Source of the DNA: Minisyncoccota bacterium
GTDB lineage: Bacteria > Patescibacteriota > Minisyncoccia > Phycocordibacterales > UBA9973
DNA: 46,265 nt
Assembly: GCA_035353995.1 (NCBI GenBank)
Contig: DAOQAL010000001.1
Coordinates: 374,104 to 420,368 of the forward strand
Direction of reading: 5' to 3'
Shown here: positions 1 through 46,265 of the stretch, piece after piece
Position numbering within the stretch: the stretch's first letter is position 1
Layout of the letters: every line of letters begins with the position of its first letter
The notes under the pieces: generated by a model
What the model saw: only the letters and a program-made list of their open reading frames with translations
Told to the model about the DNA's origin: nothing
The model's database searches: none
Program-made: the position numbers and the translations under genes

Positions 1-1
1 A

Positions 2-742
2 ATGGAAGAAAAAATCTTAACATTAAATCATAAAGAAAAAATAATTAATCTTTTTTCTGTCATAGATAATTACCTAGATTTATCTGATAAGGGTGGATCT
101 CAAATTGTAAAAGTTCCACATGATGTATTAAACAATCTCAATATAAGTTTTGGTGAAGCAAATAGTTTAATTCAATTTGTAAATAAAAACATAGGCTCAA
201 TAGATTACTGGGTAAATATTTTAAATGGAAATCTTGAATTTACTGATGTTCAGGCTCTTTTTATGTCTGAGGAAAATGTTTCTCCCGTAGATAATGTTTA
301 CAGAGATGATGAAAAATACTTTTTAATACTAGAAATAATAAATTGGAAATTATATAAGAAAAATCTTTTATCATTCTTGCAAATAAATAAATTAAAGTTA
401 TCATCTAATGATACAAAAAAGATAGACAATGGAAATATTATTTTAATGATAGATGAAGTAAAGAAAGAAATATTCAGAAAAGATAATAACAAGTTTATAC
501 ATAGATTTCGTAAAACTCATGGTAAAAATAAAAGATTTGAATATATAATTAATATATATAATAATCCTAAAATTGGAGGTAGTGATTTGGCTAAAGGTGG
601 AACATTACAAAATTTAAGTAAGGAAATAAATAACTTAAATAAAAAGATAAAAACAGAACTTAGACTTTCAGAAAAAATAATTGTGAATGATGATAATACT
701 GGGTATCAGATTAATGACAAATATAATATTGAATTTATGTAA
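2..742 (+). CDS. Hypothetical island protein, possibly with a C-terminal winged-helix-like segment; may be 5'-incomplete at the window edge
   Basis: 246-aa ORF in very AT-rich DNA upstream of the recombinases. The C-terminus (LQNLSKEINNLNKKIK...IIVNDDNTGYQIN) resembles OmpR-type wHTH ends by eye only. Confidence 0.45.
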   Translation: MEEKILTLNHKEKIINLFSVIDNYLDLSDKGGSQIVKVPHDVLNNLNISFGEANSLIQFVNKNIGSIDYWVNILNGNLEFTDVQALFMSEENVSPVDNVYRDDEKYFLILEIINWKLYKKNLLSFLQINKLKLSSNDTKKIDNGNIILMIDEVKKEIFRKDNNKFIHRFRKTHGKNKRFEYIINIYNNPKIGGSDLAKGGTLQNLSKEINNLNKKIKTELRLSEKIIVNDDNTGYQINDKYNIEFM

Positions 743-780
743 ATAATCTAGTTAACCTTAACTTGTTGTTATTTTATCTA

Positions 781-810
781 AAAATGAGCCTTAAAACAGG
801 GTTCATTTTT
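781..810 (+). terminator. Hairpin / probable intrinsic terminator after ORF 2..742
   Basis: AAAATGAGCC-loop-GGGTTCATTTTT inverted repeat with G:U pairs. Confidence 0.55.
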
Positions 811-869
811 ATATTACCCCAACATAATTATAACTATTTTATATCTTAAATTTTACATAAAGTTATTAT

Positions 870-1067
870 GTGAACTCAGATATTAAAAAAATTATAGAAC
901 TTCTAAGAGAAATCCATCCCAATTATTCAGAAAAGGAATTAGAAGAAAAAGCTACTAACATTTGGGAAATTTCTTTGTTTCTTATTCAGCTTCAAATTAA
1001 AAATAATATAGAGAAAGATATAAATGGAAAAATTATTGGTATTCTTCCTAAAGAAAACTCACCATAA
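870..1067 (+). CDS. Small hypothetical protein
   Basis: 65-aa GTG-start ORF directly upstream of the resolvase-domain gene; no recognisable motif. Confidence 0.4.
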   Translation: MNSDIKKIIELLREIHPNYSEKELEEKATNIWEISLFLIQLQIKNNIEKDINGKIIGILPKENSP

Positions 1068-1106
1068 TATTTGATAAAACTATTATTAATTAATTTATTA
1101 AAGATT

Positions 1107-1472
1107 ATGATTAAAAATACAAATAATGCAGTAGTATATTGCAGACATTCAAATGAAGATAAAAAAAGTTTCTTTTCAGCAGAAGAGCAATTCTCTGTAA
1201 TTAGAGATTATGCTCTTCAAAATAATTATCAGATTGTAAAAAGATTTTTTGATATAGCACCTAATCAAAAATCATTTACTGGGATTGGTATAAGTAAAAT
1301 GTTGGATTATATAAATAGAAATTATATGAAAATAAAATTTATAATTATTACTGACATGACTAGACTCTCCAGATGTGCACCTGAAATTGTAGCTCTAAAA
1401 GATTTTTTTAAGTCTCTAGGTATAAAAATACTAACATTGAATCCTAAAGAGGCTCCTAAACACATAAAATAG
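1107..1472 (+). CDS. Serine recombinase (resolvase) catalytic domain only
   Basis: VVYCRHS catalytic-Ser motif and TDMTRLSR motif; 121 aa from ATG 1107 (the track starts at TTG 1071); no DNA-binding domain. Confidence 0.8.
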   Translation: MIKNTNNAVVYCRHSNEDKKSFFSAEEQFSVIRDYALQNNYQIVKRFFDIAPNQKSFTGIGISKMLDYINRNYMKIKFIIITDMTRLSRCAPEIVALKDFFKSLGIKILTLNPKEAPKHIK

Positions 1473-1635
1473 GGTCTTAAAACAATGAAAAAGTCCTAAG
1501 CTGGGGAAGCTCTCATTTAAGAAAGTTTCCCCACAAAGGACAACATTATAAAACATAATTGCTAATTAAAATTATTTACTGAAATTTTGATATTTTCAGA
1601 ATAAGAGTTTTAATTAAGCTAGATTAAAAAAAATT

Positions 1636-3183
1636 ATGAAGAAGAAAGTAATAATTGAAAAGCCTCACAATGACATAATCTATGTCCGTGTGAGTTCCAA
1701 AGAGCAAGTGCTTGGCTTCAGTCTTGATAGTCAGGAAAAAGTTTGTAGAGATTTCTCACAAAGAAGTGAACATGAAGTTTTAATAGTTTTCAGAGAAGAG
1801 GGAGAAAGTGCTAAGACTGCTGATAGAACAGAGCTTCAGAAAATGTTAAGGTTTTGTGAAGTAAACAAAAGACAGATTGATAGAGTTGTAGTTTATAAGG
1901 TGGATAGATTTTCTCGTGATACAGCAGATTATCTTGCATTGAGAGCTTGTCTTAATAAATTAGGAATCAAGTTAGTTTCTGCTACTGAATCATTTGATAA
2001 TACACCAGCAGGAAAATTAAATGAGACCATTCTTTCTGCCTTTGCTCAATTTGATAATGATGTAAGGTCGCAGAGAACTATTGAAGGAATGAAAGCTAGA
2101 TGTTTGAAAGGTTATTGCTCTGGTGTAGCTCCTTGGGGTTATATCAATACCAAAGATAATGTTGGAACAAAGATTATTGCTCCACATCCAGACAAAGCTC
2201 CTATAATAAAAATGATGTTTCAATCATATGCTAGTGGAAAATATAGTTTCAAGGAGATAGCAAAGATGGTAAATAAAACAGGATCTAAAAGTCGGTATGG
2301 TGTTAAATTCAACAAGCAACTTGTATCTAAAATAATAAAGAATCCTATCTATTATGGAAGAATTGCGGTTGCTAAGTTTAATGTAGATATACAAGGGAAC
2401 CATGAACCAATAATTACAAAAGAATTATTTGATGAAGCTAACTCTGGTAAGAGGTCTTCAAAGAGTAGTAAGTTGGCTCGCAACAGGGATAGCCCAGACT
2501 ATCCCTTGAGGGGTATAAAATGTAGTGGTTGTGGTAAAAGTATTTCTGGTGGAAAGTCTAGAAGTAAAACAGGAAAGTATTATCAATACTATGCCTGTTT
2601 TTGTGCTGAATGTGACAAGAGAGAAGCTATAAAGAAAGATGATTTAGAAAAAGACTTTACTAAATTTCTTCTTAAACTTACTCCAAACCATAAAGATCTT
2701 GATGTTTTAGCAGAAGGAATAAAGATAGCTCATAAGGGTGAATTAAGTTATGTTGCTGAAGAAGAGCAGAAATTTAATTTAAAGATTGAAGGATTAAAGG
2801 AAAAGAAAAATAAATTATTAGATTTGAGAATTGCTGGAGAGATTTCTACTGAAGAATTTGGAAAAGCAAATGAAGACTTGAAAAAGAAAATACAGGAACA
2901 GGAAGAAGAGATGAATAAATTATCTTCACCAGTTTTGAATGTAGACAATGTGGTTAATACAGGAATTGAATTTATAAAACAATTTCCTGAAATATGGAAA
3001 CTCATAGATCCTAAAGACCTCAGAGTTTTAAGAAATCTATTTTTCCCTGAAAATCTGTATTATCACTACCCAAGTATTAAAACCCCAAAAACTTGTTGTA
3101 TTTACAACATAGAATCTCAGTTTTGTGATACTAGGTATCGTAATGTGACCCTATCGGGAATCGAACCCGAATTACCGGCTTGA
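1636..3183 (+). CDS. Large serine recombinase / integrase
   Basis: IYVRVSS catalytic motif, VYKVDRFSR, recombinase domain, zinc ribbon (CSGC...CFCAEC) and coiled coil; 515 aa. Confidence 0.92.
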   Translation: MKKKVIIEKPHNDIIYVRVSSKEQVLGFSLDSQEKVCRDFSQRSEHEVLIVFREEGESAKTADRTELQKMLRFCEVNKRQIDRVVVYKVDRFSRDTADYLALRACLNKLGIKLVSATESFDNTPAGKLNETILSAFAQFDNDVRSQRTIEGMKARCLKGYCSGVAPWGYINTKDNVGTKIIAPHPDKAPIIKMMFQSYASGKYSFKEIAKMVNKTGSKSRYGVKFNKQLVSKIIKNPIYYGRIAVAKFNVDIQGNHEPIITKELFDEANSGKRSSKSSKLARNRDSPDYPLRGIKCSGCGKSISGGKSRSKTGKYYQYYACFCAECDKREAIKKDDLEKDFTKFLLKLTPNHKDLDVLAEGIKIAHKGELSYVAEEEQKFNLKIEGLKEKKNKLLDLRIAGEISTEEFGKANEDLKKKIQEQEEEMNKLSSPVLNVDNVVNTGIEFIKQFPEIWKLIDPKDLRVLRNLFFPENLYYHYPSIKTPKTCCIYNIESQFCDTRYRNVTLSGIEPELPA

Positions 3184-3217
3184 AAAGCCGATGTCCTAAC
3201 CGTTAGACGATAGGGCC
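3146..3217 (-). tRNA. tRNA-Glu(TTC)
   Basis: Minus strand GGCCCTATCGTCTAACGGTTAGGACATCGGCTTTTCAAGCCGGTAATTCGGGTTCGATTCCCGATAGGGTCA folds as a cloverleaf with anticodon TTC; CCA not encoded. Confidence 0.95.
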
Positions 3218-3270
3218 ATGAAAAACTTTTGGCATCTATCGTCCTGAAAAATGAATGGGCGATAGGGCCA
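3208..3270 (-). repeat. 52-bp tRNA-Glu leader unit, one copy bounded by the 11-bp repeat CGATAGGGCCA
   Basis: CGATAGGGCCA at 3208 and 3260; the same unit occurs twice at 21732-21846. Confidence 0.9.
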
Positions 3271-3342
3271 ATAAAAATACTAAATTATAATAACATTTTT
3301 TTATTAAATTGCAAAAGTATCAGACATGTAGAGGCAACCCCC

Positions 3343-3398
3343 CAGAGGCAAGACCTCTGTGGTACTGTGGTGCATCAACCCCAGAGGCAAGACCTATG
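3343..3398 (+). repeat. Two copies of the palindromic AGG-CAAGA-CCT repeat
   Basis: CAGAGGCAAGACCTCTG at 3343-3359 and CAGAGGCAAGACCTATG at 3382-3398; partial copies at about 3329 and 3403. Confidence 0.9.
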
Positions 3399-3456
3399 GG
3401 GTAGACCTTGTATCTTTTTTAAAGTTGTAAAAAATGTTAAATTATAAAAGTAAAAA

Positions 3457-3543
3457 GGAGGGTTGGCTGAGTGGTTGAAGGCGCCGGTTTCGAAAACCGG
3501 AATCCCTGAAAGGGGATCACAGGTTCAAATCCTGTACCCTCCG
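3457..3543 (+). tRNA. tRNA-Ser(CGA)
   Basis: GGAGGGT/ACCCTCC acceptor stem, CCGGT-TTCGAAA-ACCGG anticodon arm, long variable arm, GGTTCAAATCC T arm. Confidence 0.95.
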
Positions 3544-3598
3544 CAGTGAAATGAATTATTTTGTTTACACAAATTAATTTTTCACTTATAATATAAAT

Positions 3599-3835
3599 AT
3601 GGAACAACTAAAAATTAATTTTGAATCAGCTGGTGAAAGAATGAGTCCAAAAGAAGAAAGGAAAGCAATAATTGAAAAATTTGGTGTTGGCCCTGGAGTT
3701 CAGGATACACTTTTTAAAAAAAACGGACAGTGGTTTGTTGAGGGGGAGAATGTAGAAGTTTGGAAAAGAAAACAAGACAAACTTTACGACCCACGTACTG
3801 ATACAACCGCAAATGGTTCTAATAGATCTAACTAA
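3599..3835 (+). CDS. Small hypothetical protein
   Basis: 78-aa ORF with TATAAT (3587-3592) 6 nt before the ATG. Confidence 0.6.
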   Translation: MEQLKINFESAGERMSPKEERKAIIEKFGVGPGVQDTLFKKNGQWFVEGENVEVWKRKQDKLYDPRTDTTANGSNRSN

Positions 3836-3837
3836 AA

Positions 3838-4782
3838 TTATTTTGTTTGAAGTGTGAGATAAATGTCCTCTAATGCACGAACTGCGTCGCCAGCTGCTAT
3901 GTTATTTTGATGATATAAAATATTTGTACAATCTCCAGCCGCCCATATACCTGGAATTTCAGTTTTGCATGTCCATGGGTCTATTTTTATTCTTCCAATC
4001 TTATCAAGTGGAATAATATCTTTTACAAAATCGGTATTAGGAATTTGTCCTACTTCAACAAAAATTCCTGAAACTTTTAATTCTTTTTCTTCTCCTGTTA
4101 CATTATCTTTATATAGTATTCCTTCTACAAATTTGTCGCCTTTAACTTCTAAAATTGCAACATTTTTTATTGCTTTCATTTTTGGATTCTTAAGAACTTT
4201 ATCAACTGTTATTGCATCTGCTTTAAAAGCGTCACCACGATTAATAAGTGTGACTGAATTGCAGTAGGCGAGTAATTGGGCAGCACTTTCAAATGCTGCA
4301 TTTCCTCCACCAATAACAGCTACATCAGCTCCTTCAAAAAGTGGTCCATCACAACTTGCACAATAAGTTAAACCTTTATGTTCTAATTCGTCTGCATTTT
4401 TTGCTTCTAATTTTCTTCTTATGCTTCCTGTAGCTACCAAAATAGTTTTTGTTTCAAATTCTTCTTCCTCAGTTTTTACTTTGAAAATATTTGTTTCATT
4501 CTGATTTGTATTTTCTTTTTTTGATACTGAAATAACTTTTGTATTTTCTTTTACAGTAAGTTTGTCTCCAACATTAGATATTACATGTTTTTTTAAGTTT
4601 TCTGCAAGTTCAGTTCCTCCTATGGAAACTGATCCAATCCAATTGTAAATAGTCTCAGAGACTGCACTTTGTCCTCCGAATTCTGTTGTAATAAAAAGGG
4701 TATTTAAGCGTTTACGAGCTGCATAAACGGCACCAGAAGCGCCAGCAGGTCCTCCGCCAATTATAATTAAATCGTATATCAT
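3838..4782 (-). CDS. trxB: Thioredoxin reductase-family FAD/NAD(P) disulfide oxidoreductase
   Basis: GGGPAG FAD motif, CASCDG redox CxxC, GGGNAA NAD(P) motif, AAGD. Confidence 0.85.
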   Translation of the reverse strand: MIYDLIIIGGGPAGASGAVYAARKRLNTLFITTEFGGQSAVSETIYNWIGSVSIGGTELAENLKKHVISNVGDKLTVKENTKVISVSKKENTNQNETNIFKVKTEEEEFETKTILVATGSIRRKLEAKNADELEHKGLTYCASCDGPLFEGADVAVIGGGNAAFESAAQLLAYCNSVTLINRGDAFKADAITVDKVLKNPKMKAIKNVAILEVKGDKFVEGILYKDNVTGEEKELKVSGIFVEVGQIPNTDFVKDIIPLDKIGRIKIDPWTCKTEIPGIWAAGDCTNILYHQNNIAAGDAVRALEDIYLTLQTK

Positions 4783-4784
4783 TT

Positions 4785-5993
4785 TTATTTTTTATTTCTT
4801 CTTAAGAATGCTGGAACAGCGCTCCAATCGTCCGTATCGTCTATTATTATTTCTTCAACAACTGGAATTGGTTTTTTTTCTATCTTTTTTGCATCCATAT
4901 TGCCATTTCCATTATTGTTATTATTTACACCTATAAAACCATTATGAATTTCTTTTTTTCCATTTTGGGAAACTTCTTCTTTTGGTGTAGTTTGATTTGT
5001 ATTCATTCCTAAACTAAAGAGACTTTTTCGTGGCATGTCAGCAGGGAATGATGTTGCTATAACTGTAACTTTTAATTCTCCTTTTTTTAATTTTTCATCA
5101 TGAATTGTTCCAAATATAACTTTCGCATCTTTATCAATTGATTCTGTAATTAATTTTGCTGCTTCTTCTATTTCATGAATAGTGATATCTTCACCTCCTG
5201 AAATTGCAAAAAGAACTCCTTTTGCTCCATTAACAGATACTTCAAGCAAAGGTGAATTTATTGCTTGCAATGCAGCTTTTTCTGCTCGTTTTTCGCCTGA
5301 TGCTGAACCTATACCCATAAGAGCAGAACCTGCGTCAGACATAATTGCTCTAATATCAGCAAAATCAACATTTATAATACCTGGAGTAGTAATAAGGTCA
5401 GAAATTCCTTCAACTGCTTGCCTTAATACTTCATCGCAAGTAGCAAAAGCGTCTTTAAAATTAGTGTTTTTATCAGCTAATTGCAATAATTTATCATTTG
5501 GTATAACGATTATTGCGTCTACTTCTTTTGCTAATTCTTCTATTCCTTTTTCGGCAATTTTCATTCTGTGATTTCCTTCGAAGAAGAATGGTTTTGTAAC
5601 TACAGCTACAGTCAATATGCCTTGTTCTTTTGCAGCTTTTGCAACAATAGGTGCGGCACCTGTTCCAGTACCTCCTCCCATACCACAAGCTATAAAAATC
5701 ATATCTGAACCTTTTACAACATCTTGAATTTCAGATTTAGTTTCTTCTGCTGCTTTTTTTCCAACTTCTGGATCCATACCAGCACCTAAACCTTTCGTAA
5801 GGTTTTTTCCAATATGAATTTTTTTATCAGCTAGTGAATGATGCAAGTCTTGAGTGTCGGTATTCATACAAATAAATTCGACTCCTTTAACTTTACCGTT
5901 GATCATGTGGTTGAGAGCATTTTTTCCTGAGCCTCCAACTCCAATTACTTTTATCCGAGCGAAACTTTCTATTATTGGGTTTACCTTTGGCAT
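4785..5993 (-). CDS. ftsZ: Cell division GTPase FtsZ
   Basis: GMGGGTGTGAAP signature, INVDFAD, C-terminal VPAFLRR core peptide. Confidence 0.98.
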   Translation of the reverse strand: MPKVNPIIESFARIKVIGVGGSGKNALNHMINGKVKGVEFICMNTDTQDLHHSLADKKIHIGKNLTKGLGAGMDPEVGKKAAEETKSEIQDVVKGSDMIFIACGMGGGTGTGAAPIVAKAAKEQGILTVAVVTKPFFFEGNHRMKIAEKGIEELAKEVDAIIVIPNDKLLQLADKNTNFKDAFATCDEVLRQAVEGISDLITTPGIINVDFADIRAIMSDAGSALMGIGSASGEKRAEKAALQAINSPLLEVSVNGAKGVLFAISGGEDITIHEIEEAAKLITESIDKDAKVIFGTIHDEKLKKGELKVTVIATSFPADMPRKSLFSLGMNTNQTTPKEEVSQNGKKEIHNGFIGVNNNNNGNGNMDAKKIEKKPIPVVEEIIIDDTDDWSAVPAFLRRNKK

Positions 5994-6116
5994 ATTTTTT
6001 TCTAATTTTTATTAATAATAAAGCTTTTTCTTATATAGATAATATAGTACAAAAAACAAAAAAAGCAAAGTTTCTATTTTTGTTAGAAACCTTTGTTTTA
6101 GAAGAATATTTTTCTT

Positions 6117-7280
6117 CTATGGCATTAACTGTTTTATACTTGATTTTAAAGCACTTTTTATATCTTTTATAAAATTTGAAAATGACCCTTCAATATAATT
6201 TTCACTGTTTTTTGAATATATTAAAAGTCCTAAAACAACAAACCAAGATGGGTCGCGAAGTTTTGTTTTTGTAGTGCCAAAAATTTCTGTTGAACCTATT
6301 TTTGACGGAAGCTTGAGTGTTGACTTTGCAAGATTCTCTAAATTAAAAGTATTTGCACCTCCACCTATAAAAACAACTCCAGCAGGAAGAAGTTCATTTC
6401 TTTTTAATTTTTTTAAATAATTTTCTATTAATTCAAAAATATCAGACAAACGAGCATCAACAATTTCATTTAATTTTTTCTTTGAATATTCTGCGGAAGA
6501 ATTTTCCAATTTTATAATCTCAGCTTTTTCAAGTGGAATTCTTAAACCAAGAGCAATATCTTTTGTTATGTCGTCTGAACCTATGGAAAATGTTTGGAGA
6601 GAAATAATTGTCCCATTTTCAAACACTGCTAAAGAAACTGTTTCAGATCCTATATCTATTAGTGCCGATCCTACTATTTTTTGTTTTTCTGAAAGAGCTA
6701 TATTTGCACCTGCGATAGGGGAAGCTGTTACGTTTATTGGTTCTACTCCAGCGTCTGTAACGGTTTCTAATAAATCTTCTAAATGCTGAGCTGAACAAGT
6801 TACAAAAAGAGTTCGTGTTTCAAGCTTATTTCCATGCATTCCTTCTGGTCGGCCTGTTATTTCTTTTCCATCTAGTTTATATGAAAGGGGAAAAGAATGT
6901 ATTACTTTTTTATTTATTAGGTTTAAATTTCTTTCGCTATCCTCTAAAACTTTTTCAATATCCAAATTTGTTATTTCACCATCAGCTTTTGACACAACGA
7001 CACTTCCACTGATTATTTCAGAATGAAGTGTAACACTGCTCATAGAAATAAAAGCACGTTTTATTTTTATACCAGAAATTTTTTCTGCCATGCTCAATGC
7101 TTTTTTTAAGCAAGCTGTAGTTTCTTCTGTGTTGACTATATATCCATGTCTTACTCCTTTCGATTCGCTTTCACCAATACCAACAATCTTAGGATATTTT
7201 TCTCCCTTTAAAAACTCTCCAACAACAACACGAATGTTGGAAGTACCAATATCAATTCCTACTGAAATATTTCTTATCAT
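6117..7280 (-). CDS. ftsA: Cell division protein FtsA
   Basis: GIDIGTS and LIDIG actin-like motifs, FIGGGA; upstream of ftsZ. Confidence 0.95.
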   Translation of the reverse strand: MIRNISVGIDIGTSNIRVVVGEFLKGEKYPKIVGIGESESKGVRHGYIVNTEETTACLKKALSMAEKISGIKIKRAFISMSSVTLHSEIISGSVVVSKADGEITNLDIEKVLEDSERNLNLINKKVIHSFPLSYKLDGKEITGRPEGMHGNKLETRTLFVTCSAQHLEDLLETVTDAGVEPINVTASPIAGANIALSEKQKIVGSALIDIGSETVSLAVFENGTIISLQTFSIGSDDITKDIALGLRIPLEKAEIIKLENSSAEYSKKKLNEIVDARLSDIFELIENYLKKLKRNELLPAGVVFIGGGANTFNLENLAKSTLKLPSKIGSTEIFGTTKTKLRDPSWFVVLGLLIYSKNSENYIEGSFSNFIKDIKSALKSSIKQLMP

Positions 7281-7641
7281 ATTTTTCTTCTGCTCTCTCC
7301 ATTTTACTACTATGTTCCATTCCTTTCAAATGTAGCATTCCGTGGATAACTAAAAATCCCAATAATTGGCGAAAAGTTTTGTTAAAATTTGCTGTTTCTT
7401 TTTTTACTACAGAAGGGCATATTATTATTTCTCCACTTTTTTTTGATAATGGAAAGGATAAAATATTTGTAGCTTTATCTATATTTCTATGCTTTTTATT
7501 TAACATTCGCATTTCTTTCGAATTTATAAAAGCAAGAGAAAGAGAAAAATCTTTTCCCAGTATGTCTTCTTTCATTAGAACAAAAGGCAAGCTTGGGAGC
7601 CTGCCTTTTGTCTTATTTAAAATAGAAAAATCATCTGACAT
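7252..7641 (-). CDS. ybeY: rRNA maturation endonuclease YbeY
   Basis: ATNILSFP and HGMLHLKGMEH (HxxxHxxGxxH). Confidence 0.92.
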   Translation of the reverse strand: MSDDFSILNKTKGRLPSLPFVLMKEDILGKDFSLSLAFINSKEMRMLNKKHRNIDKATNILSFPLSKKSGEIIICPSVVKKETANFNKTFRQLLGFLVIHGMLHLKGMEHSSKMERAEEKYDKKYFSRN

Positions 7642-7644
7642 GGC

Positions 7645-7872
7645 TTACTTTATTTTTCCTAATTTTCGTAACTTTTCATTTTCCTTTCTTTTTGCCATGC
7701 GCTTCAAAGCACTCTTTTTTGCTTTTAATTTTGACTCTTGTCTTTCGTTGTATCTGGAATTTTTAACTTTCTGAATTATATTTGACTCTTGGATCCTACG
7801 AGAGAAACGACGCAAAACACTTGCGTTGTTTTCGTTTGGATTTTTTCTAACCTCAATTACTGTTTTTGCCAT
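7645..7872 (-). CDS. rpsU: 30S ribosomal protein bS21
   Basis: Small basic protein with VLRRFSRRIQES pattern typical of S21. Confidence 0.8.
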   Translation of the reverse strand: MAKTVIEVRKNPNENNASVLRRFSRRIQESNIIQKVKNSRYNERQESKLKAKKSALKRMAKRKENEKLRKLGKIK

Positions 7873-7960
7873 ATGTCTAATAGATTAACATAAAATAAAT
7901 TTATCGCAAGTTTTTAAAAATCTTTTGACTTTTGGATAAAAAAAGATATCATTAATTATA

Positions 7961-8425
7961 ATGACATCAGAAAATTATATAACAGAAGAAAAGAAAAAGT
8001 CTCTTGAAGAAGAGCTAGAAGAGTTGCGTGGTCCAAAAAGAAAGGAGATTATTGCTACATTAGAATATGCAAAGTCTCTTGGTGATTTATCAGAAAATGC
8101 TGAATATCATCAAGCTCGTGAGGATCAAGGTAAACTTGAAGAACGTATTACAAAAATAGAACAAATATTAAGGTCTTCTAAAGTTGTATCAAGAGGAGGT
8201 GGAGATATAGTAGAAGTCGGTTCAAAAGTTGTTGTTCAAAAAGAGGGAACAGAAGATAAAAAAATTTATCAGATAGTTGGCTCAGAAGAAGCTGATATGG
8301 CTTTAGGAAAAATTTCTAATAGGTCACCTTTTGGTGAAGCACTTTTTGGAAAGAAAAAAGGCGAGAGCATTTCTTTTCAAGTTCCAAATGGAAGAGTAAA
8401 TTATAAAATAATAGACGTATCTTAA
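7961..8425 (+). CDS. greA: Transcription elongation factor GreA
   Basis: GDLSENAEY acidic tip and ISNRSPFGEAL. Confidence 0.96.
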   Translation: MTSENYITEEKKKSLEEELEELRGPKRKEIIATLEYAKSLGDLSENAEYHQAREDQGKLEERITKIEQILRSSKVVSRGGGDIVEVGSKVVVQKEGTEDKKIYQIVGSEEADMALGKISNRSPFGEALFGKKKGESISFQVPNGRVNYKIIDVS

Positions 8426-8428
8426 AAA

Positions 8429-9910
8429 ATGTCCTCAATTGAAGAAATTAGGAATGTGAGAATCGAAAAATTAAACCTCTTAAAAAAGAAAGGTATTAAT
8501 CCGTATTCTGCAGAATCAAAAAGAGAGATTTCTTTAAAAGAAGTTATTGATAATTTCGACGAGTTAGAAAAGAAAAAAGAGTCAAAATGGATATCTGGGC
8601 GAATTATGTCAATACGCGGACAAGGCGCAATTGTTTTTATAACTCTCTTTGATGGTACAGCTAACTTTCAGGCTTTATTTAAAAAAGATGTTTTAAGTGA
8701 TGAAAAATTTGAACTTTTCAATCAAACAGTTGATATTGGTGATTTTGTTGAGGTATATGGTACTTTTTTTGTAACAAAGCGTGGAGAAAAGACGATTGAA
8801 ACGACAGATTGGAATATGCTTACCAAAACATTATTACCTTTGCCAGAGAAATGGCATGGGCTTCAAGATATTGAAGAAATTTATCGATCTCGCTATTTGG
8901 ATCTTGTAATGGACAGTGAAGCTCATGAACTTTTTATTACTCGTGCAAAAATAGTAAAAGCAATTCGGGAATATTTAGATAATAAAAATCTTCTAGAAGT
9001 TGAAACTCCAATTTTACAAAATCAGGCTGGTGGAGCAATGGCAAAAGTTTTTGAGACTTACCACAATGATTACGCTATGGATATGGTTCTTCGAATTGCA
9101 CTTGAACTTGAACATAAAAAAATAATGGCTGGAGGATATCAAGGAGTTTATGAAATAGGAAAATGTTTTAGAAATGAAGGCTCTGATCCAACTCATATTC
9201 AGGAATTTACTATGCTTGAATGGTATGCTGCATATAAAAGTTTGAAAGATAATATTGCTTGGACTGAAGAAATGATTAAACATATTGCTTTTAAAATTAT
9301 CGGCAAAAAGATTTATAAAGTTTGGGATAAAGATGGCAATGATGTAGAAGTTAATTTTGATACGGAATGGCCTCGAGTTAAATTTGGTGACCTTCTAAAA
9401 GAAAATGCAAAAATTGATATTTCAAAAATTTCTTCAGAAGAGGTTAAGACTGAAGCAATCAAGTGGGGTATGCCTAAAGATGAAGCAGAAAAAACTGGTA
9501 AAGCAAACTTGCTTGATTTTATTTATAAAAAATCTTCCAGACATAAAATTATTAATCCAACCTTTGTAACAAATTTTCCTGGAGAATTAAAACCACTTGC
9601 ACAACAAAATTTAGATGGCACAGCAAATGTTGCTCAACTTGTGATTGCAGGATCAGAAATTACAAATCAATATGCAGAGTTAGTTGATCCAATTCTTGAA
9701 AGAGAACTTTTAATGGCTCAGGCTAAAGCAAAAGAAGAGGGAGATGAAGAAGCAATGGAAGTTGACGAGTCATTTCTTTCTGCAATGGAGCATGGTATGC
9801 CTCCAATGACTGGATTTGGAATGGGTATAGACAGACTAACAGCAATTCTTACAGAACGAAAAAATCTTCGTGATGTAATTTTCTTTCCAATAATGAAACC
9901 TAAAAATTAA
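8429..9910 (+). CDS. lysS: Lysine--tRNA ligase (class II)
   Basis: OB-fold, EVETPIL, FRNEG...EFTMLEWY, GFGMGIDRL. Confidence 0.97.
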   Translation: MSSIEEIRNVRIEKLNLLKKKGINPYSAESKREISLKEVIDNFDELEKKKESKWISGRIMSIRGQGAIVFITLFDGTANFQALFKKDVLSDEKFELFNQTVDIGDFVEVYGTFFVTKRGEKTIETTDWNMLTKTLLPLPEKWHGLQDIEEIYRSRYLDLVMDSEAHELFITRAKIVKAIREYLDNKNLLEVETPILQNQAGGAMAKVFETYHNDYAMDMVLRIALELEHKKIMAGGYQGVYEIGKCFRNEGSDPTHIQEFTMLEWYAAYKSLKDNIAWTEEMIKHIAFKIIGKKIYKVWDKDGNDVEVNFDTEWPRVKFGDLLKENAKIDISKISSEEVKTEAIKWGMPKDEAEKTGKANLLDFIYKKSSRHKIINPTFVTNFPGELKPLAQQNLDGTANVAQLVIAGSEITNQYAELVDPILERELLMAQAKAKEEGDEEAMEVDESFLSAMEHGMPPMTGFGMGIDRLTAILTERKNLRDVIFFPIMKPKN

Positions 9911-9922
9911 ATTTGAAAAAAG

Positions 9923-9955
9923 AAAACCCCGCGTTATGTTGGCGGGGATTTTTTT
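9923..9955 (+). terminator. Intrinsic terminator after lysS
   Basis: CCCCGC-loop-GCGGGG followed by a T run. Confidence 0.85.
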
Positions 9956-10092
9956 GTGTGTGAAAGCATTTTATGTACAAAAATACAAAGTGCAAAAATT
10001 ACAATACTAAAGGCTAAAAAAATTATTAGCCCTTCCCTTGGGTCTGGGTTTTTCGTAAAAAATTCAATAATTTTTTCCATTTGTAAAATTTT

Positions 10093-10305
10093 TTAATTTT
10101 GCATATTCAATGGCTTTTTCGGTGGGTTAAAGAATTTTGCATTAACCCCCAACTGATGAAGTTCTGTGGCTTCTTGTCCATTGAATGGACGTTTGCCTGT
10201 ATCGTTTTCCTCACTAAAGGTAGGTGATTTTAACCTAAATTTAGGTTCAAAATTACGTTTTCCCGCATTACCATCGGGACTACGTTCATTTCTTGTTTTG
10301 TCCAT
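10093..10305 (-). CDS. Small hypothetical protein
   Basis: 70-aa ORF filling the lysS-mraZ gap, GC-richer than its flanks; no motif. Confidence 0.35.
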   Translation of the reverse strand: MDKTRNERSPDGNAGKRNFEPKFRLKSPTFSEENDTGKRPFNGQEATELHQLGVNAKFFNPPKKPLNMQN

Positions 10306-10408
10306 GTGGTTTATGCTTTTTTGTGAAAGAATATATTTTTTTTCTGTAATTTATAATACAACACTTTTCCCAAAAATACAAATATTTATGGGTATAAAAA
10401 TAGGGAAG

Positions 10409-10417
10409 TTATCCACA
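10409..10417 (+). promoter_or_regulatory. Consensus DnaA box
   Basis: TTATCCACA exact match upstream of mraZ; single copy, function unproven. Confidence 0.45.
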
Positions 10418-10461
10418 GAAAATTGCTTGCATCAATATTTTATAAGGCTATAATATATCAA

Positions 10462-10476
10462 GTGGGAAAAAGTGGG
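10462..10476 (+). promoter_or_regulatory. MraZ-binding direct repeats
   Basis: GTGGG at 10462 and 10472 (10-bp period) upstream of mraZ, matching the known MraZ operator pattern. Confidence 0.8.
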
Positions 10477-10497
10477 AAATTTAAATAAATAATTTTT

Positions 10498-10944
10498 ATG
10501 CTTATCGGAGAATACATACACACAATAGATGAAAAAAACCGGATTTCTTTACCGGCAAAATTTCGCAAAGAGATGGGAAAAAAAATTATCATAACTCCTG
10601 GACTTGATCAATGTTTATTTATTTTTACTGCTAAAGAATGGGAGAAAGTTTCAAATAAACTTTCTGATTCAAGTACTGATCTTTCATTTTTAAAATCAGA
10701 TAAAAGAAGTTTTAACAGATATATGTTTGGTAGAGCAGTAGAAGTTGAATTAGACACTATAGGAAGAATTTTAATACCTGATTTTTTGAAAGATAGAATT
10801 AAACTTTCTGATAAAGCAGCAATAATAGGAGTTAAAGATAGACTTGAAGTTTGGAATGATAAAGTTTGGTTGGAATATAACAAGAAAGTAGAAACAGAGG
10901 CCGGTCAATTGGCAGAAAAAATTGGAAATGAAAAATCTTTGTAA
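10498..10944 (+). CDS. mraZ: Transcriptional regulator MraZ
   Basis: Two SpoVT/AbrB repeats (DEKNRISLP, DTIGRILIP). Confidence 0.96.
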   Translation: MLIGEYIHTIDEKNRISLPAKFRKEMGKKIIITPGLDQCLFIFTAKEWEKVSNKLSDSSTDLSFLKSDKRSFNRYMFGRAVEVELDTIGRILIPDFLKDRIKLSDKAAIIGVKDRLEVWNDKVWLEYNKKVETEAGQLAEKIGNEKSL

Positions 10945-10945
10945 T

Positions 10946-11845
10946 ATGGAAAGTATACACAAGACAGTTCTTTTAAATGAAACAATAGAAGGGTTAAACC
11001 TAAAAGATAAGGCAATTGTAATTGATGGCACATTCGGTGGAGGAGGACATAGTAAAGAAATTTGCAATAGATATAAAAATATAAAAATAATTGCAATTGA
11101 TGAAGACCAGAGTGCTTGGGAAAGAGCAAAAAGTAAGTTTACTGATAATACTGATTCTGAAATTTCTTTTACACAAGGAAATTTTAAAAATCTTGATGAG
11201 ATTTTAAAAAGTAAAAATATAAAAGAAGTTGATGGAATTATTTTAGATTTAGGTTTGAGTAGTGATCAGTTAGAAAATTCTGGGAGAGGGTTTTCTTTTA
11301 TGAAAGATGAAGAGCTTTTAATGACAATGAAAGAAAATCCTTCTTTGGAAGATATAACTGCAAAAGATGTTGTAAATAATTGGAGCGAAGAAAATTTAGC
11401 AGACATTATTTATGGATACGGAGAAGAAAGATATGCAAAAAGAATAGCAAGAGCAATATCAGAAGCTAGAGCTAAGAAAGAAATAGAAAGAACTTTTGAA
11501 TTAGTAAAAATTATAGAAAATGCAGTTCCTGAGGCATACAAAAGAGGAAAGATACATTTTGCAACAAAAACATTTCAAGCCTTGCGTATAGCAGTAAATG
11601 ATGAATTAGAGACATTAAAAGTAGGACTTGAGAAAGGTTTTAATGTTCTGAAAAAAAATGGAAGGATGTCTGTAATTTCATTTCATAGTTTAGAAGATAG
11701 GATTGTAAAAAATTGTTTTAGAGAAAAAAAGAGAGATGGTGTTGCAAAATTAATAAATAAAAAACCAATAACAGCAAGTAAAGAAGAATTACAAATTAAT
11801 AATAGATCGAGAAGTGCAAAATTAAGAATTTTAGAAAAAATATAA
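10946..11845 (+). CDS. rsmH: 16S rRNA m4C1402 methyltransferase RsmH
   Basis: HKTVLLNE, DGTFGGGGHS, TFQALRIAVNDE, ISFHSLEDR, NRSRSAKLR; start placed at ATG 10946, just after the mraZ stop. Confidence 0.97.
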   Translation: MESIHKTVLLNETIEGLNLKDKAIVIDGTFGGGGHSKEICNRYKNIKIIAIDEDQSAWERAKSKFTDNTDSEISFTQGNFKNLDEILKSKNIKEVDGIILDLGLSSDQLENSGRGFSFMKDEELLMTMKENPSLEDITAKDVVNNWSEENLADIIYGYGEERYAKRIARAISEARAKKEIERTFELVKIIENAVPEAYKRGKIHFATKTFQALRIAVNDELETLKVGLEKGFNVLKKNGRMSVISFHSLEDRIVKNCFREKKRDGVAKLINKKPITASKEELQINNRSRSAKLRILEKI

Positions 11846-11848
11846 AAT

Positions 11849-12205
11849 ATGAAAAAAACAGCCAAAAAAGTTAAGAGTTATGCATCAAATGTAAATATTG
11901 TAGACAACAATAATCTAAAAAGAAAAATGTCTCATATTTTGCTAGCATTTTTGGGTTCTTTGGCTGTTTGTTATGGAATTATACTTATTAGTATGGTTTT
12001 TAATATAGTTGAAAGACAAAGTTTAGCATCTGAAGCAAAAACTTTATCAAATGAAGTTGGAGGATTGGAACTAGAGTATTTGTCTATGTCAAATAAAATA
12101 GATTTAGCTCTTTCAAAGGAAATGGGCTTTAGAGAAACAGATACTAAATTTGCTGTAAGAGAATCTTTTACAGCTTTAAGATATAATACTACAAATGAGC
12201 TATAG
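11849..12205 (+). CDS. FtsL-like single-pass membrane/coiled-coil protein
   Basis: Sits between rsmH and the PBP gene; one TM segment followed by a coiled coil. Confidence 0.6.
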   Translation: MKKTAKKVKSYASNVNIVDNNNLKRKMSHILLAFLGSLAVCYGIILISMVFNIVERQSLASEAKTLSNEVGGLELEYLSMSNKIDLALSKEMGFRETDTKFAVRESFTALRYNTTNEL

Positions 12206-13913
12206 TTTTTTTTCATCAACGAGAATAAAAATTTTTTCTTTTTGTATACTTGCTTTTGCCTTCATATTAATTGTAAGGCTTTTTTTTATACAAATAGTAA
12301 ATAGTGATTTATATAAAGAAAAAGCTGACAGGCAATATGCAACTCCTTCTTCTGATATTTTTGAAAGAGGATCGATTTTTTTTGAAACAAAAACTGGAGA
12401 ATTAGTTTCTGCTGCAATACAAACAACTGGTTTTAAAATTGCTATTAATCCAGCCAAAATTACAGATATTGATAATACTTTTAATAAGTTAAAAGGAATA
12501 ATAGACATTGATTATGAAAAATTTAAACTAAAAGCTGAAAAGAAGGATGATCCTTATGAAGAAATAGCAAATCAACTTTCGAAAGAAAAAGCAGATGAGG
12601 TTTCAGCATTAAATCTATCGGGAGTATCTATTTATAAAGAGAAATGGAGATTTTATCCAGGAGAAGATTTAGCTTCTCACGTTTTAGGTTTTGTGGGTTT
12701 CAAAGGTAATGAATTATCTGGGCGTTATGGTCTAGAAAAACAATATGATAATACTCTTTCACAAAATAAAGATAATCCATATGTAAATTTTTTTGCAGAA
12801 GTTTTCTCAAATATAAATGATAAATTTTTTAGCGAAGAAGAACAAAATGGAGACATAGTTATGACTATTGAGCCAAGTACTCAAGGTTTTTTAGAGAAGA
12901 AGTTGAATGAAGTAAAAAATAAATATAATGCAGACTCTGTTGGTGGAATAATTATGAATCCTCAAGATGGATCAATTTATGCAATGTCATCAAAGCCTGA
13001 TTTTAATCCAAATAATTTTTCTGAAAATACGAATAACTCTATTTTTACAAATCCATTAGTTGAAAATATTTTGGAATTTGGTTCTGTAGTAAAGCCACTT
13101 GTAATGGCTGCTGCATTGGATGCAGGAGTTGTAACAGCAGATACAAGGTACAATGATACGGGTTCAGTTGTTGTAGAAAAAAAAGAAATATTTAATTTTG
13201 ATAAAAAAGGACGTGGACCAAATACAAGTATGCAAGATGTTTTAAATCAATCATTAAATACTGGTATGGTTTTTGTGTATCAACATTTAGGAAAAGAAAA
13301 AATGCGAGACTACTTTTTTTCTTATGGAATAAAAGACAAAACAGGAATTGATTTACCAAATGAAACTGGAAGTTTGACTGGAAATTTAAATAGTCCTCGT
13401 AATATAGAGTATGCTAATGCTTCTTTCGGACAAGGTATTGCTCTTACTCCAGTTGAAATAACTCGCGCTCTAGCGTCACTTTCGAATGGTGGAAACTTAG
13501 TTGTTCCTCATGTTGTGAAATATATAAAGTATGATGATGGTACAAGAAAAGAAATGACATATCCTGTAACACGTACAAAAATTTCTGAAAAAACTTCTGA
13601 AGAAATTACAAGAATGTTAGTAACAGTCATGGATAAATCTCTAAAAGGTGGTCTTGCAAAGTTTGAACATTATAGCGTTGCAGTAAAAACAGGAACTGCG
13701 CAAGTTGCTAATCTTAATGGAGGAGGATATTATTTAGATAAGCATACTCATTCTTTTTTTGGATATTTTCCTGCTTATGATCCAAAATTTATAGTTTTTC
13801 TTTATGCTGTTAATCCAAAAGGGGTACAATATGCTTCAGGAACTTGGTCAGATCCATTTTTAGATATTACAAAATTTTTAATAAATTATTATCAAGTTCC
13901 ACCGGATAGATAA
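12195..13913 (+). CDS. ftsI: Class B penicillin-binding protein (FtsI/PBP3-like)
   Basis: N-terminal TM, EFGSVVKP (SxxK), SLNTG (SxN), KTGTAQ; dcw position. Confidence 0.88.
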   Translation: MSYSFFSSTRIKIFSFCILAFAFILIVRLFFIQIVNSDLYKEKADRQYATPSSDIFERGSIFFETKTGELVSAAIQTTGFKIAINPAKITDIDNTFNKLKGIIDIDYEKFKLKAEKKDDPYEEIANQLSKEKADEVSALNLSGVSIYKEKWRFYPGEDLASHVLGFVGFKGNELSGRYGLEKQYDNTLSQNKDNPYVNFFAEVFSNINDKFFSEEEQNGDIVMTIEPSTQGFLEKKLNEVKNKYNADSVGGIIMNPQDGSIYAMSSKPDFNPNNFSENTNNSIFTNPLVENILEFGSVVKPLVMAAALDAGVVTADTRYNDTGSVVVEKKEIFNFDKKGRGPNTSMQDVLNQSLNTGMVFVYQHLGKEKMRDYFFSYGIKDKTGIDLPNETGSLTGNLNSPRNIEYANASFGQGIALTPVEITRALASLSNGGNLVVPHVVKYIKYDDGTRKEMTYPVTRTKISEKTSEEITRMLVTVMDKSLKGGLAKFEHYSVAVKTGTAQVANLNGGGYYLDKHTHSFFGYFPAYDPKFIVFLYAVNPKGVQYASGTWSDPFLDITKFLINYYQVPPDR

Positions 13914-13938
13914 AAATTAATTATTCGAAAATAATATT

Positions 13939-15234
13939 ATGAAAGATATTTTTAAAAAAATTATTATTTATATACTGCAAGTTGAATCAAAACTTGTTCT
14001 TTTGAAATACAAACCAAAAGTTGTTTCTATCACTGGTTCTGTTGGAAAAACATCTACAAAAGATGCTGTCTATGCTGTTATATCTGGTGTCTCTTATGTA
14101 AGGAAAAGTGAAAAAAGTTTTAACAGTGAAATTGGTTTACCACTTACAATTTTAGGTTGTCCAAATGGATGGAATAATCCAGTAACTTGGTTAAAAAATA
14201 TTTTTAAAGGTTTAAAACTTCTAATTTTACATAATAATTATCCCGAATGGCTTGTATTGGAGGTTGGAATAGGTAAACCAGGAGATATGAAAAGAACAGC
14301 TTCATGGCTTCGAAGTGATGCTGTAATTATAACTACAATAGGTGAAACTCCAGTTCATATTGAATTCTTTAATTCTCGAAAACATTTAATAGAAGAAAAA
14401 GCAGGTTTAATAAAAACTTTGAGAAAGGATGGAATTTTAGTTTTGAATGCAGACGATGAGGCTGTTATTGATATGAAAAATAAAACGAAGAACAAAGTTA
14501 TTACTTATGGATTCAAACAAGAAGCTGATATTTGTGGTTCAGAAGAAAATATTTTTTATGGTGAAAATGGATATCCAAAAGGAATTGTTTATAGAATAGA
14601 TGAAGAAGGGAAGAGCTTGCCCGTAACAATTGAAGGTGTATTTGGTAAAAACCACATATACGCTTCACTTGGGGCATTAGCACTTTCTTCTGGTTTAAAA
14701 TTCAATATGCTCGATGCAATAAATAGATTAAAAACTTATGAAGTTCCACCTGGCAGGATGCGATTATTGTCTGGCATAAATGATTCTTTGATTATTGATG
14801 ATACATATAATTCTTCGCCTTTTGCTTGTGAATCTGGTTTACGAACAGTTGGTGAAGTAAAAAATATGAAAAGAAAAATTGCCGTTTTGGGTGATATGCT
14901 TGAATTAGGAAAACATACAAAAACTGCTCATGAAAATATTGGTAAAATAGCTAGTGAAAATGTAGATATTGTTGTTGTAGTTGGGCAAAGAGCTGATGGA
15001 ATTAAAAATGGTGCTATTGATGCTGGTATGAATAAAGATAATATTTTTGAATTTTTAAATTCAACAGATGCAGGAGAATTTTTGAAAACTTTTGTACGTA
15101 AAAATGATTTAATTTTTATTAAAGGGTCACAAGGTATGCGTATGGAACGCACAGTAGAAGCAATTCTTTTTGATAAAGAAAATAAATCTAAATTACTGGT
15201 TCGTCAGGACGCTGAATGGGTTGCGAAGAAATAA
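13939..15234 (+). CDS. murF: UDP-MurNAc-tripeptide--D-Ala-D-Ala ligase
   Basis: TGSVGKTSTK P-loop, DDTYNSSP, LGDMLELG, KGSQG. Confidence 0.9.
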   Translation: MKDIFKKIIIYILQVESKLVLLKYKPKVVSITGSVGKTSTKDAVYAVISGVSYVRKSEKSFNSEIGLPLTILGCPNGWNNPVTWLKNIFKGLKLLILHNNYPEWLVLEVGIGKPGDMKRTASWLRSDAVIITTIGETPVHIEFFNSRKHLIEEKAGLIKTLRKDGILVLNADDEAVIDMKNKTKNKVITYGFKQEADICGSEENIFYGENGYPKGIVYRIDEEGKSLPVTIEGVFGKNHIYASLGALALSSGLKFNMLDAINRLKTYEVPPGRMRLLSGINDSLIIDDTYNSSPFACESGLRTVGEVKNMKRKIAVLGDMLELGKHTKTAHENIGKIASENVDIVVVVGQRADGIKNGAIDAGMNKDNIFEFLNSTDAGEFLKTFVRKNDLIFIKGSQGMRMERTVEAILFDKENKSKLLVRQDAEWVAKK

Positions 15235-15257
15235 AATTAAGCTAAATTTGTTTTAAA

Positions 15258-15659
15258 TTAATTTACTATCTGTGTGCAATGAGAGCAACGTTTTGCCTCA
15301 ATGGGTATTTCACTAAGACATTCAGGGCATTTTTTTGTACTAGGATCTATTGGTTTTCCTTTTTTAGATTTTGCAACAAGAAGATTTATAGGTTTAACAA
15401 CAAAAAAGAAAACGGTCGCAGACACAAGTAGAAAAGATATTAAAGCATTTATAAGATCTCCATATAGAAAGACACTGCCATTAATTGTAAAATACAAATT
15501 AGAAAAATCTCGAACTTTTGCTATTGCTGCTATAAGTGGAGTTAAAAAATCTTTTACCAATGCAGAAACTATTGTTCCAAAAGCTCCACCGACAACAACA
15601 CCAACAGCTAGGTCGACTACATTTCCTCTAAGTAAAAATTGTTTAAATTCTTTTAACAT
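15258..15659 (-). CDS. mscL: Large-conductance mechanosensitive channel with C-terminal CxxC-CxxC zinc ribbon
   Basis: FKQFLLRGNVVDLAVGVVVGGAF signature; tail CPEC...CSHC. Confidence 0.93.
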   Translation of the reverse strand: MLKEFKQFLLRGNVVDLAVGVVVGGAFGTIVSALVKDFLTPLIAAIAKVRDFSNLYFTINGSVFLYGDLINALISFLLVSATVFFFVVKPINLLVAKSKKGKPIDPSTKKCPECLSEIPIEAKRCSHCTQIVN

Positions 15660-15732
15660 ATATTTTTATATTTTTAATATATAAACGTAAAACAATAAAA
15701 TTATAACATATTAAAAAAGGGAAGTGTCAAAT

Positions 15733-15768
15733 AAAAAAGGGTGATTACTTAATTCATCACCCCTTTTT
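15733..15768. terminator. Bidirectional-type hairpin terminator
   Basis: AAAAAAGGGTGAT-loop-ATCACCCCTTTTT. Confidence 0.7.
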
Positions 15769-16113
15769 CTCCCAATAAGGGAATTTTTTTTTGCGATTTT
15801 TCAATACTGTCTTTTATATAACAATACTTTTCTAACACAAGATAAACCAATAAAGCTATGTGTTTGCACAAATTAAAAACACATATAAATGAAATTTTCT
15901 CAATATTTTTCATCGCTTTTTACCGCCTACTTTACTCAGCGGATTTTTTTAAGTTCATTTATATATAATATATAAGATCAAATTTACACTAAAAATTATA
16001 CCAATTTAATATCAAAAGTCAATTCAAGTTATTTAACAATTTAATTTTAAAGTCTTGACAAAATATGTGTTTAATTGTAACTTAAATAAAACGTAATTTT
16101 TAAAAGAAAAAAT

Positions 16114-16497
16114 ATGGACAGAAATCTTCAAAAGAAAAATCTTTCAGAACTTTTAAAAAAGCATGAAGATGCAGCTTCGAATGGTAATAAAAACTTGTGT
16201 AAGGAAATTAAAAACATAATTGTAAAAAAATACGACCTTAAACCAAGTTACAAGTTGCAAATAGCTTTGCTAGAAGTTAAATCTATGAAAATTTCCCAAG
16301 AAGAAAAAGAAAATTTATTTTTTGTTAAACAAATTGTCCGCGATTTGTTAGAAAAAATAGATATAAAAAAGATAAATAATCTTTGGGAAATTGAAGCATG
16401 TTTTCAGAAAGTTATGAAATCTTATGATATTTCTAGTCAAGAGGTTTTTGACCTTAAAAAAATAAGGACAAAAAACAAAAGAAAAAGGGGATCATAA
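16114..16497 (+). CDS. Hypothetical protein
   Basis: 127-aa ORF with TTGACA upstream and a hairpin downstream. Confidence 0.6.
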   Translation: MDRNLQKKNLSELLKKHEDAASNGNKNLCKEIKNIIVKKYDLKPSYKLQIALLEVKSMKISQEEKENLFFVKQIVRDLLEKIDIKKINNLWEIEACFQKVMKSYDISSQEVFDLKKIRTKNKRKRGS

Positions 16498-16512
16498 GAT
16501 AATAAATTATTT

Positions 16513-16553
16513 AAAAAACGCTCTGTGTAATTGTACAATTACACAGAGTTTTT
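16513..16553. terminator. Hairpin terminator between convergent ORFs
   Basis: CTCTGTGTAATT-GTAC-AATTACACAGAG perfect 12-bp stem with A/T tails. Confidence 0.8.
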
Positions 16554-16623
16554 ATTTTATATAAAAGTTTCTATATGCATAAAAAATGGGCCCACCTAAA
16601 AAGAGGTAAGCCCAATGTGTCTT

Positions 16624-17016
16624 TCATTGCCAGTCAACAGAAGTTAAATTATTGACAACAAAGTTAATTTGAAACGGACTTGAATTTCTCATCAAAATTA
16701 TTTTTGATAAAGTTTTTCTGTCATAATTGTCATCAACTTTTTCAAATTCTTGTTTGTTGCAGAATCTAATACTGGCAGATTCTTTTTTTTCTTCTGTGAG
16801 GAACAAGTTTATACCGTGTAAAGTATCATTTACGGTCAATCTTTTCTTTTGTTGTTCTTTTTCTTCTCCTGTTAAAAGAATTTTTTTTATGATATTAAAT
16901 AGTTTTCTTTCCCTTTTTAGGGAGTAAACAATCGTTACTGAAATAATTTTTTTGTTTTCAATTATTTCATCTAAAGATAGCCTTTGACCGCTGGAATTCG
17001 TGTAGTACTTCTCCAT
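16624..17016 (-). CDS. Hypothetical protein
   Basis: 130-aa ORF; no recognisable motif. Confidence 0.55.
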   Translation of the reverse strand: MEKYYTNSSGQRLSLDEIIENKKIISVTIVYSLKRERKLFNIIKKILLTGEEKEQQKKRLTVNDTLHGINLFLTEEKKESASIRFCNKQEFEKVDDNYDRKTLSKIILMRNSSPFQINFVVNNLTSVDWQ

Positions 17017-17114
17017 ATTTTGATTGTTTTTTATTTTTACAATGAAACTTTATACTTTTTCTACAAAAAACATATCATAAATATACCCAAAAGTCAACCT
17101 ACAATTTGCATATA

Positions 17115-17171
17115 TACATAGGCAAGACCTCTGTAGTAAAGACCAAACTACAGAGGCAAGACCTCTGTAGT
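17115..17171 (+). repeat. Two palindromic AGG-CAAGA-CCT repeats upstream of purM
   Basis: TACATAGGCAAGACCTCTGTA (17115-17135) and ACTACAGAGGCAAGACCTCTGTAGT (17147-17171, perfect 10-bp arms). Confidence 0.92.
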
Positions 17172-17299
17172 TCCTCTGGGTTAAAGAGATCTGTAAGAAG
17201 AGGGGTTTATTTTATTGCTTTTTTGTTAGTTTTAAGTAATATGAGTTAAGAAATTGAACATTTAAATTAATTAACATAAATTTACAGGAGGAATTTAAA

Positions 17300-18409
17300 A
17301 TGAAACAAGAAATGACTTATGCAGGAACTGGTGTCAATTATGCAGACATGGATCCTTTTAAAATCGCTTGTCAAAAACGAGCCATGTTGACTTCCAATAA
17401 TGCTAAAAGATTTGGCATTAACTCTTTAGAGTGGACACGAGGTGAAAGTGCCTTCATCCTTGATTTTAAGCATGTGACTTTCCCTAAAATTTCTCATGTT
17501 GAGGAAGGTCTTGGCACAAAAAACCTTGTTGCCGATGCAATGATGAAAATTACCGGTAAATCATATTATGATCAAATTGCTCAAGATACAGTAGCAATGA
17601 TTGTAAACGATATGATTACTCTTGGTAGTTTTCCAATATCTCTAGCTATGCATTTGGCCGTTTGGCATTCTGACTGGTTCAAAAATCAACAAAGAGTAAA
17701 TGACCTTGTCAGTGGATGGGGTGATGCATGTGATCAAGCAGGATGTGTTTGGGCTGGAGGAGAAACTCCAACACTAAGAGATATTATCTATCCTGAAGCG
17801 TCATTACTTTCTGGTTCTGCGGTGGGTATTAATTTACCCATGGGGAATTTTAATCCGTCGAATATTAAAGAAGGTGATTCGATTATTATTTTTGAATCTT
17901 CTGGTATTCATGCGAATTGTTTAACTCTCTCAAGAGAACTTGCTGACAAGCTTCCAAATGGTTACGAAACGCTACTGTCTGATGGCCGTATGTATGGTGA
18001 AGCGTTGCTTGACCCCACTCACATTTATTGCAATTTTTTGGAGCTATGTGTTACAGGAGGAACTGATATTCACTATGCGGTAAATATAACTGGTCATGGA
18101 TGGAGAAAATTCATGAGAGCTCCTCAGCCATTTTCCTATGTTATTGAAAAGCTTCCAACTCAATTGCCTATTTTTGATTTTATTCAAGAACATGGGCCAG
18201 TCTCTGACAAAGAAGCTTACAGTAACTTGAACATGGGAGCAGGCTTTGCTATTTTTGTTCCTGGTTCAAGTGTGGATGACATTCTTCTTCAGTGTAACGA
18301 AAAATTTCGTGTTTTTGTTGCCGGCTACGTTGAAGAATCTTCCGTAAAAAGAGTAGTCATCAAACCAAAGGGTTTAGAGTATAAAGCTGAAACTCTGGCG
18401 GTAAGGTGA
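17300..18409 (+). CDS. purM: AIR synthase (phosphoribosylformylglycinamidine cyclo-ligase) family protein
   Basis: TYAGTGVN, MIVND, AGGETP, SSGIHAN, HYAVNITGHG, NLNMGAGF; AGGAGG Shine-Dalgarno upstream. Confidence 0.85.
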   Translation: MKQEMTYAGTGVNYADMDPFKIACQKRAMLTSNNAKRFGINSLEWTRGESAFILDFKHVTFPKISHVEEGLGTKNLVADAMMKITGKSYYDQIAQDTVAMIVNDMITLGSFPISLAMHLAVWHSDWFKNQQRVNDLVSGWGDACDQAGCVWAGGETPTLRDIIYPEASLLSGSAVGINLPMGNFNPSNIKEGDSIIIFESSGIHANCLTLSRELADKLPNGYETLLSDGRMYGEALLDPTHIYCNFLELCVTGGTDIHYAVNITGHGWRKFMRAPQPFSYVIEKLPTQLPIFDFIQEHGPVSDKEAYSNLNMGAGFAIFVPGSSVDDILLQCNEKFRVFVAGYVEESSVKRVVIKPKGLEYKAETLAVR

Positions 18410-18423
18410 GACACCTTGTTTGT

Positions 18424-18460
18424 GAAAGACCAAAACTGGTAAAACAGTTTTGGTCTTTTT
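18424..18460 (+). terminator. Intrinsic terminator after purM
   Basis: AAAGACCAAAACTG-loop-CAGTTTTGGTCTTTTT. Confidence 0.85.
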
Positions 18461-18476
18461 AATATATTTTTGGGTA

Positions 18477-19013
18477 CTACATAGGCAAGACCTCTGTAAA
18501 TACATTCTCTAATTTAGTACCATATCTTTCCCAATAAACCTTCAATCCTTCCAATAATGGATATGAATATTTTTCAGGGTTATTTTTTGTATCTTTTTTT
18601 AACCAATCTAGCTTTACCCATTTAACAAGTGATATCTCTTTTTCTTCTGGGGTAATTTTATTATCGCTAATTGCTAAATATAATGTTGCAAAAGCACTAT
18701 CTTGAGTATCTGAATGGTAAAAAGTAAATAATTCTTTTGGTTTAATATCTAACCCTACCTCTTCTTTTGTTTCTCTTTCAATACACATTGCAGTTGTTTC
18801 ATTATCAACTGTACCAGACACAGAAAAAGTATAAAGATTTGGATACCAACGCTTATTGGGTGAGCGTTTCATTATGGCTACTTCGTTCTTTGAATTAAAC
18901 AACATTAAATGGCAAGAACGATGAATGTGTTTTTCTCTATGAAAATCCTCACGAGGTCTTAACCCTATAACATTATTTTTTTCATCAACTTCTATAATAA
19001 GTTCTTTTTTCAT
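18477..19013 (-). CDS. NUDIX hydrolase (IDI type 1-like subfamily)
   Basis: VDEKNNVIG...HRSCHLMLFNS...KR...YP N-terminal pattern and RETKEEVGL Nudix box. Confidence 0.8.
   Translation of the reverse strand: MKKELIIEVDEKNNVIGLRPREDFHREKHIHRSCHLMLFNSKNEVAIMKRSPNKRWYPNLYTFSVSGTVDNETTAMCIERETKEEVGLDIKPKELFTFYHSDTQDSAFATLYLAISDNKITPEEKEISLVKWVKLDWLKKDTKNNPEKYSYPLLEGLKVYWERYGTKLENVFTEVLPM
18478..18498 (+). repeat. Palindromic repeat overlapping the NUDIX gene 3' end
   Basis: TACATAGGCAAGACCTCTGTA. Confidence 0.9.
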
Positions 19014-19014
19014 A

Positions 19015-19458
19015 TTATTTTATTTTTGATAAATTTCCGTTAATTATTTTAGGGAACATTCCATATAATTCCTCTTTATATTTTGAACTATCGTCTATTG
19101 GATTTAATACATAAATTGGTTTCTTTAGATAAAAAGCAATAGCCATCTCCATTAATACAGCACCTCCAATATATCCATCTTTACCATTTTTCTTATAATT
19201 TAAAACTAAAATGATATCTCCTTTTTCTACTTCCTTAAAATGCTTCTTTGTTAAATATGCCTTTCTCTTATAATCTTCAGGTCTTTCCATCCAAGTCTTA
19301 TATGTCTCAACTTTGAAATCACCAGTCTTTTTCATTTTATTTACTGTCAAAGGAACAATCACTTTAAAACCTAGATCTTTTAAATCATTATTTATTTTTA
19401 TTACATTTTCATAAAACGAAGCACTTGAACAAATAACTATATTTTTTTTCTTTTTCAT
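19015..19458 (-). CDS. Nucleoside 2-deoxyribosyltransferase-like protein
   Basis: GDIILVLN...GYIGGAVLMEMAIAFYLKKPIY resembles the NDT-fold G-x-x-x-E...KP segment. Confidence 0.6.
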   Translation of the reverse strand: MKKKKNIVICSSASFYENVIKINNDLKDLGFKVIVPLTVNKMKKTGDFKVETYKTWMERPEDYKRKAYLTKKHFKEVEKGDIILVLNYKKNGKDGYIGGAVLMEMAIAFYLKKPIYVLNPIDDSSKYKEELYGMFPKIINGNLSKIK

Positions 19459-19470
19459 ACTATTTATTAT

Positions 19471-19511
19471 TACAGAGGCAAGACCTCTGGGGTAAAAGAC
19501 CTCTGGGGTAA
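19471..19511 (+). repeat. Palindromic repeat with duplicated right arm
   Basis: TACAGAGGCAAGACCTCTGGGGTAAA followed by AGACCTCTGGGGTAAA. Confidence 0.9.
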
Positions 19512-19513
19512 AA

Positions 19514-20065
19514 TTAAATTATTTTTAAAAGAGCTGATAAAAGTTGAGGTAATTCGGTAAAACCTGCAGAACCATTCAAATGTTGCCCATTTGAGATAAG
19601 CATTAATTCTCCATTTAATTTCTTTGCAATTTCTTGTGCGTCAGATACAGGGACAAACGGATTATTATCACCATGAATAACGATGACTTGAGAAATTTTA
19701 TTTTTTATAAGAGACCAATTAAACTTTTCTTTTAAAAACTCATCGATCTTTTTATTATCATTTATATTGCATGGCCCTGATACAAGTATTATACCTTTTA
19801 TATTTTCGCAATTATTTTTTTCTATGTATCTTAAAATAGTTGTGCTACCTAGACTATGCCCAATAAGATAAATATCGTCATTAAGATTTATCTTTACGTG
19901 GCGATCAATTTCTTCAAGCCATTCTGATAGTATCGGTTCATCTGGTTTAGGCATAGACAAAGCGCAGGCATAAATATTATGTTTTGAAAGTTCTTCCATA
20001 AGCCAAGATCTCCAACCTCCATTTGGACTTCCTTCAAAACCATGTATTATAAATACTTTTTTCAT
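19514..20065 (-). CDS. YdeN/RBBP9-family alpha/beta hydrolase
   Basis: IIHGF, GHSLG nucleophile elbow, HGDNNPFVP, GQHLN. Confidence 0.88.
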   Translation of the reverse strand: MKKVFIIHGFEGSPNGGWRSWLMEELSKHNIYACALSMPKPDEPILSEWLEEIDRHVKINLNDDIYLIGHSLGSTTILRYIEKNNCENIKGIILVSGPCNINDNKKIDEFLKEKFNWSLIKNKISQVIVIHGDNNPFVPVSDAQEIAKKLNGELMLISNGQHLNGSAGFTELPQLLSALLKII

Positions 20066-20122
20066 ATTTTAATTATATAATAAAAAACCTATTTAAAATA
20101 GTTCTATATATTAATATTTAAC

Positions 20123-20173
20123 TACAGAGGCAAGACCTCTGTCGTGAGAGGCAAGACTATGTAGACCTATGTA
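20123..20173 (+). repeat. Palindromic repeat plus degenerate partial copies
   Basis: TACAGAGGCAAGACCTCTGT, then GAGAGGCAAGACTATGTAGACCTATGTA. Confidence 0.9.
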
Positions 20174-20280
20174 AGATATGTTACAATTCAAAAGTAGAAA
20201 TATGCAGAATATAATATGTTTTTGATTTATACTTTTAAGTATTTAATAAATTAAAAGTTTAATTTTTAAAAAATAAATAT

Positions 20281-20679
20281 ATGAGCAATTCAACTATTTG
20301 GTATTCACAATTAATTAAACCAACTTGGGCACCACCACCTTGGTTGTTTGGACCCGTTTGGATAATACTTTACATAATAATTTTAATATCTTTTGGTGCA
20401 GTTTTTTTAAAATTTTTTGAAAGAAAAATACCTCGTAAAATAGTTTTGCCATTCGTTTTTAATCTGATATTCAATTTAATTTTTAGTCCAATTCAATTTG
20501 TCTTACAAAATAATATTTTGGGAGCAATAGATATAATCTTAGTTTTTATCACTTTAATTTGGGCAATGATTGCAATTTATCCAAGAATTAAATGGGTTAC
20601 TTATGTAAATATTCCTTATTTAATTTGGGTTTCTTTTGCTATGGTTTTGCAAATTATAATAACTTTTTTAAACATATAA
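20281..20679 (+). CDS. TspO/MBR family membrane protein, N-terminally short
   Basis: WYSQLIKPTWAPPPWLFGPVW and PYLIWVSFA signatures. Confidence 0.9.
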   Translation: MSNSTIWYSQLIKPTWAPPPWLFGPVWIILYIIILISFGAVFLKFFERKIPRKIVLPFVFNLIFNLIFSPIQFVLQNNILGAIDIILVFITLIWAMIAIYPRIKWVTYVNIPYLIWVSFAMVLQIIITFLNI

Positions 20680-20690
20680 TTTTATGAAAC

Positions 20691-20724
20691 TACATAGGCA
20701 AGACCTATGTATAAGACCTCTGTA
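20691..20724 (+). repeat. Palindromic repeat with duplicated right arm
   Basis: TACATAGGCAAGACCTATGTA (perfect palindrome variant) followed by AGACCTCTGTA. Confidence 0.9.
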
Positions 20725-20736
20725 ACTTTTTTAAAA

Positions 20737-21426
20737 TTACCATTTTTTTGATTGTTTTTTTATTTCAGATGGTAGATAACTTTCATTTGCAGTACTTTTT
20801 TGCTGTGTCCTAACTACAAATATACGTCTGTTGTCGTTATCAAAATATATATCTGTAAAATTTAAACGTTCTTTGTTTATTATTTCGCTACTTATTTTTG
20901 GTCCAGTTAATACAACCGGCTCAAAACCAAGCTCTTTAGAACAAATCTCACCTAGAATTGTTATAGATTTTTTATATAAATCATCACCATCATTTCCACC
21001 GAATATCACACAATCAATGGTTTTTGGTTCACATCTTTCTTTTATGTCCTTAATACTTTCAGATATTTTTTTAAGAAAATTTTCTCTAATAACATCGGTA
21101 TTATTTGTATGATATTCAAGAAATTTACTAGGATTTCGATGAATCATAATTGAAATATTTTTGTTAGTGTTTTTCTCAATACCTGATATTATTGTTCCCG
21201 TACAATATAAAAACGATTCCTCAGACCATTTGTTATGATCATTACACTCAGATATTTTTGAAACTCCATCAGCGTTCTTCTTATAATTTTCAATCATTTC
21301 TTTAGTTTCTGCATCTAGTTCATCTTTATTGCACAAACAAGAAGTAATAGGTTTTACTCCATCCCTAAGATATTCATATTTTATAGGATTTATTTTCTCA
21401 GTTTTATTTAAACTATATTTTTCCAT
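20737..21426 (-). CDS. Hypothetical protein, possible CheD-like Cys-His deamidase fold
   Basis: FLYCTGTIISG...ISIMIH...CVIFGG pattern; TGATATAAT 6 nt before the ATG. Confidence 0.45.
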   Translation of the reverse strand: MEKYSLNKTEKINPIKYEYLRDGVKPITSCLCNKDELDAETKEMIENYKKNADGVSKISECNDHNKWSEESFLYCTGTIISGIEKNTNKNISIMIHRNPSKFLEYHTNNTDVIRENFLKKISESIKDIKERCEPKTIDCVIFGGNDGDDLYKKSITILGEICSKELGFEPVVLTGPKISSEIINKERLNFTDIYFDNDNRRIFVVRTQQKSTANESYLPSEIKKQSKKW

Positions 21427-21462
21427 TATTTAATTATATCAAATATAATAAAATTTCTTTAG

Positions 21463-21492
21463 ATAGGCAAGACCTCTGTAGAGACCTATGTA
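21463..21492 (+). repeat. Palindromic repeat with duplicated right arm
   Basis: ATAGGCAAGACCTCTGTAG followed by AGACCTATGTA. Confidence 0.88.
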
Positions 21493-21632
21493 AACAGAAA
21501 AATATGGAATGCTATGCATGCAAAGATTATGTGAGCCACAATAATTTGCTCGCCGTCGCTCGCAAATTTTCCAGCCCCGGACTCAGCTGTTTTTCTTACT
21601 AGAAAAACATGCTTCCGTCTTCACGGCGAAAG

Positions 21633-21662
21633 AAAAAAACTCCAAGCAGTTGGAGTTTTTTT
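21633..21662 (-). terminator. Terminator downstream of tRNA-Glu(CTC)
   Basis: AAAAAAACTCCAA-loop-TTGGAGTTTTTTT. Confidence 0.8.
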
Positions 21663-21669
21663 ATCGCCG

Positions 21670-21741
21670 TGACCCCACAGAGAATCGGACTCTGATTTTA
21701 TCCTTGAGAAGGATACGTCCTAGCCGTTAGACGATAGGGCC
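21670..21741 (-). tRNA. tRNA-Glu(CTC)
   Basis: Minus strand GGCCCTATCGTCTAACGGCTAGGACGTATCCTTCTCAAGGATAAAATCAGAGTCCGATTCTCTGTGGGGTCA; anticodon CTC; T loop TCCGATT. Confidence 0.92.
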
Positions 21742-21846
21742 ATAAAAAACTTTTAGCATCTATCGTCCTGAAAAATGAATGGGCGATAGGGCCATGAAAA
21801 ACTTTTGGCATCTATCGTCCTTAAAAATGAATGGGCGATAGGGCCA
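21732..21846 (-). repeat. Two tandem 52-bp tRNA-Glu leader units
   Basis: CGATAGGGCCA at 21732, 21784 and 21836; the units differ from the 3208 copy by 1-2 substitutions each. Confidence 0.92.
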
Positions 21847-21958
21847 ATATTTATTTTCCGATATAAAAAATATACCATTTTTTGTTATAAAATCAAAAAA
21901 AGCATGTGTGATAATAATCATCAACACATGCTTCATACTCCCAATTACCAACTACCAA

Positions 21959-22552
21959 CTAATGCCTTTCGTAAACTCCTACGGCTTTTGTTTTTTTCAG
22001 ATCTTCTTGGACTGAAATTGTTTTTCCTTCTACGCTTGTAGTAGCGTGCGGAACACTCCATAGACGTTCTTTTGGAATCAACTTGCCAGTAACTCGGCAT
22101 ATTCCGTAGGTTTTATTACTGATTCGGACTAACGCATTTTCCAGATGTTTTATAAACTTTTCCTGTCTGGCCGCGAATTTGCTGTTTTCTTCCTTGGAAA
22201 AGACCTGATAGCCTTCTTCCAAGACCTTGAAGGTGGGAGAAGTGTCATATGTCCCATTATTACCATCCGGCTCTGTTGATGCTTCCTTGAAAAGACTTAA
22301 ATCATTTCGTGCCTTATTAAGTTTAGCATTGATGATTACACGAAACTCTTCAAGCTCCTCGTCAGTGTATCTAGTCTTCTCTTGGGCAACAGGTGTGACA
22401 CCGATTAATGATTTTACTCCAACAATATGGTGGCCATTGGTTGGAGTTTTGGAAATAATTCTTTTATTAGCTTTGACTTCGACTCCTCCTTGAGGAACCT
22501 TTCCAGTAGCTAAGGCATGAGCCTTTCCGTTTACGGTAATTTTTTTTGCCAT
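21959..22552 (-). CDS. TraR/DksA family transcription factor
   Basis: RYTDEELEEF...DTSPTFKVLEEG...LENALVRISNKTYGICRVTGKLIPKERL..VPHAT. Confidence 0.88.
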   Translation of the reverse strand: MAKKITVNGKAHALATGKVPQGGVEVKANKRIISKTPTNGHHIVGVKSLIGVTPVAQEKTRYTDEELEEFRVIINAKLNKARNDLSLFKEASTEPDGNNGTYDTSPTFKVLEEGYQVFSKEENSKFAARQEKFIKHLENALVRISNKTYGICRVTGKLIPKERLWSVPHATTSVEGKTISVQEDLKKTKAVGVYERH

Positions 22553-22654
22553 TTTTTGTCTTTTTTTTAGAAAGTTTTTAACACTCAGAAAGTTTACGCT
22601 TGTCCTGTCAAGGATCTACGTTTAATTTATTTATACACCTTAATTTAATTAATG

Positions 22655-23704
22655 TCAATCTTCGTTTTTTGGTTTTTCTAGTTCGAGAGAAGACAGTTCT
22701 GGACTTGTGCCAGAAATACGAAGTACATCTTTATCTATTTTATGTAATTCTTTATTTGACAAGTTGTAATGGTTTACAACTGTGCTTAGAGAATTTCCAA
22801 GTTTTGTATGATATTCATCATATGATTTTAAATGTTTACCTAAGTCTCCAACTTTTTTAATTATTTCTTTTGCTGATTCTTCTATTTGCATGGCTTTTAA
22901 TCCTTGCAAGACAGTTTGCAAATATGCAAGAAATGAAGTAGGGGAAACTATTATAACTTTATGTTTACCAGCTGCTCTTTGAATTAAATTTTCTGAATTT
23001 TCATCTGAAGAACCAATTTTATTTACTAATAAATCATAATATATAGCTTCGTGTGGAATGAACATAAATGCAAAATCAGTTGTGCCTTCTTTTGGTTGTA
23101 TATATTTTGAAGTTTCTATAATTCTATTTTTTAAATCATTTATAAAAATTGTTTCCAATTTTTTCTTTTCAGATGGATTGCGTTCTTCTGAAACTCTATT
23201 ATAGTTTTCAAGAGAGAATTTAGAGTCTATTGGAATAATTTTATCTTTAACTTTTACTATTGCATCAACTATATTTCCATCAGGAAAAGCATATTGCATC
23301 TGGTAAGAGCCTGGAGGAAGAACATTTTTTAAAACTGTTTCTAGATAATATTCTCCTAAAATTCCACGCTGTTTTGGATTTTTTAAAATATCTTGCAAAT
23401 TTTGTAATTGATCTGCGAAAGAGATAACTTGCTTATTTGTTTCGTCAAGTCTTGTTAATTTCTCTGTAACATCCTGTATTATTTTATTTGACTCTGTAGA
23501 ATGAAAACGTAAACTTTCTGTCATTTGCTTATGTGACTCGCCAATTTTACTATCTACTGTTCTGGAAAGCTCATTAATTTGTTGCAAAATAAGCTGTAAA
23601 CCAGTATCACTTGTTGCGTCTTTGTTTTTCTTTTTTCCGAATAAAAAATAAACTACAACTCCTCCAATTAAAACTCCTATTATGATCCATAAAATAGTTT
23701 CCAT
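22655..23704 (-). CDS. rmuC: DNA recombination protein RmuC
   Basis: N-terminal TM, coiled coil, NPKQRGILGE, PIDSKF, DFAFMFIPHEAIY, VSPTS. Confidence 0.92.
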   Translation of the reverse strand: METILWIIIGVLIGGVVVYFLFGKKKNKDATSDTGLQLILQQINELSRTVDSKIGESHKQMTESLRFHSTESNKIIQDVTEKLTRLDETNKQVISFADQLQNLQDILKNPKQRGILGEYYLETVLKNVLPPGSYQMQYAFPDGNIVDAIVKVKDKIIPIDSKFSLENYNRVSEERNPSEKKKLETIFINDLKNRIIETSKYIQPKEGTTDFAFMFIPHEAIYYDLLVNKIGSSDENSENLIQRAAGKHKVIIVSPTSFLAYLQTVLQGLKAMQIEESAKEIIKKVGDLGKHLKSYDEYHTKLGNSLSTVVNHYNLSNKELHKIDKDVLRISGTSPELSSLELEKPKNED

Positions 23705-23838
23705 CTTTCTATTTTACCATATAAATATATTTTTTTAGTAGTATCGAAATTTGCAAAATTTGTCTATTGAAGTATTCTATAAAAGAAACAGTTTTTTTAT
23801 AAAAAGTAGGTCTAAATGGCCGAGTAAAAGTAAAAGTT

Positions 23839-23979
23839 ATGACAAAAGAACAACATGAACTTTTAAAGATTGGTGTAATACTATCTATGCTAATTGCATT
23901 AATGGTTATAATCGGCATTTTAAACTATGTATTTTCCTACAGAAGTAGAAAGTACCCCAAAGTCTCATCTAAAAAATGA
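23839..23979 (+). CDS. Small single-pass membrane protein (46 aa, below the ORF-track cutoff)
   Basis: MTKEQHELLKIGVILSMLIALMVIIGILNYVFSYRSRKYPKVSSKK; fills the rmuC-exonuclease gap. Confidence 0.55.
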   Translation: MTKEQHELLKIGVILSMLIALMVIIGILNYVFSYRSRKYPKVSSKK

Positions 23980-23988
23980 TGGGACTTT

Positions 23989-24705
23989 TTATTTTCCCAA
24001 ATGATGTTTCAAGGTATAAATCCAGTCTTCGTCAACCTGATCACTTTCAAGTTTTTGATTTAGTAACCATTCCAAATAACTTCTGTCTATGCGTGCAATT
24101 TCTTCTATTTCTTTTCCATTATGTTTTCCAAAATTAATATATTTTAAAAGGGAAGGGTGTAATGAAACTTCTATCATTTTTTCTACAACTTCTTCTTCAT
24201 TAAGATTATATTCTTCCATCATTTTTTTTCTGAGTCTTTCATATAATTTTTCCAAAACTAAAACATCTCCTAATGCATCATGAGCAGTAGCTTCAACATC
24301 AAGTTCAAGTAAATATCGCAAATATTGCAAATTATATCTATCAATTTTTCCTTCAGGATCTAAATATCGTGCAAGTCTTAATGTGCAAATAAAATTTTTA
24401 GGCTTTATTCCTTCTTTTTTAATAATCATTAAATCGAATTGCACATTGTGAGCAACTACTATTGAATTTTCATCCTCAAAAAGTTTTTTAATTTTTTCTT
24501 CGTCTCCGCTTTCTTTAAAAGAAAATTCTTTCTCAACCATTTTATTTGTTATATGATGCACTGCTGATGCTTCTGGTGGAATTTTTATAGGAGGTTTATA
24601 AAAACCAACAAAACTTTCATCGCCAGTTTTATAAGCAATCTGGCATAAGTAGTCTTTTTCTGTATTGCCAGTTGTTTCTGTGTCAAAAAATATAATTTTT
24701 TTCAT
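23989..24705 (-). CDS. DEDDh 3'-5' exonuclease (DnaQ/ExoX-like) with C-terminal FGKH domain
   Basis: FFDTETTG, VAHNVQFD, AHDALGD; C-terminal FGKHNGK...YLEWL. Confidence 0.88.
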   Translation of the reverse strand: MKKIIFFDTETTGNTEKDYLCQIAYKTGDESFVGFYKPPIKIPPEASAVHHITNKMVEKEFSFKESGDEEKIKKLFEDENSIVVAHNVQFDLMIIKKEGIKPKNFICTLRLARYLDPEGKIDRYNLQYLRYLLELDVEATAHDALGDVLVLEKLYERLRKKMMEEYNLNEEEVVEKMIEVSLHPSLLKYINFGKHNGKEIEEIARIDRSYLEWLLNQKLESDQVDEDWIYTLKHHLGK

Positions 24706-24725
24706 CTTTCTATTTTACCATATTT

Positions 24726-24734
24726 TGCTATAAT
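24726..24734 (+). promoter_or_regulatory. Extended -10 promoter (example of the leaderless-type promoters)
   Basis: TGCTATAAT 6 nt before ATG 24741. Confidence 0.7.
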
Positions 24735-24740
24735 AAAAGT

Positions 24741-25190
24741 ATGTTACATGAACAAATAAAAAATAAAATAAAAGAAGCAATGATGGCAAAAGATTCTATA
24801 AGCCTTGAGACATATCGCGGAATGGTTTCTGCTTTTACAAATGAGCTTGTTTCAAAGGGTAAAAAACCCAATGAAATGCTTTCTGACGAAGAAGCATTAG
24901 TCGTTATAACTAGACTTTCTAAACAAAGAAAAGATTCAATAGAGCAATTTAAAAAGGGGAATAGGGATGATTTAGTACAAAAAGAAGAGTCAGAACTTAA
25001 AATACTGGAAACATATTTGCCAAAAATGATGGAGAAAGGCGAAGTAGAAAAAATTGCAAAAGATAAAAAAGAAGAGCTTGGTATTTCTGATGCAAAAGAA
25101 AAAGGGAAATTGATGCAAGCTTTAATGAAGGAGCTAAAAGGTAAGGCTGATGGATCGACAGTTAAGGAAGCAGTGGATGCTTTGTTTTAA
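24741..25190 (+). CDS. GatB/YqeY domain protein
   Basis: KQRKDSIEQFKKGNRDDL..KE..E...LETYLPK, GKADG. Confidence 0.92.
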   Translation: MLHEQIKNKIKEAMMAKDSISLETYRGMVSAFTNELVSKGKKPNEMLSDEEALVVITRLSKQRKDSIEQFKKGNRDDLVQKEESELKILETYLPKMMEKGEVEKIAKDKKEELGISDAKEKGKLMQALMKELKGKADGSTVKEAVDALF

Positions 25191-25193
25191 TAT

Positions 25194-26114
25194 ATGAAAT
25201 TTTTCAATAGTCTTTTTAGAAAAAAAACAAAAAAGTTAGTAACTCATAGTGGTTCATTTCATTCTGATGATATTTTTGCTTGCGCCACTATTTGTATCGC
25301 TTTGGAGAAAGAAGGTAAGTCTTTTGAGATAATAAGAACAAGAGATCCGAAAATTATAAAAAGTGGTGACATAGTTTTTGATGTAGGTGGAATTTACAAT
25401 CCTGATATAAATCGTTTTGATCATCATCAAATAGGTGGAGCAAAAAAACGTGATAATGGCATAGAGTGTTCTTCTTTTGGTTTGGTATGGAAAAAATATG
25501 GAGAAAAAATTTGTGGTTCAAAAGAAGTTGCAGATTTTATCAATAAAAAATTAGTTATGCCTGTTGATGCTTTTGATAATGGTATGGATTTAGTGGAATC
25601 AAAACACGAAGTAAACTACTATTTAGTTCAGAATTTTTTTATGTCTTTCATACCAAGTTGGAAGTGTAGAAATGAAAAAACATTATTAGATGGATTTTTA
25701 AAAGCTGTAAAAGTTGCAAAAGAATTATTGTTGCGTGAAATTTCTTTCACGAAAGATTTAGTTGAGAGTAGGAAAGAAATTTTACGATGTTATGATGAAT
25801 CTAAAGATAAAAGATTTATTGTTTTAGATAAAAAATATCCATGGGAAGAAGAAATGAGTAAATTTGCTGAACCATTATTTGTTATTTTCCCAAGACATGG
25901 TGGAAATTGGGGCGCAGAAGGTGTTTTAATAAATATGTCTTCCTTTAAAAGAAGAAAATATTTTCCACAAGCTTGGGCTGGACTTAGTGATGGTGAATTG
26001 GCAAAAGTTTCTGGGGTTTCAGATTCAGTTTTCTGCCACCGTGGAATTTTTATGGTGGTAGCAAAGTCAAAAGAGGGTATAATTAAATTAGTAGAAAAAG
26101 CTTTAAATGAATAA
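25194..26114 (+). CDS. MYG1 family protein
   Basis: THSGSFHSDD, RTRD, DVGGIY, FDHHQ, FCHRGIF. Confidence 0.92.
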   Translation: MKFFNSLFRKKTKKLVTHSGSFHSDDIFACATICIALEKEGKSFEIIRTRDPKIIKSGDIVFDVGGIYNPDINRFDHHQIGGAKKRDNGIECSSFGLVWKKYGEKICGSKEVADFINKKLVMPVDAFDNGMDLVESKHEVNYYLVQNFFMSFIPSWKCRNEKTLLDGFLKAVKVAKELLLREISFTKDLVESRKEILRCYDESKDKRFIVLDKKYPWEEEMSKFAEPLFVIFPRHGGNWGAEGVLINMSSFKRRKYFPQAWAGLSDGELAKVSGVSDSVFCHRGIFMVVAKSKEGIIKLVEKALNE

Positions 26115-26119
26115 AAAAT

Positions 26120-27157
26120 ATGGCATTCATAGATGAAATAAAAATATACGCAGAAGCAGGTCATGGTGGAAATGGCGTTGTTCGTTGGCGTAAAGAAAAA
26201 TTTATACCAAAGGGTGGTCCTGCCGGTGGAGATGGTGGGCGTGGTGGTGATTTTTATGTGCAAGCTGTTCGAGACATTCATCTTCTTTCAAAATATAAAT
26301 CAAAAAAAAGTTTTATTGCTGGCCGAGGAGAAGATGGTGGTAAAAAAAGTTTACATGGTGCATCAGGACAAGATTTTATTTTAGAATTGCCTATAGGTTC
26401 TGTTATTACCAATATTGATACTGAAGAAAAATGGCAATTGACAGAAGAAGGACAAAAGATTTTATTGCTTCATGGAGGATATGGCGGTTTCGGAAATGAA
26501 CATTTTAAAAGTTCTATAAATACGACTCCATTTGAGTCGAGAGAGGGTAAGGATGGAGAAACTGGAAATTTCCAAATAGAGTTGGAGCTTTTTGCTGATA
26601 TAGGTTTTATTGGTTTGCCTAATGCTGGTAAATCTTCTTTATTAAACATGATTACAAATGCTGATGCTAAAGTAGCAGATTATGCTTTTACAACGCTTGA
26701 TCCAAATTTAGGGAATTTTTATGGTTATATTATTGCTGATATACCAGGGATAATAGAAGGAGCATCGGATGGAAAAGGTTTAGGTGTTAAATTTTTAAAA
26801 CATATAAAAAGAACAAAAATGCTTGCACATTTAGTTTCTTTTGAAAATGTTTTAGGCACTAATAGTTCATCAAAAATGATGAAAGTTTATAAAGAAATTC
26901 GCAAAGAACTAGAGACTTATGATAAAAAAAATAATTTAGGAGAAGAAGGACTTTCAAAAAAAGAAGAAATTATAATTCTAACCAAAACGGATGTAGTTAC
27001 GGACAAATTTTCAACCTCTCTTAAGGCAAATGATTTTATAGATAAAAAGAAAAAAGAATTTGAAAAATTAAATAAGAAAGTTTTTGTTTTATCTTTATAC
27101 GATGATAAATCGATAAAAACTTTTAGAGATAAGTTAATTAAAATTTTAAATAAATAA
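26120..27157 (+). CDS. obgE: GTPase ObgE/CgtA
   Basis: Gly-rich Obg fold, GLPNAGKSS, YAFTTL, DIPGIIEGA, TKTD. Confidence 0.96.
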   Translation: MAFIDEIKIYAEAGHGGNGVVRWRKEKFIPKGGPAGGDGGRGGDFYVQAVRDIHLLSKYKSKKSFIAGRGEDGGKKSLHGASGQDFILELPIGSVITNIDTEEKWQLTEEGQKILLLHGGYGGFGNEHFKSSINTTPFESREGKDGETGNFQIELELFADIGFIGLPNAGKSSLLNMITNADAKVADYAFTTLDPNLGNFYGYIIADIPGIIEGASDGKGLGVKFLKHIKRTKMLAHLVSFENVLGTNSSSKMMKVYKEIRKELETYDKKNNLGEEGLSKKEEIIILTKTDVVTDKFSTSLKANDFIDKKKKEFEKLNKKVFVLSLYDDKSIKTFRDKLIKILNK

Positions 27158-27158
27158 T

Positions 27159-27398
27159 ATGAGAATTTCAGGATCTTTTATAGCAATGGTTATAGTTTGG
27201 GCTTTGGGTTTTACTCACTTTTTGGGTGGACCTTATATTTTATTTAAAATATTTTTTTGGATTGCATTATTACCATTTTTTATAACGATTATAGTTCTTA
27301 TTTTTATGCTATTAAAAGCAAAAAAAATTACGAATATAAATAAAACAGAAAATAGTAAAAATGAAACTATACACGTAGAAGCTACTATTAAAGAATAA
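27159..27398 (+). CDS. Small membrane protein
   Basis: 79 aa with two hydrophobic segments; tightly packed between obgE and gatB. Confidence 0.6.
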   Translation: MRISGSFIAMVIVWALGFTHFLGGPYILFKIFFWIALLPFFITIIVLIFMLLKAKKITNINKTENSKNETIHVEATIKE

Positions 27399-27418
27399 AA
27401 AAATTGTATAATAAATTT

Positions 27419-28873
27419 ATGATAGAAAAGTATTATCCTACAATAGGACTTGAAATACATGCAGAGTTAAAAACAAAAACAAAAATGTTTTGTTCTTGTT
27501 TGAATAATCCTGATGAAGAAAAACCAAATCTAAATGTTTGTCCTGTTTGTATGGCACATCCTGGTGCATTGCCAGTTCCAAATAAAAAAGCCATTGAAAA
27601 TGTAATAAAAGTTGGGCTCGCATTAGGTGCCGAAATTGCTGATTTTACAGAATTTGATCGTAAAAATTATTTTTATCCTGATATCCCTAAAGGTTATCAG
27701 ATTACACAATATAAATACCCAATAGTTTCAGGTGGTCATTTGGCAGATTTTGATATAACACGTGTGCATTTAGAGGAAGACACAGCAAATAATAAACACA
27801 TAGATGGAGACGCTTCTTCTTTAAATTCAGGTTTTTCTTTGATTGATTTTAATCGTGCTGGGGTTCCTTTAATGGAACTTGTAACAGAACCAAAAACTTT
27901 TAATGATGTAAATGAATTAGTAGGGAAAAGTGCATCAAATTTTGCAAAAGAATTACAACTAATTCTTTGGTATTTAGGTGTATCTGATGCAAATATGGAA
28001 AAAGGGGAAATGAGAGTTGAAGCCAATATATCTATTTCTAAAGATCCTAAAAAACTTGGAACAAAAGTTGAAGTGAAAAATCTTAATTCTTTTAGAAGCG
28101 TAGAAAGAGCAATTAAATATGAATTAGATAGAATGATTGAACTTTTTAAAAATGATAAAGAATATGAAATAGTGCAAGAGACTAGAGGTTGGGATGAAAA
28201 TAAACAAAAAACATTTTCTCAAAGAAAAAAAGAATCAAGTCATGATTATAGATATTTTCCAGATCCTGATTTACCAAAAATGAAATTGCACGAAGTTTTT
28301 GATTTAACAAAAATGAGAGAAGAATTGCCTGAACTACCTATATCAAAACGCGTGCGATACAAAAAAGACTTTGGAATAAAAGATGAAGATGTAGAGAGTT
28401 TTATAAATGATCCTGTTTTAGGTAAAAGTTTTGAAGATATTGCAAAAATTTTAAAGGATTCCGGAAAAATAAAAATAGCTTCAAACTATATTACATCTGA
28501 CTATCTTGGTCTTAAGAAAAATAATACTGAAGTTAAAATGCCTAGTGCTGAAAACTTTGCAGAACTTATAAATTTAATTTCAGAAAACAAAATTTCGTCT
28601 AGGGCAGCAAAAGATATTTTATTAATGATTTCTGTTTTAGATGAATCTCCATTAAAAATAGCAACAGAGAAAAATTTGTTACAAAAAAATGATGAAGGTG
28701 CTTTGAAGGAAATTGCGCAAAAAATAATAGAAGCTAATCAAAAAGTTGTGGCAGACTACAAAAGCGGTAAGGAAAACGCTCTTATGTCTTTAGTGGGGCA
28801 AATAATGAAAGAAACAAAAGGTTCTGCAAATCCGACTATAGCAAAACAGGTATTGACGGAACTTCTAAAGTAA
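27419..28873 (+). CDS. gatB: Asp-tRNA(Asn)/Glu-tRNA(Gln) amidotransferase subunit B
   Basis: IGLEIHAEL, RKNYFYPD, DFNRAGVPLMELVTEP, YRYFPDPDL; start placed at ATG 27419. Confidence 0.97.
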   Translation: MIEKYYPTIGLEIHAELKTKTKMFCSCLNNPDEEKPNLNVCPVCMAHPGALPVPNKKAIENVIKVGLALGAEIADFTEFDRKNYFYPDIPKGYQITQYKYPIVSGGHLADFDITRVHLEEDTANNKHIDGDASSLNSGFSLIDFNRAGVPLMELVTEPKTFNDVNELVGKSASNFAKELQLILWYLGVSDANMEKGEMRVEANISISKDPKKLGTKVEVKNLNSFRSVERAIKYELDRMIELFKNDKEYEIVQETRGWDENKQKTFSQRKKESSHDYRYFPDPDLPKMKLHEVFDLTKMREELPELPISKRVRYKKDFGIKDEDVESFINDPVLGKSFEDIAKILKDSGKIKIASNYITSDYLGLKKNNTEVKMPSAENFAELINLISENKISSRAAKDILLMISVLDESPLKIATEKNLLQKNDEGALKEIAQKIIEANQKVVADYKSGKENALMSLVGQIMKETKGSANPTIAKQVLTELLK

Positions 28874-28986
28874 GGTATAACTTGATTTTTTCTAATGAAT
28901 ATGATATAATAGTGATAGATAAAGTATTTGAAATAAATATTGTAGTTCACCAGTTTTTTTCTTTAACTTTTTTAATAAAAAAACTT

Positions 28987-29196
28987 ATGACAAAAACATC
29001 TGTAAAACAGGCTCCTAGAGATCTGGATGAAGTTCTGGAAAGAAAAGACCTTCTTTCAGTTTTTCCTCCAAAAGAGAAAAGAGAAAAGAAAAAACTTCCT
29101 TATCGTTTTCGTTTCCAAAAAAAAAGGAAAGAAGAAGAACCAAGACAGTACCCAAGAATCTGCTATTCTCAACGAGGAGAGGCAGAATATTCTTAA
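28987..29196 (+). CDS. Small basic hypothetical protein
   Basis: 69 aa from ATG 28987 within track ORF 28882..29196. Confidence 0.4.
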   Translation: MTKTSVKQAPRDLDEVLERKDLLSVFPPKEKREKKKLPYRFRFQKKRKEEEPRQYPRICYSQRGEAEYS

Positions 29197-29240
29197 ATGC
29201 CTCTCACTCAGCCGGTCCAATTTTTGGACCGGCATTTTTT

Positions 29241-29269
29241 TTGCCTTGAAACCATCTTATTGCTATACT
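29241..29269 (+). promoter_or_regulatory. Sigma70-type promoter of fba
   Basis: TTGCCT-17-TATACT with TG extension; ATG 6 nt downstream. Confidence 0.7.
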
Positions 29270-29275
29270 TAATAT

Positions 29276-30148
29276 ATGAAAACTTTACGTGAATATATAA
29301 AAGAAGCTGATGAAAAAGGAATTGCTATAGGACATTTTAATATTTCAAATTTGGAAGCATTGCATGGAATTTATAATGCAGCAAAAAAGTTGAACTTGCC
29401 TGTGATAATAGGTTTATCAGAGGGAGAAGAAGAATTTGTTGGAAGAAAAGAAGCAGTTGCTTTAGTAAAAGAAATAAGAGAAAAAGATAATTATCCAATT
29501 TTTTTAAACGCAGATCATCATTACACTTTTGAATCAGTTAAAAAAGCTCTTGATGATGGATTTGATTCAGCTATTATTGATGCAGTAAAATTACCACTAG
29601 AAGAAAATATTGCTCTTACTAAAAAATGTGTAGAGTATGCTAGAGAATTAAGTAAGAAAGAGAATAGAGATATATTAATCGAAGCAGAAATTGGTTTTAT
29701 AGGAACATCTTCAAAAATTTTAGACAACATACCAGAAGGAGTTTCAGATTCTACTATGACTACACCAGAAGATGCTAAACATTTCGTTGAAGAAACAGGC
29801 ATCGATTTACTTGCACCTTCTGTTGGTAATATTCATGGCATGATACGTACTGGAAATCCTAGACTTCATCCAGAACGTGTAAAAGAAATACGAGAAGCTA
29901 CTGGCATTCCTTTAGTTTTACATGGCGGTTCAGGATCAATGGATGAAGATTTTATTTCTTGTATAAAAAATGGTATTGATATTATTCACATAAATACAGA
30001 AATTCGTATTGCGTATAAAGATGCTTTAAAAAAGTTTTTAATTGAAAACCCAGATGAAGTTGCTCCATATAAAATTTTAAAACCAGCTGTAAATGCAATT
30101 GAACAAGTAGTTGAAGCAAGGCTAAAACTTTTTAATGGAATAAAATAA
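29276..30148 (+). CDS. fba: Class II fructose-bisphosphate aldolase family
   Basis: NADHH, EAEIG, SVGNIHG, LVLHGGSG, INTE. Confidence 0.9.
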   Translation: MKTLREYIKEADEKGIAIGHFNISNLEALHGIYNAAKKLNLPVIIGLSEGEEEFVGRKEAVALVKEIREKDNYPIFLNADHHYTFESVKKALDDGFDSAIIDAVKLPLEENIALTKKCVEYARELSKKENRDILIEAEIGFIGTSSKILDNIPEGVSDSTMTTPEDAKHFVEETGIDLLAPSVGNIHGMIRTGNPRLHPERVKEIREATGIPLVLHGGSGSMDEDFISCIKNGIDIIHINTEIRIAYKDALKKFLIENPDEVAPYKILKPAVNAIEQVVEARLKLFNGIK

Positions 30149-30192
30149 GCATAAAAGTTGCATTTTTTTAATTTTAAGATATACTATCTTTC

Positions 30193-30846
30193 ATGTTATC
30201 TTTAACTGCAAAAATAAGAGATATTAAAGAAAAATTAGATATGTTAAGAAAGGCAGGCGAATTGCCAGCTGTTTTATATGGTGCGGGCACAGAATCTACT
30301 CCTATAACAGTTTCGCTTGTTGAGTTTAAAAAGGTTTGGCATAAGGCTGGAGAATCTTCAACTGTAAAAATTACAGCAGGAAAAACTGTTGTTGATACAT
30401 TGATCCATGAAGTACAGCAAGATCCTGTTTCAGATGAGCCTATACACGTAGACTTTTTAGTAATTGATATGAATAAGAAGATTAAAGTTGAAGTTCCTTT
30501 GGAATTTATTGGAGAATCTTCCGTAGTAAAGAGTGGACTTGGTACTTTGGTAAAAGTGCTTTATGAAGTTGAAGTTGAAGCATTGCCAAAAGATTTACCA
30601 CATGTATTTAATATAGATATTTCCAAGCTTGTTGAATTAAATAGTCAAATTCTTGTTTCCGATATTGTTCTTCCAAAGGGAGTTACAATGATAACAAAAG
30701 AAACAGAAGTTATAGCTGCTGTAACAGAACAAAAAGAAGAAAAAGAAGAAGTTGCTCCTGTAGACTTATCAGCAATAGAGGTTGAAAAGAAAGGTAAGAA
30801 AGAAGAAGAGGGTGCAGAAGCAGTAGAAAATACAGCAACTATATAA
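30193..30846 (+). CDS. rplY: 50S ribosomal protein bL25/Ctc
   Basis: PAVLYG, IHVDF, VEVPLEF, EVEALPKDLP; acidic tail. Confidence 0.94.
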   Translation: MLSLTAKIRDIKEKLDMLRKAGELPAVLYGAGTESTPITVSLVEFKKVWHKAGESSTVKITAGKTVVDTLIHEVQQDPVSDEPIHVDFLVIDMNKKIKVEVPLEFIGESSVVKSGLGTLVKVLYEVEVEALPKDLPHVFNIDISKLVELNSQILVSDIVLPKGVTMITKETEVIAAVTEQKEEKEEVAPVDLSAIEVEKKGKKEEEGAEAVENTATI

Positions 30847-30887
30847 AAAAATAGAAAATTAATAAAAAATATGCTAAAATAAAAACT

Positions 30888-32264
30888 ATGACACGAAAGG
30901 TCATAGTTTTTATTTTTATATTTGCATTTGTGTTTTCTTTTGCATCGCTTTATGGATCGAAAATAGTATTTTCAGCAGATTGTTCAGATTCCGTATATGC
31001 AAAAGCCCATGAAGCTTATTGTCGTAATGAATTAAAAAACGTTGAAGCTGAGTATGCAAGCTTATTACAACAAGTTGAAAAACTAAATAAGCAAAGTACT
31101 AATTATGCTTCAGAATTAAAAAAATTAACGACACAAATTAACGCTCTTAAAACAAAAATTAAAGCGCGTAATTTAGCTATTGCTCAATTAAAAAATGATA
31201 TTAATAATAAAGTTTCCAAAATAAATTCTCTTTCTGACAAAATAGAAAGGGAACACGAATCATTAGCACAGTTACTCAGAAATACTAATGAATTTGATAA
31301 TGAAAATTTTATTTATCTTATTTTATCTGACGAAAGTATTTCAGATTTTTATTCCGATTTAGAATCTTATAATTCTATAAAATTATCTATAAAAAATTCT
31401 GTTGAAGAAATTACAGGAGTAAAAGCTCAAACAGAAGTTCAGAAAAAAGAGTTAGAAACAAAAAAAGATGCAGAGACAGATGCTAAATATGAATTGGAAA
31501 GCGCCCAGAAAAAAGCTGCTCAATTAGAAGCTGAAAATAAAAAACTTCTTTCAAGTTCAAAAACAAAAGAAGAAGCATTTAAAGTTCTTGCAGCAGATAA
31601 AAAAGCCAGAGCTGCAAAAATTCGTAGTGCTTTGTTTAACTTGGCTGGTACTTCACAAAAAATTGATTTCGGAACAGCACTTACATATGCAACTGAAGCA
31701 AAAACAAAACTCGGTATTGATCCAGCTTTCTTGATGGCTATTTTGACACAAGAAAGTAACTTGGGTGCAAATGTCGGTTCATGTTATGTAACAAATACAA
31801 CAACAGGAGCTGGAAAAGGAGCAAATACAGGAAGTGCACAAATTAGAGTTATGCATCCTACTCGTGATATACCAGTTTTCTTAAGTATTGTTAATAAATT
31901 AGGACTTGATTATACAAAAACAAGAGTTTCTTGTTGGATAGCTGCATATAATAAAGATGGTAGTCCGTATGGTTGGGGTGGAGCTATGGGGCCGGCACAA
32001 TTTATTCCTTCAACTTGGAAAATATTTGAAACTCGTTTGAAGAATTTATTGGGACATGATGCAAATCCATGGACACCAAGAGATGCATTTATGGCTTCTG
32101 CAATGTATTTAACAGACCTTGGAGCAGTTGGAAATTCGGCAAGCTCTCAAAGCAAGGCTGCATGTAAATATTATGGCTCTGGTGGCTCAACATGTACTTA
32201 TAGCAATAGCGTTATGAAAATTAAGCTAAATATTCAGGCAAATATAGATTTGCTTTCTGATTAA
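30888..32264 (+). CDS. Secreted coiled-coil protein with C-terminal lytic transglycosylase domain
   Basis: Signal peptide, long coiled coil, AILTQES catalytic Glu and GAMGPAQFIPSTW. Confidence 0.85.
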   Translation: MTRKVIVFIFIFAFVFSFASLYGSKIVFSADCSDSVYAKAHEAYCRNELKNVEAEYASLLQQVEKLNKQSTNYASELKKLTTQINALKTKIKARNLAIAQLKNDINNKVSKINSLSDKIEREHESLAQLLRNTNEFDNENFIYLILSDESISDFYSDLESYNSIKLSIKNSVEEITGVKAQTEVQKKELETKKDAETDAKYELESAQKKAAQLEAENKKLLSSSKTKEEAFKVLAADKKARAAKIRSALFNLAGTSQKIDFGTALTYATEAKTKLGIDPAFLMAILTQESNLGANVGSCYVTNTTTGAGKGANTGSAQIRVMHPTRDIPVFLSIVNKLGLDYTKTRVSCWIAAYNKDGSPYGWGGAMGPAQFIPSTWKIFETRLKNLLGHDANPWTPRDAFMASAMYLTDLGAVGNSASSQSKAACKYYGSGGSTCTYSNSVMKIKLNIQANIDLLSD

Positions 32265-32287
32265 AATTATGATAATCTTTCCAAATA

Positions 32288-32503
32288 ATGAAAAAAGATA
32301 TACATCCAAAATTTAATTTAAAAACAAAGGCAAACTGCGCTTGCGGAGCTGTATTTGAAGTTGGTTCAACAATGCCTGAAATAAAAATGGAAATTTGTAG
32401 TCAATGTCATCCTTTTTATACCGGTAATGAAAAAATAATGGATACTGCCGGAAGAGTAGAACGCTTTAACAAGCGACGTGCTGCTGCAAAAGCAAAGAAA
32501 TAA
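32288..32503 (+). CDS. rpmE: 50S ribosomal protein bL31 (Zn-binding type)
   Basis: [29 protein letters not shown]. Confidence 0.97.
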
Positions 32504-32574
32504 CACCAATACAGGGTTGCTCTTTAGAGAATGGATATTTTTGTTTTTAAAAATTTCTATTCTTTGTTTTATTT

Positions 32575-33546
32575 ATGACTCTAAATATAGAAGAACTTAA
32601 AAAAAATCACGACACAAGCTATTTAGCAGGTCTTTTAGAGCATCTGGAAATTGAAGAAAAAGAAGTAAGGCTAATGCTTGCAAATGACCCTTCTTTGAAA
32701 GAAATGGTAGATAGCGAAATAAAAACCCTTGAAGAAAAAAGAGCAAATATAGAAAAACAAGTACAAGATATTTTAAATAAAGAAAAAGAAGAAAATGAAT
32801 TTCCAAATGAAATCGTTCTTGAAGTAAGAGCTGGCGCTGGTGGAGATGAAGCATCACTTTTTGCTTGGGAACTTGCACGTATGTATGAAAGGTATGCTGA
32901 AATGAAAAAATGGCAATGGAAAACAAACTATGAATCTAAAAATGATTTAGGTGGATATAAAGAAGCATCATTTGAAATAAAAGGAAAAGATGTTTATAAA
33001 AAAATGCGTTATGAAACTGGCGTGCATAGAGTACAAAGAATTCCAGCAACAGAAAAAAATGGACGTGTGCATACTTCTACTGCATCTGTCGCAATTTTGC
33101 CAATTCGTAAAAAAATTAATTTTGTAATAAATCCTGCTGATTTAGATATGGAATATTCTCGTTCTGGTGGAAAAGGAGGACAAAATGTAAATAAAGTTGA
33201 AACTGCTGTTAGACTTATACATAAACCTACGGGACTTGATGTTCGTTGCACAAATGAAAGAAGTCAGGTTGCAAATCGTGAAAAAGCATTAATGATTTTG
33301 ACAGCAAAATTACAACAATTAAAAGAAGAAGAAGAAGCAAAAAAATATTCTGGCGAAAGAAAAGCTCAAATCGGCACAGGCGATCGTTCTGAAAAAATTC
33401 GTACATATAATTTTTCACAAGATAGAGTTACTGATCATAGAATAAAAAAAACTTGGCATAATTTACCAAAAATATTAGAAGGGGATATAGAAGAAATTTT
33501 TGAAGCTCTTTTATCTGGTGAAACTGGAGATGCGGACGAAGAATAA
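32575..33546 (+). CDS. prfA: Peptide chain release factor 1
   Basis: GGQ motif, VQRIPATE (PxT anticodon of RF1), KIRTYNF. Confidence 0.93.
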   Translation: MTLNIEELKKNHDTSYLAGLLEHLEIEEKEVRLMLANDPSLKEMVDSEIKTLEEKRANIEKQVQDILNKEKEENEFPNEIVLEVRAGAGGDEASLFAWELARMYERYAEMKKWQWKTNYESKNDLGGYKEASFEIKGKDVYKKMRYETGVHRVQRIPATEKNGRVHTSTASVAILPIRKKINFVINPADLDMEYSRSGGKGGQNVNKVETAVRLIHKPTGLDVRCTNERSQVANREKALMILTAKLQQLKEEEEAKKYSGERKAQIGTGDRSEKIRTYNFSQDRVTDHRIKKTWHNLPKILEGDIEEIFEALLSGETGDADEE

Positions 33547-33561
33547 AAATCAATTTTTGTA

Positions 33562-33590
33562 TTGCTTTTTTACTTACAATGTGCTATACT
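33562..33590 (+). promoter_or_regulatory. Sigma70-type promoter of the RRM gene
   Basis: TTGCTT-17-TATACT with TG extension; about 135-nt leader. Confidence 0.65.
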
Positions 33591-33730
33591 TAACAAGTAG
33601 TTTCTTAAAGAGCTTTTTGTTTAATTGTGAGTTTTGAATTTTTGGCAACAATGAAGCCAAGTGAGCGATAAAAGGACCTGCGCATTATAAATAGTTTTTG
33701 CCCGATTTTTTAAAAACGGGAGAAGCAAAA

Positions 33731-34063
33731 ATGGCTAAAAAGCTATATGTAGGGGGTCTCCCTTACAGCACACAAGAAGATGCCCTTAAGGACCTCTTCG
33801 CACAAGCTGGCAACGTTGCATCAGCTGTGATTATTATGGACAAAATGTCCGGTCGCTCAAAAGGTTTCGGATTCGTTGAAATGTCTAGTGACGAAGAAGC
33901 ACAAAATGCTGTCACCATGTTCAATGGACAAGAATTTGAAGGACGAAAGCTTACAGTAAATGAAGCTCGCCCAATGGAATCTCGCCCAGCAAGAACTGGA
34001 GGTTTCGGGGGTGGAAATGGTGGTTACAACGGTGGAAACCGTGGTGGTCGCCGAGAATACTAA
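33731..34063 (+). CDS. RRM (RNP-1) RNA-binding protein with Gly-rich tail
   Basis: KLYVGGL (RNP2), RSKGFGFVEM (RNP1); start placed at ATG 33731. Confidence 0.93.
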   Translation: MAKKLYVGGLPYSTQEDALKDLFAQAGNVASAVIIMDKMSGRSKGFGFVEMSSDEEAQNAVTMFNGQEFEGRKLTVNEARPMESRPARTGGFGGGNGGYNGGNRGGRREY

Positions 34064-34080
34064 TTTTCTAAAGCGTTAAT

Positions 34081-34120
34081 AAAACAGAAGGCCACCATTT
34101 TTTTGGTGGCTTTTTGTTTT
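34081..34120 (+). terminator. Intrinsic terminator after the RRM gene
   Basis: GCCACCA-loop-TGGTGGC followed by T runs. Confidence 0.85.
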
Positions 34121-34171
34121 AGTTTGCGTAAGCTTATTTTTTTTGTTATAAATATATGAGTATAAATGTTT

Positions 34172-34243
34172 GAGCGTGTAGTTCAGTGGTAGAACGCTGT
34201 CCTGATAAGACAGAGGTCGAAGGTCCGATTCCTTCCACGCTCA
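34172..34243 (+). tRNA. tRNA-Ile(GAT)
   Basis: GAGCGTG/CACGCTC acceptor, CTGTC-CTGATAA-GACAG anticodon arm; T loop TCCGATT. Confidence 0.93.
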
Positions 34244-34263
34244 CAAAGAAATATCTAGAATAC

Positions 34264-34284
34264 TACAGAGGTCTTGCCTCTGTA
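34264..34284 (-). repeat. Palindromic repeat in reverse orientation just downstream of tRNA-Ile
   Basis: TACAGAGGTCTTGCCTCTGTA, the reverse complement of TACAGAGGCAAGACCTCTGTA. Confidence 0.9.
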
Positions 34285-34332
34285 ATTTAAAGTCATTTGT
34301 ATGATAGTGATTTTTTGTGGTATATTTAATAT

Positions 34333-35754
34333 ATGAAAAATAGAATTTATATCAAAGATTTAAAAGATAATATCGGAAAGGAAATTTTTATTGCTGGATG
34401 GTTAGATGTTCGTCGTGATCAAGGTAAAATGATTTTTTTTGATATGCGAGACGTTACAGGCAAAATTCAGTGTGTTACATTACCAAGCCACGTTGAAGCT
34501 ATAGAAAAAGCAAAAGAAATCCGCCCTGAATGGGTTTTGAAAGTTACAGGAATAGTAAATAAAAGACCTGAAAGAAGTATCAAAGCCGGAGTTTTAAATG
34601 GTGATGTTGAATTGGAAGTTACGGGAATAGAAGTATTGAATAAAGCAGAAACTCCTCCAATAGATTTAACTACAGATGGTTACGAAACAGGAGAAGAACA
34701 TAGACTTGAATATAGGTATTTAGATTTGCGTAGAACAAGAATGCAAAAAAATATTAGGAATAGACATAAGGTTGCAAAATTTGTTCGTGATTATTTAGAC
34801 AGAGAAGGTTTTTCAGAAATTGAAACACCAATACTTTCGAAGTCTACGTCGGAGGGTGCAAGAGATTTCATTGTACCTTCACGATTAGATCAAGGAAAGT
34901 TTTATGCACTTCCGCAAGCACCACAACAGCTTAAACAACTTTTAATGGCTTCTGGAATGGAAAAATATTTTCAATTTGCAAAATGTATGCGTGATGAAGA
35001 TTTGCGTGGAGATAGACAGCCAGAATTTACTCAACTTGATATGGAAATAAGCTTTGTTGACAGAGAAGACGTGATGGATTTAAACGAAAATCTTTTAATT
35101 TCAATTGTACAAAATCTGTATCCAGAGAAAAAAATTCAAGAAATTCCTTTTCCAAGAATTTCTTATAAAGAAGCAATAGAAAAATATGGTACAGATAGGC
35201 CAGATTTAAGACAAAACAAAGAAGATAAAAATCTTTTAGCTTTTTGCTGGGTTATAGATTTTCCATTTTTTGAAAAAACAACTGATGATAATAATCCACA
35301 AGCAGAAGGAGAGTGGACTTTTACTCACAACCCATTTTCTGCTGCACAACCACAGTTTCATGATGATTTGTTGAATAAGAGAAATATTCCAAATATTTTA
35401 ACTAATCAATATGATATAGTTTTGAACGGTTTTGAAATTGGTGGTGGCTCTATCAGAAATCATGAGCCAGAAGCCTTGCTTGCTGTTTATGACATTATGG
35501 GAGTAAAAAAAGAAGATGTAGAAAAAAATCTTTTCTACATGCTTGAAGCTTTTCGTTCTGGAACTCCACCACATGGAGGAATTGCTTGGGGTTTTGATAG
35601 ATTAATGATGTTGCTTGAAAATGAGTCAAATATTCGTGAAGTTATTGCTTTTCCCAAAAATGGTGAAGGAAAAGATTTAATGATGAAAGCGCCATCTGAA
35701 ATTTCAGAAAAACAGTTAAAAGAATTGGGAGTTAAATTGGACATAAAAAAATAA
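34333..35754 (+). CDS. aspS: Aspartate--tRNA ligase, short form
   Basis: EIETPIL, GARDF, LPQAPQ, RDEDLRGDRQPEFTQLD, PPHGGIAWGFDRL. Confidence 0.95.
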   Translation: MKNRIYIKDLKDNIGKEIFIAGWLDVRRDQGKMIFFDMRDVTGKIQCVTLPSHVEAIEKAKEIRPEWVLKVTGIVNKRPERSIKAGVLNGDVELEVTGIEVLNKAETPPIDLTTDGYETGEEHRLEYRYLDLRRTRMQKNIRNRHKVAKFVRDYLDREGFSEIETPILSKSTSEGARDFIVPSRLDQGKFYALPQAPQQLKQLLMASGMEKYFQFAKCMRDEDLRGDRQPEFTQLDMEISFVDREDVMDLNENLLISIVQNLYPEKKIQEIPFPRISYKEAIEKYGTDRPDLRQNKEDKNLLAFCWVIDFPFFEKTTDDNNPQAEGEWTFTHNPFSAAQPQFHDDLLNKRNIPNILTNQYDIVLNGFEIGGGSIRNHEPEALLAVYDIMGVKKEDVEKNLFYMLEAFRSGTPPHGGIAWGFDRLMMLLENESNIREVIAFPKNGEGKDLMMKAPSEISEKQLKELGVKLDIKK

Positions 35755-35755
35755 C

Positions 35756-37147
35756 ATGAAAATAAATTTTAAAAAACCTACAAATGAAAAAGAAGTGCTT
35801 TTTATTTCTGTGTCTCCTAAAAATGGTTCGGCAAGCTCACCACAAGTAATTGATGAAATTATAAAAGAAAACGGAGTAAAGACTTTTTATTTAAAATGCG
35901 ATGCAAATATGACATTACGAAAGTTATTTTTGCTTGTACGAAAAGTAATACATAATGCGCGTAGTACAAAAGCTGAAAAAATACTTTTCAATTTTAATGA
36001 TTTTAAATTTGCTAATATAAAAATTAGTGACGAAGAACTTGCAGAAATAATTGGTTCACAGCTTGGTCTTGCAAATTATGAATTTACTGAATATAAATCA
36101 AAAAAAGAAAATAATCTTATAAAAGAAATATATATATTGGGTACTAATAAAAATATAGAAAAATTTATTCTAAAAGGACAAATAATTTCTGAAGAAGTAA
36201 ATAAAACAAGAACATTAGCAAATACTCCAGGTGGTGACATGACGCCATCTATTTTGGCACAAAAAGCAAAAGAGGCAGTAAAAGGAATGCCTGTTAATGT
36301 TAAAGTTCTCGGTGAAAAAGAAATGAAAAATTTGAATATGCATGCAATTCTTTCCGTAGGACGCGGTTCAGATGAAGAATCAAAATTTATTATTATGGAA
36401 TATCTAGCAGGGAAGAAAGGAGAGAAACCGATTGTTCTTGTAGGTAAGGGTGTTACATTCGATTCAGGTGGAATAAATTTAAAACCAGCTTCAGCTATGC
36501 TTGGTATGAATATGGATATGTCAGGTGGAGCATCTGTAATACATTCTGTAGCTCTTGCTGCAAAAATGAAATTAAAAAAGAATGTTATTGGAATTATTCC
36601 TTCAGTAGAAAATTTTGTTTCTGGAAAAAGTTATCGTCCAGGAGATGTTGTTAGATCAATGTCTGGTATTACTATTGAAATATTAAACACAGATGCAGAA
36701 GGGCGTGTTATTTTAGCTGATGCTTTAACTTATGCAAAAAAATATAATCCAAAAGTTGTTATTGACATTGCAACATTGACTGGAGCTGCTTGCGTAGCAC
36801 TTGGTGAACGTATGTCTGCAATTTTTACTGACAGTGATAATCTTTGTGCTAAGTTAGAAAAAATTGGTAACATGACAGGCGATTATGTATGGAGATTACC
36901 AATGTGGGAAGAGTATACAAATGAAATAAAAGGAAGTTTAGGTGACTTTACAAATATTCATAACAAAGATTCTCGTTATGGTGGTGCAACTTATGGTGCT
37001 ATTTTTCTCCATCAGTTCATAAAAGGCATAGAGTGGGCACATATTGATATTGCTCCCAGAATGACATCAATGTCAGGAGAGTATTTAGCTCAAGGTGCAC
37101 TAGGAAGTCCTGTATATGCTTTGTTTAAATTTATAGAGGAAAACTAA
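35756..37147 (+). CDS. pepA: Leucyl aminopeptidase (M17)
   Basis: GKGVTFDSGG, DMSGG, NTDAEGR, DIATLTGA. Confidence 0.94.
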   Translation: MKINFKKPTNEKEVLFISVSPKNGSASSPQVIDEIIKENGVKTFYLKCDANMTLRKLFLLVRKVIHNARSTKAEKILFNFNDFKFANIKISDEELAEIIGSQLGLANYEFTEYKSKKENNLIKEIYILGTNKNIEKFILKGQIISEEVNKTRTLANTPGGDMTPSILAQKAKEAVKGMPVNVKVLGEKEMKNLNMHAILSVGRGSDEESKFIIMEYLAGKKGEKPIVLVGKGVTFDSGGINLKPASAMLGMNMDMSGGASVIHSVALAAKMKLKKNVIGIIPSVENFVSGKSYRPGDVVRSMSGITIEILNTDAEGRVILADALTYAKKYNPKVVIDIATLTGAACVALGERMSAIFTDSDNLCAKLEKIGNMTGDYVWRLPMWEEYTNEIKGSLGDFTNIHNKDSRYGGATYGAIFLHQFIKGIEWAHIDIAPRMTSMSGEYLAQGALGSPVYALFKFIEEN

Positions 37148-37160
37148 TAATATTTTATAT

Positions 37161-37300
37161 AAAAAAACGGGGGCGTCTCAAAAAAAAGACTAACCCCCGC
37201 AAAAAACGGTCTCCGGTATTTAGGTATGGTAATGGCAAACCGACCATCCTTAAGAAAAAAGGAGACCTAAAATTAATACCTGTATAAGGTACGCAAATCT
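37161..37300 (-). ncRNA. Candidate structured small RNA with its own promoter and terminator
   Basis: Minus-strand TTGACA-17-TATTAT (37335..37307), GGTCTCC/GGAGACC helix, and a terminal CGGGGG/CCCCCG hairpin plus T run. Confidence 0.4.
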
Positions 37301-37370
37301 TATAAGATAATAGCAATTATAAGTTATTTTGTCAAGTTTTTTATAAAAATAAAAGTGGTATTATTAAAGT

Positions 37371-38138
37371 GTGGAACAAGAAGTTTTTACAGTTAAAATG
37401 AGTAATTTTGAAGGACCATTTGGGGTTCTTTTAAATTTAGTTGAACAACGTAAATTACACATCAATGACGTTTCCTTGGCTCAAGTAACAGAAGATTATC
37501 TTAACTATGTAAATAAATTAGGTGATTTACCATCAATAGAAATTTCTAGTTTTATTGTAGTAGCAGCAACTCTAATTTTAATTAAGTCTAAATCTTTGTT
37601 ACCAAATTTAAGTTTAACGACAGAAGAAGAAGGTGATATTAAAAATTTAGAGGACAGACTTAAACTTTATGAGCTTTATTCTTCTCTTTCAAAAAATTTA
37701 AAAAATATTTTTGGTAAAAAAATTATTTTTGCACCAGAAGAAAGAAAAAATGATATTCTTGTTTTCTTGCCTGATGATCAAATAACAAAAGAGAGCATGA
37801 TGACATTTGCTAGAGGTGCATTAGGAAAAGTTCCAAAGAAAGTTTTTTTGCCAGAAGTTGAAGTGAAGAAAGTAATAAGCATAGAAGAAATGATAGATAA
37901 GCTGACAGATAGAATAAAGAATTCTTTGAAGATGAATTTTAAGGAATTTGCTCATTTACCGTCAGATAAATTAAATAAACCAATTACAAAAGAAGAAAAA
38001 GTATTTGTTATTGTTGGTTTTCTTGCTATGCTAGAACTTGTACGACAAGGTATGGTTAAAGTAGTTCAAGAAAATAATTTTGAAGATATTTTAATAGAGA
38101 AAGAAGAAGTAATAGAAATAGAAACAATTTATGAATAA
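37371..38138 (+). CDS. scpA: Segregation/condensation protein A
   Basis: FEGPFGVLLNLV, AATLILIKSKSLLP, FLAMLELVRQG. Confidence 0.93.
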   Translation: MEQEVFTVKMSNFEGPFGVLLNLVEQRKLHINDVSLAQVTEDYLNYVNKLGDLPSIEISSFIVVAATLILIKSKSLLPNLSLTTEEEGDIKNLEDRLKLYELYSSLSKNLKNIFGKKIIFAPEERKNDILVFLPDDQITKESMMTFARGALGKVPKKVFLPEVEVKKVISIEEMIDKLTDRIKNSLKMNFKEFAHLPSDKLNKPITKEEKVFVIVGFLAMLELVRQGMVKVVQENNFEDILIEKEEVIEIETIYE

Positions 38139-38691
38139 TTTAGAACAAAAAATTGAAGCAATATTGTTTTGTAAAGGTGAACCAGTTTCAAAGAAAAAGC
38201 TTTCTGATATTTTAAATGTTGAAGAATCAGAAATAAATGAAGGTTTAGAAAAAATAAAAGAAAATTTAAAAGATCACGGTATTGTATTACAAGAAAAAGA
38301 TAATCATGTAACATTAGGTACTGCTCCTTCTGTATCAGAAGTCATTGAAAAAATACAAAAAGAAGAATTAGATAAAGAACTTTCAAAAGCAAGTTTAGAA
38401 ACTTTGTCTATAATACTTTATAAAAATGGAGTAAGTCGTGCTGAAATAGATTATATTCGTGGTGTAAATTCAAGTTTTATATTACGAGCGCTTTCAATTA
38501 GAGGATTAGTAGAAAAAACTGTTGATCAAAAAGATAATAGAAGATATATATATAAACCTAGTTTTGGGCTTCTTTCTTTTATGGGTATAAGTTCATTGGA
38601 AGAGTTGCCAGATTATAAAGAAATAAATAATTCTATTACAGAATCAATAGAAAATATAACTGAAGAGTTAAAAAACGAAACAAATGAGTAA
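38131..38691 (+). CDS. scpB: SMC-Scp complex subunit ScpB
   Basis: IEAILF, LSKASLETLSIILY, IDYIRGVNS, LEELP. Confidence 0.94.
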   Translation: MNNLEQKIEAILFCKGEPVSKKKLSDILNVEESEINEGLEKIKENLKDHGIVLQEKDNHVTLGTAPSVSEVIEKIQKEELDKELSKASLETLSIILYKNGVSRAEIDYIRGVNSSFILRALSIRGLVEKTVDQKDNRRYIYKPSFGLLSFMGISSLEELPDYKEINNSITESIENITEELKNETNE

Positions 38692-39568
38692 GGATAATAA
38701 GTTTTTAATTTTTATTCTGTTTTTAGTCGCCTTAGAGGCATTTTTATTTTTTCTTGGTAATGCTGAAAAAAAAGAAAAAGAAAGAATTGAAGCAGAGAGA
38801 ATAACAAAAATTCAAAATGCTTTTATGGATGCAAATATATCAGCAAAAGCTTTTTCTGTTAATATTTCTTCAATTAAAGATCAAAATTTTGGTAAAAATC
38901 AAGACGAATCTTTACCATTAGCATCATTATCGAAAGTTGTAACAATTATTTCTGCTCTTTCAGAACGTGAGACTGATGAAATAATAAAAATATCAAGAAC
39001 TTCTTTTTTGGAAAATACTAAAGATGATATTTATTTAAATGAAAAATGGAAAGTAGATGATTTAATTAAATTTATTTTAGTTTCTTCTTCTAATACTGGT
39101 GCATTAGCGCTTTCAAATAATGATAGCGAAATATTTATAAAGAAAATGAATGATTTTGCAAAACAAATAGATGCACAAAAAACAGTATTTTATAATTCTA
39201 CTGGTCTTGATATAAGTAAAGAACAAGGTGGTTCTTATGGTTCTGCAAAAGATATGAATACTATTGCTTTATATGCAATAGATAATTACCCAGACTTTTT
39301 TAACTCAGATGTTTCTCATCAGACTGTTTTTAAATCTAAATCTGGAAAAGTACATAATGTAAAAAATACAAATACTTTAATTGATAAAATTCCAAATTTA
39401 ATTTTTTCTAAAACAGGATTTACAACATTCGCAGGAGGGAATTTAACTGTTGTTTTTAAAAATAAAATTGGAGATAGAATAGCAATTACATTACTTGGTT
39501 CTACAAAAGAAGGGCGTTTTACTGACATGGAAGAGCTTGTAAAAATTGCATATAATTTAGAATATTAA
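38684..39568 (+). CDS. D-alanyl-D-alanine carboxypeptidase (S11)
   Basis: PLASLSK (SxxK), SSN (SxN), KTG, FYNSTGLD. Confidence 0.88.
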   Translation: MSKDNKFLIFILFLVALEAFLFFLGNAEKKEKERIEAERITKIQNAFMDANISAKAFSVNISSIKDQNFGKNQDESLPLASLSKVVTIISALSERETDEIIKISRTSFLENTKDDIYLNEKWKVDDLIKFILVSSSNTGALALSNNDSEIFIKKMNDFAKQIDAQKTVFYNSTGLDISKEQGGSYGSAKDMNTIALYAIDNYPDFFNSDVSHQTVFKSKSGKVHNVKNTNTLIDKIPNLIFSKTGFTTFAGGNLTVVFKNKIGDRIAITLLGSTKEGRFTDMEELVKIAYNLEY

Positions 39569-39599
39569 GGCTTTTTAAAAAATTTGTTATAATCTTTAT

Positions 39600-40652
39600 A
39601 TGCTTCTTAATTTACTTAAAATTTTTATTCCAACAGTTTTATCTTTTTTTATCGGTTTAGCTATTACTCCAATAGCAACTCATTTTTTTTATAAATATAA
39701 AATGTGGAAAAGGTATTCTAGAAATAATGAAGTTTCAGCCGAAGATTTTAAAAAAATACACAATGAAAAAGAAGAATTAAAAACTCCAAGAGTTGGCGGA
39801 ATGATAATATGGGTTTCTGTTTTACTAACTACTTTATTGGTTGTTGTTTTTTCTTATATATTTAATTTTAATTTTGCTAATAAAATAAATTTTTTGAGTC
39901 GCGATCAAACGTTTATACCACTTTTTACTTTAATTCTTGGTTCAATCGTAGGATTTTGGGATGATATAATTCAAATTTATGGTAATGGAAAGCTTGCTCA
40001 TGATGATAAAAATTGGAGAAAATGGAAAATTCTGATTATTCTAATAGTATCTTATCTAATTGGTCTGTGGTTTTTTTATAAACTTGGAATTGTATCTCTA
40101 CATATTCCTTTTGGTGGAGATATATATGTAGGAGCTTTAATAATTCCACTTTTTATTTTAGTTGCTCTTGCTACTTTTTCCGGTGGCGTAATTGATGGCA
40201 TAGATGGATTATCAGGAGGAGTTCTTTCAACTATTTTTGCTTCTTACGCTGTTATAGCTTTTGCAAACAATCAAATGAACATTGCTGCTTTTTCTGGAGT
40301 AATTACAGGAGCAATACTGGCTTTCTTATGGTTTAATATTCCACCAGCTAGATTTTATATGGGAGAAACAGGAATTATGGGACTTACGCTTACTCTTGCT
40401 GTATTAGCCTTCCTTACAGACTCAGTTTTAATTTTGCCTATAGTTGCATTGCCTTTGCTTGTAACTTCTCTTTCTGTAATTTTACAAATGATTTCAAAAA
40501 AACTGAGAAAAGGGAAGAGAATTTTCAAATTAGCACCACTTCATCATCATTTTGAAGCTATCGGTTGGCCATCATATAAAATCACAATGCGTTACTGGGT
40601 TTTTTCAGTAATTTTTGCCATTTTAGGAATAATTTTAGCAGTGATTAGTTAA
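39600..40652 (+). CDS. mraY: Phospho-N-acetylmuramoyl-pentapeptide transferase
   Basis: TPRVGG, GFWDD, DGIDGL, YMGETG, APLHHHFE. Confidence 0.95.
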   Translation: MLLNLLKIFIPTVLSFFIGLAITPIATHFFYKYKMWKRYSRNNEVSAEDFKKIHNEKEELKTPRVGGMIIWVSVLLTTLLVVVFSYIFNFNFANKINFLSRDQTFIPLFTLILGSIVGFWDDIIQIYGNGKLAHDDKNWRKWKILIILIVSYLIGLWFFYKLGIVSLHIPFGGDIYVGALIIPLFILVALATFSGGVIDGIDGLSGGVLSTIFASYAVIAFANNQMNIAAFSGVITGAILAFLWFNIPPARFYMGETGIMGLTLTLAVLAFLTDSVLILPIVALPLLVTSLSVILQMISKKLRKGKRIFKLAPLHHHFEAIGWPSYKITMRYWVFSVIFAILGIILAVIS

Positions 40653-40656
40653 TAAA

Positions 40657-41760
40657 ATGAAAGAAAAGAAAGTTGATAAATTTTTTTTAACGATTGTTAT
40701 CCTTTTAATTTGCCTTGGAGTGGCAATGTTTATTTCAGCATCATTAGGTTTTCTTGTAAGAAATCAAAAAATATTTTTTAGTGTATTGTTTACTCAACTT
40801 GTTTTAGGACTTGGTTTGGGATCTTTGGGAATGTATTTTGCTTTCAAAAAAAATTACAAATTTTGGCGTAAATATTCTTTGTATATTTTTTTAGGAACAA
40901 TTATTTTAACTGCTGCAGTATTTATACCGCATTTAGGTTGGAGTCATGGCGGAGCAACAAGGTGGATAAAGTTGCCACTTTTAGGAACGTTCCAACCTGT
41001 AGAATTATTGAAATTTGGTTTTGTTATTTATTTTGCAGCATGGTTATCTTGGGTAAAAAATAAAGCAAAAGATTTTAAATTTAGTATTTTGCCACTTGCA
41101 ATAATGCTTGCAGTAATAGCTCTTGTTTTATTAAAACAACCTGATACAAAAAGTTTTATTTTAATTACTTTTACTGGCATATCAATGGTTTTTTTAACAG
41201 ATGTGCCAATGAAAAAGATTTTAGGAGTTGGAGTTATTTTGGCTATAACTTTTTGTGTTTTAGTTTTTTATAAACCATATCTTCAACAAAGAATAAAAAC
41301 TTTTCTTGATCCATCTAGTGACCCAAAAGGATCTTCGTATCAAATTCAACAATCTATGATTGCTCTTGGTTCCGGTGGAGTATTTGGTAGGGGATTAGGA
41401 CAAAGTGTACAGAAATTTAGTTATTTACCAGAACCACAAGGTGATTCTATATTTGCTGTATTGGGTGAAGAACTTGGTTTTGTTGGTACTTTTTTTACGA
41501 TACTTTTATATTCTTTTTTTGCTCTAAGAGGTTTACGAATCGCAAATCATTCACCAGATCTTTTCAGTAGACTTTTAGTGTCTGGAATTGTTATACTGAT
41601 TACAGCTCAATCTTTTATGAATATTGCTTCGATAATAGGTGTTTTCCCATTAACTGGAGTTCCACTTGTATTCATGAGCCAAGGAGGTACATCGCTTATG
41701 ATTTATCTTATAGCGATTGGTATAGTGCTTCAAATATCAAAATATCAACAAAATAATTAA
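40657..41760 (+). CDS. ftsW: SEDS peptidoglycan polymerase FtsW
   Basis: GATRWI, QPVELLK, KQPD, YLPEPQGDSIFA..GEELG, PLTGVPLVFMSQGGTS. Confidence 0.9.
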   Translation: MKEKKVDKFFLTIVILLICLGVAMFISASLGFLVRNQKIFFSVLFTQLVLGLGLGSLGMYFAFKKNYKFWRKYSLYIFLGTIILTAAVFIPHLGWSHGGATRWIKLPLLGTFQPVELLKFGFVIYFAAWLSWVKNKAKDFKFSILPLAIMLAVIALVLLKQPDTKSFILITFTGISMVFLTDVPMKKILGVGVILAITFCVLVFYKPYLQQRIKTFLDPSSDPKGSSYQIQQSMIALGSGGVFGRGLGQSVQKFSYLPEPQGDSIFAVLGEELGFVGTFFTILLYSFFALRGLRIANHSPDLFSRLLVSGIVILITAQSFMNIASIIGVFPLTGVPLVFMSQGGTSLMIYLIAIGIVLQISKYQQNN

Positions 41761-41775
41761 TTAAAAATAATAAAT

Positions 41776-42906
41776 ATGAAAATAGTTTTTGCAGGTGGAG
41801 GAACTGGCGGACATTTTTATCCAATAATCGCTGTTGCTCAACAACTAAATAAAATAATTGATGAAGAAAAAATAATTGGAGCAAAGCTTTATTATTTTTC
41901 TGATAGTCCTTATGACAAAGAAGCTCTTTTCCAAAATGGTATTACTTTTGAACAAATAAAAGCTGGAAAAATGAGAACTTATTTTTCTACAGAAAATTTT
42001 TCCGATATGTTTAAAACTTTTTTTGGAATAATAGGAGCTACTTATAAATTATTTAAGATTTATCCTGACGTTGTTTTTGGTAAAGGTGGATATGCAAGTT
42101 TTCCAACATTAGTTGCAGCAAAAATTTTGCGTATTCCAATATTAATTCATGAATCTGATTCTGCTCCTGGAAGAGTAAATATGTGGGCTGGAAAATTTGC
42201 TGACAAGGTTGCAGTTTCTTTTAAAGATGCAGCAGATTTTTTTCCAAAAGAAACAGTAGCATGGACAGGACATCCAATTAGAACAGAAATAGAACACAAG
42301 GCTGAACGTAATGAAGCTTTAGAGTACTTTAAACTTGAAAATAATTTGCCTGTAATTTTCGTAGTTGGAGGATCATTAGGTGCTGAGCTTATTAACAATA
42401 CAATTATAGATGCATTGCCAAGACTTTTAAAAAATTACCAAATAATTCATCAAACAGGTGTAAGAAATTTTAAGATGGTTACTGATAGAACAAAAATTGT
42501 TTTATCTTCTCCTGAAGAAAAATCTAGATATTTACCGATAGCTTTTTTAAATCCACTTCAAATGAAAATGGCAGCTGGTGCTGCAAGTTTGATAATATCA
42601 AGAGCTGGATCAACATTATTTGAAATTGCTTCTTGGGGAGTTCCAGCAATACTTGTTCCATTTACAAATTCAAATGCTGATCATGCAAAAAGGAATGCTT
42701 TTGCTTATGCTAGAATAGGCGCTTGTACAGTAATTGAAGAAATGAATATGACTGCAAATATTTTAAGTTCTGAAATTGAAAGAATCATAGAAGATAAAAA
42801 AGCATTAGATTTTATGACAAATTGCGCTAAAGCGTTTAATAAAACCGATGGTGCATTTAAAATAGCAAGAGAACTCATAAATATAGCTTTATCTCACGAA
42901 AAATAA
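41776..42906 (+). CDS. murG: UDP-GlcNAc:lipid I transferase MurG
   Basis: GGGTGGHFYP, KGGYAS, HESD, GGSLGA, SRAG. Confidence 0.96.
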   Translation: MKIVFAGGGTGGHFYPIIAVAQQLNKIIDEEKIIGAKLYYFSDSPYDKEALFQNGITFEQIKAGKMRTYFSTENFSDMFKTFFGIIGATYKLFKIYPDVVFGKGGYASFPTLVAAKILRIPILIHESDSAPGRVNMWAGKFADKVAVSFKDAADFFPKETVAWTGHPIRTEIEHKAERNEALEYFKLENNLPVIFVVGGSLGAELINNTIIDALPRLLKNYQIIHQTGVRNFKMVTDRTKIVLSSPEEKSRYLPIAFLNPLQMKMAAGAASLIISRAGSTLFEIASWGVPAILVPFTNSNADHAKRNAFAYARIGACTVIEEMNMTANILSSEIERIIEDKKALDFMTNCAKAFNKTDGAFKIARELINIALSHEK

Positions 42907-42943
42907 AGTTTTTTTATTTGGAAATAAATGCTAAAATAAAATT

Positions 42944-44359
42944 ATGACTACAAAAGTAGTAACAAGATTCGCGCCTTCGCCGACAGGTTTTATGCATGTT
43001 GGTAATTTACGAACAGCATTATATGCTTGGCTTTTGGCAAGAAAAAATAAAGGCACATTAATTTTGAGAATTGAGGATACAGACAAAGAAAGAGAGGTTT
43101 CTGGAGCAACAGAGCACATTTTAAAAGTTTTAAAGTGGGTTGGAATAGATTGGGATGAAGGTCCTGATATTGGAGGCCCAAATGCACCATATACTCAATC
43201 AGAAAGATTAGATTTGTATAAAAAATACGCACAAAAATTAATTGAAAAAGGTTTAGCATATCCTGATCCTTATACAGAAAAAGAAGTTGAAGAATTTCGT
43301 AAAAAAGCAGAACTAGAAAAGAAGGCTTTTTTATATCGTGAACATAGGCCAGAAGTTTTTGAAAAATGGGATGGAACAAAACCACTTCGTTTTAAAGTAC
43401 CTGAAATAAAAAGTTACCATTGGCATGATTTAGTTTTTGGTGATTTGTCTGCTGGCCCAGAAGCCTTAGATGATTTTGTATTAATAAAAAGTGATGGTTA
43501 TCCTACATATAATTTTTGTCATATAGTAGATGATACTGAAATGGGTATTACTCATGTTATTCGTGGCCAAGAATATATTTCTTCTATTCCAAAATTTCTT
43601 TCTTTATATGAAGCTCTTGATTTAGAAGCGCCATCATTTGTATGTTTACCACATATAATGGGTAAAGATGGAAAAAAGAAATTAGGTAAAAGAGATGGAG
43701 CAAAAGATGCTTTAGAATATAAAGAGGAAGGATATTTACCAGAAGCAATGGTTAATTTTCTTGCACTTTTAGGGTGGCATCCAAGTGATGATAAAGAAAT
43801 TTTTTCAATACAAGAATTAATAGATTCTTTTGAAATTGAAAGAATACAAAAATCTGGTGCGCAATGGGATGACAATAAATTAGATTGGATAAATAAAGAA
43901 CATATTAAAAAATTATCCTTTAATGATTTACGAGATAAAATTTTTGAATGGCTACCTGAAGAAATGCATAACGAAAAAATTATTCCAATAATTAGAGAAA
44001 GAATATCAAAATTTGTTGACGTAAAAAAAATGGTTGAAGCAGGGGAGTTAGACTTTTTCTTTAAACAACCTAAAATACAAAAAGAAAAATTAATTTATAA
44101 AAATACTTCACCTGAAAAAATTTCAGAAAATTTAAAAATTGCGCATAACTCTCTTTCAAAATTAAAAGAAGAAGATTTTACAAAAGAAAAAATAAAAGAA
44201 ATTCTGATGATTGAAGCAGATAAATTAGATAATAGAGGAGAATTATTACATCCAATGCGTTTTGCATTATCTGGACTTGAAAAATCACCCGATCCTTTTG
44301 TTATTGCAGAAATTTTAGGAAAAAATGAAACTTTATCACGATTACAAAACGCTTTTTAG
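42944..44359 (+). CDS. gltX: Glutamate--tRNA ligase
   Basis: TRFAPSPTG..HVGN, LRIEDTD, THVIRG, KLGKR. Confidence 0.96.
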   Translation: MTTKVVTRFAPSPTGFMHVGNLRTALYAWLLARKNKGTLILRIEDTDKEREVSGATEHILKVLKWVGIDWDEGPDIGGPNAPYTQSERLDLYKKYAQKLIEKGLAYPDPYTEKEVEEFRKKAELEKKAFLYREHRPEVFEKWDGTKPLRFKVPEIKSYHWHDLVFGDLSAGPEALDDFVLIKSDGYPTYNFCHIVDDTEMGITHVIRGQEYISSIPKFLSLYEALDLEAPSFVCLPHIMGKDGKKKLGKRDGAKDALEYKEEGYLPEAMVNFLALLGWHPSDDKEIFSIQELIDSFEIERIQKSGAQWDDNKLDWINKEHIKKLSFNDLRDKIFEWLPEEMHNEKIIPIIRERISKFVDVKKMVEAGELDFFFKQPKIQKEKLIYKNTSPEKISENLKIAHNSLSKLKEEDFTKEKIKEILMIEADKLDNRGELLHPMRFALSGLEKSPDPFVIAEILGKNETLSRLQNAF

Positions 44360-45614
44360 CTTTATACTTATATGTTCGTTATTTGTTTTCCCAATTGTTT
44401 TTTTGCATGCGCAAACAGCGACAGAGTTAAATTCTAAGATAAGTGAGAAAAATTCAGATATAGATGCGCTTGAAAAAGAAATAGCGAGTTATCAAAACCA
44501 ATTAAATACAATTGGAAAACAAAAAAGTTCTTTAAGCAGTTCTATTAATCAACTTGATATAACTAAAAAAAAGTTAAATGCAGATATCGCTGTTACTCAA
44601 AAGAAAATTGAGAAAACAAATTTAGAAATAAAAAGTTTAAGTTCTCAAATAGGTACGAAAGAAGGTCTTATTGCAAACGATAAATCTTCAATTTCTTCTG
44701 GTATAAGAACTATAAATGAAGTTGAAACAGAAAGTTTAATTGAAATTGTTTTATCAAGGGATAGTTTTACCAATGCATGGAATGATATAGACAATATCGT
44801 TTCCGTAAGAGAAAAAGTAAGAGATAGAATAACAGAATTAAAACAAATAAAAGGAGAATTAGAAGATACAAGAAAGGTTACAGAGAGTGCAAAAAAAGAA
44901 TTGGAAAGTCTAAAAGCAGAATTAGCAGATCAGAAAAAAATAGTAGAACAAAATGCAAATGAGAAAAAACGTCTTCTTGCACAAACAAAAAATAGCGAAT
45001 CAAATTACCAAAAACTTTTAAAAGAAAAATTAGCAAAGAAAGAAGCTTTCGAAAAAGAATTACTTGAATATGAATCTCAGCTTAAATTTATTTTAGATCC
45101 TTCTCTTTTACCATCAGGTCATGTATTAAATTGGCCTCTTGATAGTATTTATATTACAGGATATTTCTCTAAAACTGGTGCAAATAAAGCCCTATATAGT
45201 AATGGCTTTCATAATGGTGTTGACTTTAGAGCATCAGTTGGAACTCCGGTTAAGGCTATGGCTGATGGAACTATACTTGGCGTTGGCGACACAGATAAGG
45301 TTTGTAGTGGTGCTTCTTTTGGTAAATTTGTTTTTATTAAATACAGTAATGGTCTTTCAAGTATATATGGACATTTATCTTTAATAAAAGTTTCGCAAGG
45401 TCAAAAAGTTGCAAGGGGAGAGATTGTTGGATATTCCGGTAATACAGGATATTCAACAGGACCGCATTTACACGTTTCAGTTTATGCTTCTAGTGCTGTA
45501 AAAATGCAATATAGAGCTTCAACAGCTTGTGGAGGACAAACTTACTATATGCCAATATCTGCAACAGAAGGATATCTTAATCCATTAACTTACTTACCTG
45601 TTTACAAACAGTAA
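44325..45614 (+). CDS. Coiled-coil M23 family murein endopeptidase (EnvC-like architecture)
   Basis: Signal peptide, long coiled coil, HNGVD, YGHL, TGPHLH. Confidence 0.9.
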   Translation: MKLYHDYKTLFSFILICSLFVFPIVFLHAQTATELNSKISEKNSDIDALEKEIASYQNQLNTIGKQKSSLSSSINQLDITKKKLNADIAVTQKKIEKTNLEIKSLSSQIGTKEGLIANDKSSISSGIRTINEVETESLIEIVLSRDSFTNAWNDIDNIVSVREKVRDRITELKQIKGELEDTRKVTESAKKELESLKAELADQKKIVEQNANEKKRLLAQTKNSESNYQKLLKEKLAKKEAFEKELLEYESQLKFILDPSLLPSGHVLNWPLDSIYITGYFSKTGANKALYSNGFHNGVDFRASVGTPVKAMADGTILGVGDTDKVCSGASFGKFVFIKYSNGLSSIYGHLSLIKVSQGQKVARGEIVGYSGNTGYSTGPHLHVSVYASSAVKMQYRASTACGGQTYYMPISATEGYLNPLTYLPVYKQ

Positions 45615-45667
45615 AATATATGTTATAATATATGAGCTTAATAATTAATTTTTGTTATAATTAAATT

Positions 45668-45805
45668 ATGAAAAATAAACAAGGAGGTTTTCTGAAAACA
45701 ATTATTTTTATAATCATCGTAATTTTAATTTTAAGTTATTTTAATGTAAATCTTAGTGGAGTTTGGAATTATATTGTAAATGCATTTCATAATGTTTTTG
45801 GATAA
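45668..45805 (+). CDS. Small pilin-like membrane peptide (45 aa, below the ORF-track cutoff)
   Basis: MKNKQGGFLKTIIFIIIVILILSYF...; TGTTATAAT 6 nt upstream. Confidence 0.65.
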   Translation: MKNKQGGFLKTIIFIIIVILILSYFNVNLSGVWNYIVNAFHNVFG

Positions 45806-45831
45806 TTTTTATTAAAAATTTATTTTAAAAA

Positions 45832-46179
45832 ATGACAAATAAAAAACATAGTGCTAGAGGAATGAGTTTGATTAAAGCTTTGATCTTAGTGTTCATCTTA
45901 ATTTTAGTTTTAAGCTACTTTAAGATAAGTATTAAGTCAGTTGTAGAGAGTCCTGAAAGCCAAAGTAATATAAGTTATGTCACAGGAGCAGGTAAAAACC
46001 TATGGAATGATCATTTAAAAGAGCCTACAGCTTATTTGTGGAATAATATTGTCATAGATATTTTTTGGAAATCTTTTATAAATAATATGGAAAGAATTCG
46101 AGACGGAGAGAAAACAGACTTAGAAAATCTCGCTCCAACTTTTCCAACTGGAGTAACAGATAAAGCTAAAGCAAACTAA
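45832..46179 (+). CDS. Pilin-like hypothetical membrane protein
   Basis: KHSARG|MSLIKALILVFILILVLSYF N-terminus. Confidence 0.6.
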   Translation: MTNKKHSARGMSLIKALILVFILILVLSYFKISIKSVVESPESQSNISYVTGAGKNLWNDHLKEPTAYLWNNIVIDIFWKSFINNMERIRDGEKTDLENLAPTFPTGVTDKAKAN

Positions 46180-46186
46180 AATAGAT

Positions 46187-46211
46187 AAAAAGGCGCCAAA
46201 AGCGTCTTTTT
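46187..46211 (+). terminator. Intrinsic terminator
   Basis: AAAAGGCGC-loop-GCGTCTTTTT. Confidence 0.7.
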
Positions 46212-46265
46212 AGTTTATCCTTATATTTTTAAGTATAGGTATGCCTAAAAGATATATTGTGCGAC

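Follow-up and report, generated by a model that had tools for sequence, protein, structure and literature searches.

The window, defined here as the whole 46,265-nucleotide stretch of DNA that was analysed, contains an array of short hairpin repeats and genes within the murF-like/rmuC interval (15235–22654), of which tRNA-Glu(CTC) (21669–21741, minus strand) is a conserved landmark. The array begins with hairpin H1 (17115–17135, plus strand; TACATAGGCAAGACCTCTGTA), which has a T·C mismatch in its stem and is followed by an AAGACC fragment at 17139–17146. Hairpin H2 (17147–17169, plus strand; ACTACAGAGGCAAGACCTCTGTAGT) is the only perfect-stem copy in this genome and forms the left border of the purM module. 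Folded as single-stranded DNA, the segment containing H1 and H2 (17108–17178) has a value of −13.9 kcal/mol (z −4.3). The purM module (17213–18459, plus strand) is composed of a conserved promoter/leader (approximately 17213–17299), purM (17300–18409), and an intrinsic terminator (18424–18459), and is transcribed in three metatranscriptomes (X5, X7, and X8). As a complete promoter-gene-terminator unit, it stands apart from the purL-purN-purM cluster of relatives.

Hairpin H3 (18477–18499, plus strand; CTACATAGGCAAGACCTCTGTAA) shares its first three bases with the minus-strand stop codon of a NUDIX gene (18477–19013), which together with a 147-aa gene (19015–19458) makes up the next segment (18477–19458, minus strand). 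Hairpin H4 (19470–19492, plus strand) has mismatched arms, TTACAGAGG and CCTCTGGGGTA, that belong to two different subtypes, and it continues into a 16-nucleotide tandem duplication (AGACCTCTGGGGTAAA, present twice, 19481–19496 and 19497–19512) for a total extent of 19470–19512. A YdeN-type serine hydrolase gene (Ser_hydrolase; 19514–20065, minus strand) is followed by the H5 cluster (20121–20175, plus strand), which contains a hairpin (20121–20143), a degenerate copy (GAGAGGCAAGAC-TATGT, 20146–20162), and a half copy (20163–20175). Downstream of a TspO/MBR family gene (20281–20679, plus strand) lies H6 (20689–20725, plus strand; hairpin 20689–20711), a T-A compensated hairpin (ACTACATAGGCAAGACCTATGTA) with a half copy (AGACCTCTGTAA). 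The last gene of the array encodes 229 aa (20737–21426, minus strand), and the last repeat is H7 (21459–21494, plus strand; hairpin 21459–21481), where a degenerate left arm (TTAGATAGG) pairs better with the half copy (AGACCTATGTAAA) than with the adjacent right arm. The AIRS/PurM, NUDIX, Ser_hydrolase (YdeN), and TspO assignments made in the sequence-only reading hold, but its "NDT-like" (19015–19458) and "CheD-like" (20737–21426) genes have no significant family match; for the latter this includes both Pfam and NCBIfam.

All seven copies listed in that reading are present where it placed them, each with the loop CAAGA on the plus strand. It overlooked three copies elsewhere in the window, at 3346 (plus), 3385 (plus), and 34269 (minus). 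The first two sit between tRNA-Glu(TTC) and tRNA-Ser: one hairpin (3339–3363, plus strand; CCCCCAGAGGCAAGACCTCTGTGGT) has a partial left half before it (AGAGGCAA, 3330–3337), and the other (CCCCAGAGGCAAGACCTATGGGG; 3379–3412 with its trailing half copy, plus strand) ends in TAGACCTTGTA at 3402–3412. The third (34263–34285) is in the opposite orientation, 19 nucleotides after tRNA-Ile. An additional minus-strand copy (L143:2196) was identified 10 kb to the left of the window. The single orientation claimed for the repeat therefore applies within the array and does not extend to the genome as a whole. Trailing partial right arms are confirmed at 19497, 20163, 20714, and 21482, and all half copies start at AGACC, in the loop.

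The repeat is strongly overrepresented. Exact matches to the pattern AGGCAAGACCT number 10 in the window, compared with an expectation of 0.40 (no shuffle gave more than 3), and AGACCTMTG is matched 14 times, compared with 0.24. By a strict count, five of the six island gaps hold a copy, and a sixth copy shares bases with the stop codon of NUDIX. Outside the island, only two of the 26 gaps of at least 25 bp hold one (Fisher p = 6e-4). The copies are enriched in the array; none is present in the large core gaps from which the repeat had been said to be missing. Core operons offer little free intergenic space. No copy was found in the accessory gaps just left of the array, 15660–16113 (454 bp) and 16498–16623, and these empty gaps are larger than most occupied ones. 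The core is perfect in all 10 window copies. Array copies are direct repeats whose cores are identical over at least 11 nucleotides, and H3 and H4 agree at 17 of 19 nucleotides across the motif. Just one stem among the 12 copies in this genome is perfect, and many of the copies may be inactive relics for that reason.

The same hairpin is present in other genomes. A scan of 185,579 species genomes for the exact 19-mer returned 57 loci, approximately 40 of them in Patescibacteria (Saccharibacteria, Paceibacterota, Kaiser-, Zambryski-, Nomura-, and Gracilibacteria), and the number outside Patescibacteria is about that predicted by chance. Among the patescibacterial hairpins the 11-nucleotide apex A-GG-CAAGA-CC-T is invariant. 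Compensatory changes occur at nine of the 12 stem pairs, and 90% of cells are paired versus 66% when shuffled. Inverted hairpin doublets are present in other CPR genomes (L019, L025, L026, L031, L038, L049, and L054).

At five loci (L004, L031, L038, L044, and L053), the hairpin brackets both ends of a gene for a Y1/HUH protein of approximately 216 aa. Five such genes were also found independently of the hairpin, and four of them (L148, L149, L150, and L154) carry it in inverted orientation, approximately 40 bp upstream and at the stop codon, which is the layout of hairpins around the RAYT gene in a REPtron (PMC8266576). The fifth (L134) is accompanied by another hairpin, which is what co-variation of RAYT and REP would predict. 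The gene scores 31.8–41.7 bits on Pfam PF01797 (Y1_Tnp; cutoff 23), and its only NCBIfam match is NF047646, REP-associated tyrosine transposase, with a score below the equivalog cutoff. An AF2 model of the protein (pLDDT 86.6) has as its top PDB fold match (Foldseek) 4er8_A, E. coli TnpA_REP bound to REP (E 3e-5, prob 1.0), followed by the TnpA of IS608 and ISDra2 (2a6o, 2vjv, and 2xm3). The family comprises at least 7,996 members, and every named one is from CPR; JGI calls some of them RayT. The analogy to REP/RAYT drawn earlier was right, and an HUH gene flanked by the repeat does exist in other CPR genomes. Since the hairpin flanks a RAYT gene in other Patescibacteria, the repeat is best read as the REP of a CPR-wide REP–RAYT system. 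A tblastn search of the window and the 20 kb flanking it (approximately 66 kb of this genome) detected no RAYT.

The closest known counterpart is the REPtron (REP/BIME with TnpA_REP/RAYT) of E. coli, Stenotrophomonas, and Marinomonas (PMC8266576, PMC3333891; structure 4ER8). Shared features are a locally dense population of short extragenic palindromes, one Y1 HUH gene between inverted palindromes with a fold closest to 4ER8, a conserved chromosomal neighbourhood of that gene, like that of a domesticated, vertically inherited transposase, and co-variation of REP sequence with the RAYT variant (L134). The CPR element differs in that it lacks the unpaired 5' GTAG canonical to proteobacterial REPs (many right arms here do end 3' in GTAG, but in paired form), and in that its apex (loop and three closing pairs) is conserved across classes, unlike proteobacterial REPs, which are specific to a species or genus. 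The CPR RAYT is also longer (approximately 216 aa versus approximately 150–165) and has LFE-KF at the position of the "WQ" motif of the subclasses in PMC6006769, and the window copies are all direct, with trailing half copies. The REPIN–RAYT system of Pseudomonas (PMC3116915, PMC3337134; 10.1101/2022.05.22.493013) is similar in its non-autonomous hairpin repeats, its single-copy RAYT, and its inverted doublets, which occur in other CPR genomes; the window, in contrast, holds single copies and direct pairs 34–39 bp apart. IS200/IS605 elements (IS608 and ISDra2) share the Y1 HUH fold and a subterminal hairpin recognised as single-stranded DNA, and the uniform orientation of the array would fit a strand-specific, replication-coupled action such as theirs. 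However, no transposase or TnpB lies between the window hairpins, and the elements are 23–45 bp long and are not IS ends.

The array falls in a hypervariable interval. The murF-like/rmuC interval of all 29 relatives contains tRNA-Glu(CTC) and unrelated genes that differ from those of the array, in agreement with the proposal that the modules are accessory. Despite this turnover, no shared repeat was found in the interval of any of the 29. Distant homologues of the 20737–21426 gene elsewhere also have no such hairpins. A variant lineage (lineage V), approximately 99% identical and marked by the purM SNPs 18325T and 18362G, was identified in three public runs (X4, X9, and X13) and lacks the NUDIX–NDT–YdeN segment. 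Its unitigs, which are of low depth (2 and 4.2), exit the window sequence at 18496|18497, inside the hairpin at 18477–18499, and re-enter at 20121|20122, at the foot of the hairpin at 20121–20143. With a hairpin in every gap of the block, any gene-respecting indel would end near one. The cassette idea is borne out in part, by this one strain-level indel with both ends in repeats; the integron-like capture platform finds no support.

In such a platform the modules would be, or once have been, circular one-hairpin units. Site-specific strand exchange at the apex of the hairpin would integrate or excise them, and the recombinase, acting in trans, would be either the large serine recombinase (1636–3183) or a RAYT that cleaves the loop or its vicinity. 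Like attC sites, the hairpins are folded single-strand sites at gene borders, and module presence differs between strains. The NUDIX–NDT segment (18497–19491) is flanked by direct core repeats, and its outer half-arms, TTACAGAGG and CCTCTGTAA, would rebuild one perfect hairpin, as in a cassette. The H3 left arm pairs better with the H2 right arm than with its own, H4 and H7 have mismatched arms, the half copies begin as if joined in the loop, and the lineage V junction falls in hairpins. The relocation of purM as a whole unit and the common orientation of the array copies also fit. Yet cross-module arm complementarity is seen in only two of five modules, and with few arm subtypes a chance match has a probability of approximately 0.2. 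Known RAYTs cleave beside the hairpin and not within the loop (PMC8266576). No recombinase lies in or beside the array, and the serine recombinase, named in the sequence-only reading as one candidate driver, is 14 kb off beside its own tRNA-linked element, with no link to the repeat. The array lacks IntI, attI, Pc, the R''/L''-L'/R' architecture, and the GTTRRRY core; its genes point both ways with their own promoters and terminators; the partner protein is an HUH enzyme and not a tyrosine recombinase; and copies occur outside the array. No circular or excised junctions were found in the deep runs X1 and X2, and both the relatives and the homologues of the 20737–21426 gene do without the repeat. 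Identity as attC or an integron is rejected, and the wider platform reading appears unlikely. The "minimal mobile elements" and intergenic mosaic elements (dRS3/RS) of Neisseria likewise include short repeats that bound variable small gene units between conserved genes. Their repeat family is another one, as is the mechanism proposed for them (transformation and homologous exchange, phage integrase targets), and the resemblance goes no further.

It is quite improbable that the copies are passive passengers, that is, REPs without a part in gene gain or loss that pile up where insertion is tolerated (gaps of non-essential acquired genes, beside tRNA genes), the indel coincidence reflecting REP density. 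In favour of this reading, 29 relatives that have no such repeat are hypervariable at the hotspot too, many stems are degenerate, core operons leave scant room, and a copy in every block gap makes nearby break points likely anyway. Against this, the two larger accessory gaps to the left are empty, lineage V breaks inside or at the foot of hairpins and not merely in the same gap, and the core at which arms of differing subtype meet is intact in each of the 10 copies. A role at the RNA level or in regulation, whether as a transcription terminator, as a hairpin that stabilises mRNA, or as an operator bound by a regulator, is extremely improbable. An A-tract before and a T-tract after the hairpin in several other CPR genomes (L006, L015, L032, L040, and L047) do resemble a bidirectional terminator, and E. 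coli REPs affect mRNA stability (PMC8266576). The window copies, however, have no T-tract, and a terminator scan detects only one; a separate terminator of purM lies upstream of H3, divergent promoter gaps also hold copies, RNA contigs end before the hairpin, there is no Rfam match, and the invariant asymmetric loop is not needed by a dimeric operator. Orientation in the array is independent of gene direction, which supports the earlier view of a DNA-level folded element rather than a gene-linked signal.

The explanation considered probable is that the repeat is the REP of a REP–RAYT system widespread in Patescibacteria/CPR, locally multiplied, with modules gained or lost at its copies. Counting against it are the tandem, direct arrangement of the window copies, where BIMEs and REPINs have inverted REP/iREP doublets, the missing unpaired 5' GTAG, the imperfect stems of most copies, the lack of a RAYT in the approximately 66 kb covered, the low depth of the lineage V unitigs, the hairpin-free homologues of the 20737–21426 gene, and the turnover of genes at the hotspot in relatives without the repeat. 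The cognate RAYT would be the approximately 216-aa Y1 HUH transposase, and the apex A-GG-CAAGA-CC-T is most likely what it recognises on folded single-stranded DNA, with pairing alone required in the distal stem. In this lineage the element would have multiplied locally and filled the intergenic spaces of the 4.4-kb accessory gene block. As direct repeats that are identical over a core of 11 nucleotides or more, the copies may then serve as crossover or break points where gene modules are added or lost. Strand exchange could be carried out by a RAYT acting on the copies in this genome, or by the host, through replication slippage or recombination between short homologies. REP–RAYT is a known kind of system, and the use of REP cores as crossover points would be a possible role within it.

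The best-supported interpretation of the window hairpins is that they are REP elements of a REP-RAYT system found throughout the Patescibacteria (CPR), RAYT being the REP-associated Y1 HUH tyrosine transposase (TnpA_REP). The hairpin has 10 copies in the window. The seven listed by the sequence-only reading are all present at their positions (H1 to H7: 17115-17135, 17147-17169, 18477-18499, 19470-19492, 20121-20143, 20689-20711, and 21459-21481), but that list overlooked three. The copies at 3346 and 3385 are on the plus strand between tRNA-Glu(TTC) and tRNA-Ser, and the copy at 34269 is on the minus strand directly past tRNA-Ile. The sequence AGGCAAGACCT has 10 exact matches in the window versus 0.40 expected and a shuffle maximum of 3, and the right-arm half AGACCTMTG has 14 matches versus 0.24 expected. 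A search of the window for additional diverged copies found none. The flanking 20 kb contain two more hairpins, both in the left flank (L143, positions 3283 on the plus strand and 2196 on the minus strand), and the 10 kb of right flank contain zero.

Each of the 10 copies in the 46 kb is intergenic or touches only a stop codon. Five of the six gaps in the island (17.0-21.7 kb) contain a copy, and the copy of the sixth gap overlaps the NUDIX stop codon. Outside the island, gaps of 25 bp or more are occupied in 2 of 26 cases, both adjoining tRNA genes (Fisher p = 6e-4). The accessory gaps just left of the array, at 15660-16113 and 16498-16623, contain no copy. Pairs within the window are direct (17115/17147 and 3346/3385), and opposite-orientation doublets of the BIME/REPIN kind were not found there. 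A listed 72-aa ORF (3229-3447) covers the hairpin pair lying between tRNA-Glu(TTC) and tRNA-Ser and is almost certainly spurious.

The 11-nt core is perfect in all 10 window copies. A perfect 7-bp stem beyond the GG/CC pairs is found in one copy (H2) of the 12 in the window and L143. The window hairpins can fold as single-stranded DNA at -3 to -9 kcal/mol. At the fifth stem position, the choice of G or T in one arm is nearly independent of the choice of C or A in the other (8 matched versus 6.5 expected). H4 has arms of different subtypes, TTACAGAGG on the left and CCTCTGGGGTA on the right, and the left arm of H7 finds its best partner in the trailing half copy, not in the right arm of H7. All trailing half copies begin at AGACC, within the loop, and a 16-nt sequence is tandemly duplicated at 19481-19512. 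Simple decay does not explain these AGACC-anchored half copies and the duplication. Direct repeats of the core lie on both sides of 18497-19491, the segment with NUDIX and the 147-aa gene. The outer half-arms of this segment would together make a perfect hairpin, the outcome predicted for a circular unit that had recombined at the core. The arm subtypes are few, so the chance of a perfect half-arm match is about 0.2. The spacer between H1 and H2, AAAGACCAAAC (17138-17148), is nearly identical to the left arm of the purM terminator, AAAGACCAAAAC (18425-18436); this resemblance could be chance or the trace of a past junction.

The family extends beyond this genome. A scan with the 19-mer ACAKAGGCAAGACCTMTGT of one genome per species (185,579 species) gave 57 loci, of which approximately 40 are in Patescibacteria (Saccharibacteria, Paceibacterota, Kaiser-, Zambryski-, Nomura-, and Gracilibacteria). 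The number in non-CPR genomes is about the 17 or so chance loci that we estimate by uniform-composition arithmetic. Viral contigs contain zero matches to the 19-mer and no confirmed relative of the RAYT profile described below, and thus give no sign of a phage vector. The Rfam search returned only tRNAs and noise (gathering thresholds for the whole window; E up to 10 for 17.0-21.7 kb).

Intergenic copies in other CPR genomes extend their stems with sequence that differs between copies and is still complementary, and some are arranged as back-to-back inverted doublets. The conserved block A-GG-CAAGA-CC-T, the apex AGGCAAGACCT, does not vary across a set of 27 copies. Of the 12 stem pairs, 9 show compensatory double changes, and the paired fraction of cells is 90%, versus 66% in shuffled sets and 22-51% with the partner slid. 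Because pairing near the apex was a selection criterion for the set, it is the outer pairs that carry real weight. No conserved unpaired 5' motif is present; GTAG is found at the 3' end of many right arms, where it pairs with CTAC. Motif-based REP counts are subject to false positives from the palindrome ACATAGGCAAGACCTATGT inside genes. It encodes the peptide YIGKTYV within CPR valyl-tRNA synthetase genes and DIGKTYV within dethiobiotin synthetase (BioD) genes (coding occurrences at loci L009, L021, L023, L035, L037, L045; L002, L014, L018, L051). A Leptonemataceae contig (L057, 5226-6100) has a 51-bp tandem coding repeat holding the ACAGAGGCAAGACC motif, which is unrelated to the hairpin family.

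Clustering of the ORFs adjoining hairpins identified one recurrent neighbor, a protein of approximately 216 aa. Its gene has a hairpin on either side in three loci from other genomes (L004, L038, and L053), a copy at its stop codon in L044, and an inverted pair upstream in L031. The protein scores above the cutoff for Pfam Y1_Tnp (PF01797). In NCBIfam it matches only NF047646 (REP-associated tyrosine transposase), with 41-49 bits where the equivalog cutoff is 80. The NHFH (HUH) and SYIHLNP (catalytic Tyr) motifs are invariant in 20 family members. An AlphaFold2 model (pLDDT 86.6) has as its top Foldseek match in the PDB 4er8_A, the E. coli TnpA_REP in complex with a REP hairpin (E 3.4e-5, prob 1.00), followed by IS608 TnpA and ISDra2 TnpA. 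A PDB sequence search with the RAYT profile returned nothing. A search with the profile yielded at least 7,996 relatives of similar length; those that are named are all CPR, and some carry the JGI label 'REP element-mobilizing transposase RayT'.

Five RAYT members were reached through the protein, independently of the hairpin. Four of them (L148, L149, L150, and L154) have a GGCAAGACC hairpin approximately 40 bp upstream in the TCTTG orientation and a second at the stop codon in the CAAGA orientation, with a stem sequence particular to each genome. The fifth (L134, 6500-7560), from a relative of the window organism, is a 232-aa RAYT variant between yqeY and an RNase T gene and has a different hairpin, CCCTAAGTCSGACTTAGGG, on both sides. 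In this case RAYT and REP have changed together. The name REPtron is used for a single tnpA_REP gene with a REP on one side and an iREP on the other (PMC8266576), and the hairpin-RAYT-hairpin arrangement in CPR is this layout. L148, L150, and L154 (around 10001-10657) share the order dnaE, small ORF, RAYT, pth, lepB, hisS, def, fmt, and the RAYT is at other positions in L134 and L149. Judged from this gene order, the RAYT of the dnaE-fmt neighborhood fits a vertically inherited, domesticated gene that would be housekeeping-like rather than mobile. The sequence-only reading had proposed searching for a RAYT or IS200-like HUH gene flanked by the repeat, and the search is thus positive in other CPR genomes. 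Its statement that the window has no RAYT agrees with tblastn, and flank walking extends the absence in this genome to 10 kb beyond either end (approximately 66 kb).

The window has a G+C content of about 30%. Its sequence is also present in an activated-sludge metagenome contig (JGI 3300009692 Ga0116171_10000119) and in NCBI assembly GCA_964524305.1, where it lies on a 421-kb contig; its protein homologues carry the names Paceibacterota, Minisyncoccia, or Patescibacteria. The island genes lie on the strands +,-,-,-,+,-. Earlier gene calls were borne out by Pfam for AIRS/PurM, NUDIX, Ser_hydrolase (YdeN), and TspO; Pfam also supports RmuC, which lies to the right of the island. The names 'NDT-like' for the 147-aa gene (19015-19458) and 'CheD-like' for the 229-aa gene (20737-21426) were not, as neither has a significant match in Pfam or NCBIfam.

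The island was compared with 80 loci encoding RmuC at 68-85% identity, 29 of which reach both rmuC and a murF-like ligase gene. These two genes are neighbors in all 29 relatives. The interval between them is 382-4,689 bp long in the relatives versus 7.4 kb in the window, and in the relatives it contains only tRNA-Glu(CTC) and 0-7 small ORFs that are unrelated to one another. This makes it a hypervariable hotspot throughout the group. None of the nine island genes of the window was found at this locus in the 29 relatives. The relatives' hotspots have no repeat family of their own, only unique terminator-like hairpins. About four GGCAAGACC hairpin-like copies occur across 889 kb of orthologous loci, which indicates that the multiplication of the hairpin is specific to the lineage of the window.

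Homologues of purM number in the thousands. In relatives at 75-80% identity (L140-L142), purM is within a hairpin-free purL-purN-purM cluster, whereas in the window it is solitary (17300-18409) and bounded by H2 and H3. It has its own terminator (18424-18459). A stretch of approximately 85 nt upstream (17213-17299) is conserved in L141 (approximately 4955-5039) and L140 (approximately 7915-8000), although the PurM proteins are only 75-80% identical. This stretch contains a -35/-10-like TTGCTT...TAATAT and a 5' leader and is a candidate regulatory leader; it has no match in Rfam. The purM gene is transcribed in three activated-sludge metatranscriptomes. Coverage in these RNA runs is limited to purM and a DksA-like gene, with nothing informative at the hairpins. 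Homologues of the 229-aa gene (57-62% identity; L151-L153, three unrelated genomes) are hairpin-free and adjoin NUDIX, Ser_hydrolase, Peptidase_S51, and 147-aa genes, which suggests a functional link, perhaps nucleotide housekeeping, over random co-location. Hairpins moving with the genes are absent at L151-L153 and L140-L142, relatives that are too distant to be decisive.

Two other regions carry recombinases. A large serine recombinase with Resolvase, Recombinase, and Zn-ribbon domains (1636-3183) overlaps tRNA-Glu(TTC), on the other strand, at its 3' end, and a small resolvase-domain ORF (1071-1472) is upstream of it. To the left, L143 1-9800 is a run of small unknown genes with NADAR and His_Phos_1. 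The serine recombinase region and left flank are probably an integrated element at the tRNA. A second island starts approximately 0.5 kb past the right end of the window (right flank L145, 12360-21290). It is free of hairpin copies and contains a tyrosine integrase, SAM synthetase, PD-(D/E)XK nuclease, T5orf172, DUF3644, NOV_C, and two DNA methylases.

Public sequencing runs were used to compare strains. Runs X1 and X2 contain the window sequence unchanged at 26-50x depth, and X3 has the same H3 junction as the window. Circular or excised module junctions, which the sequence-only reading had suggested looking for in reads, were absent from the unitigs and contigs of X1 and X2, each of which gave a single window-identical contig. 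Three low-coverage runs, X4 (soil, 2025), X9 (activated sludge, 2024), and X13 (wastewater, 2021), have in common the purM SNPs 18325 C>T and 18362 A>G and contain a variant approximately 99% identical to the window (lineage V). In X4, purM is 85% covered and no sequence maps to 16500-17235 or 18524-22000. An X4 unitig (167 nt, depth 4.2) equals the window up to 18496, in the right arm of H3, and then continues with GGGTAGACCTATGCAAGCAAGCCTACAGAG. An X13 unitig (151 nt, depth 2) reads ACAGAGGCAAGACCTCTGGGGTA, GACCTATGCAAGCAAGC, and then window 20122-20233 (H5 and the TspO upstream region); the two unitigs overlap by approximately 50 nt. X9 contains pieces of MscL, purM, TspO, and tRNA and none of NUDIX, NDT, or YdeN. 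Taken together, the three runs give the lineage V order purM, hairpin, half copy, 9-nt linker, H5, TspO. The missing 1.6 kb comprises NUDIX, the 147-aa gene, and YdeN, and the break points, 18496|18497 and 20121|20122, are both in hairpins. Coverage of the right side, from TspO to the tRNA, is thin. The core genes around purM (window 8000-28000) are approximately 7% covered in X4, versus approximately 85% for purM at similar unitig depth, so a near-identical purM may also sit in another genome background. The proposal that modules are gained and lost at the repeats is partly borne out, by one low-depth strain-level indel with both ends in hairpins; the relatives vary at this locus without the repeat.

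An integron-like capture platform, as the array had tentatively been read, fails on every defining feature tested. No intI, attI, or cassette promoter was found, and 15.2-22.7 kb contain no recombinase; the nearest are the serine recombinase at 1636-3183 and the tyrosine integrase past the right end. In place of attC architecture, the element is a simple 23-nt hairpin with a CAAGA loop and no GTTRRRY. The cassettes of an integron are promoterless and in one orientation, but the island genes are on mixed strands, and purM has its own conserved promoter/leader and terminator. A role as a terminator or regulatory element is weakened as well. The terminator scan picked up H2 alone, weakly and on the minus strand; the window copies have no T-tract, copies are also found in divergent gaps, and the loop is asymmetric and invariant. 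The idea of an uptake sequence was rejected on two grounds: every copy is intergenic, and the hairpin is associated with an HUH gene.

A reading of the hairpins as passive passengers of a variable region is weakened by the empty accessory gaps next to the array and by the lineage V break points, which are positioned in the hairpins at the nucleotide level. As REP elements of the CPR-wide system, the hairpins would be recognized by the RAYT as a folded single strand, by analogy with TnpA_REP and IS608 TnpA, and probably through the apex, since this part stays invariant as the stems diverge. That all array copies point the same way is consistent with a strand-specific activity on a single replication template. 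With this arrangement the copies are also direct repeats, and the DNA between two of them could be deleted or inserted. Strand exchange may be carried out by the RAYT, or by slippage or short-homology recombination at the hairpins.

REP/BIME-TnpA_REP and REPIN-RAYT systems are already well described (PMC8266576, PMC3333891, PMC3479197, PMC3116915, PMC3337134), and a survey of Y1 HUH subclasses does not mention CPR (PMC6006769). A literature search found no paper connecting REP or RAYT with Patescibacteria/CPR. The function of REP-RAYT systems is still debated, and to our knowledge their study has so far been almost solely in Proteobacteria. Unlike classical REPs, the CPR family has no 5' GTAG, its apex is conserved across classes, and the window copies are direct rather than alternating. 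The CPR RAYT is longer than classical RAYTs and has no WQ motif.

REP cores may be active exchange points for gene modules. A stronger and rather improbable version is that the CPR REP-RAYT pair is a gene-module exchange device, in which small genes with one REP each would be integrated at, and excised from, a resident REP by HUH-catalyzed exchange at the apex. Such a device would leave the observed hybrid-arm hairpins and loop-anchored half copies, and it would be an HUH-based functional analogue of an integron, located at a hotspot linked to a tRNA in genomes reliant on gene flux.

For annotation, the REP assignment accounts for a prominent repeat that one might otherwise take for an integron or regulatory site. 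The results point to a CPR REP family with one 11-nt apex across classes, whose partner is a syntenic family of at least 8,000 RAYTs. If confirmed, this would be a deeply conserved REP-RAYT pair in tiny genomes, where idle repeats should cost. The window is a concrete case of REP copies at the borders of a strain-level gene indel, and as such bears on the role of REPs in their host.

Follow-up and report, generated by a model that had tools for sequence, protein, structure and literature searches.

Partial self-copies of tRNA-Glu in the leaders of tRNA-Glu genes of a patescibacterial genome

Why is a tRNA gene preceded by tandem copies of a short unit that holds both the tRNA's own 5' end and a strand complementary to it? 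The question is raised by a 46,265-nt stretch of DNA (in the following, the window) from a cellular genome of the Patescibacteria. A sequence-only reading of the window had offered two models for the units, namely (a) an RNA switch in the pre-tRNA leader and (b) an att-like site or 41-bp mini-element that integrates at the tRNA-Glu 5' end. Given their sequence, we find that the 52-nt units are best read as a tRNA-derived leader cassette, i.e., a cut-down copy of tRNA-Glu. We give even chances to the further proposal that this cassette spreads through duplication, slippage and gene conversion, with an effect in cis on how the pre-tRNA folds or is processed by RNase P.

The 52-nt units and their transcription context

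The window has a G+C content of about 30% and encodes, among others, FtsZ, thioredoxin reductase, RmuC and an RNase T-like exonuclease, while GatB and Obg are encoded by neighbouring genes on the JGI contig. The organism's source habitat is activated sludge. Of the loci retrieved, those closest in synteny come from Nomurabacteria/Paceibacteria MAGs and include an ortholog of the tRNA-Glu(TTC) locus (L019; FtsZ 78% and TrxB 71% identity) and one of the tRNA-Glu(CTC) locus (L062; RmuC 87% identical). Four tRNA genes are found in the window (ARAGORN, Rfam tRNA model), two of which are tRNA-Glu genes, both on the - strand. Feature coordinates are collected in Table 1.

Table 1. Features of the two tRNA-Glu loci and intergenic repeats of the window; coordinates of units and tRNA-Glu genes are given as read on the - strand.
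Feature	Position	Strand	Description	Basis
Promoter-like site, tRNA-Glu(CTC) unit	21869..21896	-	TTGATT, 16 nt, TG-TATATT	
Unit A, promoter-distal 52-nt cassette	21795..21846	-		repeat search, folding
Unit A decoy	21846..21833	-	tRNA -1..+13	
Unit A anti-strand	21820..21812	-	GGACGAUAG, then GCCA and A/U linker	
Unit B, tRNA-proximal 52-nt cassette	21743..21794	-		repeat search, folding
Unit B anti-strand	21768..21760	-		
tRNA-Glu(CTC)	21669..21741	-	complete cloverleaf, no encoded CCA	ARAGORN, Rfam tRNA
Hairpin, probable terminator	21633..21656	-	ACTCCAA-CTGC-TTGGAGT, then T7	read from sequence
Promoter-like site, tRNA-Glu(TTC) unit	3287..3314	-	TTGCAA, 16 nt, TG-TATTAT	
Single cassette before tRNA-Glu(TTC)	3219..3270	-		repeat search, folding
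TTC cassette, decoy	3270..3257	-		
TTC cassette, loop	3256..3245	-		
TTC cassette, anti-strand	3244..3236	-		
TTC cassette, GCCA	3233..3230	-		
TTC cassette, linker	3229..3219	-		
tRNA-Glu(TTC)	3145..3217	-		ARAGORN, Rfam tRNA
ACAGAGGCAAGACCTCTGT motif	3328-3402, 17102-17171, 18466-18496, 19458-19507, 20110-20145, 20674-20724, 21443-21492, 34262-34290		intergenic	

Tandem Repeats Finder reports a period of 52 for 21732-21846 (2.2 copies, 95% matches), and a search of the window with the 52-mer yields exactly three copies (0 expected by chance, 100 shuffles), which show no mismatch (3270..3219), two (21794..21743) and one (21846..21795). tRNA-Glu(CTC) is thus preceded by a tandem of two units and tRNA-Glu(TTC), 18.5 kb away, by a single one, as the sequence-only reading had described. 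It had also stated that the unit repeats position -1 of the tRNA plus nt 1-10 and contains the exact reverse complement of tRNA nt 5-12. Both statements are borne out: the unit starts with TGGCCCTATCG, i.e., tRNA -1..+10, with the identity reaching even +12 apart from U11>C (12/13 identical positions over -1..+12 in the window units), and the inner complement is GACGATAG. By simple arithmetic, the chance of such an 8-mer complement at about 34 possible positions is about 5e-4. The word GGCCCTATCG is found in only five places of the window, namely in the three units and at the two tRNA-Glu 5' ends.

In the following, we refer to the copy of tRNA -1..+13 (with U11>C and U13>C) as the decoy and to the complementary strand as the anti-strand; by sequence complementarity, the target of the latter is nt 1-13 of tRNA-Glu(CTC). 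After the loop, AGGACGAUAG..GCC-A pairs with the decoy copy and better still with the real tRNA 5' end. Each unit is predicted to fold into the hairpin that had been suggested for the upstream copy and the CGATAG..GCCAA strand, i.e., an interrupted helix of 13 bp with -11.4 to -13.7 kcal/mol (z = -2.5 to -3.7), and the opposite-strand version is at least equally stable. Unit B differs from unit A in the outer stem (GCC>GCU, which turns G-C into G.U) and in one linker position. The T arm and the anticodon arm are absent from the window units, in which ARAGORN and the Rfam tRNA model predict no tRNA, and Rfam at gathering as well as permissive thresholds matched only tRNAs and no family for any leader cassette.

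At both loci, the outermost unit closely follows a sigma-70-like promoter that has an extended -10 box; the promoter-like site ends about 23 nt upstream of unit A at the CTC locus and about 17 nt upstream of the unit at the TTC locus. For the remaining tRNAs of the window, just 5-9 nt separate the -10 box from the mature 5' end, i.e., the units occupy the normal tRNA start position. In relatives, the extended -10 box is located 8-29 nt before the decoy, and in L062 a promoter homologous to that of the CTC locus precedes its single unit. From its sequence, the hairpin downstream of tRNA-Glu(CTC) is a probable intrinsic terminator that would close a transcription unit of promoter, units and tRNA; Rfam gives a weak terminator-type match at 21626-21662, while a simple terminator scan did not list the hairpin. 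Reading the leader itself as a terminator or attenuator was rejected: neither leader has a terminator-like site on the - strand, the U5 run of the unit begins 5 nt past the interrupted stem, and the type-2 hairpins of relatives (see below) have no U run. Metatranscriptome runs that share words with the loci yielded only tRNA-Glu of other organisms or DNA-like contigs through the promoter, and the leader is not covered by them.

A mis-assembly had been named as a concern for the array. The same sequence is present in an independently assembled JGI contig (L001) as well as in a MAG contig from NCBI (L146), and in two independent runs both junctions, tRNA>unit B and unit B>unit A, are crossed by Logan contigs at single-copy depth, which settles this point. 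Metagenome contigs furthermore reveal the copy-number variation that had been suggested for inspection. A landfill contig contains part of one unit, a full unit with variants of its own and more than 190 nt of TTC-type upstream sequence, which means two or more units at the TTC locus of this strain. One unit is found in a freshwater strain, and in a minor relative from the source sample no unit intervenes between tRNA and promoter region. Contig depth over the unit is unusable for a genome-wide copy count, since the overlapping contigs of several strains add up. The five variants observed between copies or strains fall into the loop (two sites), into the linker or change G-C to G.U.

Some further observations concern the surroundings of the two genes. 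The first 25 nt of tRNA-Glu(TTC) and tRNA-Glu(CTC) are equal but for one base, while their bodies differ. The 3' strand CGAUAGGGUC of tRNA-Glu(TTC) can pair with nt 1-10, which adds three pairs to the acceptor stem at the cost of the D and T stems, and the thermodynamic fold of this tRNA alone shows the extended acceptor stem. The orthologous tRNA of L019 has no such extended stem, so the 3' part of tRNA-Glu(TTC) may derive from the adjacent recombinase element (see below). tRNA-Ser(CGA) and tRNA-Glu(TTC) form a conserved divergent pair about 200-700 nt apart in the window (3145-3544), L018 and L019, and both in the window and in L019 this pair has trxB-ftsZ-ftsA as its neighbour. A DksA/TraR-type zinc-finger protein is encoded immediately upstream of the tRNA-Glu(CTC) promoter (21959-22552, - strand). 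Its nearest homologues are MAG proteins of 68-79% identity, with the few source names all from Bacteroidota, and the gene is not at the orthologous locus L062; it looks like a recent horizontal acquisition. Finally, the palindromic motif ACAGAGGCAAGACCTCTGT and its complement are found at ten or more places between genes, in part accompanied by short tandem AAGACCTCTG repeats, and constitute a REP-like or terminator-like repeat of this genome.

Leader self-copies in related genomes

A survey of tRNA-Glu leaders in relatives had been proposed for presence and copy number of the unit. We scanned 185,579 species genomes with the pattern GGCCCTATCG, 30-60 nt, GGCCCTATCGTC. This resulted in 23 loci, 19 of which are tRNA-Glu genes (18 from Patescibacteria, one from Saganbacteria). 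In all 19, the first part of the leader, a few nt past the promoter, copies the tRNA 5' end; the scan demanded an exact 10-nt copy of that end, and the conservation of the decoy therefore proves nothing by itself. We distinguish three cassette types, each of which is a partial self-copy of the tRNA, with nothing else in common in sequence.

Type 1 (L003, L008, L010, L011, L012/L025, L023) consists of nt 1-16, a D-like hairpin with an insertion ending in AGCGGACA, and a copy of the anticodon arm. The stem of this arm tracks the local tRNA's own stem in four versions (P<=0.006), while the loop differs. Type 2 (L007, L013, L014, L017-L020, L022) comprises nt 1-12 (or 1-10), a G+C-rich hairpin and then nt 13-21 (L017, P=0.014). 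Its hairpin is a perfect palindrome in four cases, for which no occurrence outside leaders was found among 145 loci, and type-2 leaders do not form a pseudo-acceptor stem. L020 carries two tandem 64-nt units. Type 3 covers the window, L062, L009, L021 and L024. Its similarity to the tRNA past nt 13 is not significant (P=0.18-0.34), and the homology of its second half to the 3' strand of the D-stem is thus an interpretation only; the idea that its loop is a T-loop remnant (GUUCGAU in L024, GUUCAUA in L062) was dropped for want of statistical support. The leader of L016 is a decayed whole tRNA (P=0.016). In relatives, the repeated tRNA segment ranges from 10 to 26 nt and reaches into the anticodon arm.

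To judge the frequency of such leaders, an unbiased sample was picked by the D-arm alone, comprising 118 tRNA-Glu genes and 146 other tRNAs. Here, a leader copy is present at only one or two of the 118 tRNA-Glu genes, clear only in L062 and weaker in L114, while none of 155 other tRNAs is preceded by an exact leader copy. Analogous leaders are present in about 20 genomes, yet their distribution is sporadic. Given this and the orthologous loci L121 and L067, which have no copy, the element is not essential. Three scans of viral contigs gave nothing relevant, with a single match (L148) that is not a tRNA.

Leaders also differ strongly between orthologous loci. Among the orthologs of the CTC locus (linked to RmuC or ORF 20281), type 3 is found in the window and L062, type 1 in L008 and L010, a decayed tRNA in L016, another leader in L015 and no copy in L121 and L067. 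L062 has one unit compared to two in the window. The TTC-locus ortholog L019 has a type-2 leader. The TTC unit of the window is nearly identical to the CTC units and was therefore probably copied from the CTC locus.

Two observations extend the range of leaders. About 75 nt upstream of the tRNA-Glu gene at 1774, L114 shows the weaker GGCCCTATA...TATAGG hairpin, GGCCCTATATGC-AAA-GCATATAGGTTC, the 5' arm of which copies nt 1-8 of the tRNA; we regard it as a more diverged instance of leader self-copying. Furthermore, L016 (about 2585-2615), L021 (about 5134-5163) and L121 (about 3460-3488) share a leader piece CGCCCGA(A/C)C, short hairpin, (T)TA(A/T)G, which immediately precedes the decoy in L016 and L021 and the tRNA itself in L121. 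By its sequence and position, this piece may be a fourth kind of tRNA-Glu leader element.

Conservation, and predicted folding and strand exchange

Within type 3, not only the decoy but also a nine-base strand GGACGATAG is invariant in all five lineages, as is one further base (A) two positions before it, while the loops (12-18 nt) and linkers cannot be aligned and the tRNA bodies have diverged, too. Gene conversion cannot explain this conservation of the anti-strand, since the tRNA holds no donor for it. The C11.A mismatch between decoy (U11>C) and anti-strand is kept in 4/5 lineages. One compensatory change is observed, i.e., C13-G to A13-U in L021. Concerning the conservation and covariation that had been asked of relatives, the anti-strand thus is conserved but the covariation is not significant: 7 of the 13 type-3 pairs are invariant and one is compensatory, which does not exceed shuffles, because the helix is invariant; type 1 shows no significant covariation either. 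Over 21 leaders, 128 decoy positions are paired within the leader compared to 93+-10 in shuffled leaders.

The predicted energies are -12.9 kcal/mol for the unit's own hairpin and -16.7 kcal/mol for the anti-strand paired with the real tRNA 5' strand, with the latter pairing being better because U11>C of the decoy yields a C.A mismatch. Two mutually exclusive structures result from prediction, i.e., the hairpin of decoy and anti-strand on the one hand, and the anti-strand paired with tRNA nt 1-13 plus the decoy paired with the tRNA 3' strand on the other. For the growing transcript of the window, L021 and L024, the minimum-energy path proceeds from the unit's own hairpin via pairing of the anti-strand with tRNA nt 1-13 to the unit's hairpin plus cloverleaf. 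For L062 and L009, the same capture is predicted, while the end state is a swap, with the decoy paired to the 3' acceptor strand of the tRNA. When comparing pre-tRNA folding with and without the unit, as had been suggested, the native acceptor stem of the equilibrium ensemble is predicted to drop from about 0.9-1.0 without leader to at most 0.14 with leader in 19/21 cases, where nearest-neighbour folding disregards tRNA tertiary structure, modification and kinetics, and where such a swap is nearly always expected from two identical 5' strands.

Based on these observations, the cassette would be composed of the 5' strands of acceptor and D-stem (nt -1..13, with U11>C and U13>C) and a scrambled loop, followed by the 3' strand of the D-stem (AGGAC) fused to GAUAG..GCC-A, which would close a pseudo-acceptor stem, and an A/U linker. 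Placed between promoter and real tRNA, it would be co-transcribed with the latter. It may have originated from a tandem self-duplication of the 5' part of the tRNA gene, with slippage or unequal exchange between the direct repeats changing its copy number. Ectopic conversion between the two tRNA-Glu loci could find its homology arms in the 12-nt decoy and in nt 1-25 of the tRNA.

In the transcript, the unit RNA would first fold on itself. Once the real tRNA 5' strand emerges, the anti-strand would prefer it owing to the conserved C11.A mismatch of the decoy and hold nt 1-13 transiently by strand exchange, which could run by branch migration because the two 5' strands are identical. With the synthesis of the tRNA arms and the 3' strand, nt 1-13 would be returned to the tRNA. 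An exchange that fails to revert would leave the decoy paired with the tRNA 3' acceptor strand, and such a precursor could not mature at +1. In this way, the cassette would control the timing of, or set a limit to, the supply of correctly folded pre-tRNA-Glu that RNase P can cleave. The cassette itself would then be discarded by RNase P cleavage at +1. Only tentatively do we go one step further and consider the leader to encode a natural strand-exchange device, with interchangeable cassettes across Patescibacteria and copy number as a tuning knob.

Model (a) of the sequence-only reading, the RNA switch, is therefore retained in part. It agrees with the predicted transcribed position, the alternative pairings, the invariant anti-strand and the occurrence in about 20 genomes, i.e., with support from sequence and folding. 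Covariation does not reach significance, however, and no aptamer-like conserved core is found, as the cassette interior is not conserved and has no Rfam match.

A possible, though on balance unlikely, account of the same data is that the units are functionless debris, i.e., a decaying tandem pseudo-copy of tRNA-Glu that is homogenised by conversion, amplified or lost by slippage and removed by RNase P. The sporadic distribution with loss at orthologous loci, the fast turnover of cassette types, the variable copy number and the non-significant covariation all fit this account, L016 is plainly a decayed tRNA, and the spacer-less perfect palindromes of type 2 resemble template-switch mutations. 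What such debris leaves unexplained is the anti-strand, which is invariant in five lineages without a conversion donor in the tRNA while loops, linkers and tRNA bodies diverged, as well as the retention of the derived C11.A mismatch in 4/5 lineages. Furthermore, variants spare base pairs, and the cassette persists although its flanking direct repeats should ease deletion.

Remaining alternatives and known systems

In all type-3 units, position -1 is a U and the stem is followed by a terminal ...CA, resembling the ...GGGUCA of the tRNA, and in several genomes the hairpin begins within a few nt of the expected transcription start. Both would suit a separate small RNA, i.e., a stable tRNA-like minihelix, with a discriminator-like A after its pseudo-acceptor stem, that is released by RNase P and 3' trimming and serves, e.g., as a decoy for a tRNA-Glu-binding enzyme or toxin. 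We consider this very unlikely. In E. coli, GluRS identity is set by U11, U13 and the anticodon, and exactly the GluRS identity positions are altered or lost in the unit. Moreover, type-2 leaders lack the pseudo-acceptor stem, and the stoichiometry to the tRNA would be merely 1:1 or 2:1.

Model (b) takes the unit for a mobile mini-element or the att site of a recombinase, inserted at the 5' end of tRNA-Glu with duplication of 11 bp. At first sight, much agrees with it: the 52-bp unit has an imperfect inverted symmetry and an 11-nt flanking direct repeat, it is present at two loci 18.5 kb apart, and the gene of a large serine recombinase adjoins tRNA-Glu(TTC). The symmetry is indeed present and flanked by an 11-13-nt direct repeat, with arms that are the tRNA 5' end and its complement. 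However, the recombinase gene (ORF 1636..3183, + strand), which had been placed beside the TTC unit, lies on the 3' side of the tRNA and is convergent with it, running 39 nt into the antisense of the tRNA's 3' half. (A truncated resolvase-domain ORF, 1107-1472, is located just upstream of the recombinase gene.) Homologous recombinases are found at only 2 of about 140 other loci, i.e., L012 (5644-6846) and L054 (3427-4284), again 300-540 nt downstream of tRNA-Glu. This similar arrangement might be counted in favour of model (b), but L054 has the recombinase without a leader unit, L025 has the same leader as L012 without a recombinase, and none is encoded within the DNA examined at the CTC locus, L062 and 17 other unit-bearing loci.

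Neither does the duplication agree. Serine recombinases exchange strands at a 2-bp core and make no 11-bp duplication. A target-site duplication of fixed length is rejected by tRNA segments of 10, 12 and 16+ nt, with type 1 continuing with the local anticodon arm. All three copies in the window stand directly before tRNA-Glu and none elsewhere, which rejects a dispersed repeat or miniature transposable element, and neither a second tRNA-derived att-like repeat nor an end of the recombinase element is found within 10 kb beyond the recombinase. We thus give hardly any credence to model (b). tRNA-Glu probably serves as an integration site at its 3' side, while the leader units are a matter separate from recombinase integration.

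Scarcely credible, too, is a DNA operator, i.e., an inverted repeat that binds a dimeric regulator of tRNA-Glu transcription just past the start site: the position at +1 to +50 of the transcription unit, the perfect palindromes of type 2 and a hairpin at least as stable on the opposite strand are compatible with it, but the three cassette types share only the tRNA copy in sequence, no candidate regulator gene is conserved beside the loci, and the half-site spacing varies within type 3 (loop 12-18 nt), a sequence feature which argues for an RNA hairpin rather than a DNA site of a dimeric protein.

We thus return to the tRNA-derived leader cassette and relate it to known systems. In the usual view, bacterial tRNA leaders need only a single-stranded stretch for RNase P. 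Partial tRNA copies are known as attL/attR at the ends of integrated islands or prophages, where they are usually 3' fragments located kilobases away. The likeness lies in the direct repeat of a tRNA part by an intact gene and in the recombinase near tRNA-Glu(TTC); the cassette copies, in contrast, are 5' fragments 41-70 nt upstream, within the transcription unit, in tandem and unlinked to a recombinase. The E. coli rRNA leader acts as a transient folding guide for 16S rRNA, i.e., during transcription, a strand of the leader forms temporary pairs with the 5' part of the mature RNA and is removed afterwards, as predicted for the cassette; it concerns another RNA, though, and has no known decoy copy. 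We know of nothing comparable that has been described for a tRNA. E. coli tRNA-Glu, in turn, has an inactive alternative conformer and a misfolding tendency in the acceptor/D region. A folding device at tRNA-Glu would then make sense, although the conformer is intrinsic to the mature tRNA and involves no leader. The literature yielded no natural leader made from a tRNA copy.

Structured 5' leaders of natural pre-tRNAs are known as RNase P anti-determinants, e.g., the stem-loop before E. coli tRNA-Val (valV) (PMC9433436). As is proposed for the cassette, a cis-acting leader hairpin or pairing alters RNase P maturation there and is discarded after cleavage. Those leaders are no tRNA copies and pair near the cleavage site or with the 3' RCCA, whereas the cassette has a decoy of nt 1-13 plus an anti-tRNA strand and leaves 13 nt by the cleavage site single-stranded. 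In a synthetic RNase P riboswitch, a theophylline-controlled leader governs pre-tRNA processing (PMC7897497). Two mutually exclusive leader folds decide on processing, which is also predicted for the cassette, but the riboswitch is engineered and uses a ligand aptamer, while the cassette has no aptamer-like conserved pocket.

If true, a leader made of the tRNA's own 5' strand and its complement would be the first natural tRNA precursor that carries both its own competitor and its holder. With it, the production of a misfolding-prone tRNA in organisms that have minimal genomes and few RNA chaperones or modification enzymes could be put to the test. For annotators, the lesson is that a direct repeat at a tRNA gene need not be the scar of an integration. 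Even if functionless, the units would document a recurrent route by which tRNA genes partly duplicate, amplify and homogenise.
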